Source: Azolla caroliniana (lineage: Eukaryota > Plantae > Polypodiophyta). From it: 64,000 nt of DNA. The first letter of the stretch is position 1. Each line of letters opens with the position of its first letter. Made by a program: the position numbers and the translations under genes. The notes under the pieces are model-generated. The model had not been told where the DNA came from, did not search any database, and saw only the letters and a list, made by a program, of their open reading frames with translations. The stretch is from contig JBHGNT010000013.1 of NCBI GenBank assembly GCA_043228905.1, forward strand, positions 9,858,001-9,922,000. Reading direction: 5' to 3'. Positions 1-64,000 of the stretch are shown one piece after another.

Positions 1-186
1 TAAGCCTCTTAGCCGATTTGTACTTATCTTTCATATAATATAAGAGTTGTTGTCATCATCCTTCTCTCTCTCTCATTCTCGCTATCTCTCTTTTCGCTTC
101 TCTCTTTCTCTCTCTCTCGGGAGTCTTACGCAGTCCCGTCCTCTTAGTACTAATAGTACTGCTCTTCTTTAGTACTATTCCTGACA
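1..186 (+). repeat. 5' LTR of chromovirus A (partial, runs off window)
   Basis: Matches ~9955-10162 and ends in TGACA at 186. Confidence 0.9.
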
Positions 187-188
187 GT

Positions 189-199
189 TTGAACCAATT
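189..199 (+). promoter_or_regulatory. Self-priming PBS of chromovirus A
   Basis: TTGAACCAA(TT) right after the LTR with no TGG; complementary to TTGGTTCAA in the LTR (9936-9944). Confidence 0.7.
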
Positions 200-258
200 T
201 CCCGGTCCTCCAATCTACTTGTCGTTCTCCCTCATCCTCCTACCCTTTTCCCTATATT

Positions 259-1416
259 ATGGCTACTGTTAGCGCCCAAGAATATCAATCCGTTTTCTCT
301 GAGCTACAGTGCTTAAAAGAAAAATTTGTTGCCTTGGAACAAGAAAACCAACAGCTGATAGGGGATCTGCAACAAATCGCTCTAGAAAAACAACAAATGC
401 AACACCAACATGGGGAGTTAGCATTACGGGTGCAACAACTCGAAGCGGCATTGCAACAACAAGGATCAAGTCCCCAAGGATTTCATAAAGAGCCGAAGAT
501 TGGACTTCCTGTGAAATTTGATGGAACGCGATCACAATTCAGGGGATTCCTTAATCAGGTACGATTAGTCCTCCAAATGCATCCTTCCCGATATCCCACT
601 GATGCATCCCGAGTCGGCTTACTAGGCACGTTGCTTAGCGGCTCAGCCTTAGCATGGTTCGCTCCGCTTCTAGAAAAACAATCGCCCTTGCTTAATAACT
701 TTGAAGATTTTATTAGTGAGTTTAAAGCCTGCTTTGGAGACACCGACAGCATCAGGACGACGATCAACAAGATCCGGCGATTGCGTCAAGGCGATCGTCC
801 AGCCTCTGCCTACGCTGCGGATTTCTGCCTACTCGCTTCAGATATACCCTGGGATGATCAAGCACTAATGGAGCAGTTTCGCTATGGCCTGCGAAACGAT
901 GTCAAAGATCTACTTCTAACTTTCCCCGAAGAACCAAAGTCTCTTACGGAGGCAATCAGTCGAGCGGTCCAATGTGACAACCGCCTTTTCGAACGACGTT
1001 CGGAACGTCAATTACAGATACCACGCTCTAGGTCAGAGCCCACTTACGCCGCAGTCGCGGGTAAACCGTTTGCACGAGACATACCTCAAGCAAATACTTC
1101 GACACCGATGGAGATCGATACCATGCGTCGATGCAGCCAGTTATCGGAAGAAGAAAAGCAATGACGACGTGCCAATCGATTATGTCTTTATTGCAGTGGA
1201 CCAGGACATATCGCCATCAATTGTCCCCATAGGCCAAGAAGACAGGTAAATCAAATCGTCGCCTGTACTAAACCCGAGTCAATTCTTCCCTTCGGAGTGT
1301 CTGATAGTATTAATAGTACTAATAGAGTGTCAGATAGTATTCATAGTACTAATAGCCCAAGTATCTCAAACAAATTTGAAATCCTTAGTCAATTAGATGA
1401 AGAGTTAAACAATTGA
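259..1416 (+). pseudogene. gag: gag of chromovirus A (premature TGA at 1162-1164; decayed CCHC knuckle downstream)
   Basis: EPKIGLPVKFDGTRSQFRGFL and LRQG..A..YAADF motifs; collinear with the intact gag at 11887; the frame continues to TGA 1414-1416. Confidence 0.9.
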
Positions 1417-1459
1417 GTCCAGCAAAAATAGGAGCCGTTTGGTTGGACAACAGCCCTAG
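1404..1459 (+). promoter_or_regulatory. -1 ribosomal frameshift signal (G_TTA_AAC + stem-loop/pseudoknot), element A
   Basis: GTTAAAC 1404-1410, 6-nt spacer, stem GTCCAGCAAAA/TTTGGTTGGAC, loop TAGG pairs with downstream CCTA. Confidence 0.75.
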
Positions 1460-1475
1460 ATCTGTACAACCCATT

Positions 1476-1902
1476 TGTTGGGAGACAGGTCCCTCCGGAT
1501 GGGCAGGGAGAAGAACAGTGCCGACGAAACCGGATGAGGAGTACCCGACTACGGAGAGCCGGATGGTGCAGGCCCGGTATGAACCGGATGAGGAGTACCC
1601 GGCTACGGAGAGCCGGATGGTGCAGGCCCGGTATGAACCGGATGAGGAGTACCCGGCTACGGAGAGCCGGATGGTGCAGGCCCGGTATGAACCGGATGAG
1701 GAGTACTCGGCTACGGAGAGCCGGATGGTGCAGGCCCGGTATGAACCGGAGGAAGAGACATATTCGTAAATATGTTTTTGAGAGCCCATTGTGGCTATAT
1801 TTGTAAATAGCCGAAAAGTCATATTAGTATAAATATGACTTAGGGCAAACTAATATTATGTGGTCGTTACTCTTCCTTGTTGGTGCAAGAAGAAGAGAGA
1901 GT
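1476..1902 (+). repeat. Truncated 5' LTR of Copia X
   Basis: Matches 5397-~5877, then joins directly to mid-gag; the LTR 3' part, PBS and gag N-terminus are missing. Confidence 0.9.
1530..1745 (+). repeat. 54-bp tandem repeat x4 in Copia X 5' LTR
   Basis: Unit CCGGATGAGGAGTACCCGGCTACGGAGAGCCGGATGGTGCAGGCCCGGTATGAA. Confidence 0.95.
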
Positions 1903-4900
1903 AAAGTCGAGCTTGCTAGATGAGGAGGCGCGTCGGAAAGACAAAGATACGAGCTCCGACTCCAAAGCGCTTCTTACCGAATCGGAACGCGAAAGACATA
2001 GAAACCGTAGTCCCCAGAACCAGGAGAAGTCAGGGACACGGTCAAAGTCAAGGGGGAGGCCTACTTGCTTCTATTGCGGCAAGCCGGGACACTTCCAAAA
2101 GAACTGTCGGCATTTCCGTAAAGACAAGGAAACCGACGGTACCGATTCGAAGCAAACCCCGGACCGGAACGGTAAAGACCGAAACGGTAAAGACCGGAGG
2201 GGGGCGGACCGGAAGGGAACGACGGCAATCGCGGCAAGTGAAGAAGAGTTGATGCTCATCACCGAGGAGAGTGAGATAAACCTTGCCGGCGACGAGATGA
2301 CCTGGGTGGTAGACTCCGGAGCATCGTTCCAACTTACCCCGGACCGAAAATGTTTCGCATCCTACTCAGCCGGTGACCACGGCTGTGTCCGGATGGGGAA
2401 TGAAGGTACATGCCGAATTGTCGGCATAGGAGACGTGTGGCTAACAACACCAATTGGATGCAAGATGCTGCTGAAGGATGTCCGACACGTTCCGGAAGTT
2501 CATCTGACCCTGATATCAGCCGGTCGGCTAGATGATGAAGGCTACACGGGTAGCATCTGGAACGGTGTCATGAAGTTCAGCAAAGGGAGCCTGATTGTGG
2601 CTCGGGCCCGGAAGGTAAACACAATGTACCTGATGAATGCCCGGTTATGTCCGAAAGAAGTGAACGTGGCATCCGACACTGCCGGTGAGCTGTGGCACAA
2701 GAGGCTGTGTCATATGAGTGAGAAGGGGATGAAGAGGCTTGCAGACGACAACCTCATTCCAGTGAAGAACGTGCACTTAGAGAAGTGCACTGATTGTCTG
2801 GCCGGTAAGCAGAACCGGACCTCTTTCCGACCAAGGCCACCGATGAGACGTAATGCACCACTGGAGTTGGTGCATACGGATGTGTGTCAAGTAGACACGA
2901 AGTCACATGCCGGAGCGCAGTACTTCGTGACGTTCATAGATGACCACAGCCGGGAGCTATGGGCCACACCACTGAAGACGAAGGATCAGGTGTTATCCGT
3001 CTTCAAAGAGCTCCACGCGAGAGTAGAAAGAGAAACCGGCCGGAAGCTGAAGGCGGTTCGAGCAGATAACGGGGGAGAATACCGGGGGCAGTTCGAGGAG
3101 TACTGCCGCTCGAAGGGAATCCGGCTAGAATTTACCGTGCCGAAGACGCCGGAACTAAACGGACTGGCCGAGAGGACGAACCGGACCATAATGGAGAGGG
3201 CGGCACTGTGGACGGCGACATACGTGATAAACAGATCACCCTCAGTACCCTTGGACGGAGACACGCCACAGAGAGTATGGACCGGTAAGGAAGTGTCCTA
3301 CCGGCATCTGAAGGTGTTCGGGTGTCTCGCGTACGTGCATGTAGCTAAGGACCGGAGAGGAAAGCTAGATCCAAAGACCCGTCCATGCATATTCCTCGGT
3401 TACGGTGACGATGAGTTCGGCTACCGAGTGTGGGACCCGGTCGACAAGAAGGTATTCCGGAGTCGAGATATTATCTTCATGGAGGACAAGACGCTCGCCG
3501 ACTGGGAGTCGGAGAAGAAGATAATGAACTCCGAGTCGACCGGTAAGGATAGACTCTACGATGAGCAGACCCAACCGGCAGGAGACCGGTTAGCACTCGA
3601 AGAACCAGCCGGTTACGGTGAGGATACCGAACCGGCAGATGAAGAGGTAGAGGAAGCTGAGACCGGAACCGGCCAAGACTCCGAATCGGATTCGGATGAA
3701 GAGCAAATGGAGGAGCCGGTTACCGAAGCCCGAAGACGTAGATATCCTCTCAGAGAGAGAAGGGCGCCCCGGAGATTTCCGGATGCAGAGCACGTCCTGC
3801 TGACCGATGAGGGGGAGCCGGAAAGCTTCGAAAAAGCGAAGGAAGACACCCACAGCCGAAAATGGTTAAGTGCCATGCAGGATGAGATGGATTCCCTGCA
3901 TGAGAACCATACATACGAATTGGTGGAGCTGCCGAAAGGAAAGCGGGCACTCCGAAACAAGTGGGTGTACAAGTTGAAACCGGGAGATGCCGGCAACCCC
4001 CCGAGATACAAAGCCAGGATCGTGGTGAAGGGGTTCCAGCAGAAGAAGGGCGTGGACTTCGACGAGATATTTGCCCCGGTAGTAAAGATGACCACCATCC
4101 GGACAGTGCTGAGTATAGCAGCAAGCATGGACCTCGAGGTAGAGCAGCTGGACGTGAAGACGGCATTCCTTCACGGCGACCTCGAAGAGGAGATCTACAT
4201 GCAGCAACCGGAAGGATTTGTGGAGAAAGGGACGGAGCACCTGGTATGCCGGTTGAAGAAGAGCCTGTACGGACTGAAGCAGGCTCCCCGGCAATGGTAC
4301 CGGAAGTTCGACTCCTTCATGACCGAACAAGGGTACCACAAGACGCAGGCCGATCACTGCGTGTTTGTGAAGAAGTTCGAAGGAGGAGACTTCCTGATAC
4401 TCCTCCTGTACGTGGATGACATGTTGATCGTCGGACGAGACCAAGTAAAAATACGGATGCTGAAGAAGGCTCTCAACCGGACCTTCTCAATGAAAGACTT
4501 GGGTCCGGCAAGACAGATGTTGGGGATGCACATCATCCGTAACCGGAAAGCGAAGCAATTATGGCTGTCACAGGAGAAGTACGTGACAAAGGTGCTTCAC
4601 CGGTTCAACATGTCAGAAGCGAAACCAGTCGGATCGACACTTCCGGCAAACTGCACGCTATCCGGCAAGCAAAGCCCGAAGACGAAAGCAGAGAAGGCGG
4701 ATATGATGAAGATTCCATATGCCTCTGCCGTCGGGAGCTCGATGTACGCTATGGTGTGTACCCGACCGGATATAGGATACGCAGTCGGAGTGGTGAGCCG
4801 GTTCATGAGTAATCCCGGCAAGGAGCACTGGAACATAGTCAAATGGATACTCCGGTACTTGAAGAGAACTTCAAACATGTGTCTCCGATTCGGCTCCGGA

Positions 4901-5386
4901 AAACCTCAACTGGACGGTTTCACCGATTCGGACATGTCGGCTGATGTGGATACCAGCCGGTCTACATCCGGGTATGTAATGACATATGCAAGGGGAGCTG
5001 TTTCGTGGCAGTCGAGGCTGCAGAAGACGGTTGCATTGTCAACCACAGAGGCGGAGTACATGGCGGCTGTGGAAGCCGGCAAGGAAATATTATGGATGAA
5101 GGACTTCATCGGAGAGCTCGGTTTCCGGCAAGAGGAATACAGACTCTATTGCGACAGTCAAAGTGCCATCCACGTTGCTAAGAATGTGGCCTACCATTCC
5201 CGGACGAAGCATATCCAGCGGAGGTATCACTGGATCCAGGAAAGAGTAGATGACCATGAGTTCGCACTGACGAAGATCCACACGGCCGAGAACGGGTCAG
5301 ATATGCTGACCAAGGTGCTGACACCCGACAAGCTGGATGCATGCCGGAAGAGAATCGGACTGGTAAGACACCCAATGCCGGAGTGA
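1877..5386 (+). CDS. pol: Copia X gag-pol polyprotein (N-terminally deleted; small in-frame deletion in integrase)
   Basis: CFYCGKPGHFQKNC, WVVDSGAS, HTDVC/DNGGEY/NGLAE integrase, LDVKTAFLHG and YVDD RT, RNase H; NRTIMER|AALW lacks the usual intervening residues. Confidence 0.9.
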   Translation: MLVQEEERVKSSLLDEEARRKDKDTSSDSKALLTESERERHRNRSPQNQEKSGTRSKSRGRPTCFYCGKPGHFQKNCRHFRKDKETDGTDSKQTPDRNGKDRNGKDRRGADRKGTTAIAASEEELMLITEESEINLAGDEMTWVVDSGASFQLTPDRKCFASYSAGDHGCVRMGNEGTCRIVGIGDVWLTTPIGCKMLLKDVRHVPEVHLTLISAGRLDDEGYTGSIWNGVMKFSKGSLIVARARKVNTMYLMNARLCPKEVNVASDTAGELWHKRLCHMSEKGMKRLADDNLIPVKNVHLEKCTDCLAGKQNRTSFRPRPPMRRNAPLELVHTDVCQVDTKSHAGAQYFVTFIDDHSRELWATPLKTKDQVLSVFKELHARVERETGRKLKAVRADNGGEYRGQFEEYCRSKGIRLEFTVPKTPELNGLAERTNRTIMERAALWTATYVINRSPSVPLDGDTPQRVWTGKEVSYRHLKVFGCLAYVHVAKDRRGKLDPKTRPCIFLGYGDDEFGYRVWDPVDKKVFRSRDIIFMEDKTLADWESEKKIMNSESTGKDRLYDEQTQPAGDRLALEEPAGYGEDTEPADEEVEEAETGTGQDSESDSDEEQMEEPVTEARRRRYPLRERRAPRRFPDAEHVLLTDEGEPESFEKAKEDTHSRKWLSAMQDEMDSLHENHTYELVELPKGKRALRNKWVYKLKPGDAGNPPRYKARIVVKGFQQKKGVDFDEIFAPVVKMTTIRTVLSIAASMDLEVEQLDVKTAFLHGDLEEEIYMQQPEGFVEKGTEHLVCRLKKSLYGLKQAPRQWYRKFDSFMTEQGYHKTQADHCVFVKKFEGGDFLILLLYVDDMLIVGRDQVKIRMLKKALNRTFSMKDLGPARQMLGMHIIRNRKAKQLWLSQEKYVTKVLHRFNMSEAKPVGSTLPANCTLSGKQSPKTKAEKADMMKIPYASAVGSSMYAMVCTRPDIGYAVGVVSRFMSNPGKEHWNIVKWILRYLKRTSNMCLRFGSGKPQLDGFTDSDMSADVDTSRSTSGYVMTYARGAVSWQSRLQKTVALSTTEAEYMAAVEAGKEILWMKDFIGELGFRQEEYRLYCDSQSAIHVAKNVAYHSRTKHIQRRYHWIQERVDDHEFALTKIHTAENGSDMLTKVLTPDKLDACRKRIGLVRHPMPE

Positions 5387-5396
5387 AGGGGGAGTT

Positions 5397-6194
5397 TGTT
5401 GGGAGACAGGTCCCTCCGGATGGGAAGGGAGAAGAATAGTGCCGACGAAACCGGATGAGGAGTACCCGGCTACGGAGAGCCTGATGGTGCAGGCCCGGTA
5501 TGAACCGGATGAGGAGTACCCGGCTACGGAGAGCCGGATGGTGCAGGCCCGGTATGAACCGGATGAGGAGTACTCGGCTACGGAGAGCCGGATGGTGCAG
5601 GCCCGGTATGAACCGGATGAGGAGTACCCGGCTACGGAGAGCCGGATGGTGCAGGCCCGGTATGAACCGGATGAGGAGTACTCAGCTACGGAGAGCTGGA
5701 TGGTGCAGGCCCGGTATGAACCGAAGGAAGAGACATATTCGTAAATATGTTTCTGAGAGCCCATTGTGGCTATATTTGTAAATAGCCGAAAAGTCATATT
5801 AGTATAAATATGACTTCGGGCAAACTAATATTATGTGGTCGTTACTCTTCCTTGTTGGTGCAAGAAGAAGAGAGAGTGCGTAATTGTACAGAGAGAGAGA
5901 GAGAGAACGAGGTCGTTGCCTCTGTTGTAACCGCCGCCTGTGGCGAAGAGCGTGAGTTCGAGGTCGTTGCCTCCGAGAACTCACTGTTTTGTACATTCAT
6001 ACATAGTGACAGTTTGTAGCCTGTGGGCTGCCGTGGTTTTTCCTCCAGTTTGGGGTTTTCCACGTTAACCTCCTGTGTAGTGTGTGTGTATCTTCCTCTC
6101 CTTTGTATCGTGTTGTATTTCCCGTTTTTCTGTGTATGAAAAGAATCTTGGTTGTGGCCGAGCATTGCGCATAAGGAACATTAGGTTCCCGTCA
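5397..6194 (+). repeat. 3' LTR of Copia X (798 bp), with 54-bp repeat x5 at 5451-5720
   Basis: PPT GAAGGGGGAG, then TGTTGGGAG...TCCCGTCA. Confidence 0.93.
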
Positions 6195-6199
6195 CCATT

Positions 6200-9100
6200 A
6201 GTGGTTCCATTCCGTCCAAGCAAGTTTGCAATGTGTTTCTAGCCCAAGTCATTGTTAGTACTAAAAGTACTCTCCCAGTACCCGTCCTAGCACTTTTAGA
6301 TTCCGGAGCTAATTCCTGTTTCATGGATCAAAATTTTGCCCAAGCTTCTTAGATATCCCTAAGAAAACTTCCTTGTCCCGCATCTGTAGTAGTCATTGAT
6401 GGTCGTCCCATTGCTTCCGGGAATATTGTAGAAGAATCAGAACCCATTCAAGTTGTCCTAGGTAGTTTTGTGTGTGTAATATCATTTAATATAATTAGTA
6501 GTCCAGAGCATCCCATTGTCGTAGGATTACCTTGGTTTGAATTACATAATCCAGCCATAAATTGGAGAACAAGAGAAGTCCGATATCGACCACCCCAAGA
6601 ATCTACTCACCGAGTTTCGACCATTTCACTCCATCAATTACGCGAAGAAGGACACAAGGAGGCAATGTTCCTATTTGCAATATCAGTACATCCTTCCAAC
6701 ACTATTAAGAAGGACTCCTCATGACAACTTCCGGCAAAATATCATCCTTATGCCGATGTATTTGACAAGGTAAAAGCCGGTACCCTTCCTCATCACCATC
6801 CCTATGATTGTCCCATCGATTTACAACCAAGAACCAAGCTACCATGGGGACCAATTTACAACTTGTCACCCACCAAGTTAGAAGTCCTTCGAGCCTACAT
6901 AGAGGAGAATTTGGCAAGCGGGTTCATTCGTCATTCGAAATCTCCGGCCGGTGCACCCATCTTCTTTGTCAAGAAGAAAGATGGCTCACTTCGTCTCGTC
7001 GTTGATTACCGCGGATTGAATAAGGTCACCATCCGGAATAGGTATGCACTTCCTCTTATATCAAGTCTTTTAGAGCGAGTTAATGGTGCCAAGTTTTTTA
7101 CCAAAATCGATCTACGAGGAGTGTATAACCTCATGCGGATCCGACCAAGAGATGAATGGAAGACCGCCTTTCGCACGCGGTATGGGCATTTCGAGTATAC
7201 TGTTATGCCGTTCGGCTTAACCAATGCACCCGCGGTCTTCCAACACATGGCAAATGATATATTCAGAGACCTCTTGGATATCTATTTGATCATCTATCTA
7301 GATGATCTATTGATTTATTCGAAGACCCAGCAAGAGCACGATTCTCATGTACTATTAGTAGTGACTTCGCGAGAATGGTCTTTATGCCAAGCTAGAAAAA
7401 TGTAGCTTTGACTGCAAGCAAGTGGAATTTCTAGGCTACGTCATCTCCTCAAAGGGCATCGCCATGGATCCAGCTAAAGTCCAAACTGTACTAGAGTGGC
7501 AAATTCCACGGTCGGTACGAGATGTACAATGTTTTCTAGGTTTTGCTAACTTCTACCGTAAGTTTATACAGGATTATTCAAAGATTATTTTACCCCTCAC
7601 ACAACTTACGAAGAAGGGCCAAGCATTTCTTTGGTCCATCGAGGCAGATATGGCTTTTCAGCATCTTAAGAAAGCCTTTACATCAGCACCGATTCTAGCT
7701 CATGTGGATACCAGCAAACCATTCATCATGGAGGCTGATGCTTCAGATTTCGCCCTCGGTAGCATCCTTTCTCAACAAGGAGATAAAGAAGGGTTGCATC
7801 CGGTGGCTTTCCATTCGCGCAAATTCGATGTCGCGGAAATCAACTACGAAATACATGACAAGGAGTTATTAGCCATCGTGGATTCATTTGTGCAATGGCG
7901 GCATTTCTTAGAGGGCTCTCCACATCAGGTCATTGTCTTTAGTGATCATAAAAATCTTGCTTATTTCCAGAACGCTCGCGTACTAAATCGACGGCAAGCT
8001 CGGTGGGTGCAATTCCTCACGCATTTCGACTTCAAAATCACATATCGACCGGGGAAGCAGCAAGGAAAAGCAAATGCACTATCACGACGTTCATATCTTG
8101 CACCTCGTCCTAGTGATCCAACATTTGATAATCAAAAGCAAGTAATCTTGGGACCAACACGATTGCACACGACGCGGATTTTTCACACCCCGATGGATTC
8201 ACAGATTACCGATGACATACGTGCAAACTTGAAGACGGATAGTTTTGCTCAAGACATCCTGGCACACATTGATACTTCTCGGGCATCCTGTTCTCAGTCT
8301 CAACAACCAGGTATTGACTACAGACAATTCAAATATCATGATGGTTTGTTATTCTTTAAAAAGCGCGTATATGTCCCCGATTGCTCCTGTCGCCTTCAAA
8401 TCGTCCAACATTGTCACGACACCCATACGGCGGGACATTTCAGTAGTACTAAGACGTTGGAGCTAGTGCAACGATCTTTTTGGTGGTCCCACATGCGCCG
8501 TTTTTTCGACGACTATGTTTGGACCTGTGATGCTTGCTGCCGAGCAAAGATGCCACGACACCATCCATATGGCTTGTTGGAACCCTTACCGATTCCAAGT
8601 AAGCCGTGGGAGTCTATTTGTCTTGATTTTATCATAGATCTATCGGTCTTGCAGGGGTTTGATGCTATCTTAACCATCGTCGATTGATATACGAAGATGG
8701 CACATTTTGTTCCGTGTACTAAGGCCATCACTAGCGAGGAAACCGCCGCCCTAGTCATGCGTGAGGTATTTCGGCATCATGGCCTCCCAGACAATATCAT
8801 CAGTGACCGAGGACCGCAATTTGTCTCCAAATTTTGGCAGCATCTCTTCAAGATGCTCAAGGTCTCTTGCAACCTCTCCTCCGGCTACCATCCTCAGACC
8901 GATGGGCAGGCGGAACGAACAAACCAAACGCTGGAGCAATATCTCAAGTGCTTCCTGAGTTATCAACAAGACGATTAGGCCGAGATTCTCCACTTTGCGG
9001 AGTTTGCGTATAATAATGTTGTTCACTCCTCGACTCGAGTCTCCCCATTCTACGCTTATACCGATTCTCATCCTCGCTGGTCGGTGATCGACACCCCGGA

Positions 9101-9704
9101 GCTACCTACCAATCCTTGTGCCGGGGATCATTTGGAGAGACTATGCAAGATCCAGACAAATCTCTCGACTCATCTTCGTCATGCTCAACAGACACAGAAG
9201 ACTTACGCGGATCGTCATCAGCTTCCCTCCTCTTTTGCCATCGGAGATCGAGTATGACTCTTACGTCGTCACATCAAGACTACTTGACCATGCGACAAGT
9301 TGGATTATCGACGACTCGGTCCTTTCCGTATTACGGGTAAGGTTAATGATGTCACATTTCGCCTCGATCTCCCTCCGCAACTTCAGATACATCCGGTTTT
9401 CCATTGTTCTCTTCTTGAACCTTATAAAACAAACACCATTCCCGATCGTGTTACACCACCGCCGCCCCCGATGGAGTTGGACGCTGGCCTGGAGTATGAA
9501 GTTGCTCCCATCCTTGATTCCAAACTTATTCGCAACAAACTTTATTATTTGGTCGATTGGCTTGGTTATAGTCCGAGCGAACGCACTTGGGAACCCGTTC
9601 AGCATGTTACCAATGCTCAGGATTTGCTTGCTGATTTCCACCGAAAGTATCCGGACAAACCCGGTCCACAATCAACGCCGACTCGTTCCACTCGTCGTCT
9701 TTAA
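6200..9704 (+). pseudogene. pol: pol of chromovirus A (PR-RT-RH-IN-chromodomain), fragmented
   Basis: LLDSGA, YLDD, DASDFALG, ISDRGPQF and chromodomain YEV..ILDSK..YLVDWLGY..TWEP spread over several ORFs. Confidence 0.93.
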
Positions 9705-9730
9705 GGGGGAGATAGTGTCATGATATGGCA

Positions 9731-9785
9731 AGACTCGAACCCATAACCTTATGGTATATGGGTCGAGCTCTTAACCATCACACCA
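9731..9785 (-). promoter_or_regulatory. tRNA-like Pol III A-box/B-box module in U3 of element A (antisense)
   Basis: Minus strand TGGTGTGATGG ... AAGGTT ... GGTTCGAGTCT with 46 nt from T8 to T54, as in tRNA genes. Confidence 0.6.
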
Positions 9786-9860
9786 TCTATTGTAATTCAT
9801 AGAATATTATTTTCATTTATGTTTTATTATAAGAAAGTAATGTATATTCCAGATTTCTCT

Positions 9861-9880
9861 GGAACATTCTAGAAGTTTCA
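9861..9880. promoter_or_regulatory. Heat-shock element (GAAnnTTCnnGAAnnTTC) in LTR A
   Basis: gGAAcaTTCtaGAAgtTTCa about 20 bp upstream of TATA. Confidence 0.7.
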
Positions 9881-11305
9881 GGATTACTCCTGACAACACT
9901 ATAAAAGAAGGCACTAGGCATTATGTTGAACCAATTTGGTTCAACACCAGTCTTAAGCCTCTTAGCCGATTTGTACTTATCTTTCATATAATATAAGAGT
10001 TGCTGTCATCATCCTTCTCTCTCTCTCATTCTCGCTATCTCTCTTTTCGCTTCTCTCTTTCTCTCTCTCTCGGGAGTCTTACGCAATCCCGTCCTCTTAG
10101 TAATAATAGTACTGCTCTTCTTTAGTACTAATTCCATCTTTGCTTTAGTACTATTCCTGACAACTGTAAGTCCATCTCGACTCCTCTAGATAGAATCGTC
10201 AAGCTTCACCCCGATTCCGGAAAGGTATGCGACCCGACGAGGTTCCGACAGATTGTCGGAAGCCTTATATACTTGACCATCACCCGACCAAATCTCAACT
10301 ACCCGGTCAGGGTGATCAGTCAGTTCATGGTGCTATCGACCAAGGAGCACCTTCAGTGTGCACAACGCGTACTCTGGTACGTCAGTGGCACTAAGGACCG
10401 GGGGCTACTATATCGGACCGATACTGACGTGCAGTTGGTTGGTTACATCGATGCTAATTGGGCCGGAAACGCCGGCGATCGCCGATCCATGTCCGGTTTC
10501 GCATTCTCTCTTGGGAGTGCCGCGATCGCGTGGAGTAGCAAGAAGTAGTCAACAGTTGCACTATCGAGCACCGAAGCCTAGTATAGAGGAGCGGTTGTCG
10601 CGACATGCGAAGCCATATGGTTGAAGCGGCTACTTAAGGATCTGCAGGTGGAGGTATCCGATCCAACGACAATCTATTGCGACAACCTCTGTAGTATCCA
10701 GCTAGCTAAGAACCCCGTCTTCCACGCCTGGACTAAGCACATTGAGGTGCACTACCATTTGGTCTGTGAGCGTGTCCTCTCCGGTGGAGTCGAACTTCAG
10801 TATGTTCCGACGGATCGGCAGAACGCCGACATCTTCACCAAGCCTCTTGGTCTGGATAAGTTGCGGCAATTCTCGGGTGCGCTTGGGTTGCGTCACCTCG
10901 ATGTGCCAAACTTGAGGGGGAGAGACGTCCATGATGATCATGGAAGGGAGCAGGAAAAGAGCGGAAAAGACCGTGACGCCGAGCCGAATGACGAATTCGA
11001 TCTCGGATCGGCTGAAGAAGCCGAGGGCAGATCCATAGAAGAGCCCAAAGGCAAACATAAGGGGAGCAGTCGAAAGAAAGAGCCGAAGCCAACCAAGCGT
11101 GGGGGAGACGAAGCCATCAAGGGCGAGAAGACCGAAGACGAGTTGGAGACAACCAACTCGGACGAGAGCGAAAACCGATCGGAGGAAGCCGAATCGGTTC
11201 AGATGTTTGATTCGGATACGTTGAATCAACCAAGGGCCAAGCATAAGAGAAGGTGTCATGAAGACATACATCTTGGCTTATCATGACATTCATCTTGGCG
11301 AACCA

Positions 11306-11360
11306 GGAATCGAACCCATAACCTCTTGGTTTACATATTGTACTTTAACCATTGTAATAA
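11306..11360 (-). promoter_or_regulatory. tRNA-like B-box (perfect GGTTCGATTCC) plus degenerate A-box in U3 of element B
   Basis: Plus strand GGAATCGAACC 11306-11316; minus strand reads ...CAATGGTTAAAG...GAGGTT.ATGGGTTCGATTCC. Repeated in the 3' LTR. Confidence 0.6.
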
Positions 11361-11413
11361 CATATGTGAGATGTAATCATAATAATTATATGTTTAGTTA
11401 TTACGAGATATTT

Positions 11414-11516
11414 AGAACATTCTAGATTATTCTAGAATGTTCTTGAATATTTCATGATTATATTTATTATTATTATTATTCATAAATATCTAAAATATTC
11501 TAGAACATTCTAGAAT
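11414..11516. promoter_or_regulatory. Two heat-shock-element arrays in LTR B
   Basis: GAAcaTTCtaGAttaTTCtaGAAtgTTCttGAA (11415-11447) and TTCtaGAAcaTTCtaGAA (11498-11515). Confidence 0.75.
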
Positions 11517-11803
11517 ACTCCATAAGGGCCTATAAATAAGAGTCCATACACTCATCACAACTCATTCGGTTCGACACCATCCTATAGCTCCCTATTGCCT
11601 ACTCCTTGTAATCTTCTTTCTCATAATATAATCGCATTCCCATTTCTTATCTCTCACTTATACTTTTCTCTCTCTCGCACTCTCTCCCTCTTTCACTCTC
11701 TTTCTATCACTATCGCTATCTCTACCGCTCTCGCCATCTCTATCGTTATCGTTATCTCTATCGCCATCGCTCTCTCTGCTTCCTACTCAAGAGTCACGAC
11801 AGT

Positions 11804-11814
11804 TTGAACCGAAT
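11804..11814 (+). promoter_or_regulatory. Self-priming PBS of chromovirus B
   Basis: TTGAACCGAAT is the exact reverse complement of ATTCGGTTCAA (16949-16959), ~33 nt after TATA. Confidence 0.8.
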
Positions 11815-11886
11815 ATTTCTTTTCCCTTTCTCCAATAACCCTAGCAAGCTTTCTTCTTTATCCTTCTTTCTTTTTCCCCCGCGGTT

Positions 11887-13014
11887 ATGGAGTCGGTCAG
11901 CAAGCAAGAGTATATGCGTGTCCTTTCGGAGCTCGATATGCTCACCACTAAGTTTGTGGCATTAGAGCAAGAAAATCAAAGGCTACTCGGGGATCTTCAA
12001 CAAGTCAGTACTGAGAAAGCTCATCAATATGAGGAGTTATCACAACGGGTTCATCAACTTGAGGCTACTATATTAGCATTACGAGAACAAGCGGCGGGGG
12101 TTCAAAACTCCCCAAGGGAACCAAAGATTAGCCTCCCTGCCAAGTTTGATGGTACCAGATCTCTCTTTCGAGGTTTCCTGAATCAAGTTCGTTTGGTGAT
12201 TCAGTTACATCCCAATCGGTATCCAACTGATGCTGCCCGTGTGGGATTAATAGGAACCTTGCTAAGCGGTACAGCGTTAGCATGGTTTGCACCACTTCTT
12301 GAGAAGAAATCACCATTACTGGAGGATTTCGAGGCATTCGTTAAGGAGTTTCAAGCTAGTTTTGGAGATACGGATAGCACTAGGACTGCAATAAACAAGA
12401 TTCGAAGACTCCGACAAGGAGATCGTCCCGCTTCAGCTTATGCCGCAGATTTCCGTCTCTTGGCATGCGACATCCCTTGGGATGAGGCAGCCTTAATGGA
12501 TCAATTCCGTCAGGGTTTGCGTAACGATGTCAAAGATCTTCTTCTTACTTTCCATGAAGATCCAAAGTCTCTTACTGAAGCTATTAGCCGAGCTGTGCGA
12601 TGTGATAATCGCCTATTTGAGCGACGTTCTGAACGTCAACAAATGTTACGCCGCCAACCGGAACAGACATACGCTTCTATAGTCGCCACACCGCCACAAG
12701 GTTCTAGACCCGTTACGAGGGATGGTCCCACTCCGATGGAAATAGAGTTGACACAACGTCGCGGGCCCTTATCAGATGCTGAGAAACAACGACGTCGGGC
12801 GCATCGCCTATGCCTCTACTGTGGTGGTCCAGGACATATAGCTGTGAATTGTCCACATAAACCCAGGCGTCAAGTTTACCAAGTAAGTGCACATGACAAC
12901 CCTACATCAAGTTCTACTATCACTTCTAATAACTTAAGTACTAAGCCTACTAGCCCATGCCATGAGAATAGATTTGATGTCTTGAGCCAATTAGAGGATG
13001 TGTTAAACGAATAA
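11887..13014 (+). CDS. gag: Gag of chromovirus B (coiled coil, retrotransposon gag domain, CCHC knuckle)
   Basis: 375 aa ORF with CLYCGGPGHIAVNC. Confidence 0.95.
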   Translation: MESVSKQEYMRVLSELDMLTTKFVALEQENQRLLGDLQQVSTEKAHQYEELSQRVHQLEATILALREQAAGVQNSPREPKISLPAKFDGTRSLFRGFLNQVRLVIQLHPNRYPTDAARVGLIGTLLSGTALAWFAPLLEKKSPLLEDFEAFVKEFQASFGDTDSTRTAINKIRRLRQGDRPASAYAADFRLLACDIPWDEAALMDQFRQGLRNDVKDLLLTFHEDPKSLTEAISRAVRCDNRLFERRSERQQMLRRQPEQTYASIVATPPQGSRPVTRDGPTPMEIELTQRRGPLSDAEKQRRRAHRLCLYCGGPGHIAVNCPHKPRRQVYQVSAHDNPTSSSTITSNNLSTKPTSPCHENRFDVLSQLEDVLNE

Positions 13015-16000
13015 GTCCGGCCAAAATAGGAGCCATTTGGTTGGACCATCCTAGTTATGTAGAGTCAGTACCTAGTTGTGGTTCCATTTCATCAAATCAA
13101 GTTAGTAGAGTTTTTTCTGCACAAGTCGAGCTTAGCACATCTACAGGTCATCGCGCCCTAGCCTCTGCCCTCCTAGATTCCGGAGCCAATTCTTGTTTCA
13201 TGGATCGCGAGTTTGCATTGACTCAAAACATCATCTTGAAAAAACTCCCAAACCCAGTAGCTGTAGGAGTCATCGATGGTCGCCCTATAGCATCAGGAGA
13301 TATAGTCGAAGAGTCTGAACCAATTCGTGTAGTCCTAGGTAATTTGGCTAGTGTCATCTCATTTAACATCATTAGTAGTCCGGAGCACTCTCTAGTTCTT
13401 GGTCTTCCTTGGTTTGAGTTACATAACCCAACCATTGATTGGAGAAAAAGAACTATTGAAGAGGTCACCGTACAATCCAAGTCTCTTGAAGCTCCAACTA
13501 AGGATCTAGGATCCCCCACAATTTCAACAATCTCTATACATCAATTACGAGAGGATGGAAGAAAGGAAGACATGATGGTATTTGCGGTTTTAGCAACTCC
13601 CTCATCTAGCTCACAAGAATTGGGGGTCCAACTACCAAAGAAGTACATAGAATTCTCCGATGTGTTCGATAAGGTGAAGGCTAATAGACTACCAGAGCAT
13701 CGACCATATGATTGCCCAATTGATTTGCAGCCAGGAAAAGAGCCTCCATGGGGACCAATTTATAATCTTTCGCCCACGGAGTTAGAGGTTCTTCGAGAAT
13801 ATATCAATGAGAACTTGGCAAATGGTTTTATCCAACATTCAAAATCTCCTGCTGGTGCACCCATCTTTTTCGTTAAGAAGAAAGATGGTACGCTTCGTAT
13901 GGTCGTGGATTATCGAGGCTTAAATAAAGTGACCGTTAGAAACCGATATGCTCTCCCATTGATCTCAAGCCTTCTAGAACGCCTCAGTGAAGCAAAGTAT
14001 TTCACGAAGTTAGATCTTCGAGGTGCCTACAACCTTGTTCGAATTCGTCCTGGGGATGAATGGAAGACGGCGTTCCGCACTCGCTATGGTCATTTTGAGT
14101 ACACAGTGATGCCTTTTGGCCTCACGAATGCACCAGCAGTCTTCCAACATATGGCGAATGATATTTTTCGAGACTTCCTCGATATCTTCATCATTGTTTA
14201 CCTGGATGATATCTTGATCTACTCAAAAACTCAAGAAGAACATGATATACATGTTCGCCAAGTTTTGCAACGGCTACGAGAGTATGGTCTCTATGCAAAA
14301 TTGGAGAAGTGTAGTTTCGACCAACGTCAAGTGGAGTTTTTGGGGTACATAGTCTCTTCAAATGGCATCTCTATGGATCCATCAAAGGTTCAAACAATTT
14401 TGGATTGGCAAACACCACAGTCCGTGCGAGATGTGCAATGTTTTTTGGGGTTCGCAAACTTTTATCGCAAGTTCATCAAAGATTATTCAAAAATTGTGTT
14501 GCCCCTCACTCAACTGACGCACAAGAATCGATCATTTGTATGGAGTATAGATGCGAACTCTGCATTTGAGGGTTTAAAGCAAGCATTTACATCCGCACCA
14601 ATCTTAATCCATGTCGATCCAATGAGGCGCTTTATACTTGAAGCTGATGCATCGGATTTCGCACTCGGAAGTGTACTATCCCAAATTGGTGATGATGGTG
14701 AACTGCACCCGGTGGCTTTTCACTCACGAAAATTTGAAGCCACAGAAATCAACTATGAGATTCACGACAAAGAGCTTCTTGCCATTGTGGATTCTTTTCA
14801 ACAATGGCGTCATTTTCTGGAGGGTTCTTCTCAGCAGATTATTGTCTACAATGATCATAAAAATCTAACATACTTTCAAAGTGCTCGAGTCTTGAATCGA
14901 CGACAAGCTCGTTGGGCGCAGTTCTTAACTCGTTTCGATTTTGTAATTCTATATCGCCCTGGGATGCAACAAGGAAAAGCAGATGCTTTATCTAGACGTT
15001 CGTATATGGAACTTCAACCTGGAGAGGCCGCATTTGAAAGCCAAAAGCAAATCCTCTTAGGTCCTGATCGTCTACGAATAATGGCAATGCATACCATCAA
15101 CACACCGGGAGATTCAAGGCTTCTTGATTCCATTCGTGAGCAGATTGCGACTGATGCGTTCGCCCAAGAGGTTTTGAGCCATATTATCCCAAATCGTGCA
15201 TCTAGCTCCCAAACTCAAAATCCTCGTCTAGACTACACCCAGTTTAGTTGGCATGATGGGTTACTTTTTCGACAAACTCTCTTGTATGTGCCTGACGGTC
15301 CTTCTCGACTCAAAGTCATGCAACAATGTCATGACACACCAATGGCAGGACACTTCGGCATCCACAAGACTTTTGAGTTGATTTCTCGCCGATATTGGTG
15401 GCCACGGCTTCGCCATTTTGTTACGGATTATGTTCGTAGCTGTGATACATGTTGCCGATCAAAAAAGCCTCGACATCATCCATATGGCTTATTACAGCCA
15501 ATGCCTATTCCGGAGAGCCCATGGAAATCTATTTCCTTGGACTTTATTACGGATCTTCCACCTTCCAAGGGATTTGATTCGATTCTCACGGTTGTCGATC
15601 GTTTTACGAAGATGGCACATTTCCTTCCATGCACAAAGACCATTACTAGTCAAGAGACAGCTGATTTACTCATGCGGGAGGTGTTTCGCCATCATGGTCT
15701 TCCGGATGATATTATCAGTGATCGGGGTCCCCAATTCATCTCGAAATTTTGGCGGCACATGTTCAGACTCTTACATACTTCTTGTAAACTCTCTTCCGGC
15801 TACCATCCAAAGACTAATGGGCAGAGTGAGCACACCAACCAAACAGTCGAGCAATATCTACGTTGTTTTGTCAACTATCAACAAGATGATTGGGTGGATT
15901 TACTACCTTTGGCAGAATTTGCTTATAACAACTCCGAGCATTCTTCTACTGGATATTCCCCATTTTTTGCAAACATTGGGTACCATCCTCGTTGGACGAT

Positions 16001-16646
16001 GCTTGAACATCCTGAACTCCCAAAAAACCCAGCTGCTGAAGATCGGCTCACTCGACTCCAAGAAGTTCAAGATATGCTTTTGCATCATTTATGTGAAGCC
16101 CAAAACACTCAAAAGAAGATTGCTGACCGTCATCGGCGTGATTCATCGACTACATTTCAAGTAGGCGATCGTGTATGGCTCTTACAAGGTAGCATTAAAA
16201 CGACCCGACCTTGCTACAAATTGGATTATCAACGTTTTGGCCCATATGTCATAAGTGGTAAGATCAATGATGTGACATTTCGACTTGATCTTCCTCCTCA
16301 TATGCGTCTTCACCCGGTCTTCCATGTTTCACTTTTGGAGCCTTACACAACGAGCTCTATTCCGGGTCGTGTTACACCTCCCCCACCTCCAATTGACGTT
16401 TCCAATGGCTCTGAATATGAGGTTGCCGCTATCCTCGACTCCAAGATCATTCGCAACAAACTATACTACTTGGTTGATTGGTTAGGCTATACACCTAATG
16501 ATCGAACATGGGAGCCTGCCGAACATCTTGCCAATGCCTCCGACATGGTTGTTGCATTTCACAACCAATATCCTCATAAACCAAGTCTGAACTCTTTTCT
16601 TCCGACTCGTGCAACTCGTCATCGAAAAGGGGGGATAATGTCATGA
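12978..16646 (+). CDS. pol: Pol of chromovirus B (PR-RT-RNaseH-IN-chromodomain), in the -1 frame relative to gag
   Basis: Frame open from 12978 (after TGA 12975) with no nearby ATG; LLDSGA, YLDD, DASDFALG, HHCC, SDRG, GQSE and chromodomain motifs. Confidence 0.95.
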   Translation, partial: CLEPIRGCVKRISPAKIGAIWLDHPSYVESVPSCGSISSNQVSRVFSAQVELSTSTGHRALASALLDSGANSCFMDREFALTQNIILKKLPNPVAVGVIDGRPIASGDIVEESEPIRVVLGNLASVISFNIISSPEHSLVLGLPWFELHNPTIDWRKRTIEEVTVQSKSLEAPTKDLGSPTISTISIHQLREDGRKEDMMVFAVLATPSSSSQELGVQLPKKYIEFSDVFDKVKANRLPEHRPYDCPIDLQPGKEPPWGPIYNLSPTELEVLREYINENLANGFIQHSKSPAGAPIFFVKKKDGTLRMVVDYRGLNKVTVRNRYALPLISSLLERLSEAKYFTKLDLRGAYNLVRIRPGDEWKTAFRTRYGHFEYTVMPFGLTNAPAVFQHMANDIFRDFLDIFIIVYLDDILIYSKTQEEHDIHVRQVLQRLREYGLYAKLEKCSFDQRQVEFLGYIVSSNGISMDPSKVQTILDWQTPQSVRDVQCFLGFANFYRKFIKDYSKIVLPLTQLTHKNRSFVWSIDANSAFEGLKQAFTSAPILIHVDPMRRFILEADASDFALGSVLSQIGDDGELHPVAFHSRKFEATEINYEIHDKELLAIVDSFQQWRHFLEGSSQQIIVYNDHKNLTYFQSARVLNRRQARWAQFLTRFDFVILYRPGMQQGKADALSRRSYMELQPGEAAFESQKQILLGPDRLRIMAMHTINTPGDSRLLDSIREQIATDAFAQEVLSHIIPNRASSSQTQNPRLDYTQFSWHDGLLFRQTLLYVPDGPSRLKVMQQCHDTPMAGHFGIHKTFELISRRYWWPRLRHFVTDYVRSCDTCCRSKKPRHHPYGLLQPMPIPESPWKSISLDFITDLPPSKGFDSILTVVDRFTKMAHFLPCTKTITSQETADLLMREVFRHHGLPDDIISDRGPQFISKFWRHMFRLLHTSCKLSSGYHPKTNGQSEHTNQTVEQYLRCFVNYQQDDWVDLLPLAEFAYNNSEHSSTGYSPFFANIGYHPRWTMLEHPELPKNPAAEDRLTRLQEVQDMLLHHLCEAQNTQKKIADRHRRDSSTTFQVGDRVWLLQGSIKTTRPCYKLDYQRFGPYVISGKINDVTFRLDLPPHMRLHPVFHVSLLEPYTTSSIPGRVTPPPPPIDVSNGSEYEVAAILDSKIIRNKLYYLVDWLGYTPNDRTWEPAEHLANASDMVVAFHNQYPHKPSLNSFLPTRATRHRKGGIMS
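13002..13054 (+). promoter_or_regulatory. -1 ribosomal frameshift signal, element B
   Basis: G_TTA_AAC 13002-13008; spacer GAATAA; 11-bp stem GTCCGGCCAAA/TTTGGTTGGAC; loop TAGGA pairs with TCCTA downstream. Confidence 0.82.
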
Positions 16647-17185
16647 AGACATACATCTTGGCTTATCATGACATTCATCTTGGCGAACCAGGAATCGAAC
16701 CCATAACCTCTTGGTTTACATATTGTACTTTAACCATTGTAATAACATATGTGAGATGTAATCATAATAATTATATGTTTAGTTATTACGAGATATTTAG
16801 AACATTCTAGATTATTCTAGAATGTTCTTGAATATTTCATGATTATATTTATTATTATTATTATTCATAAATATCTAAAATATTCTAGAACATTCTAGAA
16901 TACTCCATAAGGGCCTATAAATAAGAGTCCATACACTCATCACAACTCATTCGGTTCAACACCAGTCTTTAGCCCTTAGCCTACTCCTTGTAATCTTCTT
17001 TCTCATAATATAATCGCATTCCCATTTCTTATCTCTCACTTATACTTTTCTCTCTCTCGCACTCTCTCCCTCTTTCACTCTCTTTCTATCACTATCGCTA
17101 TCTCTACCGCTCTCGCCATCTCTATCGTTATCGTTATCTCTATCGCCATCGCTCTCTCTCTGCTTCCTACTCAAGAGTCACGACA
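16639..17185 (+). repeat. 3' LTR of chromovirus B (547 bp)
   Basis: Matches 11254-11801. Confidence 0.95.
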
Positions 17186-17382
17186 GAAGGCAGCAAAAGA
17201 GGTGCCAACACCGCAACAACAAGGAAGCTGAGAAGGGTTGTGTGAGCAGACAAGCCGACCGGAAGGGTCAAGGTGTGCAGAATTGAACAGGTTGAGGAGC
17301 GTGAGCGAGGCGTGAAGCCAGAAGGAACCGGGGCGCAAATCTGGAAGAGCAGATGGAACCTCAAGTTGAGCTTGAGGGGGAG

Positions 17383-17803
17383 TGTTGAGATACAAGCTCA
17401 ACATTGGCCGGATTGGTTGGGGCCAATCAGTTAGGCCAGACCGATGCGTAAAACGGGTGCGTAAACTGGTACACAAACCGGTGCGTAACGAGAAGCCGTA
17501 GCGGTGGGTAAACCGCGAGGCCGTTGGAAAAATATTCCATGTAGGAATATATTTTGGGAGTTATCGTAGAGCTCGGTTATGAGCATTGAAGTACGTGTCA
17601 GTACTTTTGTTAGTCCGTATCGACTTGTATAAAAGTGCTCACTGAGCACATTCTACGTATAGATTGAGTATTATTTTTTAATTGAATTTCTGTGTGTTCT
17701 CTCTTTCAGTCTCTCCCGCGTATTGTGTATATTCAAGCTCTCCATTAAACCTGCCTATTTTCTGTGTTCGGTTTTCTATTGCTTCCGCACATAATCTTTT
17801 TCA
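17383..17803 (+). repeat. 3' LTR of Copia D
   Basis: Follows the PPT; similar to the LTR at 38079-38443; the right flank resumes Copia E coding sequence. Confidence 0.75.
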
Positions 17804-18298
17804 ATCCCCTTCTCACTCATATGACCTAGTCTCTTGTGTCATATCTCTCTTGCTGAGTCCGCTGCCACATTCACTTCCGACTTGCACAGTCGGGCATACA
17901 TCATATACAATGTGCCTTCTTTCTATGCTCGGGCCACTATGAGGTTTCCTCGGTAGAACTTCCACTTGCCATTCTAAAAGCTACCATTATAGCCTTCATC
18001 ATCCATCTTTCCAGTCGATATCAGATTCAATCTAATATTGGGGACATGTCGAACATCCTTCAGAGTCTGTCGACGTCGTCAAACAGACACTTCTGACTCC
18101 GACTATCTTGCACTCCCCACTGTCACCCATCTTTAAATAACCATGATCATTGTCTATGTAAGTCGAGAAATACCCTCTTGACGGAGTTAATATGTGGAAA
18201 GATGCACCGGAGTCGATCACCCAAGTGCATTCGCTTGCAAGATTTGCACTTGCTTGTTCACAAATGAACAAGAGTTCTTCATTGCTCGTAGCAATGGC

Positions 18299-18893
18299 TA
18301 GCAATGGGCCCGGTTTCGGCTTAAACTGAACCGAACCGTTAAACCATGGTTTAAAGGTTTATAATTTCCAAAATAATTAAATGGTTTGGTTTGGTTTTAA
18401 TTAATAATAAACGATTCGGTTTCAGTTCGATTTGGCTTTGAAATTAGGGTTTATAGGTTTATAGGTTTTTGGGCTATCTTTTTTTATCCATTAAATGTTT
18501 ATGTAATTTAATAGTTTAATTAATGTTTTTCATTGGTTTAATTCACTTAACTTAATTGTTTATTTAATCTAATGGCTCAATTAATCTTATTTATTTATTT
18601 ATTTATTTTAATATAAATTCTTATTTAATTTTGTGTATTTTTTAATTAATTTTTTAATTAGCTTGGCTTAAATGTGGTTAGGTTTAAACTTTTTATTAAA
18701 TGGTTCGGTTTGGTTTTAACTTTTCCTTAAACGGTTTTGGTTTAAATGGTTTAGTTTACCTCTTTTTTAAATGGTTTGGTTTAAATGTTCTAATGTTCAT
18801 AAACGGTTTGGTTTGGTTTTTGTTTTATATAAAAGGGTTTGGTTTGGTTTGGTTTGGTTTCAAGGCATCGAAACCGAACCGGGCCCATTGCTA
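18299..18893. mobile_element. Non-autonomous hAT element (MITE), 595 bp
   Basis: 17-bp perfect TIR TAGCAATGGGCCCGGTT; 8-bp TSD GCAATGGC (18291-18298 / 18894-18901); many subterminal AAACC(G)/GGTTT motifs. Confidence 0.92.
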
Positions 18894-19745
18894 GCAATGG
18901 CTGAAGTGTTCTTTTCTTTAGGAATCTTCCTGGGTTCGACATTATTACCGACACTCTTGTCCTTCTTAAGATGTCGGTAGTCCTTCTGGAAATGTCCAAG
19001 TTTACCACAGTAAAAGCATGTCAGCTTACCTCTGGACTTCGATCTGGCGTGGGAAAGGTCCCTTCGTTGTGGACTTCTTTGTCGATGTCTTCCTCTGCCA
19101 GTATGTTGAGTCAAGTTTGACTCCGACTAAACCAGGACACCCTTGTCCTTCCTTCTAGTGTCCTCGTTCAAGATACTTGTCTTCACGGCTTGAAGAGACA
19201 AGTTCTCTTCTTGACATGAGGTGTTGAGAGTCACCACTAGATTCTCCCAGTTGTCTGGCAAGGTGCACAATAGCAGGATGACCTGCATTGCATCTTCGAG
19301 TGGGAACTTGGTTGCGGCAAGTTGATTCACGTACCCCATGAATGTGCTGATGTGTTTGACGATGCTCTCACCATCTCTGTATTTCAGCCGTATGATCTTC
19401 CTCATCAATGAGGTTTTATTGAGGGCGTTCTTCCTCTCATATAGACCTGACAACTTCTGCCACATCTCATGGGCGTTCGTGTCGTTCGCTACATGCTGAA
19501 GGACACGTACATGGACGCACTGTCGGATGGCGATCACCGCCTTTCTGTTAAGAAGTTTCCATTCCGACTCTAATACCCCCTTGGGTATTTCTGCTCTATC
19601 GATCGGCTCGTACAAGTCTTTGACTATGAGGAGGTCCTCCATCTTTATCTTCCGGTCTCCATAGTTCTGTAAATTTAGAACTATCATACATGGGAAGCCG
19701 CTCCCACCTCCTTCCATGCTTGCACCTAAAGCTCTGATACCAGTT

Positions 19746-20291
19746 TGTTGAGAAAACAATCGTTAGCTACAAGAAGAATGCATTGAAATACACAGCTCGG
19801 AACACACGCAACAACAGTGTACACAGATTTTACGTGGAAACCCTAAACGGGGAAAACCACGGGAATAGAGCTTCACTAAATAGTGGATATACAAAAACCA
19901 AGGAAGATTACAACACTCTCTGTGGAGTGTATCGGCCTCACAAGGCCCTTGGTCCTTGTTGTTTTACACACAGAGCTATGGCACCGTGCTCTCTCTCCTC
20001 TTCCTCTCACACTTCAGTACAACACTCTAACTCTCTCTTTCTGTTCTACTCTTGCTTCTATGTTCTTGCCCTAGATGTATTTATACTCATACATAATATG
20101 GGTTATTTACAAGTGTAGCCCCTACTACAAATCGTTACTACTATTATTATTATTACAATAATAATAATCGACATTTAATTAGCCGACTCTCGATACCCGC
20201 ACTGAATAGTCGACTTCTCCTTGTCTTCGACTGTCGTCTCTTCTATGCTCGAACAATCAGCTCCTCCCATTGGAGGGACATATTCCCAACA
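19746..20291 (-). repeat. 5' LTR of Copia E
   Basis: TGTTGGGAA...CTCAACA on minus; same family as 23291-23829. Confidence 0.85.
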
Positions 20292-20430
20292 CTCACATGG
20301 TTGCTCACATTTGTTCGTGTTGTTATTTCTGGTGAGGACTCGCCCAATCATCAAATCAACTTTGATTTTGTACTTTAGCTCACCCTTGCACCATGATACT
20401 TTCAAAAAGGCAATTGTAAAGGGGGGATAA

Positions 20431-20827
20431 TCTCACAGACATGAGAAGAGTTATGTCAAGATTCAAACTCTTGACCTCTTGTATTATAATCAAGTGCTAT
20501 GTTGTAACTAACGCATCCAAATACATAGTCATGTTATGTATATCTTCGTAGATTATCTATTCAAGTTCTAGGAGTTTTTAGAACTTTCTAGAACTAGAAG
20601 GTTCTAGAATATTCTCCAAAATATTCTCTAGAATATTCTAGTGCATGTACTTCAGCTCATAGTATAAATACTTGTAACCTCCTTGGTTCCTTTCAAGGGA
20701 TTCAACGCCAGTGATTGACACATCAATCTAATATTCTCGTTTCGCCCCATCTTGTATCCTTGATCTTCATCTCAATAGCCCCATCATTTGTGCTTTGTTC
20801 GAGTCAGCATTTGGTGTGTCCATGACA
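20431..20827 (+). repeat. Old chromovirus 3' LTR with preceding PPT
   Basis: AAAGGGGGGATAA PPT; T(C)TCA...TGACA; same layout as LTRs A/B (decayed B-box, HSEs, TATAAATA, TTCAACGCCAG). Confidence 0.75.
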
Positions 20828-23290
20828 GGCCCCCGGGATGATCTACAGTATCACCAAGTTTCAACATTACCTACTCGGTTGAAAGTTCACTTTCATATTG
20901 ATCACTCGTCGCTCCTTTACCTTGTCATGAAACAATCACTTACTTGCAGATTGGCAAAATGGATGCTCTTACTACAGGATAGGGGTACAACATGTCATAG
21001 CAGACTATCTAAGTCGACTTGAGTCAGGGGAACCAGCAAATGGCGTACAAGAAGATTTCCCCATCGGGGAAATCTTTCGACTCGACTCAGCTGATACCAA
21101 TGATCGAAACCAAGACCCCGAGGACAAATGGATTGACGACATGACATACCTCCTTACCTCAAGCTTGCCTCTTGCCAACATGCCATTTGATGAGAAGAAG
21201 TGATTGGTGGTCCGAAGCCGGAAATTCTGTTTACTCCACAACACGTTGTATCATAAGAGCGGAAACGACATCTAACGTCGGACAATTCGGCAATTCAAGA
21301 AGAACGTGATCCTGCAAGAGGCACATTGCGGTATAACAGGTGGGCACTATGCGGGCGAAGCAACAACCCGCAAAGTGTGGTAGAGTAGCCTATGGTGGCC
21401 AACAACACAAAGGGACGTAGTGACTTTCTGTCGAAAATGTGATTTATGTCAACGGATAGGATAACCGGCAAAACAAGCACGAATGCCGCACCAACTGATT
21501 CTACCACTCAAGCCTTTTCGGAAGTGGGGTCTCGACTTTGTGGGCCCATTCAAACTAGTTCCAACACGAACAGAAAATCGTTACATCATTGTTGCGATCG
21601 ATTACTGCACTAAGTGGGTGGAAGCAAAGGGACTTCGAGACAACACGACTGCATCTACGACAAAATTCTTCAACGAAAATATTTGGTGTAGGTACTTTAT
21701 CAAGTGACTAGGGGAGTCACTTTATCAACAAATTGGTACACGGCCTCACAAATCAGTATGCGGTGGTACATAACAAGAGTACGCCCTACTACCCTCAGGC
21801 GAATGGTCTATAGCCGAATTGACCAACAAGACACTGCAAACCATCCTTAAAAAAATCACGAATGAAAATCGAATGGATTGGGATTAGAAGTTGCAAAGTG
21901 CTCTCTAGACATATCGTACAACGTACAAGACGAGCATACAATCGACCCCGTTTCGATTGGTGTTTGGATTGGAGGTAGTCATGCCAATCGAATTCCAAGT
22001 GCCAAGTCTATGAGTGCAAACAAACACTCGCTTACCTAAAGCCGAGTTCAAATAGAGATGCCTCAAGCAATTACTCGAGCTCAGAAGTGAGAATCACAAG
22101 CTTGAGCAAACTCGAACAAGACTGGCATTGTTGGAAAGGCTTTGTCCATGGACCATAGGCACAGAAAAGGCAATGAACAATCATTCAAAATCAGCAAAGT
22201 AGTGTTGGTTTTCCAGAGACAGCTTTGACACATGCCTGGGAAGCTTTGATTCCATTGGATGAGGCCCAATTAGATCATCGACGAGTTTAACAGGATGTAC
22301 CAGATCACGACATTAGCCAGCGAAGTAATGCTGAAATGGGTCAATAGTTTCCGACTCAAACCCTATCTCGGGGCTACACCCTTGAACCCCTTCATAGACG
22401 AGAATCGGGAAACAATGGAACCCCGCTTAACCACAAAAGTAGGTGAAAAGGTAGGTGCAAGTAACCTAGCGTCACAATCACGGTAGGGACCCCATCTACC
22501 CTAACTTGTAACTTAGGTGTAATTATGAAAAAAAAAACAATCCCCACCAAGAATTATTTAAAGTGCATGTGCATGCACATAGCTCAAGAAAGCAAGTACA
22601 AGTAAAGGATTTTGAATCTTGGGCACACATCACGCCTCGGGAAATGCAACGAATACAAAAACTACTTTTGCAAAAAAGCAACCTCATTTCATGCGAAGAA
22701 GTAGTAGAAGCACAAACACACCGAGCTCCGACCTCCCTCAACAGAAGTTCTTTAGGCCCCAAACCTCCCAACGTAGAAGAAGCATCCATTAGGCCGATCG
22801 AGATCTCATCCAAGCTACGCATCTTGCAAAGAAGGCACAACCTAGCTGGCTATATTAAAGTTGTTAATGCCCCGCCGCACTCAGAGGCCCATGAGCTCGA
22901 CACGCGGATCCGCGCCGACCGCCTCACCAACGACCAAGTTTGGCAAGCCCTTGGCCTAAAACATGGAGGCCATCACAATATGGAGGTTCCACCTCCCCAC
23001 GTCCTCAAATCGTATTTCCTGGAGTACTCCTCCTCAGCCAAGGCATACAAAACGCAGGTAGGACCAAACGAGTTCTTCTGCGAACTCGCCAAGTTCCTGC
23101 TAGAGGTTGTCTGTGTCCATCCCACCACTTATGCCATGTCAAAGAAAAAAGCCAGATTTATCAAGTGGACAAAGTCGATTGGGCTCCCTGATAGGTGAGG
23201 TGCTCTAAACAAGGATCTTGGCCCTACAGGCGGGGAAGAAGCTGTTGCTGGTAGTCGCCCACTACCTCTCGATACTTTACCCTAAAATGG

Positions 23291-25124
23291 GTGCACAGAG
23301 ATTTAACGTGGAAACCCTAAAATGGGAGAAAACCACGGAGAATAGAGCTTCACTATGTATACTGGATATACAACAGAGGGTATGTTACAACACTCTTCCG
23401 AGTGTATCAACCACGTGGGGCTCTTGGCGTCTGCTGTTACGCACACAACTATGGTGCCACACTCTCTCTCCTTCTCTCTCTCTACTCACACCTCAAGCTC
23501 TCCTTCTAGCACTACTTCACTCTGTCTCTTCTATTCTCTCTCGTTTTTCCCTAAGTGTATTTATACTTATACACTATATGGATTATTTACAAATGTAGCC
23601 TCTGCTACATATCATTATTATTATTGCTATAATAATAATAGTCGAACTATCAAACAGTCGATTCACTGTTTTCGACTCTTCGACTGTCGGCTTTCCGAAC
23701 AGTCGGATCTTCCCTGTCTTCGACTGTCGGCACTCCTTGGTCCGATCAGTCGGCTCCTTGTAGTCATCGACTGTCAGCAACTTCTGGACAGTTGGTTCCT
23801 CCTCCCACTTGAGGGAAATATTCCCAACAAACTCCCCCTTCACTCCTGTGGGAGGAAGTCAATCAGTCCTGTCTTCTATCGATAGACTCTGAATCTATCC
23901 ATAGGTAGGTTCTTCGTCAGCATGTCGGATCCATTGTCGTTAGTATGGATCTTCACTAGGGAAAACTCTCCTTCTTCGACTCTCTCCCGCAACCAGTGAT
24001 ACCTTCTCTTTATATGCTTGGTCCGGGAGTGGTATGCAGCATTCTTGGCAAGATGTATGGCACTCTGACTGTCACAGTGAAGTAAGAGCTCCTTTTACGT
24101 CATCCCTAATTCGGTGAGAAAACTTCTCATCCAGATCATCTCTTTGCCGGCCTCTACCACTACTATATACTCCGCCTCTGTAGTCTATAAAGTTACAGAC
24201 TTCTACAGTCGTGACTGCCACGACACTGCTCCCCCCTACATAGGTCATCACGTACCCTGACGTGGATCGGCTCGAGTCGACATCTCCCGACATGTCCAAG
24301 TCGGTAAAACCTTCCAGCACAGGTTTTCCGACACCATACCTTAGGCATACCTCTGAGGTGCCTTTTAAGTACCTAAGTATCCACTTCACCGTTGCCCAAT
24401 GTTCTCTTCCTGGATTACTCATATATCGGCTTACTGCTCCTACAACAAATGTTATGTCAGGTCTCGTCCAGACCATAGCATACATTAGACTACCGACGGC
24501 CGAGGAATACGGTACCTTCCTCATCTCGACCTTCTCCTTCTCCCCTCCCGGGCACTGCTTCGCATTTAACCTACAATTTGTTGGCAACACTGAGCCGACC
24601 GGCTTTGCGTCTGACATGTTAAACCTCTCTAGGATCTTTTTCACATACTTCTGTTGTGACAACCATAGCACCTTTTGAGTTCTGTCTCGAACTATGTGCA
24701 TTCCCAAGATATGTTTAGCCGGTCCAAGGTCTTTCATGGCAAATGATTTGCCAAGAGCTTTCTTCAAGCTTCCAATCTTCCTTGTATCTTGACTGACTAT
24801 CAACATGTCATTGACATATAGCAAGAGAATCAATAAGTCTCCTTCTTCGTACCTTTTGACGAACACACAGTGATCGTCTTGTGTTTTCTGGAACCGGTGT
24901 TCCATCATGAAGAACTCGAACTTCTTGTACCATTGGCGTGGAGCTTGTTTCAGACCGTACAAGCTTTTCTTGAGTCGACACACCAGATTCTCTTTCCCTT
25001 TCTCCATAAATCCTTCGGGTTGCTCCATATAGATTTCTTCTTCTAGCTCCCCGTGCAGAAATGCGGTTTTGACATCCAACTGTTCGATCTCCAGATCCAT
25101 ACTGGCCGCTATGCTCAGAACAAT
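23291..25124 (-). mobile_element. Copia G fragment (RT-RH, PPT, truncated 3' LTR 23291-23829)
   Basis: LDVKTAFLHG; YVND (YVDD mutated); PPT GAAGGGGGAG; LTR similar to E; no TSD seen. Confidence 0.88.
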
Positions 25125-26427
25125 TCGCCCAAATGCACAATGCATATGAGATGGGCAAAGTTCGGATCAAGCTCATGTTGGAAAGGCATTGGAAGTGGTT
25201 GTTAGACTAGAAAGTAGAAGAAGCTCTGACTCAGGGATGGCAAGAATGGTCGGCACAAGTGGCCGAATTACAAATAGTCCGGGCATATCACGAAAACTGC
25301 AAAAAAGAGGGCCGAGGATAGCATTAAACTGCTCTGAGAGGACCTGGCTGATGAATTCTACTCCCTCGCCCAAATGCACAATGCATACGAGATGGGCAAA
25401 GTTCAGATCAAGCTTGTGTTGGAAAGGCATCGGAAGTGGTTGTTAGACTAGAAAGTAGAAGAAGCTCTAACTCAAGGATGGCAAGAATGGTCGGCACAAG
25501 TGGCCGAATTACAAATATTCCGGGCAGATCATGAAAACTGCCAAAAAGAGGGCCGAGGATTCTACAAAATGGACGAGGATAACATTAAGTTGCTCTGAGA
25601 GGACCTGACTGATGAATTCTACTCCCTCGCCCAAATGCACAATGCATACGAGATGGGCAAAGTTTGGATCAAGCTCATGTTGGAAAGACGTCGGAAGTGG
25701 TTGTTAGACTAGAAAGTAGAAGAAGCTCTGACTCAAGGATGGCAAGAATGTTCTGTAGAAGTGGCCAAATTACAAATATTCCGGGCAGATCACAAAAACT
25801 GCCAAAAAGAGGGTCGATGATTCTACAAAATGGACGAGGATAGCATTAAACTGCTCTGAGAGGACCTGGCTGATGAATTCTACTCCCTCGCCCAAATGCA
25901 CAATGCATACGAGATGGGCAAAGTTCAGATCAAGCTCATGTTGGAAAGGCATCGGAAGTGGTTGTTAGACTAGAAAGTAGAAGAAGCTCTAACTTAGGGA
26001 TGGCAAGAATGGTCGACACAAGTGGCCGAATTACAAATATTCCGGGCAGATCACGAAAACTACCAAAAAGAGGGCCAAGGATTCTACAAAGTGGACGATG
26101 ATAGCATTAAATTGCTCTAAGAGAACCTGACTGATGAAGTCTACTACCTCGCCCAAATCCACAATGCATACGAGATGAGCAAAGTTCGGATCAAGCTTAT
26201 GTTGGAAAGGCATCGGAAGTGGTTGTTAGACTAGAAAGTAGAAAAAGCTCTGACTCAAGGATGGCAAGAATGGTCGACACAAGTGGCTGAATAACAAATA
26301 TTCCGGGTAGATCATGAAAACTGCCAAAAAGAGGGCCGAGGATTCTACAAAATGGATGAGGATAGCATTAAACTGCTCTGAGAGGACTTGGCGATTAATT
26401 CTACTCCCTCGCCCAAATGCACAATGC
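25125..26427 (+). repeat. ~261-bp tandem repeat, 5 units plus a partial unit
   Basis: Unit starts at 25125, 25366, 25627, 25888, 26149, 26409 (TCGCCCAAATGCACAATGC). Confidence 0.95.
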
Positions 26428-28183
26428 GGAGGTGATAAAATTGATCGAGGAATTTGAGGACGAGCAGCTAACAACTCGGCCATAAAATTGGAGAAATATG
26501 AACGAGAAAGAATCCAGGCCAAGGCAGAACGCAATGACCGAAGCAGAGCAGAAAATGAAACCGGAGCCGCGAAGGAAGAACAAAAGTCAGAGGTGGCGAG
26601 GAGGTACCCATCTAAATGACGGAGAAGCAAGTCGACAACCAAGATGACAACGACACCATAGGGGGAGCAAAGGCCCCAACCTGACGTCGACCTAACAAAC
26701 GCAGATAACGAATAGCCGGGGGAGCTAAAGACCAGAGCAGCCGACTGCGGAATATCCTAACGGCGATGATAGACAACCAATTAGCCGAGGAACAACAAAC
26801 ACATCTTGAACAAGCAGCCAAGTTCAACATCAAAGCAGATGACTCGCGACAGTCGCCGAGCATCTTGCACATTTTTTACGAGGAGTAATTCGCAAGCTTT
26901 TGGCGAGGATTTCTTTGTTTTTTCAATTCACATTATTTTTTCTATTTTTGTGGGTTCGACTTGCAAAGCACTGTCACATAGGCGTGCTAGGTGTTGACTG
27001 GGCAGGACGATCGAATGTGTGAAAGGGCAACTAGCCAAAAGACGAATAAGGCACGAAACTACCTAATAGAAACGATTGTAACGCACCATGCTTCTAGAAA
27101 TAGGAAGCATGGAGGCCTATATAAATACCGAGTTATCGAGAGAGTGGGGGCCGACAAGATTATTATATTTAGGCATGAAGTTTACAAAGAGGGGAGGACT
27201 TTAGAGAGAATGAGTGTTATATCGACAGTTGATTGATACTTGTAACGATATGTATTCGTAATCGATTATTCTTTTTTATGGGGAAACCCTGTGTATCTAA
27301 CGTATGCTCTAAAGTGTATTGTTTGTGCGTAGTCGTGAGCTTGTGATCGGGTGTAGCTAATTCGACGAGATACTTGTTATTGTGTCCCTTATGAGGTTCT
27401 AAGAGTTGTCTGCATCCCCGAGTGTCGTGCGGATAAGACGAGCTCGGGTATCCACAGAGAGTTACCTAGGAACCCTTGGAGTTTAGTTACCTCCATAACT
27501 CTCGTAAAGTACCCAGTCGACGGGATGACCCGAAGCCCCTTCCTCCTTCCTACGACAATTACCTTGATCCGATTACATGGGAGTAGCAACCAAGAGTGTG
27601 TTTTTCTAGAAAAAGGGGTAACAAATATATGATTTCCAATATGAAAAATTTGCAGAAAAGGTGGAAACAAATAAAATACCAACTTGTGAAGCAAGCAAGT
27701 GGTGATGAAGATGGTGTTCCAAATGCACGTTGATGGTTGGTTGGCTGATTTTGTTTTCCCTCCACAAAACCCAAAATGAGAGGTTTCAAGATTTTATACG
27801 ACTTTGTTGGGTGACCACGCTTGGTTGGGTGACCATATTTGATTGGACGACCGAGCTGGTGATAGTTGGGCGACCATATTTGGTTGGGCGATCGAGCTGG
27901 TGATAGTTCGGTGACTGACCAATGATAATTGGGCGACTTACAAGTAGTCGAGTGACTAAAGGTGTCAGGGTTGGGCGATTACTAACAACTTTTTATTCAC
28001 GTGTTTTTTTATCCAAATTGGATGGTGCAGATTGCACGCGGCCTCCGTTGAGCAACTTGGAGAGTCCATAGCCGTGACTCCTTCCGAAACCTATTTATGA
28101 GTTAGGTCCAAATAGACACGAGCGTTTGTATGTGTGTATGTATGTATGTATGTATGTACTCGATCCATCTATTCACCCATAGC

Positions 28184-28235
28184 AGAAGAAGAAGAAGAAG
28201 AAGAAAAAAGATATTTATGGGTGTCGTGTTGTGAC

Positions 28236-28282
<47 letters not shown>

Positions 28283-28364
28283 GGTAGTCTCTGTCACCAC
28301 TGCTAGTCGCCCCATCAGTTGTTCCTTTTCTTCCTCTGCAGAGCGAGCGAGCGAGCGAGCGAGC
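28184..28364 (+). repeat. (GAA)n, (GA)n and (GAGC)n microsatellites in the CBSX promoter/5' UTR
   Basis: Visible directly. Confidence 0.85.
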
Positions 28365-28371
28365 GATCATC

Positions 28372-31183
28372 ATGGGTCGTTCACTCTTCTCATGCCTCTC
28401 TTCTTCATCGCCCTCTTCTTTAATCTTCTCTTCATCTGCCGTATATCATCCCTGTACTAACTACTACTCTCCTTTTCCTCATTCTTCCGCTTCTTCATTC
28501 GTCAATTCCTCTGCCTCTGTATCTACGGCTTCCCATAATACTACGACCACCTTATCTGATAGATGTCAGATTCCGAACGTTTCTGGGCCATGGAAACCCA
28601 ACAGATGCCTCTCTTTTTCTGCTCTTATGGAAAATCCTGTTCCAGTAAGTACAGCGTAAAATGTCGTATCTTTTTTTATTTCTCAACATTAAATACCTAG
28701 AAAGAAGTATGTTTTGATTTGTTGACTTCAATCAGTGGTCTCATGGCATCGGCCTGAAGATATCTGAAGCTCTTGTTTTTGCAATATATGTGACTCTTTA
28801 TCTGTATGATGTTGTGCCTGAAAATATAAGCATCCTGGTTGGATGGTACGGATTCATTTGACCTAGATCTTAGCTGTTAGTAGATGATGGTATTAGAAAT
28901 CATGGGTCACCTATAGAAATGATTATGTTAGCATCATTTTTGGATACAGAGGACTCAAGGAGGAATAACAAGTCGTTTTGTTTGTAGGAGAAACACGAAG
29001 TTTACACTGTAGGAGAATTTATGACAAAGGTGGATGATCTTTTGTTAGTGAAACCATCTTCGACAGTAGATGAAGGTGAGACTTTTGTTCTTGCCATCGC
29101 CATTGTTTATAGCAAAGAGGTCAAATATTTGAATGGTGTTCTTCTACAAGTTCGTTGTTCTGGAAAGATTTAATCTTATCATTTTTATGATATTGTCGTC
29201 AAAACAGCTCTCGAATTGCTGGTTCATAATCGAGTAACAGGATTGCCTGTTGTTGATGATGCTGGAAAACTGGTGAGGTGATGAGATTTTCTAATTTTCT
29301 TTCTGTTAAAATGTAAGGGATAAATGTAGTATATAGTGCCGGGGCCATAAGCTGACTAATTATTTCAACGTATTTAAGGGCATGAAAATCCAGTAAGATA
29401 GGGTACTCTGACTTATTATTGCATAGATGCTTGAATTATTAAACTTAATAGGAATCCAACTTGGTATCAAATGTGATGCTGAAAATTTACTTGACTCTGC
29501 AATGTAACCATCACCACATCATGCTGCAAAGTGATACAGTAGCGTCAAGAAACCGATGCATCATTGCACTAGTGCTGTTCTTTAGGCATACATATACTGA
29601 TCAAAATGAATGGAGGGGCTTTATAATAGCATCCGAATAGTAAATCAATTGCAAAGTAATTTGAAAATTGAGGAGAAAATGTTGTGTGTTTTAGGGTTAC
29701 CAATGGTACAACATTTCTCTCAATAAGAAGATTACTTTTCTATTTTCTTTAACTCAATAAAAAAATGACATTTTATATATTTTAAACCCTTTCAGGTTGG
29801 CTTAGTCTCAGACTTTGACCTACTTGCCCTTGATTCTATTTCAGGTATCAATAAGTTTGTTTGAATTCAGTTTGTTTGATGTGCTATTTGTGTTTATTAC
29901 CTCGTGTTTAGATCAGTGAGGTGGTGCTGGTAAAATACATCCTTCTTAATGCCGCTAGATTTTTAGTAATTCCCCAAATGCCACTGGTCAACACTGGAAG
30001 ATACAAAAGAAGAGATGAATTGTCCATAAAATTGCTCAAATTGCACAACAATAAGGGGTTGCATTGACTATATATTACTCAAATAGCATATATAATTGCT
30101 CAAGTGGGGTTTGACCTAGGGCATTCAGGAAATAAAGAAAAACCAAGGCATAAATCATTGTTTTTTCTCCATAAAATATAATGTGGTACATGTACAGAAA
30201 AAGAACAGACAAATTTTGGCAGGTAAAAGGACATCAGATTCATCGCTTTTCCCAGAAGCAGGTAGCACATGGAAGGTATGTTTGTCGACAGTGTAAATGG
30301 GAAACACAAGGTTTAAATTTGTTTTTGCTTCATAAGGATTGACTGATCATGAAGTGTTTTTTGTCAGTAGGCCTTTCGGGAACTTCAAAAACTTATTAGT
30401 AAAACACATGGAAGAACTGTGGGGGAAGTGATGACTCCCTCACCCCTGGTTGTGAGAGAAATGACGAACCTTGAAGATGCGGCCAGGTTCGTCTTCTCCT
30501 TAAGACTCAAAACACTAGCTTATTTATTCGCTCGTCTGTAGCCTTGACCTTTTCTCACAATAACCCACTTGTATAACCCCATGTTGTTTTGTTCCAGGTT
30601 GCTTTTAGAGACTAAGTATCGGCGATTGCCAGTGGTTAATGATAATGGAAAATTGGTATGATTCTTGAATTCAGTGCCCCCAGTCTTTGTGATTTTTTAG
30701 TTTAGCAATTGAATTCTAGCAATCTGAGCTTTTTGTATATGGTGTCACAACATACTACAATCTAGAGTTGGATTGTTTTCAACTGCAGTGTAGTTTTGTA
30801 CACTCATCTCTATGTGTGTGATGAAGGGCATTTGTGAAAATAATGAAAACATGGTTGCATTTGGAGAAATAACGAAAGCCTGGGATTTCTAGTTTTCTTT
30901 ATTAACCTTCAATAAGGGTTGTCCTGCATGAATATTGTTTAGAATTCTAGTAGTTTACCAATGGTCAATTAATCTTTAGATGAAGAGTCCTCATTCCGAT
31001 GTATAGATGTGTTTGACAAAACAATCATATATTGTGTAAGTATTTTTACAGTAGTGGGCACTTCGGAGCTTTTCTAGTCTTCATTGTGACTGCTGGCTTC
31101 TGACTTTGCAGCTTGGGCTTCTGACTCGGGGAAATGTGATTAGAGCTGCACTGAAGATAAAGCGGGAAACAGAGGGGAAATGA
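28372..31183 (+). CDS. CBSX1: Chloroplast CBS-domain protein CBSX1/CBSX2-like, 8 exons, 257 aa
   Basis: Exons 28372-28644, 28988-29075, 29208-29272, 29796-29844, 30223-30275, 30371-30486, 30598-30655, 31112-31183, all GT-AG and in frame. Ser-rich transit peptide; YTVGEFMT, TGLPVVDD, VGLVSDFDLLALDSIS, KYRRLPVV, TRGNVIRAAL. The paralog number is uncertain. Confidence 0.92.
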
Positions 31184-32170
31184 ATAAAGTCGAAAGAGTG
31201 TTCTTCTGGTGTATATACACATGTTATGGAAAGGCATTCCCCAGCAGAGAGGCTGTCTCTGTGTGGAGTGGCTTCAAAAGGCCAAAATACATTCATATAG
31301 AGTTCAAGCCTGAATCAGTATCCATACATTTCAAACAAATGCTCTGTAATGGCATAATTTACGTACACTTTTAAAAGATGTGTTTAAATTAATTGGAATT
31401 GACTTAAGATGTGTTGAAACAGTAAGAGATTTGGGGCGATAATTAGTGTGTTTAAAATAACATAATTATGGATAATAAAATCATTGAGACAGACTCCATA
31501 CATTTACCATCTATATAATAAACAAACGGAGCGCGAGTAATTTTTTGTGAATGCTCATCTCCATTCTCATTCTCTCTCAATATTCATGTATCATTTTAGA
31601 ATACATTGTTGAGCTATCAACCCTTCAACCAGTATATCCCTTTGTTTTCTGGTAAACACATATATCAACTGGTTTTGGTGCTTGTACACTTGGTCAATGT
31701 CAAGTAAATATTCTTTGGGTCAGTCTAGCTTTGAAAATTCCCACCACTTGAGAACATTTTTTGTTGTTAAAAAGGTAGTTAACAGCGCTATTGCAGTGTA
31801 AAGCATACTCAATCTTCATTGTGAAGTTGTGAGCGGTATTAATTTGTATAGACAACCATGTCATAATTACTCACTTAAGACCAAAATGTTGATGCAAAAT
31901 AATTCTGCCAATAACCCTTTGTCATTGGTTTAATTAATATGCTATGCGTTCAAGGGAGACTTTAATGTGGAAGAAAGGCACCATTGCATACACTATTGGG
32001 TACTTTGGCTTTGATCATCAGTAATACACATGCCCATGATTTTCCTAGCCAAGTGCCAAAACACTTTGTAATACTAATAAGAATTCATGATTAAGGTCTG
32101 AAAAGTCGGTATAAAGCAACATAATCTGATGATATTGACTCTTCTATAGTTATATAGTCATACAATATAG

Positions 32171-33394
32171 TTATATAACTAGAACATGAGTGGGAGAAGT
32201 GAGGATTGAAGATAACAATATGAGTAGGGTTAAGATTAAGCATGACGTTTGAACATTAGCTCCATTATTAATGAAGCCCTGAGGGACTCCTGGGAGAGGC
32301 TTATTGGGGTCGTAGGAAGGGTTCACACCATAGATTGCCTGTGCCCCGTCTATGTCATCTGGAGTCAGCTCGGCCTTCACTTCCCAGGTATTGAGGCTGG
32401 GATACATGACAGCCTTGACTACGGCCGAGTGTTCGAGGCCGATGACATGGCCGATCTCATGCAATGCCACGGACTGCAAATCGATTTGGTCAGTGCTACT
32501 GCTTCTTGCTTCTCGAGGAGGAGAATCCATGACACTCCATGACTCCGCATCGTCGAAATGAAGTTCCGAAGGAGGATTTTGATTGGTGTCAGGGTCGGGT
32601 GGCCACACGAGGGCATGTGCGAGCTCGCCGAACCTCCCGTCGAAAGGGCTGCCATCCCCATGCACGTTCTGATAGAACGCGATCTTGATGTCTGCTTTCG
32701 AATAGTCGTCGATCTCCGTGAAACTGAGGGGGACGACGGCCGCCCATTCCTTGAAGGCATTGGCGAACACCTCTCTCCGTTCGTGTGCCGATACCTGGGA
32801 GGTCTCGTTGACAGGATGGAATGCATAAGTAATGGCATTGCGGTGGGAGGGCGGCCATGTGCCGATGGCGGAGGTGCTGAGCGCGAAATGGTGGAGCGGA
32901 GAGAATGTGGGCCGGCGATATGGCCGTGGCCGGACACGGTGGTGCATTAACATGAGGGAGGTTCCATTGACGACATCGTGGCGGCCGCAGCGGGGAGTCA
33001 TGAGATTGAGGAGAGTGGGGTTGTCCAAGGTGCCCGACACACGGAGGCCGAAGCTTTTCTGGTATAGTTGGAGGGCCGCCAAGGTGTCGGAGTCGAAGTC
33101 ATCGGTCATCAGCTGGTGCTGTGATGGTGATGGTGGAGGCGGCAGTTGGGTCCAGGTCCAGCCCGGAAAGTAGCCGAAGTGGGCCAGGTATTGCTTGAGG
33201 GAGGAGATCCCAGGCTTGGAGTCCCCCAGGCCCACACCATGCAAGCTCCGGAAGTGGGTCCATGGACCATGAGCCTGCGTGGAGGGTCTACCTGGCAGTA
33301 CGGGCCCCCAGTCTATGGGTCGAGCACTAACCATTACGAGTGTATGAAGCGATATGAGAAGCAGAAGCAGAAGCGGAAGATGAGGATGATGATG

Positions 33395-33425
<31 letters not shown>

Positions 33426-33502
33426 AGCAGAGCTGGAAGAAGAGGAGGAATTGAGGAGGAACAGAGCAAGGGCTGCTGCAGGCGATGAATCTTCATCATC
33501 AC
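32171..33502 (-). CDS. MMP: Plant matrix metalloproteinase (metalloendoproteinase MMP, peptidase M10A), intronless
   Basis: Hydrophobic signal segment; LKQYLAHFGY propeptide; cysteine switch PRCGRHD; HGDGSPFDG..LAHA; HEIGHVIGLEH; Met-turn AVMYP; C-terminal hydrophobic/GPI-like tail. The start Met is uncertain. Confidence 0.95.
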
Positions 33503-35157
33503 ATCTGCTCTGCTCTGCTCTCTGTCTGTCTGTCTATCGGATGGCGTTTCCGAACTGTTCTCTTCTCTCTTCTCTCTCTCTCTCTCTCTGGTTATATTTC
33601 CATACGCAACAACCTAAGAAACGCAAACGCAAGTGTTGATTTGCGCGTGACGAAAACGCAAACGCAAACGCAAATGCAAATGCAAAACGCAGAAAATGAT
33701 TCATAGATAGATACATAGTGATAGATACACGAAAGGGACCATTAATATGAGCTACAAGTCGGGGTAAAATCGGGTTTATTTCAGTTTTCGTTGGAATTAA
33801 GGGCTGGGTGAGTTTTTGCTGTTTTTGTTTGATAGTTTTGGAGTTGTTTCTCTGAGTTTGTATATGTTGATCCCAGTGTGGATTCGGGTAAAAAAAGATA
33901 GCGATATATACACGTATACGTACAATACACATACACATGCTCACAAAATGTCAACAATTTTATCTACCAATTGGGCTATACATGTTCAGAGACCAAAATC
34001 TCGGAGTTGTACATATACAAACTCCGCACACTACAAACCTAAAAAATCGCAAGATGTAATGTGCAAAAACTCAGAGATCATGGCTCTTGTTCAGAGGATG
34101 GCAAGATAAACTCGTAATTTTTGCAGCTATTTGCATTAGAGTCTCTTGAAATCAATGTAAATCTATCACAATGCAAACACGGAACCTTCTTAGTCTTACA
34201 TATTGACAACCGCCTCTTAGCACCTCTTTGTTGTCTTCCGAGCACCTCTTTGTAGTCTTCCGGTGTGTGTTTTGGTTGTGTTTGGGGAGCTAACAATAAG
34301 TTCTTGTGAAATGTTGGGAGTGGCTCCTCTTTTCGCACCAATTTGTTGCTTTTGACCGATTGAACCTCTGGATGCCATATTGGTTGTTGCCGGTGCACCC
34401 ATAGATGAGAGCAACTCTTTCCCCGATCTACCATGATTTACTTGCAAGGCCCTGGTAATCACAATATGAACATTGGAGCAGGACATTCTACCATAGAGTG
34501 GGAGTGGTCATGCTCAATATTCAAAACCAATATCGGGCCTCATTCATAATATACGTTATGTTGTTATCAGTCACATATCTTTCTAGTATCCTCTCAAGCT
34601 CTTTAAGTCTTGACCTTTGATCCTTACAATTTGCATGATTCTGGAATCTACCACTCTCACATATCTCGTGTCGTTGTATGTACCATTCTATCACGCTCCC
34701 GCCGATGCAAGTGCAAGAGACACTATCCCCGATTAAGACATGTGCAAGTTTGGTAATAAACAAATTTATTCTCCCTCTCAATGTAGTGTACTTGAGAAAT
34801 TGCTAATGTCTCTCCACAAGATTGGTAGTGTCAACATGTCCATAGTTTAGTCTACCAAACTTGGGCCATAGATTCCTCCAAACACAAGTTTGTCCACACT
34901 ATCCAGATTCTATATATTGCAAAACCCCAGGTTTGTTTGTGTATTCCTTCCTTATCTCCTCACACATAACATTGAAGGAAGATTCTATAATTCATGCATG
35001 AGTTGGTGCACCCTTTGATAGAGGGGGGTTTCTTTGGACATCACTCACTTTGGGCAACAAGTTGTCAACCCATGATCTTTTAGCGTGGAACAAACACAAA
35101 AAAAGACAAGAACGTGTTTGTGAGTGTTCCACATTGTGACAATCGAAGATTCATGAT

Positions 35158-36820
35158 TGTAAAGAAGTAGATAAACAATTGTGGGTTAGTTAATATCTAA
35201 TTCTGTAATTAGTTAACCACATGCGTGATTAAGGAGCAGAAGCTAATGTGTATGTATATGTAGGAGAGGTTTTAGGTTTGGACTTAATGAACACTTATGG
35301 GGGATGACTTAAAAAAAATCTTGAGCAACAACACTTTGTATTAATTAGCATTAGTTACAAAAGGGCCCACAATGGGTATATATACATCTTGTGTGCAAGA
35401 GTGCACACATAGTCAAAGGGAATGTAAGTACAAAATCCTATTTAAGGGTGTGATAACTTATAAGTAGTGGGGGTATCTAGAGTAACTCCTATTTAAGACT
35501 TCACTCTAAACTAGATTCTATTCATGTAAGTTTGTAACTACTAAGTTACATGACAACCTAAATGCTTAAAACTAGTTGAGCTTGACTATCTCAACACGCC
35601 CCCTCAAGCTCAAGTGTGAGGTTCAGTGGTCGACAACAGTCGGTCAACTATTATGCTTGTTTGTTCGGCTTGTCCGATCTTCGAGCCGTTTTGGCCTTTC
35701 AAGGACCTTTCGGTTGTGCCTTTTTTGTGTCGGCCTTTCCAATCAACAATTTCGGTTCCTCCCCCTCAAGTTGGTGAAGAAGGCTTGGAGTATCAAGTGG
35801 TTGAAGGACGAGTGCTAGTGAAAATTGTTGAAGCTTGTCTGCCCCCAAGGCCTCGGTGAGGATATCAGTCGTATGTCTTGTAGTGCCTGCATGTTGGAGA
35901 TCGATGTCACCATAAATTATGTGCTCCTAAACATTGTGATAATGTGCCTCAATATGTTTGGTTTAGGCATGAAAAACCAAATTTCGGGCTAGCTGGATAT
36001 TGCTTTGATTGTCACAGTAGATGTGTATCGGTCCGTTTGTCGACTCATTGAAGTCTTTTAATAATCATTTTAGGCAAATTGCTTCACAGATGGCTATGGC
36101 AATCCCCGTATACTCAACTTCGGTGCTCGACAGTGCAACTGTCGGTCGCTTTTTGCTGCTCCAAGAAATTGCTCCACTTTCGAGTGAGAAGAAAAAGTCG
36201 GATGTTGAGCGTCAATCCGATACATAGTCGGCCCAATCAACATCTTTGTATCCTTCTAGCTGAGCCGACAATCTTTTCTTGTAGAAAATACCCCTATCCA
36301 TGGTTCCACTAACTTATCGAAAAACTCGCTTAGCACAATTCAAATGTGTATCACACGGTGTTCGCATAAATTGACTAAGGAGGCCGACCGGGTAGCTGAA
36401 TTTGGGCTAAGTGATTGTTAAGTAGATGAGACTCCCAATTATTTGCCAATACTAAGTTGGCTCACACACGGTGTTGGAAGTTGCGTGCAACTTTAAGGTC
36501 CGATTGAGGAGACTTGAGATGGACTTTAGGTTCTTCGTGCCAAGTTTGAATAGTAGGGTCAAGATATAGTGGCATTGTGAGAGTAGGATACCAGTGGTGG
36601 TTTGGATAACCTCAATTCCCAGGAAGTAATGAAGCTTGTTCATATCTTTCATCTCGAACTTGTTAGAGAGAACCATCTTAATCCTATTGATTTCAGATAT
36701 ATGTTCTCCCCCAATTACCAAATCATCGACATATATGACAATGAATATTTGGTCACTTATGTTGCTCCTGATGAATAAGGAGTTGTCGGATTTAGACATG
36801 ATGAAGCCAATTTGGTGAAT
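35158..36820 (-). mobile_element. Copia F 3' fragment (RT-RH, spacer, 3' LTR ~35158-35596), related to D
   Basis: IYVDDLVI, FEMKD..LHYFLGIEV; PPT TTGAGGGGGCG, then TGTTGAGA on minus. Confidence 0.8.
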
Positions 36821-37629
36821 ACCGTGTTATCTTTTGTTGTTCCCTACCGACTAATCACTAAGGTCGATTTACACACACAGGTCGAATGACTTACTCAGAG
36901 TCATCTTATCAATAAGACTGTTGTCAGAGACTAGAGTCGGTCGACTCTGATTGCCACTTACTTCAACACTAAAACATATATAGATACTAAATTACTTAAT
37001 TATCTCGCTCTGATTACCAATACTCTCTATGGTTGACTGTATAGATCACGAGTAAGAGGAAATTCAGATTTGCAATTAACATAGAATACTGAATAACAGT
37101 CATGAATACAGTTTAACAACTTCACATAGAATATGCTCTAACTCAAAATTATAGTAAACTTATAGCAATATAGATCGATCATAAATTACAATGCCCTCAA
37201 CCCTTCTTATAGGTGGCATGAGAGTCTTTTTAAGAATTGTGCAATTGCATGTTTGGCAAGAATCCTACAGTTATACTCAACTAACTGTCCTAATATTTTT
37301 TACTTGCCAGCTTAATTATATTTTTTTACTATCCTTTTACATTCGTCTGACTACACACTTGTATGTTTCAAATACCTTTCATTTCAACTACGACTATTAC
37401 TAAGACTATACTTAGACTATGGCTATACTTTCGAGTAGCTCATCGAGTTATGCTTTGGCTAGCCGATCGGCTCACACATGGCATGCTCGTGGGACAATGC
37501 CTTGCATGGTCGAACCCCAAATTTAGGCACCGGTGACATCCTCGTCTTCGTCGTTGTTCTGGTCATCCTCCTTAGGCTTAGCCAAATCGGCTGAGGTAGC
37601 CAAATTGGACAAGAGAATGACTGGAAGAA

Positions 37630-38443
37630 GACCAACTAAGGGAAGACAACCCAACTTCGGGGGGAGCGTCTGAATGAGTGAGCTAGAGCCAGCTAAACAT
37701 AGGGGCAGAGCTGGAAAGGAGAAGAAAGCCAGGAAGTGCTTAAACTAAGATAGCCAAAGATTGGGTTGAAGACGAATCGGAGACAATCGATTCGGATGAG
37801 AGGAATGATTCGGACGAGCCAAATCATATGAAGGTGAGGTGGTAGCCGAAGCCGACACCGATACGGAGGAGCCAATGGGTCGAAGGGCACCAAATCCGCA
37901 AAGGCAAGGAGAAGGCCGTCAAGGGCCTTAGAAGCAAACGACCGACTGGGTGGGTAAAGGAGCGCGGGACCGGACGGGTCGTGGAGCGCAAGCAAGGGGG
38001 CGTGAAGCTAGGAGAAGCCAGAGTGGAGGACCAGTTGGACTTGACAAACGGAGACCTCAAGTTGAGCTTGAGGGGGAGTGTTGAGAGACAAACTCAACAT
38101 GGAGCCAGACCGGCTGAAGAAGCTAGCAGGCCGTTGGAGGCCTTTATTCCTATTCTTAGTAATAGGAATATTAAGTACAGTCAGTGTCATATGCCCTTAT
38201 GTGAGCATTAAAGTACTTGTTAGTGCTTGAGTCAGCCTATGTAAGAGGCTTGTATAAAAGTGCTCATTGAGCACAATTGTATGTACAAAGTGTTATTATT
38301 TTGAATATAGTTTTTGTGTCTGCTCATATTTGTCTCTCCCTCTCCCTCTCTCCCTCTTTGTGTATACCGAACCGTTTACAGGTGTCCGGCTTAACCGGTT
38401 GTATTCTTTGTGAACAAGCTTCTGCATATGCTAATCTTTTACA
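37630..38443 (+). mobile_element. Copia D-family 3' end with LTR 38079-38443
   Basis: CTCAAGTTGAGCTTGAGGGGGAG|TGTTGAGA identical to D; LTR similar to 17383-17803. Confidence 0.75.
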
Positions 38444-41400
38444 TACATCAAAAGGTGAGCAAGTTTATATCATCATGTGAAGTCCTATAGTTCTACACAC
38501 AATAGCGATGCCATAACTAAGACATTGTTCCATCAAGACTGATATTGTAAGTCCAAGATTAGAAGACTTAAACTCAATCATGTTAGTGCACATCAAGGGT
38601 ATAGTTTCTTGTTTTCTTCCTTATGGAGAATTTGACCATAAGAATATATCTGCTCAATATTTATAAACCAATCATCAAGAAACTCAACCATGCCATCATC
38701 ATAGCCCCCCGCATCATTATGTTGAGTAGGTGGATTGACATTTCTTGTATGTTATTTCCTTAATCTTTTGTAACTCTTTCGATAATTGTCATGAAGTACC
38801 TACATGTAATCTTTGGATAGTGGGGTTAGGTTGTATGCTAGTCTCAAGTGTGTTAAAAAATTAGCCTAAGTTGATGCCTTTAGGAATATACAAGACAATT
38901 TTGTTAAACTGTTTAAGAACACATTTGAAGACATTAAAAGAAAGAGGACACGCCCAAATGATGTCAAAAGTTTGTCTTCTCCAAATATAATTAATCAAAA
39001 TCACACCAACGTAATGATCTAATGGCTAGCATTGTAAGATAGACACTTACATCTTGAGTCATATTCTTAGGTATATTGTCATTATATGTGCTACAAATGT
39101 GCAATTAGTTGTATTATGTCTCCATTGCTACTAATGATAAGGATATCTATATTTCCTTGAGGGTATGGTATCTTATCTATATACAATTGTAGATCATATT
39201 GGCATTCCATTTCACTTTCTATTAGTGATGCAACATTTGCATAAACACCATATCTTTTTAGGCTTCTACTAAATTGGACTAATTGATTCCATGTAGTCCA
39301 CGTGTATATATCTAGGCCCACAAAAGGATATTAGTGTAACTTCTTAATGGGGAGGGATATGTACCTCCTTTGTGATGAACAAGCGTCGACCAACTTTGTG
39401 AGATATGGTGGATGGGGCGGGGCTATCATATAACAATTACCCAAAAAACTAAAAATTGTTGGCCGGGCAGGACGACCAAAGTATGAAAGGGCCGAAAGAT
39501 GGCCAAAGTGTGAAAGGATCGTAGGGACAAGCACAAGTCATAACCCAACCAAGTGGGGCCAGACGAGCAACCAATGTGGTGGATCCAGTAGGGTGGAGCT
39601 GGCCAAGAACTGGACAAAAGTTTAGAATGTAACATAATGTATGTAAATAACTAGAGAGAGAGAGAGGTAATGGTTCATGCACTTGAGGCATGCAATCTTA
39701 TAAACAGGGGATCAGTTGTATGGAGTCAGTCCAGATAGTAGATTTCTCTGTTTTGTATAAACGCTACATCTATACTTTTGCATTCGTTTCCCTACTTGTA
39801 CTGTGCATTGTGTATTGTGTAAGTTGAGCGGTTGAAGCCGACTCAAGTCTAGTTCAAAGTGTATATGTGTATTGGATCACCCGACCAGGTATCGTTTTGT
39901 TTGAGCATAACTTTATGTGTTCTATGTACAGTTGCAGTCATCGACGTGCAACCGGCTAGTACTATCCACCCTCAGACCACAAGACATTTGATTCAGATAC
40001 TTAGGGAGTAAGCATCTGACCCGTGTTATATCGGGAGGGTATAACACAGTTTGGCACGCCCGGTTTGATCTATGAAGACACAACGACCAGAAGCAAGAAG
40101 CAGGATGGATGTCAGTATTCCAGATAATAAAGCTTCTATGTATAAAAACGCCCTAACATAATGATTCTTATTGATGGTAAATATATCTTATTAGTTATTT
40201 TCATTTAATTTTTTGATTAAATACTTTCTTGTGGTAGGTGTTGTTGATGTTGCTGTTGAGGCCATTGATGTTTCTTCACTCGAAGCCATTTCTGCAGACC
40301 TTCCGGATCGACCTATAGAGAATGCTTAGAGAGAAAATGGATATCTAGGATTGTTTTGGCTTTGATACCATGTAAGTATTCCAGATAATAAAGCTTCTAT
40401 GTATAAAAACGCCCTAACATAATGATTCTTATTGATGGTAAATATATAGGTACAATCTTGGAAATCAGTTACATATGAACCTTCACGGTTCTTGAAGTAA
40501 AAGAGTTACATGTGAACCTTCATGGTTCTTTATTCATGCTAAAGTATTTTCTAATATCCTAATATATATTGCTTACATTAATAATGTTCTAACACCCCCC
40601 GTTAAGGTAAGCAATTTATTTCTTCTTAGGGTTTAGTAAACTAAGGCCAATTTTAGAACAACACAACCAATGCTTTTGGCTTGAGACAGGTTTCGTTAAG
40701 AAATCAGCCCACATGGTGGTTGTTGAAGTGTATTGTAAAATCATCTCTTTAGTTGCTACCAATTCTGTTATAAAGTGATGTCGAGCTCTAATTTGTTTGT
40801 TTTGATCTGTGATCTTTGGGTTTTCAGCTAACTTTATACACGATTGATTGTCACAATAGATCTTCATTTCCGAGAGTTTGAAAATGTCAAGCTCTTCAAT
40901 AATTGTCTTAATCCAAATTCCTTCTTTGGTTGTGAGAGCTGCTGCTACATACTCTGCTTCAGTACTTGACAATGCCACCGAAGTTTGTCTTTTACTTCAC
41001 CATGCTATAGCACCTCCAGCAAATGTGAGGAGCATACCAGAGGTTGATTGAGAGGTATCGATATCCCATCCTCAATCAGAATCCGTCCAACCTTGTAGGG
41101 GAGCATGAAGCCATCCGTTGAGCTAGGACGAATTTTGGAATTGGAAGCTGCAGTAGGTAAGCACCATGTCTTTAGTATGTTGTAGGTAGTAGAGAACCCG
41201 CTTTAGGGTTTGCCAATGTGCTATTCTAGGATTTTTCATAAACCTAGATAGAAAACCAACACAAAAAGATAAATCTGGTCGTGTACAACTTACCAAATAC
41301 CTGACACTTCCTAAAATTTGGCGATATGGAAGTGATGCCATGATTTTCTCGTCCATTATAGTTTGTGGACTATCATTAGAAGATAGTTTTCATGGTACTG

Positions 41401-42744
41401 TCATTGGTGTTTGAATAGGTTTGCAATCTGCCATGTCAAATTTCTTTAATATATCTTCCACCAACTTCTTTTGTGAAAGAGTGAGAGTACCTTCCATTCT
41501 ATTTCGAGTCACTTTGATACCAAGGCAAAACTCCATTGGTCCTAAGTCTTTAACTAGAAACTTCATTTTTAGTTGGGAGATGGTCTTCCTCATAGCATTA
41601 ATTGAATTTGAAGCAATAGGAAGGTCATCAACATATACACCAAGAAGTATAAAAATTTTACATTCCTTTCGGATGTATAAATTTGGTTATGCCTGAAGAC
41701 GTTTGAATCCAATAGATTCAAGGTAAGTATGTAGCTTCAAATGCCACATTCTAGGTGATTGTTTGAGACCGTATAAGGATTTCTTGAGTTTGCACACATG
41801 ATGAGGATTCTTTGGATCTACAAAGAAAGGAGGTTGCTCCATATAAATTTCCTTATCCAAGTCGCCATGAAGGAAAGCCGTTTCTACATCAAGATGGTGT
41901 AATTCTAGGTTTAAGCCAGCCCTTATAGCAAACATAAACCTGAGCGGAACTGCTTTAAGAGTTGGGGCAAAAGTGGATGTGAAGTCAAGGCCTGGAACTT
42001 GTGAAAACCCTCAAGCAACAAGTCGTGCCTTGTGTCGAAGTAGGGCTCCTTGTGAATCAAATTTCTTGGTCAAAACCCACTTGTTTGAGATGACATTTCA
42101 GTTTTCTGGAGGTTTAACAAGTTCCCAAGTGTCATTCTTTAGCAAAGTATCAATCTCAAGTTGCATTGCTTCTTTCCACTTGACACTATCCAGTCCATGA
42201 ATGGCTTCTTCAACACTAAGAGAAAAATCATCGTCATCAAGAATTTCTAAATCATCTTGTGCAAAATCCACTTCGGGAGAAAGATCAGCCATTAGTGCTT
42301 GTAATGGTTCAGTGATCTCCATAATTTCTTTCAAGCTTCTGAACTTAGATCTCCTTGTGGGAAGACGAGGGTAAGCATCTTCATCATCAAGTGATTCAAG
42401 ATCAAGATTTGGCTCGAAATGGGAGGAAACGGAGGAAACATTTTTAGGAGATGTAAAATATGTATTAAAATGGAACCCTAATTTTGAATCAGAGGGAGAA
42501 TGCCAATATTTTCCTGAGTTTTCAAGATTTGTTGTAGAATCAATTGCTTCATAAGTTGAGTAATGGGATATTGGTTCACCATCATTTCTGATTGTTGTGT
42601 CCTTATTGTTTACAACTGAGAAGGGTGTCGATGCAGATGCATGATCCATCGCTGGAATTGTAGTGGAAAATACGGGACCTATTGTTGTTGTTTGTCCTAT
42701 CGAAAGCACCTTTGGAACTGTTGATGTTATCGTAGGTGTTACAG

Positions 42745-43379
42745 TACGAGATGTACGGGTGATTGATAACTGTGATAAGTGAGGGTGAAAGATGTAATGT
42801 GTGGATATGTATGTGTAATGTTATACGATTATGAGTGTGAATGTAAGTGTGAGTGTGGTGATCGCCAAAAGGTGTTGTATGTTTTAGGGTTAGGGTTAAT
42901 GGTAATGGTGATTGGTGATGGAGATGACGAAGATAGACATGGTATAATAATGAAGATAATGGAGAGTATGATGGTGAGAGAGATCATGAAGATGTTGACA
43001 AGCATTGAGAAGCATTGCGGGGTGGGGGGTGGTGCCTAGAATGGCTCCACCATCCTCCCAAGGGGGTTCAACGTTAAGGGGAGGGAAGAGAGAGATATGA
43101 TGAGAGAGAGAGAGAGAGAGAAAAGAGAGAGATTGAGAGAGAAATGGTTCTTCTCTTCATTCATTCCCCATGAGGGGTTAAATAGGTACAAAGGGTTAGA
43201 TACACAAGGGTGCAAGCCCCTTGGGCATTCACACCTAACCACTCACTCACACCTCTTTGTATCCACCACACTCACACTTACATTCACACTCATAATCGTA
43301 TAACATTACACATACATATCCACACATTACATCTTTCACCCTCACTTATCAGAGTTATCAATCACCCGTACATCTCGTA
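42745..43379. mobile_element. Foldback/MITE-like insertion with 116-bp inverted arms
   Basis: 42745-42860 is the reverse complement of 43264-43379 with one mismatch seen; it interrupts the Copia J IN-RT linker. Confidence 0.85.
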
Positions 43380-45874
43380 TGGTAACAGTAGGAACCTTTG
43401 TTGTTGCCATCGGAATTGTCGTTGTCGTTGTTGAAACTGCTGGTTGTTGCCACTCTACTAATGTCATTTCAAGGTTTGTGTTCTCCTTCATTCTCAGAGG
43501 TTCTTCAATATGTCTTCTTTCTTTTCTCAAGTCATTTCCATTGTTCACATGCAATTGATTTTGCATGTCTTGCATTTCCATTTTTCCATGTGACAATTCA
43601 CTGTTGTAGAATAGAGCATCTTCATCAAATGTCACAAACCTACTGAATATAAACATTTGATTGCTAGGATCAAATAGTTTGTATCCTTTCACACCTGCAG
43701 CCTCACCATATACTACCATGATACATTTCTTTGCATGTGGATCCAACTTCTTCCTTTTCTCTTGTGGTATGTGACTATATGCAATCGAACCAAACACTCA
43801 TAAGTTTGAAAATTTTGGTTTATGTCCAAACCAAACCATGTATGGCGTGTGGAGACCTAGCACTTTGTGTGGTGATTTGTTTTGTAAATAGCATGATGTA
43901 GCTACTGCCTCTTGCCAAAACCAATGTTCAAGTCCTGCCACTTGCAACATGCTTCTACTTGCATGTAGTAGTGTTCTATTCTTTTGTTTTGCCACTCCGT
44001 TCTATTGTGGGTTGTGTGGTACATTGAACTCATGTCTGATGCCATGTACATTGCAGAAATTCTGCCATTCATTTGAGACATATTCCCCACCATTATCTGA
44101 CCTAACGCTGTTGATTTTACTTTGACATTGGTTTTCAACGATGGATTTATAATAGGTAAAGGCTTGGAAAGCTTCAGAATTTTTCTTTAAAAAATAAAGC
44201 ATGGTAAATCTACTAAAGTCATCAATGAATGAAATGAAATAGTGATTACCGGAAATAGATTTCTTTTGGAATGGACCACACAAGTCTAAATGTACTAATT
44301 GCAACTTTCTTTCAAATCTGCGTTTGCTGAGGGGAAATTTCTGTCTCATTTGTTTCCCATAAATACATCCTTCACAAAGTGCAAGGTATGTAAATGGTTG
44401 TGTTGGCATACCCTCTCCAAGCTTATGAATTTGACATGTCTTCATGACTCTTGGATGTAGATGTCCGAGCTGATAATGCCATAATAAAGTATGATCAACT
44501 TGAGGGTTTCTTGAGGCAATGTGTGCTTCAATTGGTGTTTTGTCCATAGCTTGAAGGGGGTAAAGTCTTCCATGTTTGGGAGACACTATCTTTACAACTT
44601 GTCCTGATGGTAAGGTATATTTGATAATTGCACGGTTGTAATGAAATTCAATTATTGCACCATTTGTCATGGCTTCACTTACAGACAACAAGTTCTTTGC
44701 CCAGCCAGGAACATAGTATACATTGGATATACTAATCGTTTGATCATTGTCTATTGACAGATGAATTGTTCCCTTTCGTAAAGCCAACTTGATTGCATTA
44801 TCACCAAAGCGAACTTCCAAAGGTGTAGGAAGTTGGATGTAATCATGAAGAAGGTTTCTACTATGGGCAAGATTATGGGTTGCACCTATATCAAACAACC
44901 ATAAATTTTCCACATTGAAGTTTTGATTGGTTGCCACAAATGCTTGGATAAAAGGGTCAATATCTTCTTGTTGGTTTTGTACTCAGGTTGTGTGAACATG
45001 TGCTGAGTTTCTTTTACTCTTATTCCTGTAATCATATTGCTTCTTTCTATAGTCTCTTTCCATGTGACCCACCTTACCACAATATCGACAAATGATTTGA
45101 GAGGAAATACTAAGGGCACCTGATTTTTTAGTCTGGAATGATTTTTTATTCTGGACCTTGTTTCCATCATGTATAATTGGTATGTTCTTTGTGTACTTGT
45201 TATTGTTTTGGAATTTGTTTCTATTAAAATGACCTCTTTGATACTTCGTCGCAACAATCATTGCCATGTGTGGATTGTCTGAGACATTTTGAGGCTTTCT
45301 CCTTCGAAGATCTTCCTGCTTCATCTTGGAGATGAGATTTTGTAGAGAAAGTGTTGGATCAGCCCCATGGATCACTATAAATGGGCCCCATGAAGTTGAT
45401 AAGGCTCCAAACATGATATCTATCTTCATTTCTTCATCAATCTTGTTGCTCGTTGAATATGTTGTATCATATGCAGATTAATATTTGTTGATGAAGGTGT
45501 CAAGTGAGTCATCCACTTGCATTTCCAAAGTGACAAGGTAATGAAATGAAAGGACTTTGGTGGTTCGATCTGATGATTCGTGATGTTCTTTAAGAAGATC
45601 CCACATTTCTTTAGATGACTCAAGGTGTTTGACAAGATCGACTTGTCTATCTATTAGATGCATGATGATTTCAGATCTTTCATGTTCCATTCTGTTGTTT
45701 CAGGTTCTGTGGTTGGTTGTTCGATCTCACCTTTGATTATTATAAGTAGGTCCGTTTGTTGTAGGATGAGTTCCATCTTTAATTTCCACATCCTGTAGTT
45801 ATTTTCATTTAATTTTTTGATTAAATACTTTCTTGTGGTAGGTGTTGTTGATGTTGTTGTTGAGGCTGTTGTGG

Positions 45875-46147
45875 TAACATAATGATTCTTATTGATGGTA
45901 AATATATAGGTACAATCTTGGAAATCAGTTGCATATGAACCTTCACGGTTCTTGAAGTAAAAGAGTAACATAATGATTCTTATTGATGGCAAATATATAG
46001 GTACAATCTTGGAAATCAGTTACATATGAACCTTCACGGTTCTTGAAGTAAAAGAGTAACATAATGATTCTTATTGATGGTAAATATATAGGTACAATCT
46101 TGGAAATTAGTTACATATGAACCTTCACGGTTCTTGAAGTAAAAGAG
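45875..46147. repeat. 91-bp tandem triplication of a Copia J LTR segment
   Basis: Units start at 45875, 45966 and 46057; there is a single copy in LTR 40371-40594. Confidence 0.9.
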
Positions 46148-46205
46148 TTACATGTGAACCTTCACGGTTCTTTATTCATGCTAAAGTATTTTCTAATATC
46201 CTAAT

Positions 46206-47190
46206 CATAGAACGTAATATTCATGTTCGTGCAAGCATTCAAACGTTTGAAAACGAACACGTTTGAAAAGGGAAAAATACGTACTCCTTTTCTTATTTTC
46301 ATTTTTTTGTATATATATTACAAATTCATCTCACCTTAGTGGTAACAAGACGTGTTGCTATTGTTCATGTGTTGGGTTCAATTTTCGATTTCCACATCTT
46401 CCTTTTAGTTAGTACCATGTCATATCAAAATTTTATGTTAGTGTTATTTTAGATTTTTCTTTTTGTTTACTAATTTTGTTGTTGCAAGTGGTAAGTTGCC
46501 ATGCTACTAATGTTTGTTTTTTGGGTTCAATTCCCAACTTTCTCATATCCTCTTGTTAGTGTCATGGCAAAATTTTATGTTAGTGTCATGTTCCTTTTTT
46601 TTCTTTTACTTTCATTTTTTGTTATTAGAAATTAGCTCATCTTAATGGCAAGTTCTTATGCTACTATTGCCTATGTCATGTTTTCTTCATATTCTCGAAT
46701 ATACATTTTATGAGTTTTTTATCGTTTCTTTTTTTCTTCTTTTTCGATCTTTCTTTGTTATTAGAAATTAACTCACCCTCGTAGTAAGTTGTTATGCTAC
46801 TATTGCCTATGTCATGTTTGCTTCATATTCTTGAATGTACGTTTTATGAGTTTTTGAATGTTTGATTATAATTTATAATGTCATATTTGATTCAATCTCT
46901 TTAGTTCATACTCCTTTTTTTGTAAAGTTCTAAAGTGAGGATCAAGACAAGACATCCCAAAGGTATGCATGTGATACAATGCAAATATTGCAACCATACT
47001 TATGTTGGTGGTTCACAATGGATTAGAGTCCACTTATTGGAATTGAGAGTGAATCAATATATAATATAGACCTTGGTCAATCCAATCAAACTTGTCAACC
47101 CAATCCAACTTTGAGATAATTTACCACACGCGTATGATTGAATCATTCTCGAATGCGAATGCACGTATGATACGTATGGTTCATTCTATG
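46206..47190 (+). mobile_element. Internally deleted hAT element (985 bp) with BED zinc-finger remnant
   Basis: 8-bp TSD ATCCTAAT (46198-46205 / 47191-47198); termini CATAGAA...TTCTATG; ~46935-47040 translates to IQCKYCNHTYVGGSQWIRVHLL. Confidence 0.85.
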
Positions 47191-48425
47191 ATCCTAATAT
47201 ATATTGCTTACATTAATAATGTTCTAACAGCCTGAGCATAGCTTTATGTGTTCTATGTATAGTTGCACTCATCGACGTGCGACCGGCTAGTACTGTCCAC
47301 CCTCCTACCACAAGACATTTGATCCGGATACTTAGGGAGTAAGCATCTAACCCGTGTTATATCGGGAGGGTATCACACAGTTTGGCACACCCGGTTCGAT
47401 CTATGAAGACACAATGACCAGAAGCAAGAAGCGGGATGGATGTCATCTAGCTGAAGTGGGAATGAAGAAACAACGACACATCCATCTAGCTGAAGTGGCA
47501 ATGAAGGAACAACGAGACGCAACGGACCCCGCACTTGGTCAGGATCTTGACGTGTAGAAGAAGAGCTTGTGACGGAATCGGTGCTTCCGAAACAACCGCC
47601 TCAAGGCCTAGAGACTGATTCAGTGGTGTTGGCCGGCTTGGAAACTATGAGCTGCAGTAGTGCCGAGTTTGACTAGTCCGAAAATCCTCCACAACACTCA
47701 AGAGATCGAGACAACAGCCCTCACCAAGAGGAGAGTTAACAATGATCCAAGAGGAGAGGAGAGGAAGACATGATGTCATACCCTTACAACAACGAGGCCG
47801 ATGCTGAAGTGCATGTGCGCGCTTTTCTGACTATGTCGCAAGCCAACCACGTATCACAACGTCTGGCCGCAACCAACACGAATGCGTCAAAGATCGTTGA
47901 GTTCAGCTTATCGCTGGAAGGGCAAGCGGCGAATTGGTATTCACCGCATGCCCTGGATGAGTTCCAAACCTTCCCGCAACTTAGAGAGAAAATCTTACAA
48001 TTGTTTCATTGGCGAAACCCGCATTGACAACTGATGAGTCAATCTATGCGGCGTATCAAGAACCCCAAGAGTCGGTGCCACAATTCATCATCGCTTTCAA
48101 AATCTTAGGCGGCAGTTGGCGCGCTCGCCTCTAGAATTCTTGACGACGTTCGAAGAACCTCGACGAACCACCCTAGCGGTACACACTCGAGCAGTGCGAG
48201 TATAACCTATTGAATAAAGCAACTACCCCAGTACTGCAAATCGAGCCGCAAGACGATCGGATATGGACCAAGGACCGTCTTTGGCGATCGGCCCGTTCAA
48301 GATGATGGCAATCAATAAAGCAGAAAATCAAGAGACAATCTACTCTTGATCGTAATGCACGGATAGAGAAGGATGAAGGAGGAGTGCACGAGAGGAATAA
48401 GGGGTGAATGACAAAGGGATTCAAT

Positions 48426-51400
48426 TGATACAGCAGGGTGGAGATTACAAGAGGAGAGAGAGGTTAATCTCTGCAACAAAGAAAAGGGGTAAAAAACCAC
48501 ACAGAGAGAACACAGACACTCGCTCTCTCACACTCACTAACTCACTCTCTCTCTCTCTCTCCCCACACAACTAAGTGGAAGACCACTTTTGGCCTTTTCA
48601 CACTTAGTATGTATCGGGGATACATGTATAACAATCTCCCACTAAAAGGCCTAAACTAGGAGTAGAAATAATGGAAGGTTGACCTGTATAAGACCTAGAC
48701 CTATACCTCCCACCTGATGGGCATGTTACACAATGTACACAACAAGTGTGTAACGTAAGGTACTAAGTAATGCCCGTCAAGTAACAACAATGCTCCAATG
48801 CATCTTGTGGTAAGGCCTTAGTCAATGCATTTGCAGCATTTTCGCGAGAAACAACCTTCTCAAGGCTAATACAATCATTAGCTATGCATTCCCGAATGAA
48901 ATGGTACCGCACTCCAATATGTTTGGTCTTCGCATGATATACCGGATTCTTAGCCAAAGCAATGGCACTTTGACTATCACAAAACAGTTTGGGTTACATG
49001 TTGCGGTATACCCATGTCACTAGCTAATCGAGACAGCCAAACCGCTTCCTTACATGCCTCACTGGCTGCAACATACTCAACCTGTTGTTGACAATGTGAC
49101 ACAATCTTGAAGACGAGATCTCCAAGCAATAACACCTCCCATAATCTAAAAGATGTGCCCTGAAGTAGATTTCCTACTATCAGCGCATCCGACATAATCT
49201 GAATCTGTGTATCCAATGATAGAGGCATCCCCTTTGCCTAAACAAAGGCACTTATCCTTAGAGCCACTCAGATATCTTAGTATGAACTTGACAGCATCCC
49301 AGTGTTTCTTATCAGGGTTTGACATGAATTGACTTACGGCTCCCATTGCAAATGCAATGTCTGGTCTAGTAGCCACCATGGCATACATAAGACTCCCAAC
49401 TGCGGATTGATAAGGAACCTTGGACATGAATTCCTTGTCCTCATCAAATGTGGGGCAATCACATGTGCTCAGTTTTACATATGTAGGCAATGGAGTGCTC
49501 AACGGCTTTGCATTCTCCATATTAAACCTCTTGAGCACTTTCAATATGTACTCAGCCTGAGACAAGTAAATGCATCGCTTACTCCTATCACGAGTAATAC
49601 GCATACCAAGAATATGTTTTGCATCTCCCAAATCCTTCATGTCAAAATTCTGGCCCAAGTTTTTTTTCAACGAGGATAACTCACCCTTGTTTTTACCAAC
49701 AATAAGCATGTCATCAACATATAGTATCAATGTAATAAAACTCCCATCTGAACAGGTTTTCGTATAAAGACATGCATCCTCATTGCTTCTAGTATATCCT
49801 TGAGTCTTCATAAAAGCATCAAACTTTTGGTACCACAATCTAGGGGACTACTTAAGCCCATACAAACTCTTCTTGAGTTTACATACCAAATGTTCTTTTC
49901 CCGAGACTTCATGACCTTCAGGTTGTTCCATATAAATATCCTCATCAAGATCCTCATGCAAAAAGGTGGTCTTCACATCCATTTGGACTAATTCCAAGTT
50001 CTGATTTGTAGCCAATGAAAGCAACATACGCAATGTAGTCATCTTAACTACAGGAGAAAAAGTTTCATCAAAATCAATTCCATGTTCTTGCTTGAAACCT
50101 TTGGCAACCAAACGTTCTTTATACTTTGGGGAAGCATTATCATATGTATACTTGTACTTGTATACCCATTTGCATGGCAATGCTTTCCTGTCCTTTGGCA
50201 AAGGTACTAGATCCCAAGTACCATTTTTATAAATGCTATCCAATTCATTTTGCATGGCACGCTCCCACTTAGCATGATCATTGGCCAAAATAGCTTCCTT
50301 ATAACAAGAGGGTTCACCACCATCCGTTAACATCACATAGTCTGTGAGCTTAGTAGGTGGCCTAGAGACACGAGTAGATCATCTCATTAGTTACTGAATT
50401 GGAGTCGGACTATTTTCAGGTTGTACACATGCATCCTCATTTTGAACATCCTCATATGGGTGAACATTTATAGGACTGTTTAGCATCGGTGTGGGGTTAT
50501 CCTTTTCCACACTAATAGAGGGTATAACATCCTGAAATGTCACTTTCCTCACTTCCACTTCCTTAATTGGTTGTTTATGCATAATCTTTTCGTTGAAAAC
50601 GACATCACTACTTCTGACTATAGTGTGCGTTTCAAGATCCCACAAACGATATCAAATTGACCATCTATGCCATAGCCAAGGAAAATGCATTTCCTTCTCT
50701 TAAAATCTAGTTTTTGCCTTAATTGTTTTGGAACATGAACATATGCTTCACATCCAAATACCCTAAGATGATCATAGTTTGGGGTTTTTCCTGTCCACAA
50801 CTCTTGCACCGCTTTCAAGCTTTTGGCAGTGCTGGGTGATAGATTTATCACATGGACTGATGTCCGGACTGCTTCAGCCCAAAAACCTTGTGGCATATTT
50901 GCATGATGCAACATAGAAACAACCCTGTCCTGGATGGTTCTATTCATCCTTTCTGCAACACCATTTTGTACTGGAGTGTAAGGGGTAGTAAACTCTCTAC
51001 GTATGCCTCTAGAATCACAAAAATCTCTGAACTCATGAGAGGTATACTCACCTCCATTATTAGAACGTAAAACCTTAAGCTTTATACCCTTTTCAGTCTC
51101 AACCGAGGCAAGCCATTTTCTGAAAACAGAGTATACATCACCCTTTTGTTTTATGGGATACACCCAAACATTTCTTGTGGCATCATCAATAAATGTAATA
51201 AAGTACAAAGCTCCACCCAATGATCTGGTAGGTATAGGGCCACATACATCCGTATGAACTAGATCCAAGGGTTGAGTAGACGAATCAGAATTAATATTCT
51301 AATGCACACTTCTAGTTTGTTTACCATATTGACAATGCTCACAAACTGAAAAATTTGAAAATGATAACATAGGTAAATAGCCAAAATGTGATAATCTTTC

Positions 51401-53412
51401 CATTCCAGTACGAGACATGTGACCTAAACGGCCATGCCAAATACACGTCATAGGTTGTTCTGTGACTATCAAAAGATGCTCCTTTTGATGGACAACTAAA
51501 GGATAAAGTGAACCAACTTTGTTCCCTTTAGCAATAACCATATTTCCTTTCGTAATACGAAAGGACTGGGCAGCAAAAATCACTTTAAAAACAATGTTAT
51601 CAAGTTGTCCAACAGACATTAAGCTACGAGTTAGCTCGGACTATACCAAGTGATTTAGCTTCGTATCGTGTGAACCACTCTCTATGTGGAGTCACATGAA
51701 ATGAAGCACCAGAGTCCAACAACCATGTATGAGCAAACGCATGAGCAATATTAGTCTCAGCATAGGTAGCATCATCATCCATGACCAAGATGTCAACACC
51801 ATCATTGCATGCAACATTTATTTCCTCTATTTTCAACGAAGATGATGAACCAACCAATTGTTTAACATGCCCATCACCATGAGTTTTACTCTTTTCCTTT
51901 TCTTTGTTCTTCAAGGCATAACAGTCTTTCTTAATATGACCCTTCTTGTGGCAATAATGGCATTCCACAAGTCTCTTCCTAGACTTACTTCTACTCTTGT
52001 CATGATTTCCATGACTATTTCTGCTTTGGCTTCTACCACATTGCTGGTTTTTACCATAACCAGAATCTCGAACATTATATGCATCTCCAACTTGTGAGGA
52101 AACCATAGATTTCCTACGTATTTCTTCACCCAATGGTGCTCCACTTATGTCATTATACACCAATTTCCCATTTGGTAAACTAGCACTAATAGCGGTGCAA
52201 AATGTGTCCCATGAGCTAGGCAATGTGCATAGCAAAAATAGCTTTCAACTCATCATCCATGGTCATTTTCTGAGATTGCAATTGCGACCATAATGCATCA
52301 AACTGATTTAAATGAGACGCAATACTATCTGTATCCTTCATACAAAGGTCATATAACTTTCTCATCAAATACACCTTGTTTGCTGCAATCTCCTTCTCAT
52401 AGATATTGCATAGTTTTTTCCAAAGTTCTTCGGAGTTTTGGCTATCTAAAACAGTAAAGTAGACACTATCCGCCAAGTGCAGTCTTATAGTGGACATAGT
52501 CAAGGCATCAAGTTCCTCCCAATCATCATCATCCATGTCATTCGGTTTCTTCGCTTTCCCGCCGGGGGGCCTAGTTTGCTTTCTTTGAACCAATACATCA
52601 TGCATCTGATTCTTCCACAAAGCAAAATTAGATCCATCGAATTTCCGGATCTCAATATGATCTTTTCCCAAAATTGAATAGTTCTTACTTGAACTATTAC
52701 GAGCAACATAAGTGCTACTAGATACATCCAACATTTGAGACTCCATAGGAGTGAACGACAATATCAAGCAATGATTGGGCAACAAAAAACTAGTAACCAA
52801 CTAGCTTATGGCAAACTGTCAAAGATTGATACCCAATATTTCGTGCAACGCGCACCACTGGAAGAATACAACTTCCAAAATATCAACAGTGAACTGTCAA
52901 AGAGGGCTGATACCACTCTTGCATATAACAAGCACCACTTCAAGACATATAATTTCCAAAATGTCAACAATATTGGCTAACATACATCTCCCAATCACAA
53001 ATTGTAGGCAACTGTTATGTTATACATTCACGTTGACCCCAAATTTCTCTTCCAAATGTAGCAACGACATTGACTCAGATACATCTCCCGAACCACAAAC
53101 TGTAGGCATCGGCTTTGCTATGCATTCACATTAACCCCAAATCTCTCTTGCAAATGTGGTAGGGGTCTCTCCCACCACAGCTTATTTCCACCCAAGAAAT
53201 GTTTCGGATATGATGGATAATTAGAGAGTTTAACTAAGGGAAATACCTGTGAATAGCATGTTCCTTTCTTCAATGTCGATGATGCTAGAGACCAACAGTA
53301 GGTAGATGCTTCAGCGGAGCCCGATACTCCTACGCCGCTACGAGTCTCAAACGCTTGTTGTTTCCGACTCCAAATCTTCCCTCGTTGTCTCTCTTGCTCT
53401 GATACCACTGAT
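48426..53412 (-). mobile_element. Copia K, degenerate (iMet PBS 53396-53407; gag-pol ~48763-52746; probable 3' LTR 48426-48633)
   Basis: KFDGSNFALWK, CHYCHKKGH, WLLDSGAS, HTDVCGP, YVDD, AKNPVYHAKTKHI; 5' LTR essentially missing. Confidence 0.88.
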
Positions 53413-53469
53413 GACAATCAATAGAGCATATTGTCTCTTGATTTTGTGCTCTATTGATTGTCATCACAA

Positions 53470-56400
53470 GAGACGACGAGAGACCGGGGCCGACAAATGA
53501 TAGATATTGGGATGACGACTACAGAAGAGATGATTGAGACAGATATGAGCATGATTGAGACAGATATGAGCATGATTGCTCACCCCGATACGATAGACGG
53601 CCATTTACCAATAAAAGAGGGGGATTCGTAGGATCAACGACAGATGGAAGATAATCGGCCAAACACTTGCCGACCTCAACCACATAACAAACGGAGGGAC
53701 GATTGTCGATGGCCTCGACAAGCGAGGCCGTTCCAATGCAACTCTTGGGCACAATCGAATAGATAGTAAGCCCAGCCACAGCTGGCGCAAATGGAAAGAG
53801 GGTAGTCAGGATCGGCAAACCTCATATGTTATAACTGTCAAAAACCTGTCCATTACACGAATCGATGCCCGGAGGGGGTCTGTGGTAAAGACCCAACCGT
53901 AAACATGATCACGGCCAAGGTACAGTAGGTGACCACCCGCAGTAAAACAAAGCAGTTCAAGTGGGATGCTCAGGACGAAATCTGAAAAGCGCCGAAGTTC
54001 TGGTTCAAATAAGCCAACAGTGTGAATGCCAATCATATGCAAAACGAGATGCAAAACATTACAATCGGCAAACCCCAATCGCAACAACAACACTGGATGG
54101 ATGGCCGATGAACCGATCGGAGGAGGAGAAGACCCTTTTAATATAATAAACGATTTACAGTTTCCCTCACTCTCTCTATCTCTTGTCTCTCTATTGTCTT
54201 CTCAACATGGTATCAGAGCGTTAGGCTCTCTCCAACCACCTTCCTCTTTCCTTTCCTCCTCATTCATAGACGGTGCTCTTGCCATTAGTTGATCCGGACA
54301 ACTATGGCACAACACGCACATGGCACACCTATTTCTACACCTAATCCATCTACCCCGTCACTCGGTTCGATATGGGCCCAGGTTCTTCAACAACGCAAGA
54401 CACTACTCCGCTTGCCCCCACCACTACGAGAAGTTACAATCTTGACAAACTCACATGCCCCAACTACCTTACATGGGCCACACAGATGACACTGATGCTC
54501 AAACGAACTGACATGTGGAATGTGGTGAGTGGCACAACTCAACCCACCGAAACCAATAACACTGAATGCATGGCAAAAGATCTCCAAGCCCAAGTAGAAC
54601 TCATGTTCCACCTTGGAGACCCGCAAGTGCAAATGGTCCAACGTTGCAACACCTTAGTGGAAATTTGGAAAATACTCTGAAGCATTTATCATCATGAAGA
54701 TTTGATCACCCAAGTCGCATCGCTCAAAAAGCTCCTCGTTTCCTCCGTCACAGAAAACCAAGAAATCACCAAATTTCTTGATGAATGGCACATCTTACTC
54801 GACAATGCTCTCCTCTCGGGACTGCAATTGGATTCAAATCTCCAAGCCATGTTACTCCTAGAGGCATTGCCCTCCTTTGGCGACCGTTTATAACCACTCA
54901 AGCAACAATGGCAGGCCTCACGGTCGGATCTCTTATGGCACGCATCCACCAAGAAGAAATCATGTGAAATGGTGCTCATCACTCAAATGCAACTTTTTCA
55001 ACACCGTCGACGCAATATGTGCAACGACAACCTAACTTCAACAGGGGTCCGTCCTTTCGAAGGAACAACAACAACTCGTGACCTGCCATCACTTCAACAA
55101 AAGTTTGTACATATTGTGGACGCCATGGACATCTTGAACGTGAGTGCCGCACCAAGCGCCGTGAACAACTGAACCAACCACAACAACATGGACGACGTCC
55201 TAGACCACACCTCCAACAACTAAATGTGCCCAAAGTTGGCCAATATGGTATGGAAACATTACAACTCTTTACATCATTACTAATAGTTCCGACTGTCTTT
55301 CACACACCACGGATATATCCGAATGGGTACTCGACACTGGTGCAACTCACCACATGACACCACAAAAGCATTAGCTCCGCGACTACAAGCATCTTTCAAG
55401 TACCATGCACATCAACCTCAGGAACAACCAATTCCTCACAGCCATTGGTGTTGGGAATCTTCACGTCACTCTACCAAGTGGAGCAAACGTCAACATCTAC
55501 AATGTGTATCACATCCCGAGTCTTAGCCGGAATATACTTTTGGTTACAACGGCTACCTCAAGTGGATCTTCCATTGAGTTCTTCCATGACTCATGTATTA
55601 TTCACTTCAAGCTCCCCAATGGACAATTTGAAATTATAAAATTACCTCAAAAGGACCATTTGTATCCGTTAGCGATATCTATGTCTAATCCTCAATTTGT
55701 AATTGGTCACACCTCCATCCATTCTCTTCACATGGCTAAAGCTGTGTCCACCCTTGTGTGGCACTATAGGTTTGGTCCCATAAATAGTGTCACACTACAT
55801 CGCATGGTGAAAGATAAGCTTTGTGTCGGCTTTCCATCCTATCTAAACCCAATAGAATTGTGTGAAGGTTTCATTTTAGGAAAATCTAGCCACAAAAGTC
55901 ACCAAACATCACTTAAAAAATCCACACAATTGAACCAACTAGTGCATAGTGACCTTTGTGGACCCATGGAAACGAGCTCACTCTCGAGCTCCCATTATTT
56001 TCTCACCTTCATTGATGATTTTAGCAGGTATACAACCGTGTACTTCCTCAAGAAAAAGTCTAAAGTACTCACATACTTCAAAGAGTATTGCAACCTCGTA
56101 ATCCATCAACATGAGCTCCCAATCCAAGCACTTTGTTCCGACAATGGTGGAGAATATGGCTCAAATGTGTTTGAGGCGTTTTGTAAAGACGAAGGCATCC
56201 AACAACAATTCACAGTTCCATACACACCTCAACAAAATGGTGTGTCCAAACAGAAGAATCAAACCCTCGTTGGTGCAACTAGAGCCATGCTCCTTACGGC
56301 GGGACTACCAATAACCTATTGGGAAGAGGCAGTTGCGACAACATGTTATGTGCAAAATCGAGTTTTGCATGCCAACGACCCCAAAACTACACCATATTTT

Positions 56401-57845
56401 CATTGGTTCGGTAAGCTACCTAACGTTCAACATCTACGAATCTTTGGATGTGTAGCGTACCCAATGAAAGTGTTGGACCTAAGAAAGAAGTTGGACCCAA
56501 CAAGCACGTGAATGATCTTTGTGGGCTACGGTGACCGATTTGGCGTCAAAGCATATCGATTGTATGAACCGGAGCAACGAAAATTTAACTTCAATGAAAC
56601 CTCTCTCATTAGTCTCGAACAAGAAAGCCGCAACCCCATAACACCATTAACCCCATCATCCACCACACCAACTATTCCACTCTCTACTCTAAAAAGACAC
56701 CCTCAAGTTGAATGGGAAGAATTCTCACAACTCACCCCACTCCCACCACAAACTCCCACTCCAATTGTCCCAACAACAACCACAACACCACCAACGTTAC
56801 ATACCCCCACATCTGCAACACCAAAAGCCCCTCCTTAGTCCTTTGGACAAAAAACCAAATCCCTTTTATTCCTTACTTCTACAAATTCATCATCCCCTAA
56901 TACCACCATAAGCAAACAATCGACCCCTAGTAGACCACTACATACAATTATACCAATAAAATCTACCCATCAACCTTCTCTCCTAGGACCAATCCCCAAG
57001 GTTCGTCCTCCCAAAGCTTTGAAAATTTGATCTTTGAAGGAGATCTATGAACAAACAAACCTCACTTCTATAAAACTAGAAAAGCATATCCATCCATCAC
57101 TAGACTCCACTATATTTGATCCCTTAGATATATTCTACCAACAAATGATCCAAGATCCATCCTCCGACCATGATCTTCAATTACTAAATCTTGAATCTTT
57201 TGATGATTTTAATATACAGGAAGCACTCTCGAGAACTGAAGTGACTTCATGGCATGAAGCCATGGACTCGGAGTACCAATCTCTCATGGAGAATGGTACA
57301 TGGCAACTAGTACCACAACTGCCAGATCGAAAATTGGTATCGTGCAAGTGGCTCCTCCGGAAGAAGTTTAATGCAGATGGCTCGATCTCACGTTACAAAG
57401 CTCGACTTATGGCGCGAGGATTTTCAGAAGTACCTGGCATGGAGTATAACGAGACCTTCTCTCCCGTCCTCTGGAAGACCTCATTCCGAGCGTTACTCGC
57501 CATTGTTGCGCAACTTCATCTCCTCGTCCATCAAATGGATGTTCGGACAACATTTCTACATGGAAACCTACATGAAGAGATCTATATGGAGCAACCACCT
57601 GGTTACATATCTAAAGATTACCCTACCTATGTATGTAGATTAAACAAATCACTATACGGACTAAAACAGTCGCCATGTCAATGGTACGAACGGTTTAACT
57701 CATGTATGTCAACCCTAGGATATGTTCGTTTTCAATCCAACCCTAATGTATATAGCCGAAATGGCCCAAATGTAATACTCCTAGCCATTTACGTAGATGA
57801 CATCCTAATCCTATCCAACTCTGAAAATACACTATCTAATCCTAC
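53470..57845 (+). mobile_element. Copia L, degenerate and 3'-truncated within RT (LTR ends 54207; PBS 54208-54219)
   Basis: ...TCTCAACA|TGGTATCAGAGC; HSDLCGP, SDNGGEY, YVDD; LTR start not resolved. Confidence 0.85.
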
Positions 57846-57879
57846 GAAAAGTGACATCATTAATTTTTCTGATAATACG

Positions 57880-60800
57880 GAAAGGACCTAATCGTCGATA
57901 ATCCAATTTATCGCTTTGTCGAGTAGTCTTGATGTGTTGTCATAATAGCCATACCCTATTTCCAATGTCAAAACAAGATAGAAGCCGATGAATATCCACA
58001 TAAACCTTCTGTGTTTGTTGAGCTTAATGTAAATGGGTAGATAGGTCTACCTATATCTTGCGTAGCCACTCCAAATGATCCTCTGCACAAGGATTTGGGG
58101 GTAACTCTAGAGTTTCGAACACACACCATCGAGGATGATAGCCTGTATAAGCATAAAATGGTGGATGAGTGGATAGAGTTATTATAAGCAAATTCGGCAA
58201 AGTGGAGAATATCCGCCCAATCATCTTGTTGATAGTTTAGAAAACACTGATGATATTGTTCCAACGTTTGATTTGTTCGTTCTTCTTGGTCGTCTATTTG
58301 AGGGTGATAGCAAGAGGAGAGGTTACAAGTGACCTTGAGCATTTTGAAGACATGCTTCCAGAATTTCGAGACGAATTGAGGTTCACAGTCGTTGAAGATA
58401 CTATCCGAGAGGCCATGATGCCGAAATGCCTCACGCTTGACAATTTTGGCGATTTCTTCACTAGTGATTGCCTTAGTACAAGGCAGGAAATGTGCCATCT
58501 TAATATATCAACCACTATTGTTAAGATCACATTGAATCCCTTTGAAATTGGAAGATTTGTCATAAAATCTAGAGAAATGGACTGCCACGGCTTGCTTGGA
58601 ATTGGTAATGGTTCCAATAAACCATATAGATGATGTCTTGACATCTTTGCTCTACAACATGTATCATATGTCCCAACATAGTCTTCGACAAATCGTTGCA
58701 TATGAGGCCACCAAAATGATCATTGTACTAAATCCAATGTTTTAATTCTACCAAAATGTCCAGTTGTATATGTGTCATGACAGTTTTGGACTACACGACG
58801 ACAAGAGCCATTGGGAACATACAAGAGTTTCTTAAAGAATAGTAATCCATCATGACATTCGAATTGACGATAGTCCGTCCCTGGTTGTTGCGACTGTGAA
58901 CAGGTTGCCCGCGAGGGATCAATTTGCGCTAGAATGGCTTGAGCGAAAGCGTCTGTCTTCAAGTTTTCACGTATGGTCTCGATAATGCGGGAATCCAATG
59001 GAGTGTCAAAACCCTACGTTGCTTGTAGTCGTGTTGGTCCTAGGATGACTTGCTTTTGATTATCGAATGTTGGATCACTGGGACAAGTTGCTAGATACGA
59101 GCGTTGTGATAATGTATTTGCCTTCCCTTGTTGCTTCCCAGGATGATATGTAATTTTGAAGTTGAAACAAGTGAGGAATTGGGCCCACCGAGCTTGTCGT
59201 CGATTTAATACACGAGCATTTCGGAAATAAGCAAGGTTTTTGTGATCACTGAATACAGTGACTTGATGAGAAGATCCCTCTAAACAATGCCTCCATTGTG
59301 CAAAAGAGTTCACTATTGCCAATACCTCCTTGTCATGTATCTCGTCGGTGATTTTGGTGGCACAAACTTGCGCGAGTGGAAAGCCATAAGATGTAGTTTT
59401 TCATCATCGCCTTGTTGTGATAGAATGCTACCAAGGACGAAATCTGACACATCTGCCTCCATGACGAATGGTTTTTTCGGATTAACATGAGGTAGAATAG
59501 GAGCTGATGTAAATGTTTTCTTAAGACTTACAAAAGTCGTGTCCGCTTCCTTAGAGCAAACAAATGATTGCCCCTTCTTGGTAAGTTGTGTGAGAGGCAA
59601 AATAAGCTTTGAGTAGTCCTCTATAAACTTGCGGTAGAAATTTTCGAAGCCTAAAAAACATTGCACATCTCGCAATGAATGGGGAGTTTGCCACTCTACC
59701 ACAGTTTTGACCTTAGCTAGATCCATGGAGATGCCTTCTGAGGAGATGACATAGGCTAGAAATTCCACTTGGTTGCACCAAAAAACTACATTTTTCCAGT
59801 TTTGCATAAAGACCATGTTCTTGAAGTCGTTTTAGTACTAATAGTACATGAGAATCATGCTCTTCTTGAGTCTTCAAATTAACTAGCAGATCATCCAAAT
59901 AGATGATCAAACAGATATCCAAGAGATCTCGGAATATATCATTTTCCATGTGTTGGACGATTGTTGGCGCATTGGTGAGATCGAATGGCATAACCATATA
60001 CTCGAAGTGCCTGTATAACCATTCTCCCAGTCGGATCCGTACGAGGTTATATGTGCCTCGTTAAGTCAATATTTGTGAAGAACTTTGCACCATTAATCCG
60101 TTCTAAAAGACTCGAGATAATGGGAAGTGCATACCTATCCCTAATGGTGACCTTATTCAAGCCACGATAATCCATGACAAGACGAAGTGATCCATCCTTT
60201 TTCTTGACAAAGAAAATGGGTGTGCCGGATGGAGATTTTGAATGTCGAATGAACCCATTTGCCAAATTCTCCTCTATGTAGGCTCGAAGGACTTCTAGCT
60301 CCGTTGGTGACAAGTTGTAGATCAGTCCCCATGGTGGTTCTTTTCCTGGTTGTAAATCAATGGGACAATCATACGGTCGATGATGAGGAAGAGTACTAGC
60401 TTGTACCTTATGAAACACATCGGCATAATGACGATACTTCTCTGGAAGTTGAACTACGGATTCCTCTTTAGTGGTGCTGGAAGGTTTTAGTGATACTGCG
60501 AATACAAATATTGATTCCTTACATCCTTCCTTACGCAATTGATGTAGCGAAATAGTTAAAACCTTATGAGTAAATTCTCGAGGTTGTTGATAACGGATTT
60601 CTCGTGTTCTCTAATCTATGTCCGGATTGTGTAACTCGAACCATGGTTACCCTAAAACAATGGGATGTTTTGGACTACTAATTATATTGAATGATACTAC
60701 ACATGCCAGATTATCTAGGACAACACTAATTGGCTTTGATTCTTCTACGATATTTCTGGAAGCAATGGGGCGACCATCAATGACTACTATAGAGGCTGGA

Positions 60801-62400
60801 CAAGGGAGTTTCCTTAAGGATATCTTATGAGCTTGGGCAAAATTCTTATCCATGAAGCAAGAATTAGCTCCGGAATCTAGGAGTGCTAAGACATGTACTG
60901 AAGGAGTACTTTTAGTACTAATAGTTACTTGAGATAGGAAGACATTGGTAACTTGCTTAGAGGGTATGGAACCACTAATGGGTTGCACAGATCTAGGGTT
61001 GTCCAACCAAACGACTCCTATTTTGGCTGGACTTAGTCGTTTAACTATTCTCCCAGTTGACTAAGGACTTCAACTTTGTTTGATAGGCTTGGGATATTAG
61101 AACTATCAGACAATGCTAATGAAATAGACTCGGGCTTAATACTATTAGAACTAGCGGCTATTTGATTTACCTGTCTTCTTGGCCTATGGGGACAGTTTAC
61201 TGCAATATGCCCCAGTCCACCACAATAAAGACATAGTCGATTTGCTCGGCATCGCTACTTTTGCTCTTCTGATAACGGTTCGCAACGACGTGTAGTGTCG
61301 ATTTCCATCGGGGTTGAAGTATTTGCTGGAGATGCATTATATGACTCCCTTGCAAATGGTTTTGCTATGACTGAGGCATATGTGGGCTCCGACCTTATTC
61401 TTGGCATTTGTAATTGATGTTCCGAACTTCATTCGAAAAGTTTGTTATCGCAACACACCGCACCGCTCAACTGATTGCCTTTGTGAGCGACTTTGGTTCT
61501 TCGGGAAAAGTCTGGAGTAAATCTTTGACATCATTTCGAAGGTCATATCAAAATTGCTCCGTCAATGCTAGATCATCCCAGGGGATATCGGCGGCGAGTA
61601 GACGGAAATCCGCAGCATAGGTTGAGGCTGGATGATCACCTTGACGCAATCTTCGGATTTTATTGATTATCATCCTAACACTATCGGTGTCTCCGAAACA
61701 TGCTTTAAACTCGCTAATAAATTCCTCAAATTTATTTAACAATGGAGATCTTTGTTCTAATAAAGGTGCGAACCATGCCAAAGTTGAGCCACTAAGCAAC
61801 GTGCGTACTAATCCCACTCGTGATGAATCGGTGGGATATCAAGAAGGATGTATTTTAACTATGAGACGCACCTAATTAAGGAATTCTCTTATTTGCGATC
61901 GCGTTCCGTCGAATTTTGTAGGAAGACCGATCTTGGGTTCCTTATGAATTCCTTGAGTACTTGGTCCATGTTGTTGCAAGCACACCATGGTTGCCTCAAG
62001 CTGGTGTACATGTAACGCCAACTCTCTGTGTTGTTGTTGCGTTTGTTGCGTTTGTTGCTTCTCTAAAGAAATTTGTTGAAGATCCCCCAACAATCGTTGA
62101 TTTTCTTGTTCTAGTGCTACGAACTTTTCTTTCAAGCACTCCAGCTCTGAGAGGATAGATTAGTATTCTTGAGCGCTAACAATTGCCATAGTATTGGAGG
62201 AAGGAAGGATAAGAAGATTTGTATGAAGAGAATGAGGGATACGAAGATGAGAACGAAGCAATTTGGTTCAAACTATCAGGAATAGTACTAAGATAGAGAG
62301 GGAATTAGTACTAAAGCCGAGGATTAGTATTGAGATGAAAGAGGGTGTAGAATTCTCGAGAGAAGGAGAGGGAGGGAGGGAGGGAGAGATAGATAGATAG
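57880..62400 (-). mobile_element. Chromovirus C (close relative of A), degenerate and 3'-truncated
   Basis: gag from 62189; slippery site at 61039-61045 with stem-loop; LLDSGA, YLDD, RH and IN fragments; self-PBS TTGAACCAAAT at 62261-62271; LTR end TGATA at 62274. Confidence 0.9.
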
Positions 62401-62402
62401 AT

Positions 62403-64000
62403 TATATTATCATCTTCGGAGGTCAAATATGACCTATGAGACCAAAAATATTACATTTCACGTGTGTGAAAGTGAGTAGTGACTCTCAATGTTCAAGAAC
62501 TTTACCAATGAATGTTGCAATCGAGAGTGCACATTATGGTTGTGAGAGGAATTCATGCAAAGATTGGGCTCAATCGAAGAGATGTGGAAAGCATGGTCAA
62601 ATATGATCAAAGGCAGAGCATTGTATCAAAGTGTGATACTCAAACTCGCGAACTTGTTTAGGGCAAAGTGTGCATAGCCGACCACTCTCATCACTTGTAC
62701 CCCAACGCCATGTTTCACATCACAATGCATGTGAGCTAAGTCGCATGGAAGCAATGGTTCGAATGGAAGATAACGGTATGGGCTCTAACATGTATGGATG
62801 TGTACGATTTCCCCGTTCCGCAAAGAATATGGTTTTGTAGTTAGGTGCAACATGTGTAGTATAATGTGTCAAGCGTGAGCCTCCACATTTGTCCCATGTC
62901 ATGATACATTGGTGTTGCAAAAATGACTCATTTACAGAGGAATCTAATGATGCATCATGAAGCAAGTGTCTCGCATCCCATCTACCAAACCATTTTTCTA
63001 TATCTTGCATCCAACCGGAACACAAAATTTTGCTTTTATGCGTCTTTTGGATCTTTTTGCTTGCTTCCCACACAATTCTAGGAAGTCGATGTGAGGGACT
63101 TTTTTGAACCTTAAGCATGTATTCAACAACCCTTTCCATGGCCATGATCTCAATAGGAAGCGATCCCGTCTCAAGGAGGAGGAGGGTGTAGGGCGTTTGT
63201 TTCTTAACTTGTAGAAACTTGGTAAGAAAATGCTTTTGGACATTTTCAAACTCTTTCCACATGGATTTAGGGATGCTACCGCCCCATACTTCCACCCCAT
63301 AGAGAAGAACCGGTGTCACCAAAGTGTCGAAAAGATATTTCTTGAGGACCCAACACTTAATATCTCCAAGATTGCATGTGTTCTCAAATGCATGGTATGC
63401 TCGTTTGCCCGCCTCTAAGCGGCGTGTAGCACATTCATTCCATCTATGATTTGAAGGAACTTCAAGGCCAAGATATTTGAAGATTTCCACACATTCAAGT
63501 GGCTCATTGTTGTACATAATGCATGGTTTATCTCTTTTTTGGCTCTTCACAAGAATAATCTTTGTTTTAGAGCTATTGACACTTAATTTAGTATGCATGC
63601 AAAATTTTTCCAATGCCTTCATAAGCTTTTGTGCATCTCCTAAAGTATTTGCAAAAAGCACTACATCATCTGCATATAGCAAAAGCATAATCACAACATT
63701 CCCAATGGCAACTTCTTCAACACATTCTTCCTTTGCAAACTTGGTAACCATTTCTTCCAATTCATCAATGCATAGACCAAATAGTGTTGGTGAGAGTGGG
63801 CATCCTTGCTTAACACCAATAGTGCTTTTGAAAAAATCTGAAAGTTTATCTCTCATGCGCACACAACATATAACCTTCTCATAAATTCGGGAAATTGCAA
63901 GCATATATTCACTTGGCACCTCAAGTTCTTCCATTCGCCTCCAAAGATGCTCACGAGGTACCATATCAAAAGCTTTCTTGAAGTCTACAAAGCAACAATA
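62403..64000 (-). mobile_element. Non-LTR retrotransposon (LINE) 3' part, RTEX/L2-like, inserted in the LTR of chromovirus C
   Basis: ORF 62720-63964: GVKQGCPLSPTLFGL, LLYADD, FKYLG, PVLLYGVEVWG. Past a TGA the frame continues RLCTLC...EYH.L.QC; simple-repeat tail near 62390-62410. Confidence 0.9.

Follow-up and report, generated by a model that had tools for sequence, protein, structure and literature searches.

In Helenus (TRIMp3; Kojima 2024, PMC10886601), the LTR contains a tRNA-derived sequence whose conservation is centred on boxes A and B, which is not a functional tRNA and which is not the primer. Helenus elements are non-autonomous, 311-1263 bp long and tRNA-primed. The cassette lies in sense orientation in Helenus-1_SMo and in three wasp LTRs, and it is taken to drive the RNA of the element itself; the one plant family of Helenus is found in Selaginella (PMC10886601). 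The same study argues that autonomous partners need Pol II and that common LTR sequence is unlikely for them; it adds that "not a few" LTRs in Repbase have parts resembling tRNA, which it leaves undescribed, its own analysis having dealt only with TRIMs (PMC10886601). In the Cassandra and Ajax TRIMs, which are also non-autonomous, a Pol III promoter has been captured in the LTR as well; it is a 5S-derived type-1 promoter and transcribes the element itself (PMC10886601). Foamy viruses are autonomous and mainly Pol II-driven, and their LTRs carry A/B-box Pol III units that produce conserved hairpin RNAs with terminators (PMC3993851). In the tRNA-primed Ty3/gypsy element Ty3, the primer-binding site is bipartite. 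That is, U3 holds sequence complementary to the T and D arms of a tRNA, and it pairs with one tRNA (PMC5371799). In yeasts, TFIIIC binds DNA with A- and B-boxes, or with a B-box, at tDNA/TFIIIC barriers and ETC sites, which serve a purpose beyond tRNA output (PMC13578239, PMC11724288).

The LTRs analysed in this study have features in common with all of these systems. As in Helenus, they contain a tRNA-derived sequence with box-centred conservation; as in Cassandra and Ajax, it resembles a captured Pol III promoter, and, as in the yeast sites, it is A/B-box DNA. Unlike the TRIMs, the elements are autonomous, about 6 kb long and predicted to self-prime, and the antisense cassette sits at the edge of U3, next to a TATA promoter that is separate from it. 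In contrast to the foamy viruses, a hairpin is found in only one family and the module has tRNA geometry, and in contrast to Ty3, only the universal tRNA positions are kept. The preliminary description of this DNA knew of no earlier account of such a module for plant chromoviruses. In the open-access literature, with Repbase entries outside the scope, we found no description of it in LTRs of moss or plant chromoviruses, and to that extent this stands; however, Helenus (PMC10886601) and the U3 of Ty3 (PMC5371799) are precedents that had been overlooked.

The window, by which we mean the whole 64-kb stretch of DNA that was analysed, is a nest of retrotransposons. The elements that concern us here are the following.

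6203-9710, pol matches of element A, a Tcn1-like chromovirus
9703-9715, PPT of element A, directly before its 3' LTR
9716-10162, plus strand, LTR A, the 3' LTR of element A (TG...CA)
11254-17185, plus strand, element B, a Tcn1-like chromovirus of 5.9 kb (TSD GAAGG, LTRs 98% alike)
11845-13014, plus strand, gag of element B, open frame
12978-16646, plus strand, pol of element B with chromodomain, open frame
about 20431-20827, old LTR of the L016 family (75% identity to the L016 LTR over 182 nt; without its own integrase in the window)

Positions 1-181 of the window match the 3' part of LTR A at 98%. Element B is inserted inside a copia fragment, and the integrases of A and B are 65% identical. 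Pfam analysis of the element B reading frames gave gag and then the order RT-RNase H-integrase with a C-terminal chromodomain, which is the Ty3/gypsy layout. The chromodomain (EYEV...DWLGY) has Y, W and Y, the residues that we take to form the aromatic cage. The chromodomain and the predicted self-priming described below point to the plant Tcn1 clade, which is reported only from mosses and club-mosses (PMC6317226); on this ground, the host would be a moss or a relative of mosses. Plant Tcn1 chromoviruses share with the present elements the domain order, the aromatic-cage chromodomain, predicted self-priming and the 5-bp TSD, whereas the tRNA-like LTR module, present here, is unmentioned in the parts of the reports on them that we draw on (PMC6317226, PMC2864245).

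Other features of the window are a host gene for a matrixin-type metalloprotease (Peptidase_M10 and PG_binding_1) at 32171-33613 on the minus strand, amid transposon nests, a tandem array of about five 261-nt units at 25064-26436, and a MITE-like insert in a copia fragment at 18290-18900, in which terminal inverted repeats and a GGTTT-rich interior were seen by eye. At its start (11254-11288 and 16639-16673), LTR B repeats its terminus in inverted form over a short stretch, TGTCATGA...TCATGACA, which makes a second LTR-end-like motif 35 nt inside the LTR.

The module and the promoter parts that accompany it in the window are listed below, with tRNA numbering of positions.

9732-9785, minus strand, module of LTR A, tRNA-derived and resembling a type-2 Pol III promoter, from T8 to C61 (27.6 bits)
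9772-9785, minus strand, A-box-like motif of LTR A, T8 to A21 (T8 at 9785, G18G19 at 9776-9775)
9745-9749, minus strand, variable-loop-like AGGTT of LTR A, tRNA positions 44-48 (AGGT at 9749-9746)
9732-9741, minus strand, B-box-like motif of LTR A, G52 to C61 (G53 at 9740, T54 at 9739)
9793-9837, A+T-rich spacer (87%) of LTR A, upstream of the module, where TFIIIB is predicted to land
9862-9907, plus strand, HSE-like repeats and TATA (9900), Pol II promoter of LTR A
11307-11359, minus strand, module of the 5' LTR of B (G18 at 11350, G53 at 11315; 27.5 bits)
16692-16744, minus strand, module of the 3' LTR of B (G53 at 16700)
20460-20517, minus strand, decayed module of the old LTR (13/16 motif positions)

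The label HSE for the repeats in the U3 of LTR A is our assumption. Direct reading of the minus strand confirmed what had been claimed for LTR A, namely an A-box, a variable-loop-like AGGT and a B-box with 46 nt from T8 to T54. A14 is G in the window copy; among 40 of 127 differences for contigs aligned to LTR A, most of the contigs differ at 9779 and carry the A14 base. The perfect B-box reported for LTR B, GGTTCGATTCC, was likewise present in both copies (11316-11306 and 16701-16691), with the A-box TGGTTAA at 35-nt spacing, and the three differences among contigs within the B module, a number too small to weigh, all lie outside the invariant positions. It had also been said that the B-box is in the same place in both LTRs. 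This is not quite so, because the distance between G53 and the LTR tip is 24 nt in A and 61 nt in B. As for the old LTR, the decayed module described there is found, as AGGTC and GTTTGAATC (G53 at 20468, C56 changed to T) with the A-box, by eye, only a displaced remnant. The family status of this LTR depends on its 75% identity over 182 nt to the L016 LTR.

We searched metagenome contigs with the integrase and took the best 80 of 617 matches; the DNA downstream of the integrase could be read in 72 of the 80. Among these best 80 loci, six further families have the module near the LTR tip (L001, L003/L004, L005, L007, L011/L012 and L016), and L052 is a further copy of family A. The integrases of the eight families are 56-86% identical. 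We then scored the starts of 30 LTRs on 16 motif points. In the carrier group, 10 of 12 reached 14-16 of 16 (the old LTR scored 13 and L018 11), and none of the 18 others scored above 12. The 16-point score includes AGGTY, which was picked after viewing these LTRs, and the independent test is the phage-tRNA matrix described below.

The module is not carried by all relatives. It is decayed in L018 (11/16) and absent from the LTRs of L006/L008/L009/L010, which are one family, and of L014, and none was seen by eye in Selaginella SM-Tcn1 in the part of the PMC2864245 supplement considered. Viral contigs gave only two distant loci (36%), and a search among them for an LTR-plus-box pattern had no match. 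In an integrase tree of 40 rows, made by a quick method from the loci of this analysis only, with no named Tcn1 reference, a supported clade of 20 contains all 10 carrier rows, L018, five module-less rows (L006, L008, L009, L010 and L014) and four rows without a readable LTR, and carriers occur in both main branches of this clade. The simplest reading of this tree would be one gain of the module followed by losses, and exchange of LTRs between elements may also explain the distribution. In L003, L007, L011 and L018, a PBS and gag come straight after the 3' LTR; either these elements stand in tandem with one LTR in common, or the assemblies are collapsed. Another antisense tRNA-like A/B module is located in pol of L011 (L011:990-1065 and L011:6315-6390, minus strand). 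It lies in frame in the PR-RT linker of both elements, the two copies are 86% alike and score 26.1 and 19.6 bits, and the match to the Rfam tRNA family is 11.9 bits (E 5.5). No comparable match was found in the linkers of the other families. This linker case suggests that tRNA-like captures recur.

For the chance test, we used a matrix of A-block and B-block trained only on phage tRNAs (37 of 41), and scanned both strands of the window plus 82 loci, 652 kb in total. The intact modules of the window (G53 at 9740, 11315 and 16700) scored 27.5-27.6 bits and ranked 3rd to 5th in the 652 kb. The median of the training tRNAs was 27.2 bits, and the maximum over 20 block-shuffled windows was 20.1. Seven of the top eight matches are LTR modules, at 25-30 bits, and the same modules are still near the top when the variable loop is left out of the matrix. 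The modules also match the consensus of both boxes, A and B, at tRNA-like spacing by which a type-2 Pol III promoter is recognized. These modules are not explained by chance. Weaker A/B-box-like matches outside LTRs, at 46480-46535 of the window (plus strand, 20.5 bits) and at L008:13350-13405 (minus strand, 22.2 bits), are possibly old SINE or tRNA remnants.

A module of this kind could be an intact tRNA gene. ARAGORN found no tRNA gene in the window or in the 35 of the 80 metagenome loci that were scanned, and Rfam gave no tRNA match at E<=5 in the window or at E<=10 for three single modules. The reading as an intact tRNA gene was rejected on these results, and a cloverleaf with paired stems is not formed. 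The scans agree with the earlier proposal that the stems had been lost and the motifs kept.

Then we compared the modules of the eight families in an alignment with one row per family, each from one or two contigs. Across these families, 82 of 88 textbook invariant positions of the two boxes, A and B, are kept, AGGT at 44-47 is kept in all eight, and G18, G19, G45, G46, G53 and A58 never vary. The mean pairwise identity was 0.87 at the invariant positions and 0.37 at the 47 positions of the stems and the anticodon arm (p=2e-7 in a Mann-Whitney test that takes positions to be independent); box identity is somewhat inflated because the rows were anchored on the boxes. That box positions should be more conserved than their neighbours had been set beforehand as the test of the module, and they are, 0.87 against 0.37. 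For reference, identity at four-fold synonymous sites of the integrases averaged 0.39 (28 pairs, range 0.26-0.61), with 0.29 for random sequence. That is, both the stem positions and the synonymous sites are near saturation. The L016 family agrees with every other family at 12-14 of 15 motif positions, but at only 7-17 of the 47 remaining ones. The spacing from G18 to G53 is 35-36 nt in all eight families, while the distance to the LTR tip varies from 24 to 61 nt. C56 is changed to T in L003 and C61 to T in L005; these are single-contig rows, and L004 keeps C56. Upstream of the module, a 45-nt stretch is A+T-rich in every family (78-93% A+T, versus 55-67% in the module).

The DNA further inside U3 is less constant. 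HSE-like repeats occur in window LTRs A, B and the old LTR and in L001, L011 and L016, and CATGCATG and GCCACGTGGC-type motifs, which we presume to be RY/ABRE-like, occur in L003, L005 and L007. In these last three of the eight families, the U3 enhancer is replaced while the module stays. The preliminary description had coupled the module to the HSE promoter, and this coupling has to be given up, since L003, L005 and L007 keep the module with another enhancer. The self-primer, like the module, persists across U3 enhancer types.

Is the module read as RNA or as DNA? No covariation was detected in the stems (permutation p 0.40-0.73 per stem), and 50.3% of stem cells are paired in the real rows versus 49.5% in shuffled ones, with 210 of 500 shuffles as high. 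Selection on a cloverleaf was rejected on these two results. The T-stem shows a weak residue, with 65% of cells paired, which may be ancestral. The statement that the acceptor and anticodon stems are not kept and only the motifs are is borne out by the identity of 0.37 and the missing covariation. The module of family A forms an imperfect inverted repeat; it folds as a single long hairpin (window 9720-9793 minus and L052:72-145; z of -4.9 and -4.5), which resembles a small-RNA precursor; no strong fold was found in the seven other modules (z -2.0 to +1.3). A T4 run, as expected of an oligo-T terminator, follows within 50 nt in 5 of 11 rows. In L003, L004, L005 and L007 such a run stands inside the LTR, 21-28 nt beyond G53, and in L001 it is at the PPT; none is found within 90 nt in A, L011 and L018. 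By eye, no CAA start motif of the plant type was evident at a constant position.

The invariance of G18, G19, G45, G46, G53 and A58 would suit readout by a protein better than RNA pairing, in which wobble changes should pass. The B-box core is read by TFIIIC, and C56 is critical for binding of the yeast factor (PMC11811891). Yeast TFIIIC (tauB) makes base-specific contact at 44-47, mutations from +44 to +47 alter binding or transcription, and 31-93 bp are tolerated between the boxes (PMC11724288). TFIIIB prefers AT-rich upstream DNA (PMC13578239). The kept positions of the module, as far as can be judged from sequence, match the bases that TFIIIC reads, namely the B-box core and 44-47. Because the boxes are kept while the surrounding DNA has diverged almost to random, they likely bind TFIIIC, and the pattern fits purifying selection for binding of TFIIIC to the DNA.

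Whether a tRNA takes part in priming bears on the role of the module. The predicted primer regions in the window are as follows.

9933-9945, plus strand, predicted 5' end of the RNA of A and its self-primer; complements the PBS at 187-200 with a 9-nt perfect core
11564-11575, plus strand, predicted start of the B transcript and its self-primer; lies 33 nt beyond TATA (11531) and complements the PBS at 11802-11814

The PBS complements the element's own LTR, and not the 3' end of a tRNA, with 9-12 nt perfect in A, B, L003, L007, L011 and L018, and the self-primer lies 32-33 nt after TATA in five of these six. Between B, L003/L007, L011 and L018, the PBS and self-primer change together in a compensatory way. 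Self-priming of the Tf1 type has already been predicted for Tcn1 (PMC6317226). For SM-Tcn1, PMC2864245 saw no evidence of self-priming; in its supplement, a self-primer and PBS complement can be seen by eye at about nt 398-410 and 497-510. We predict that the present elements self-prime and do not need a primer tRNA, as had been supposed before, and the complementarity with its compensatory changes supports this. If they do, the module is not a primer source, and a pairing model like that of Ty3 loses its main reason.

Several explanations of the module can be weighed on these data. The module may be a working Pol III promoter whose RNA is selected, either a short antisense RNA from the 3' LTR towards the PPT/integrase end that tunes expression or copy number, or a small-RNA hairpin like those of foamy viruses, whose LTRs contain A/B-box Pol III miRNA genes (PMC3993851). 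The A-box, the B-box and the A+T-rich upstream zone are all kept, T4 runs follow G53 in L001, L003, L004, L005 and L007, and the family A module folds as a long hairpin. However, no RNA sequence or fold is common to the families beyond the boxes, as the z values of the seven other modules show, and A, L011 and L018 have no T4 within 90 nt; we regard this explanation as possible and rather unlikely. Another explanation places the function in the genomic RNA, in which U3 would pair with the D-loop and T-arm of a packaged host tRNA and aid dimerisation, packaging or strand transfer. This accounts for the antisense orientation and the tRNA-like spacing, and HIV-1 reportedly has a similar tRNA-like stretch in U3-R. 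The U3 of Ty3, which holds the 3' half of the bipartite primer site, does pair with the TPsiC and D arms of tRNAiMet (PMC5371799). Several things count against this explanation: self-priming is predicted, and the PBS changes along with the self-primer in B, L003, L007, L011 and L018; positions 49-52, 59 and 62-65 are free to vary though pairing needs them equally; and wobble-type changes are not seen at the invariant G and T positions. A58 is invariant as well, although m1A58 of a tRNA cannot pair normally. Pairing with a tRNA is thus improbable in our estimation.

The boxes could also be sites of unrelated Pol II factors that resemble tRNA boxes by accident, for example WAACCA on the plus strand, which we take to be a MYB-type site. 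The plus strand has TAACCA or a close variant in most families, and these LTRs bear stress-type elements. Such an accident is very improbable, however, given three motifs at exact tRNA spacing that score like real tRNAs with the phage-tRNA matrix. Neutral carriage of a relic of a SINE or tRNA insertion would agree with its loss or decay in sister lineages and with the second antisense capture in the L011 pol linker. The identities of 0.87 at boxes, 0.37 at module neighbours and 0.39 at synonymous sites, and the motif positions that L016 shares with every family, do not fit neutral carriage, which we consider largely refuted and highly unlikely. Finally, the module might be a landing pad or targeting cue, with Pol III-targeting retroelements, or the family itself, inserting upstream of it. 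We consider this the least probable: upstream insertions are missing from all the LTRs that were read, element B lies within a copia fragment, the 35 of 80 loci scanned contain no tRNA gene, and attracting insertions would be without evident benefit to the carrier.

We therefore return to binding of TFIIIC to the DNA. The module is probably a functional TFIIIC/Pol III element. As to its selected role, a barrier or protection of the promoter is the leading candidate, to which we give slightly less than even confidence. Presumably, an ancestor of the Tcn1-type lineage captured a tRNA-derived sequence, reversed, at the outer edge of U3, and selection has likely kept just the bases read by TFIIIC, so that each LTR would carry a portable TFIIIC site. 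The antisense orientation may have come from a switch of the RT onto tRNA or SINE RNA in plus-strand synthesis, or from a SINE insertion. TFIIIC would bind the B-box and positions 44-47, and the A-box would set TFIIIB inward, onto the A+T-rich spacer. The complex thus formed in the 5' LTR would stand between the flanking chromatin and the enhancer and TATA, about 165-235 nt further in, and the promoter would be kept open; in the seven families in which it is readable, the predicted transcript start is 165-233 nt from G18. Any Pol III RNA made outward or antisense would then arise as a side effect.

A barrier would have a purpose here, since chromodomain elements of this type are thought to enter heterochromatic TE islands. 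RLG1 of Physcomitrium, a chromodomain element that we do not equate with the families described here, is concentrated in such islands and yet transcribed (PMC7466625). Pol III complexes act as barriers in yeasts; according to a 2026 review, the barrier function is undescribed in plants, and dispersed plant tRNA genes seem incompatible with heterochromatin (PMC13578239). Several points count against the barrier model, the seeming incompatibility of dispersed plant tRNA genes with heterochromatin among them. The module is dispensable in the wider clade, judging from its absence in L006/L008/L009/L010, L014 and SM-Tcn1 and its decay in L018, and C56 is lost in L003 and C61 in L005. The fixed spacing of 35-36 nt is not demanded by this model, given the 31-93 bp that yeast TFIIIC tolerates. 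The full picture, a heterochromatin-seeking lineage of plant retrotransposons with its own tRNA-derived TFIIIC insulator in every LTR, is offered only tentatively, and we think it somewhat doubtful.

In conclusion, the conservation pattern indicates that a real, selected, tRNA-derived promoter-like module is present in a lineage of autonomous plant chromoviruses that are predicted to self-prime. This extends the capture of Pol III promoters from non-autonomous TRIMs to autonomous self-priming elements, and in the opposite orientation. In TRIMs the captured promoter drives the element's own RNA, and the antisense module must serve another role. It offers a mutable candidate of 55 bp for two questions, that of TFIIIC/tDNA barriers in plants and that of the promoter activity of chromodomain elements in heterochromatin. 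If the barrier model is true, this would be the first case in plants of a chromatin barrier of the Pol III type; it would explain how such elements are transcribed inside silent TE islands, and it would mean that many mobile TFIIIC sites are scattered through moss genomes. If the module is bound in vivo, the solo LTRs of these families would form a large extra set of TFIIIC sites.
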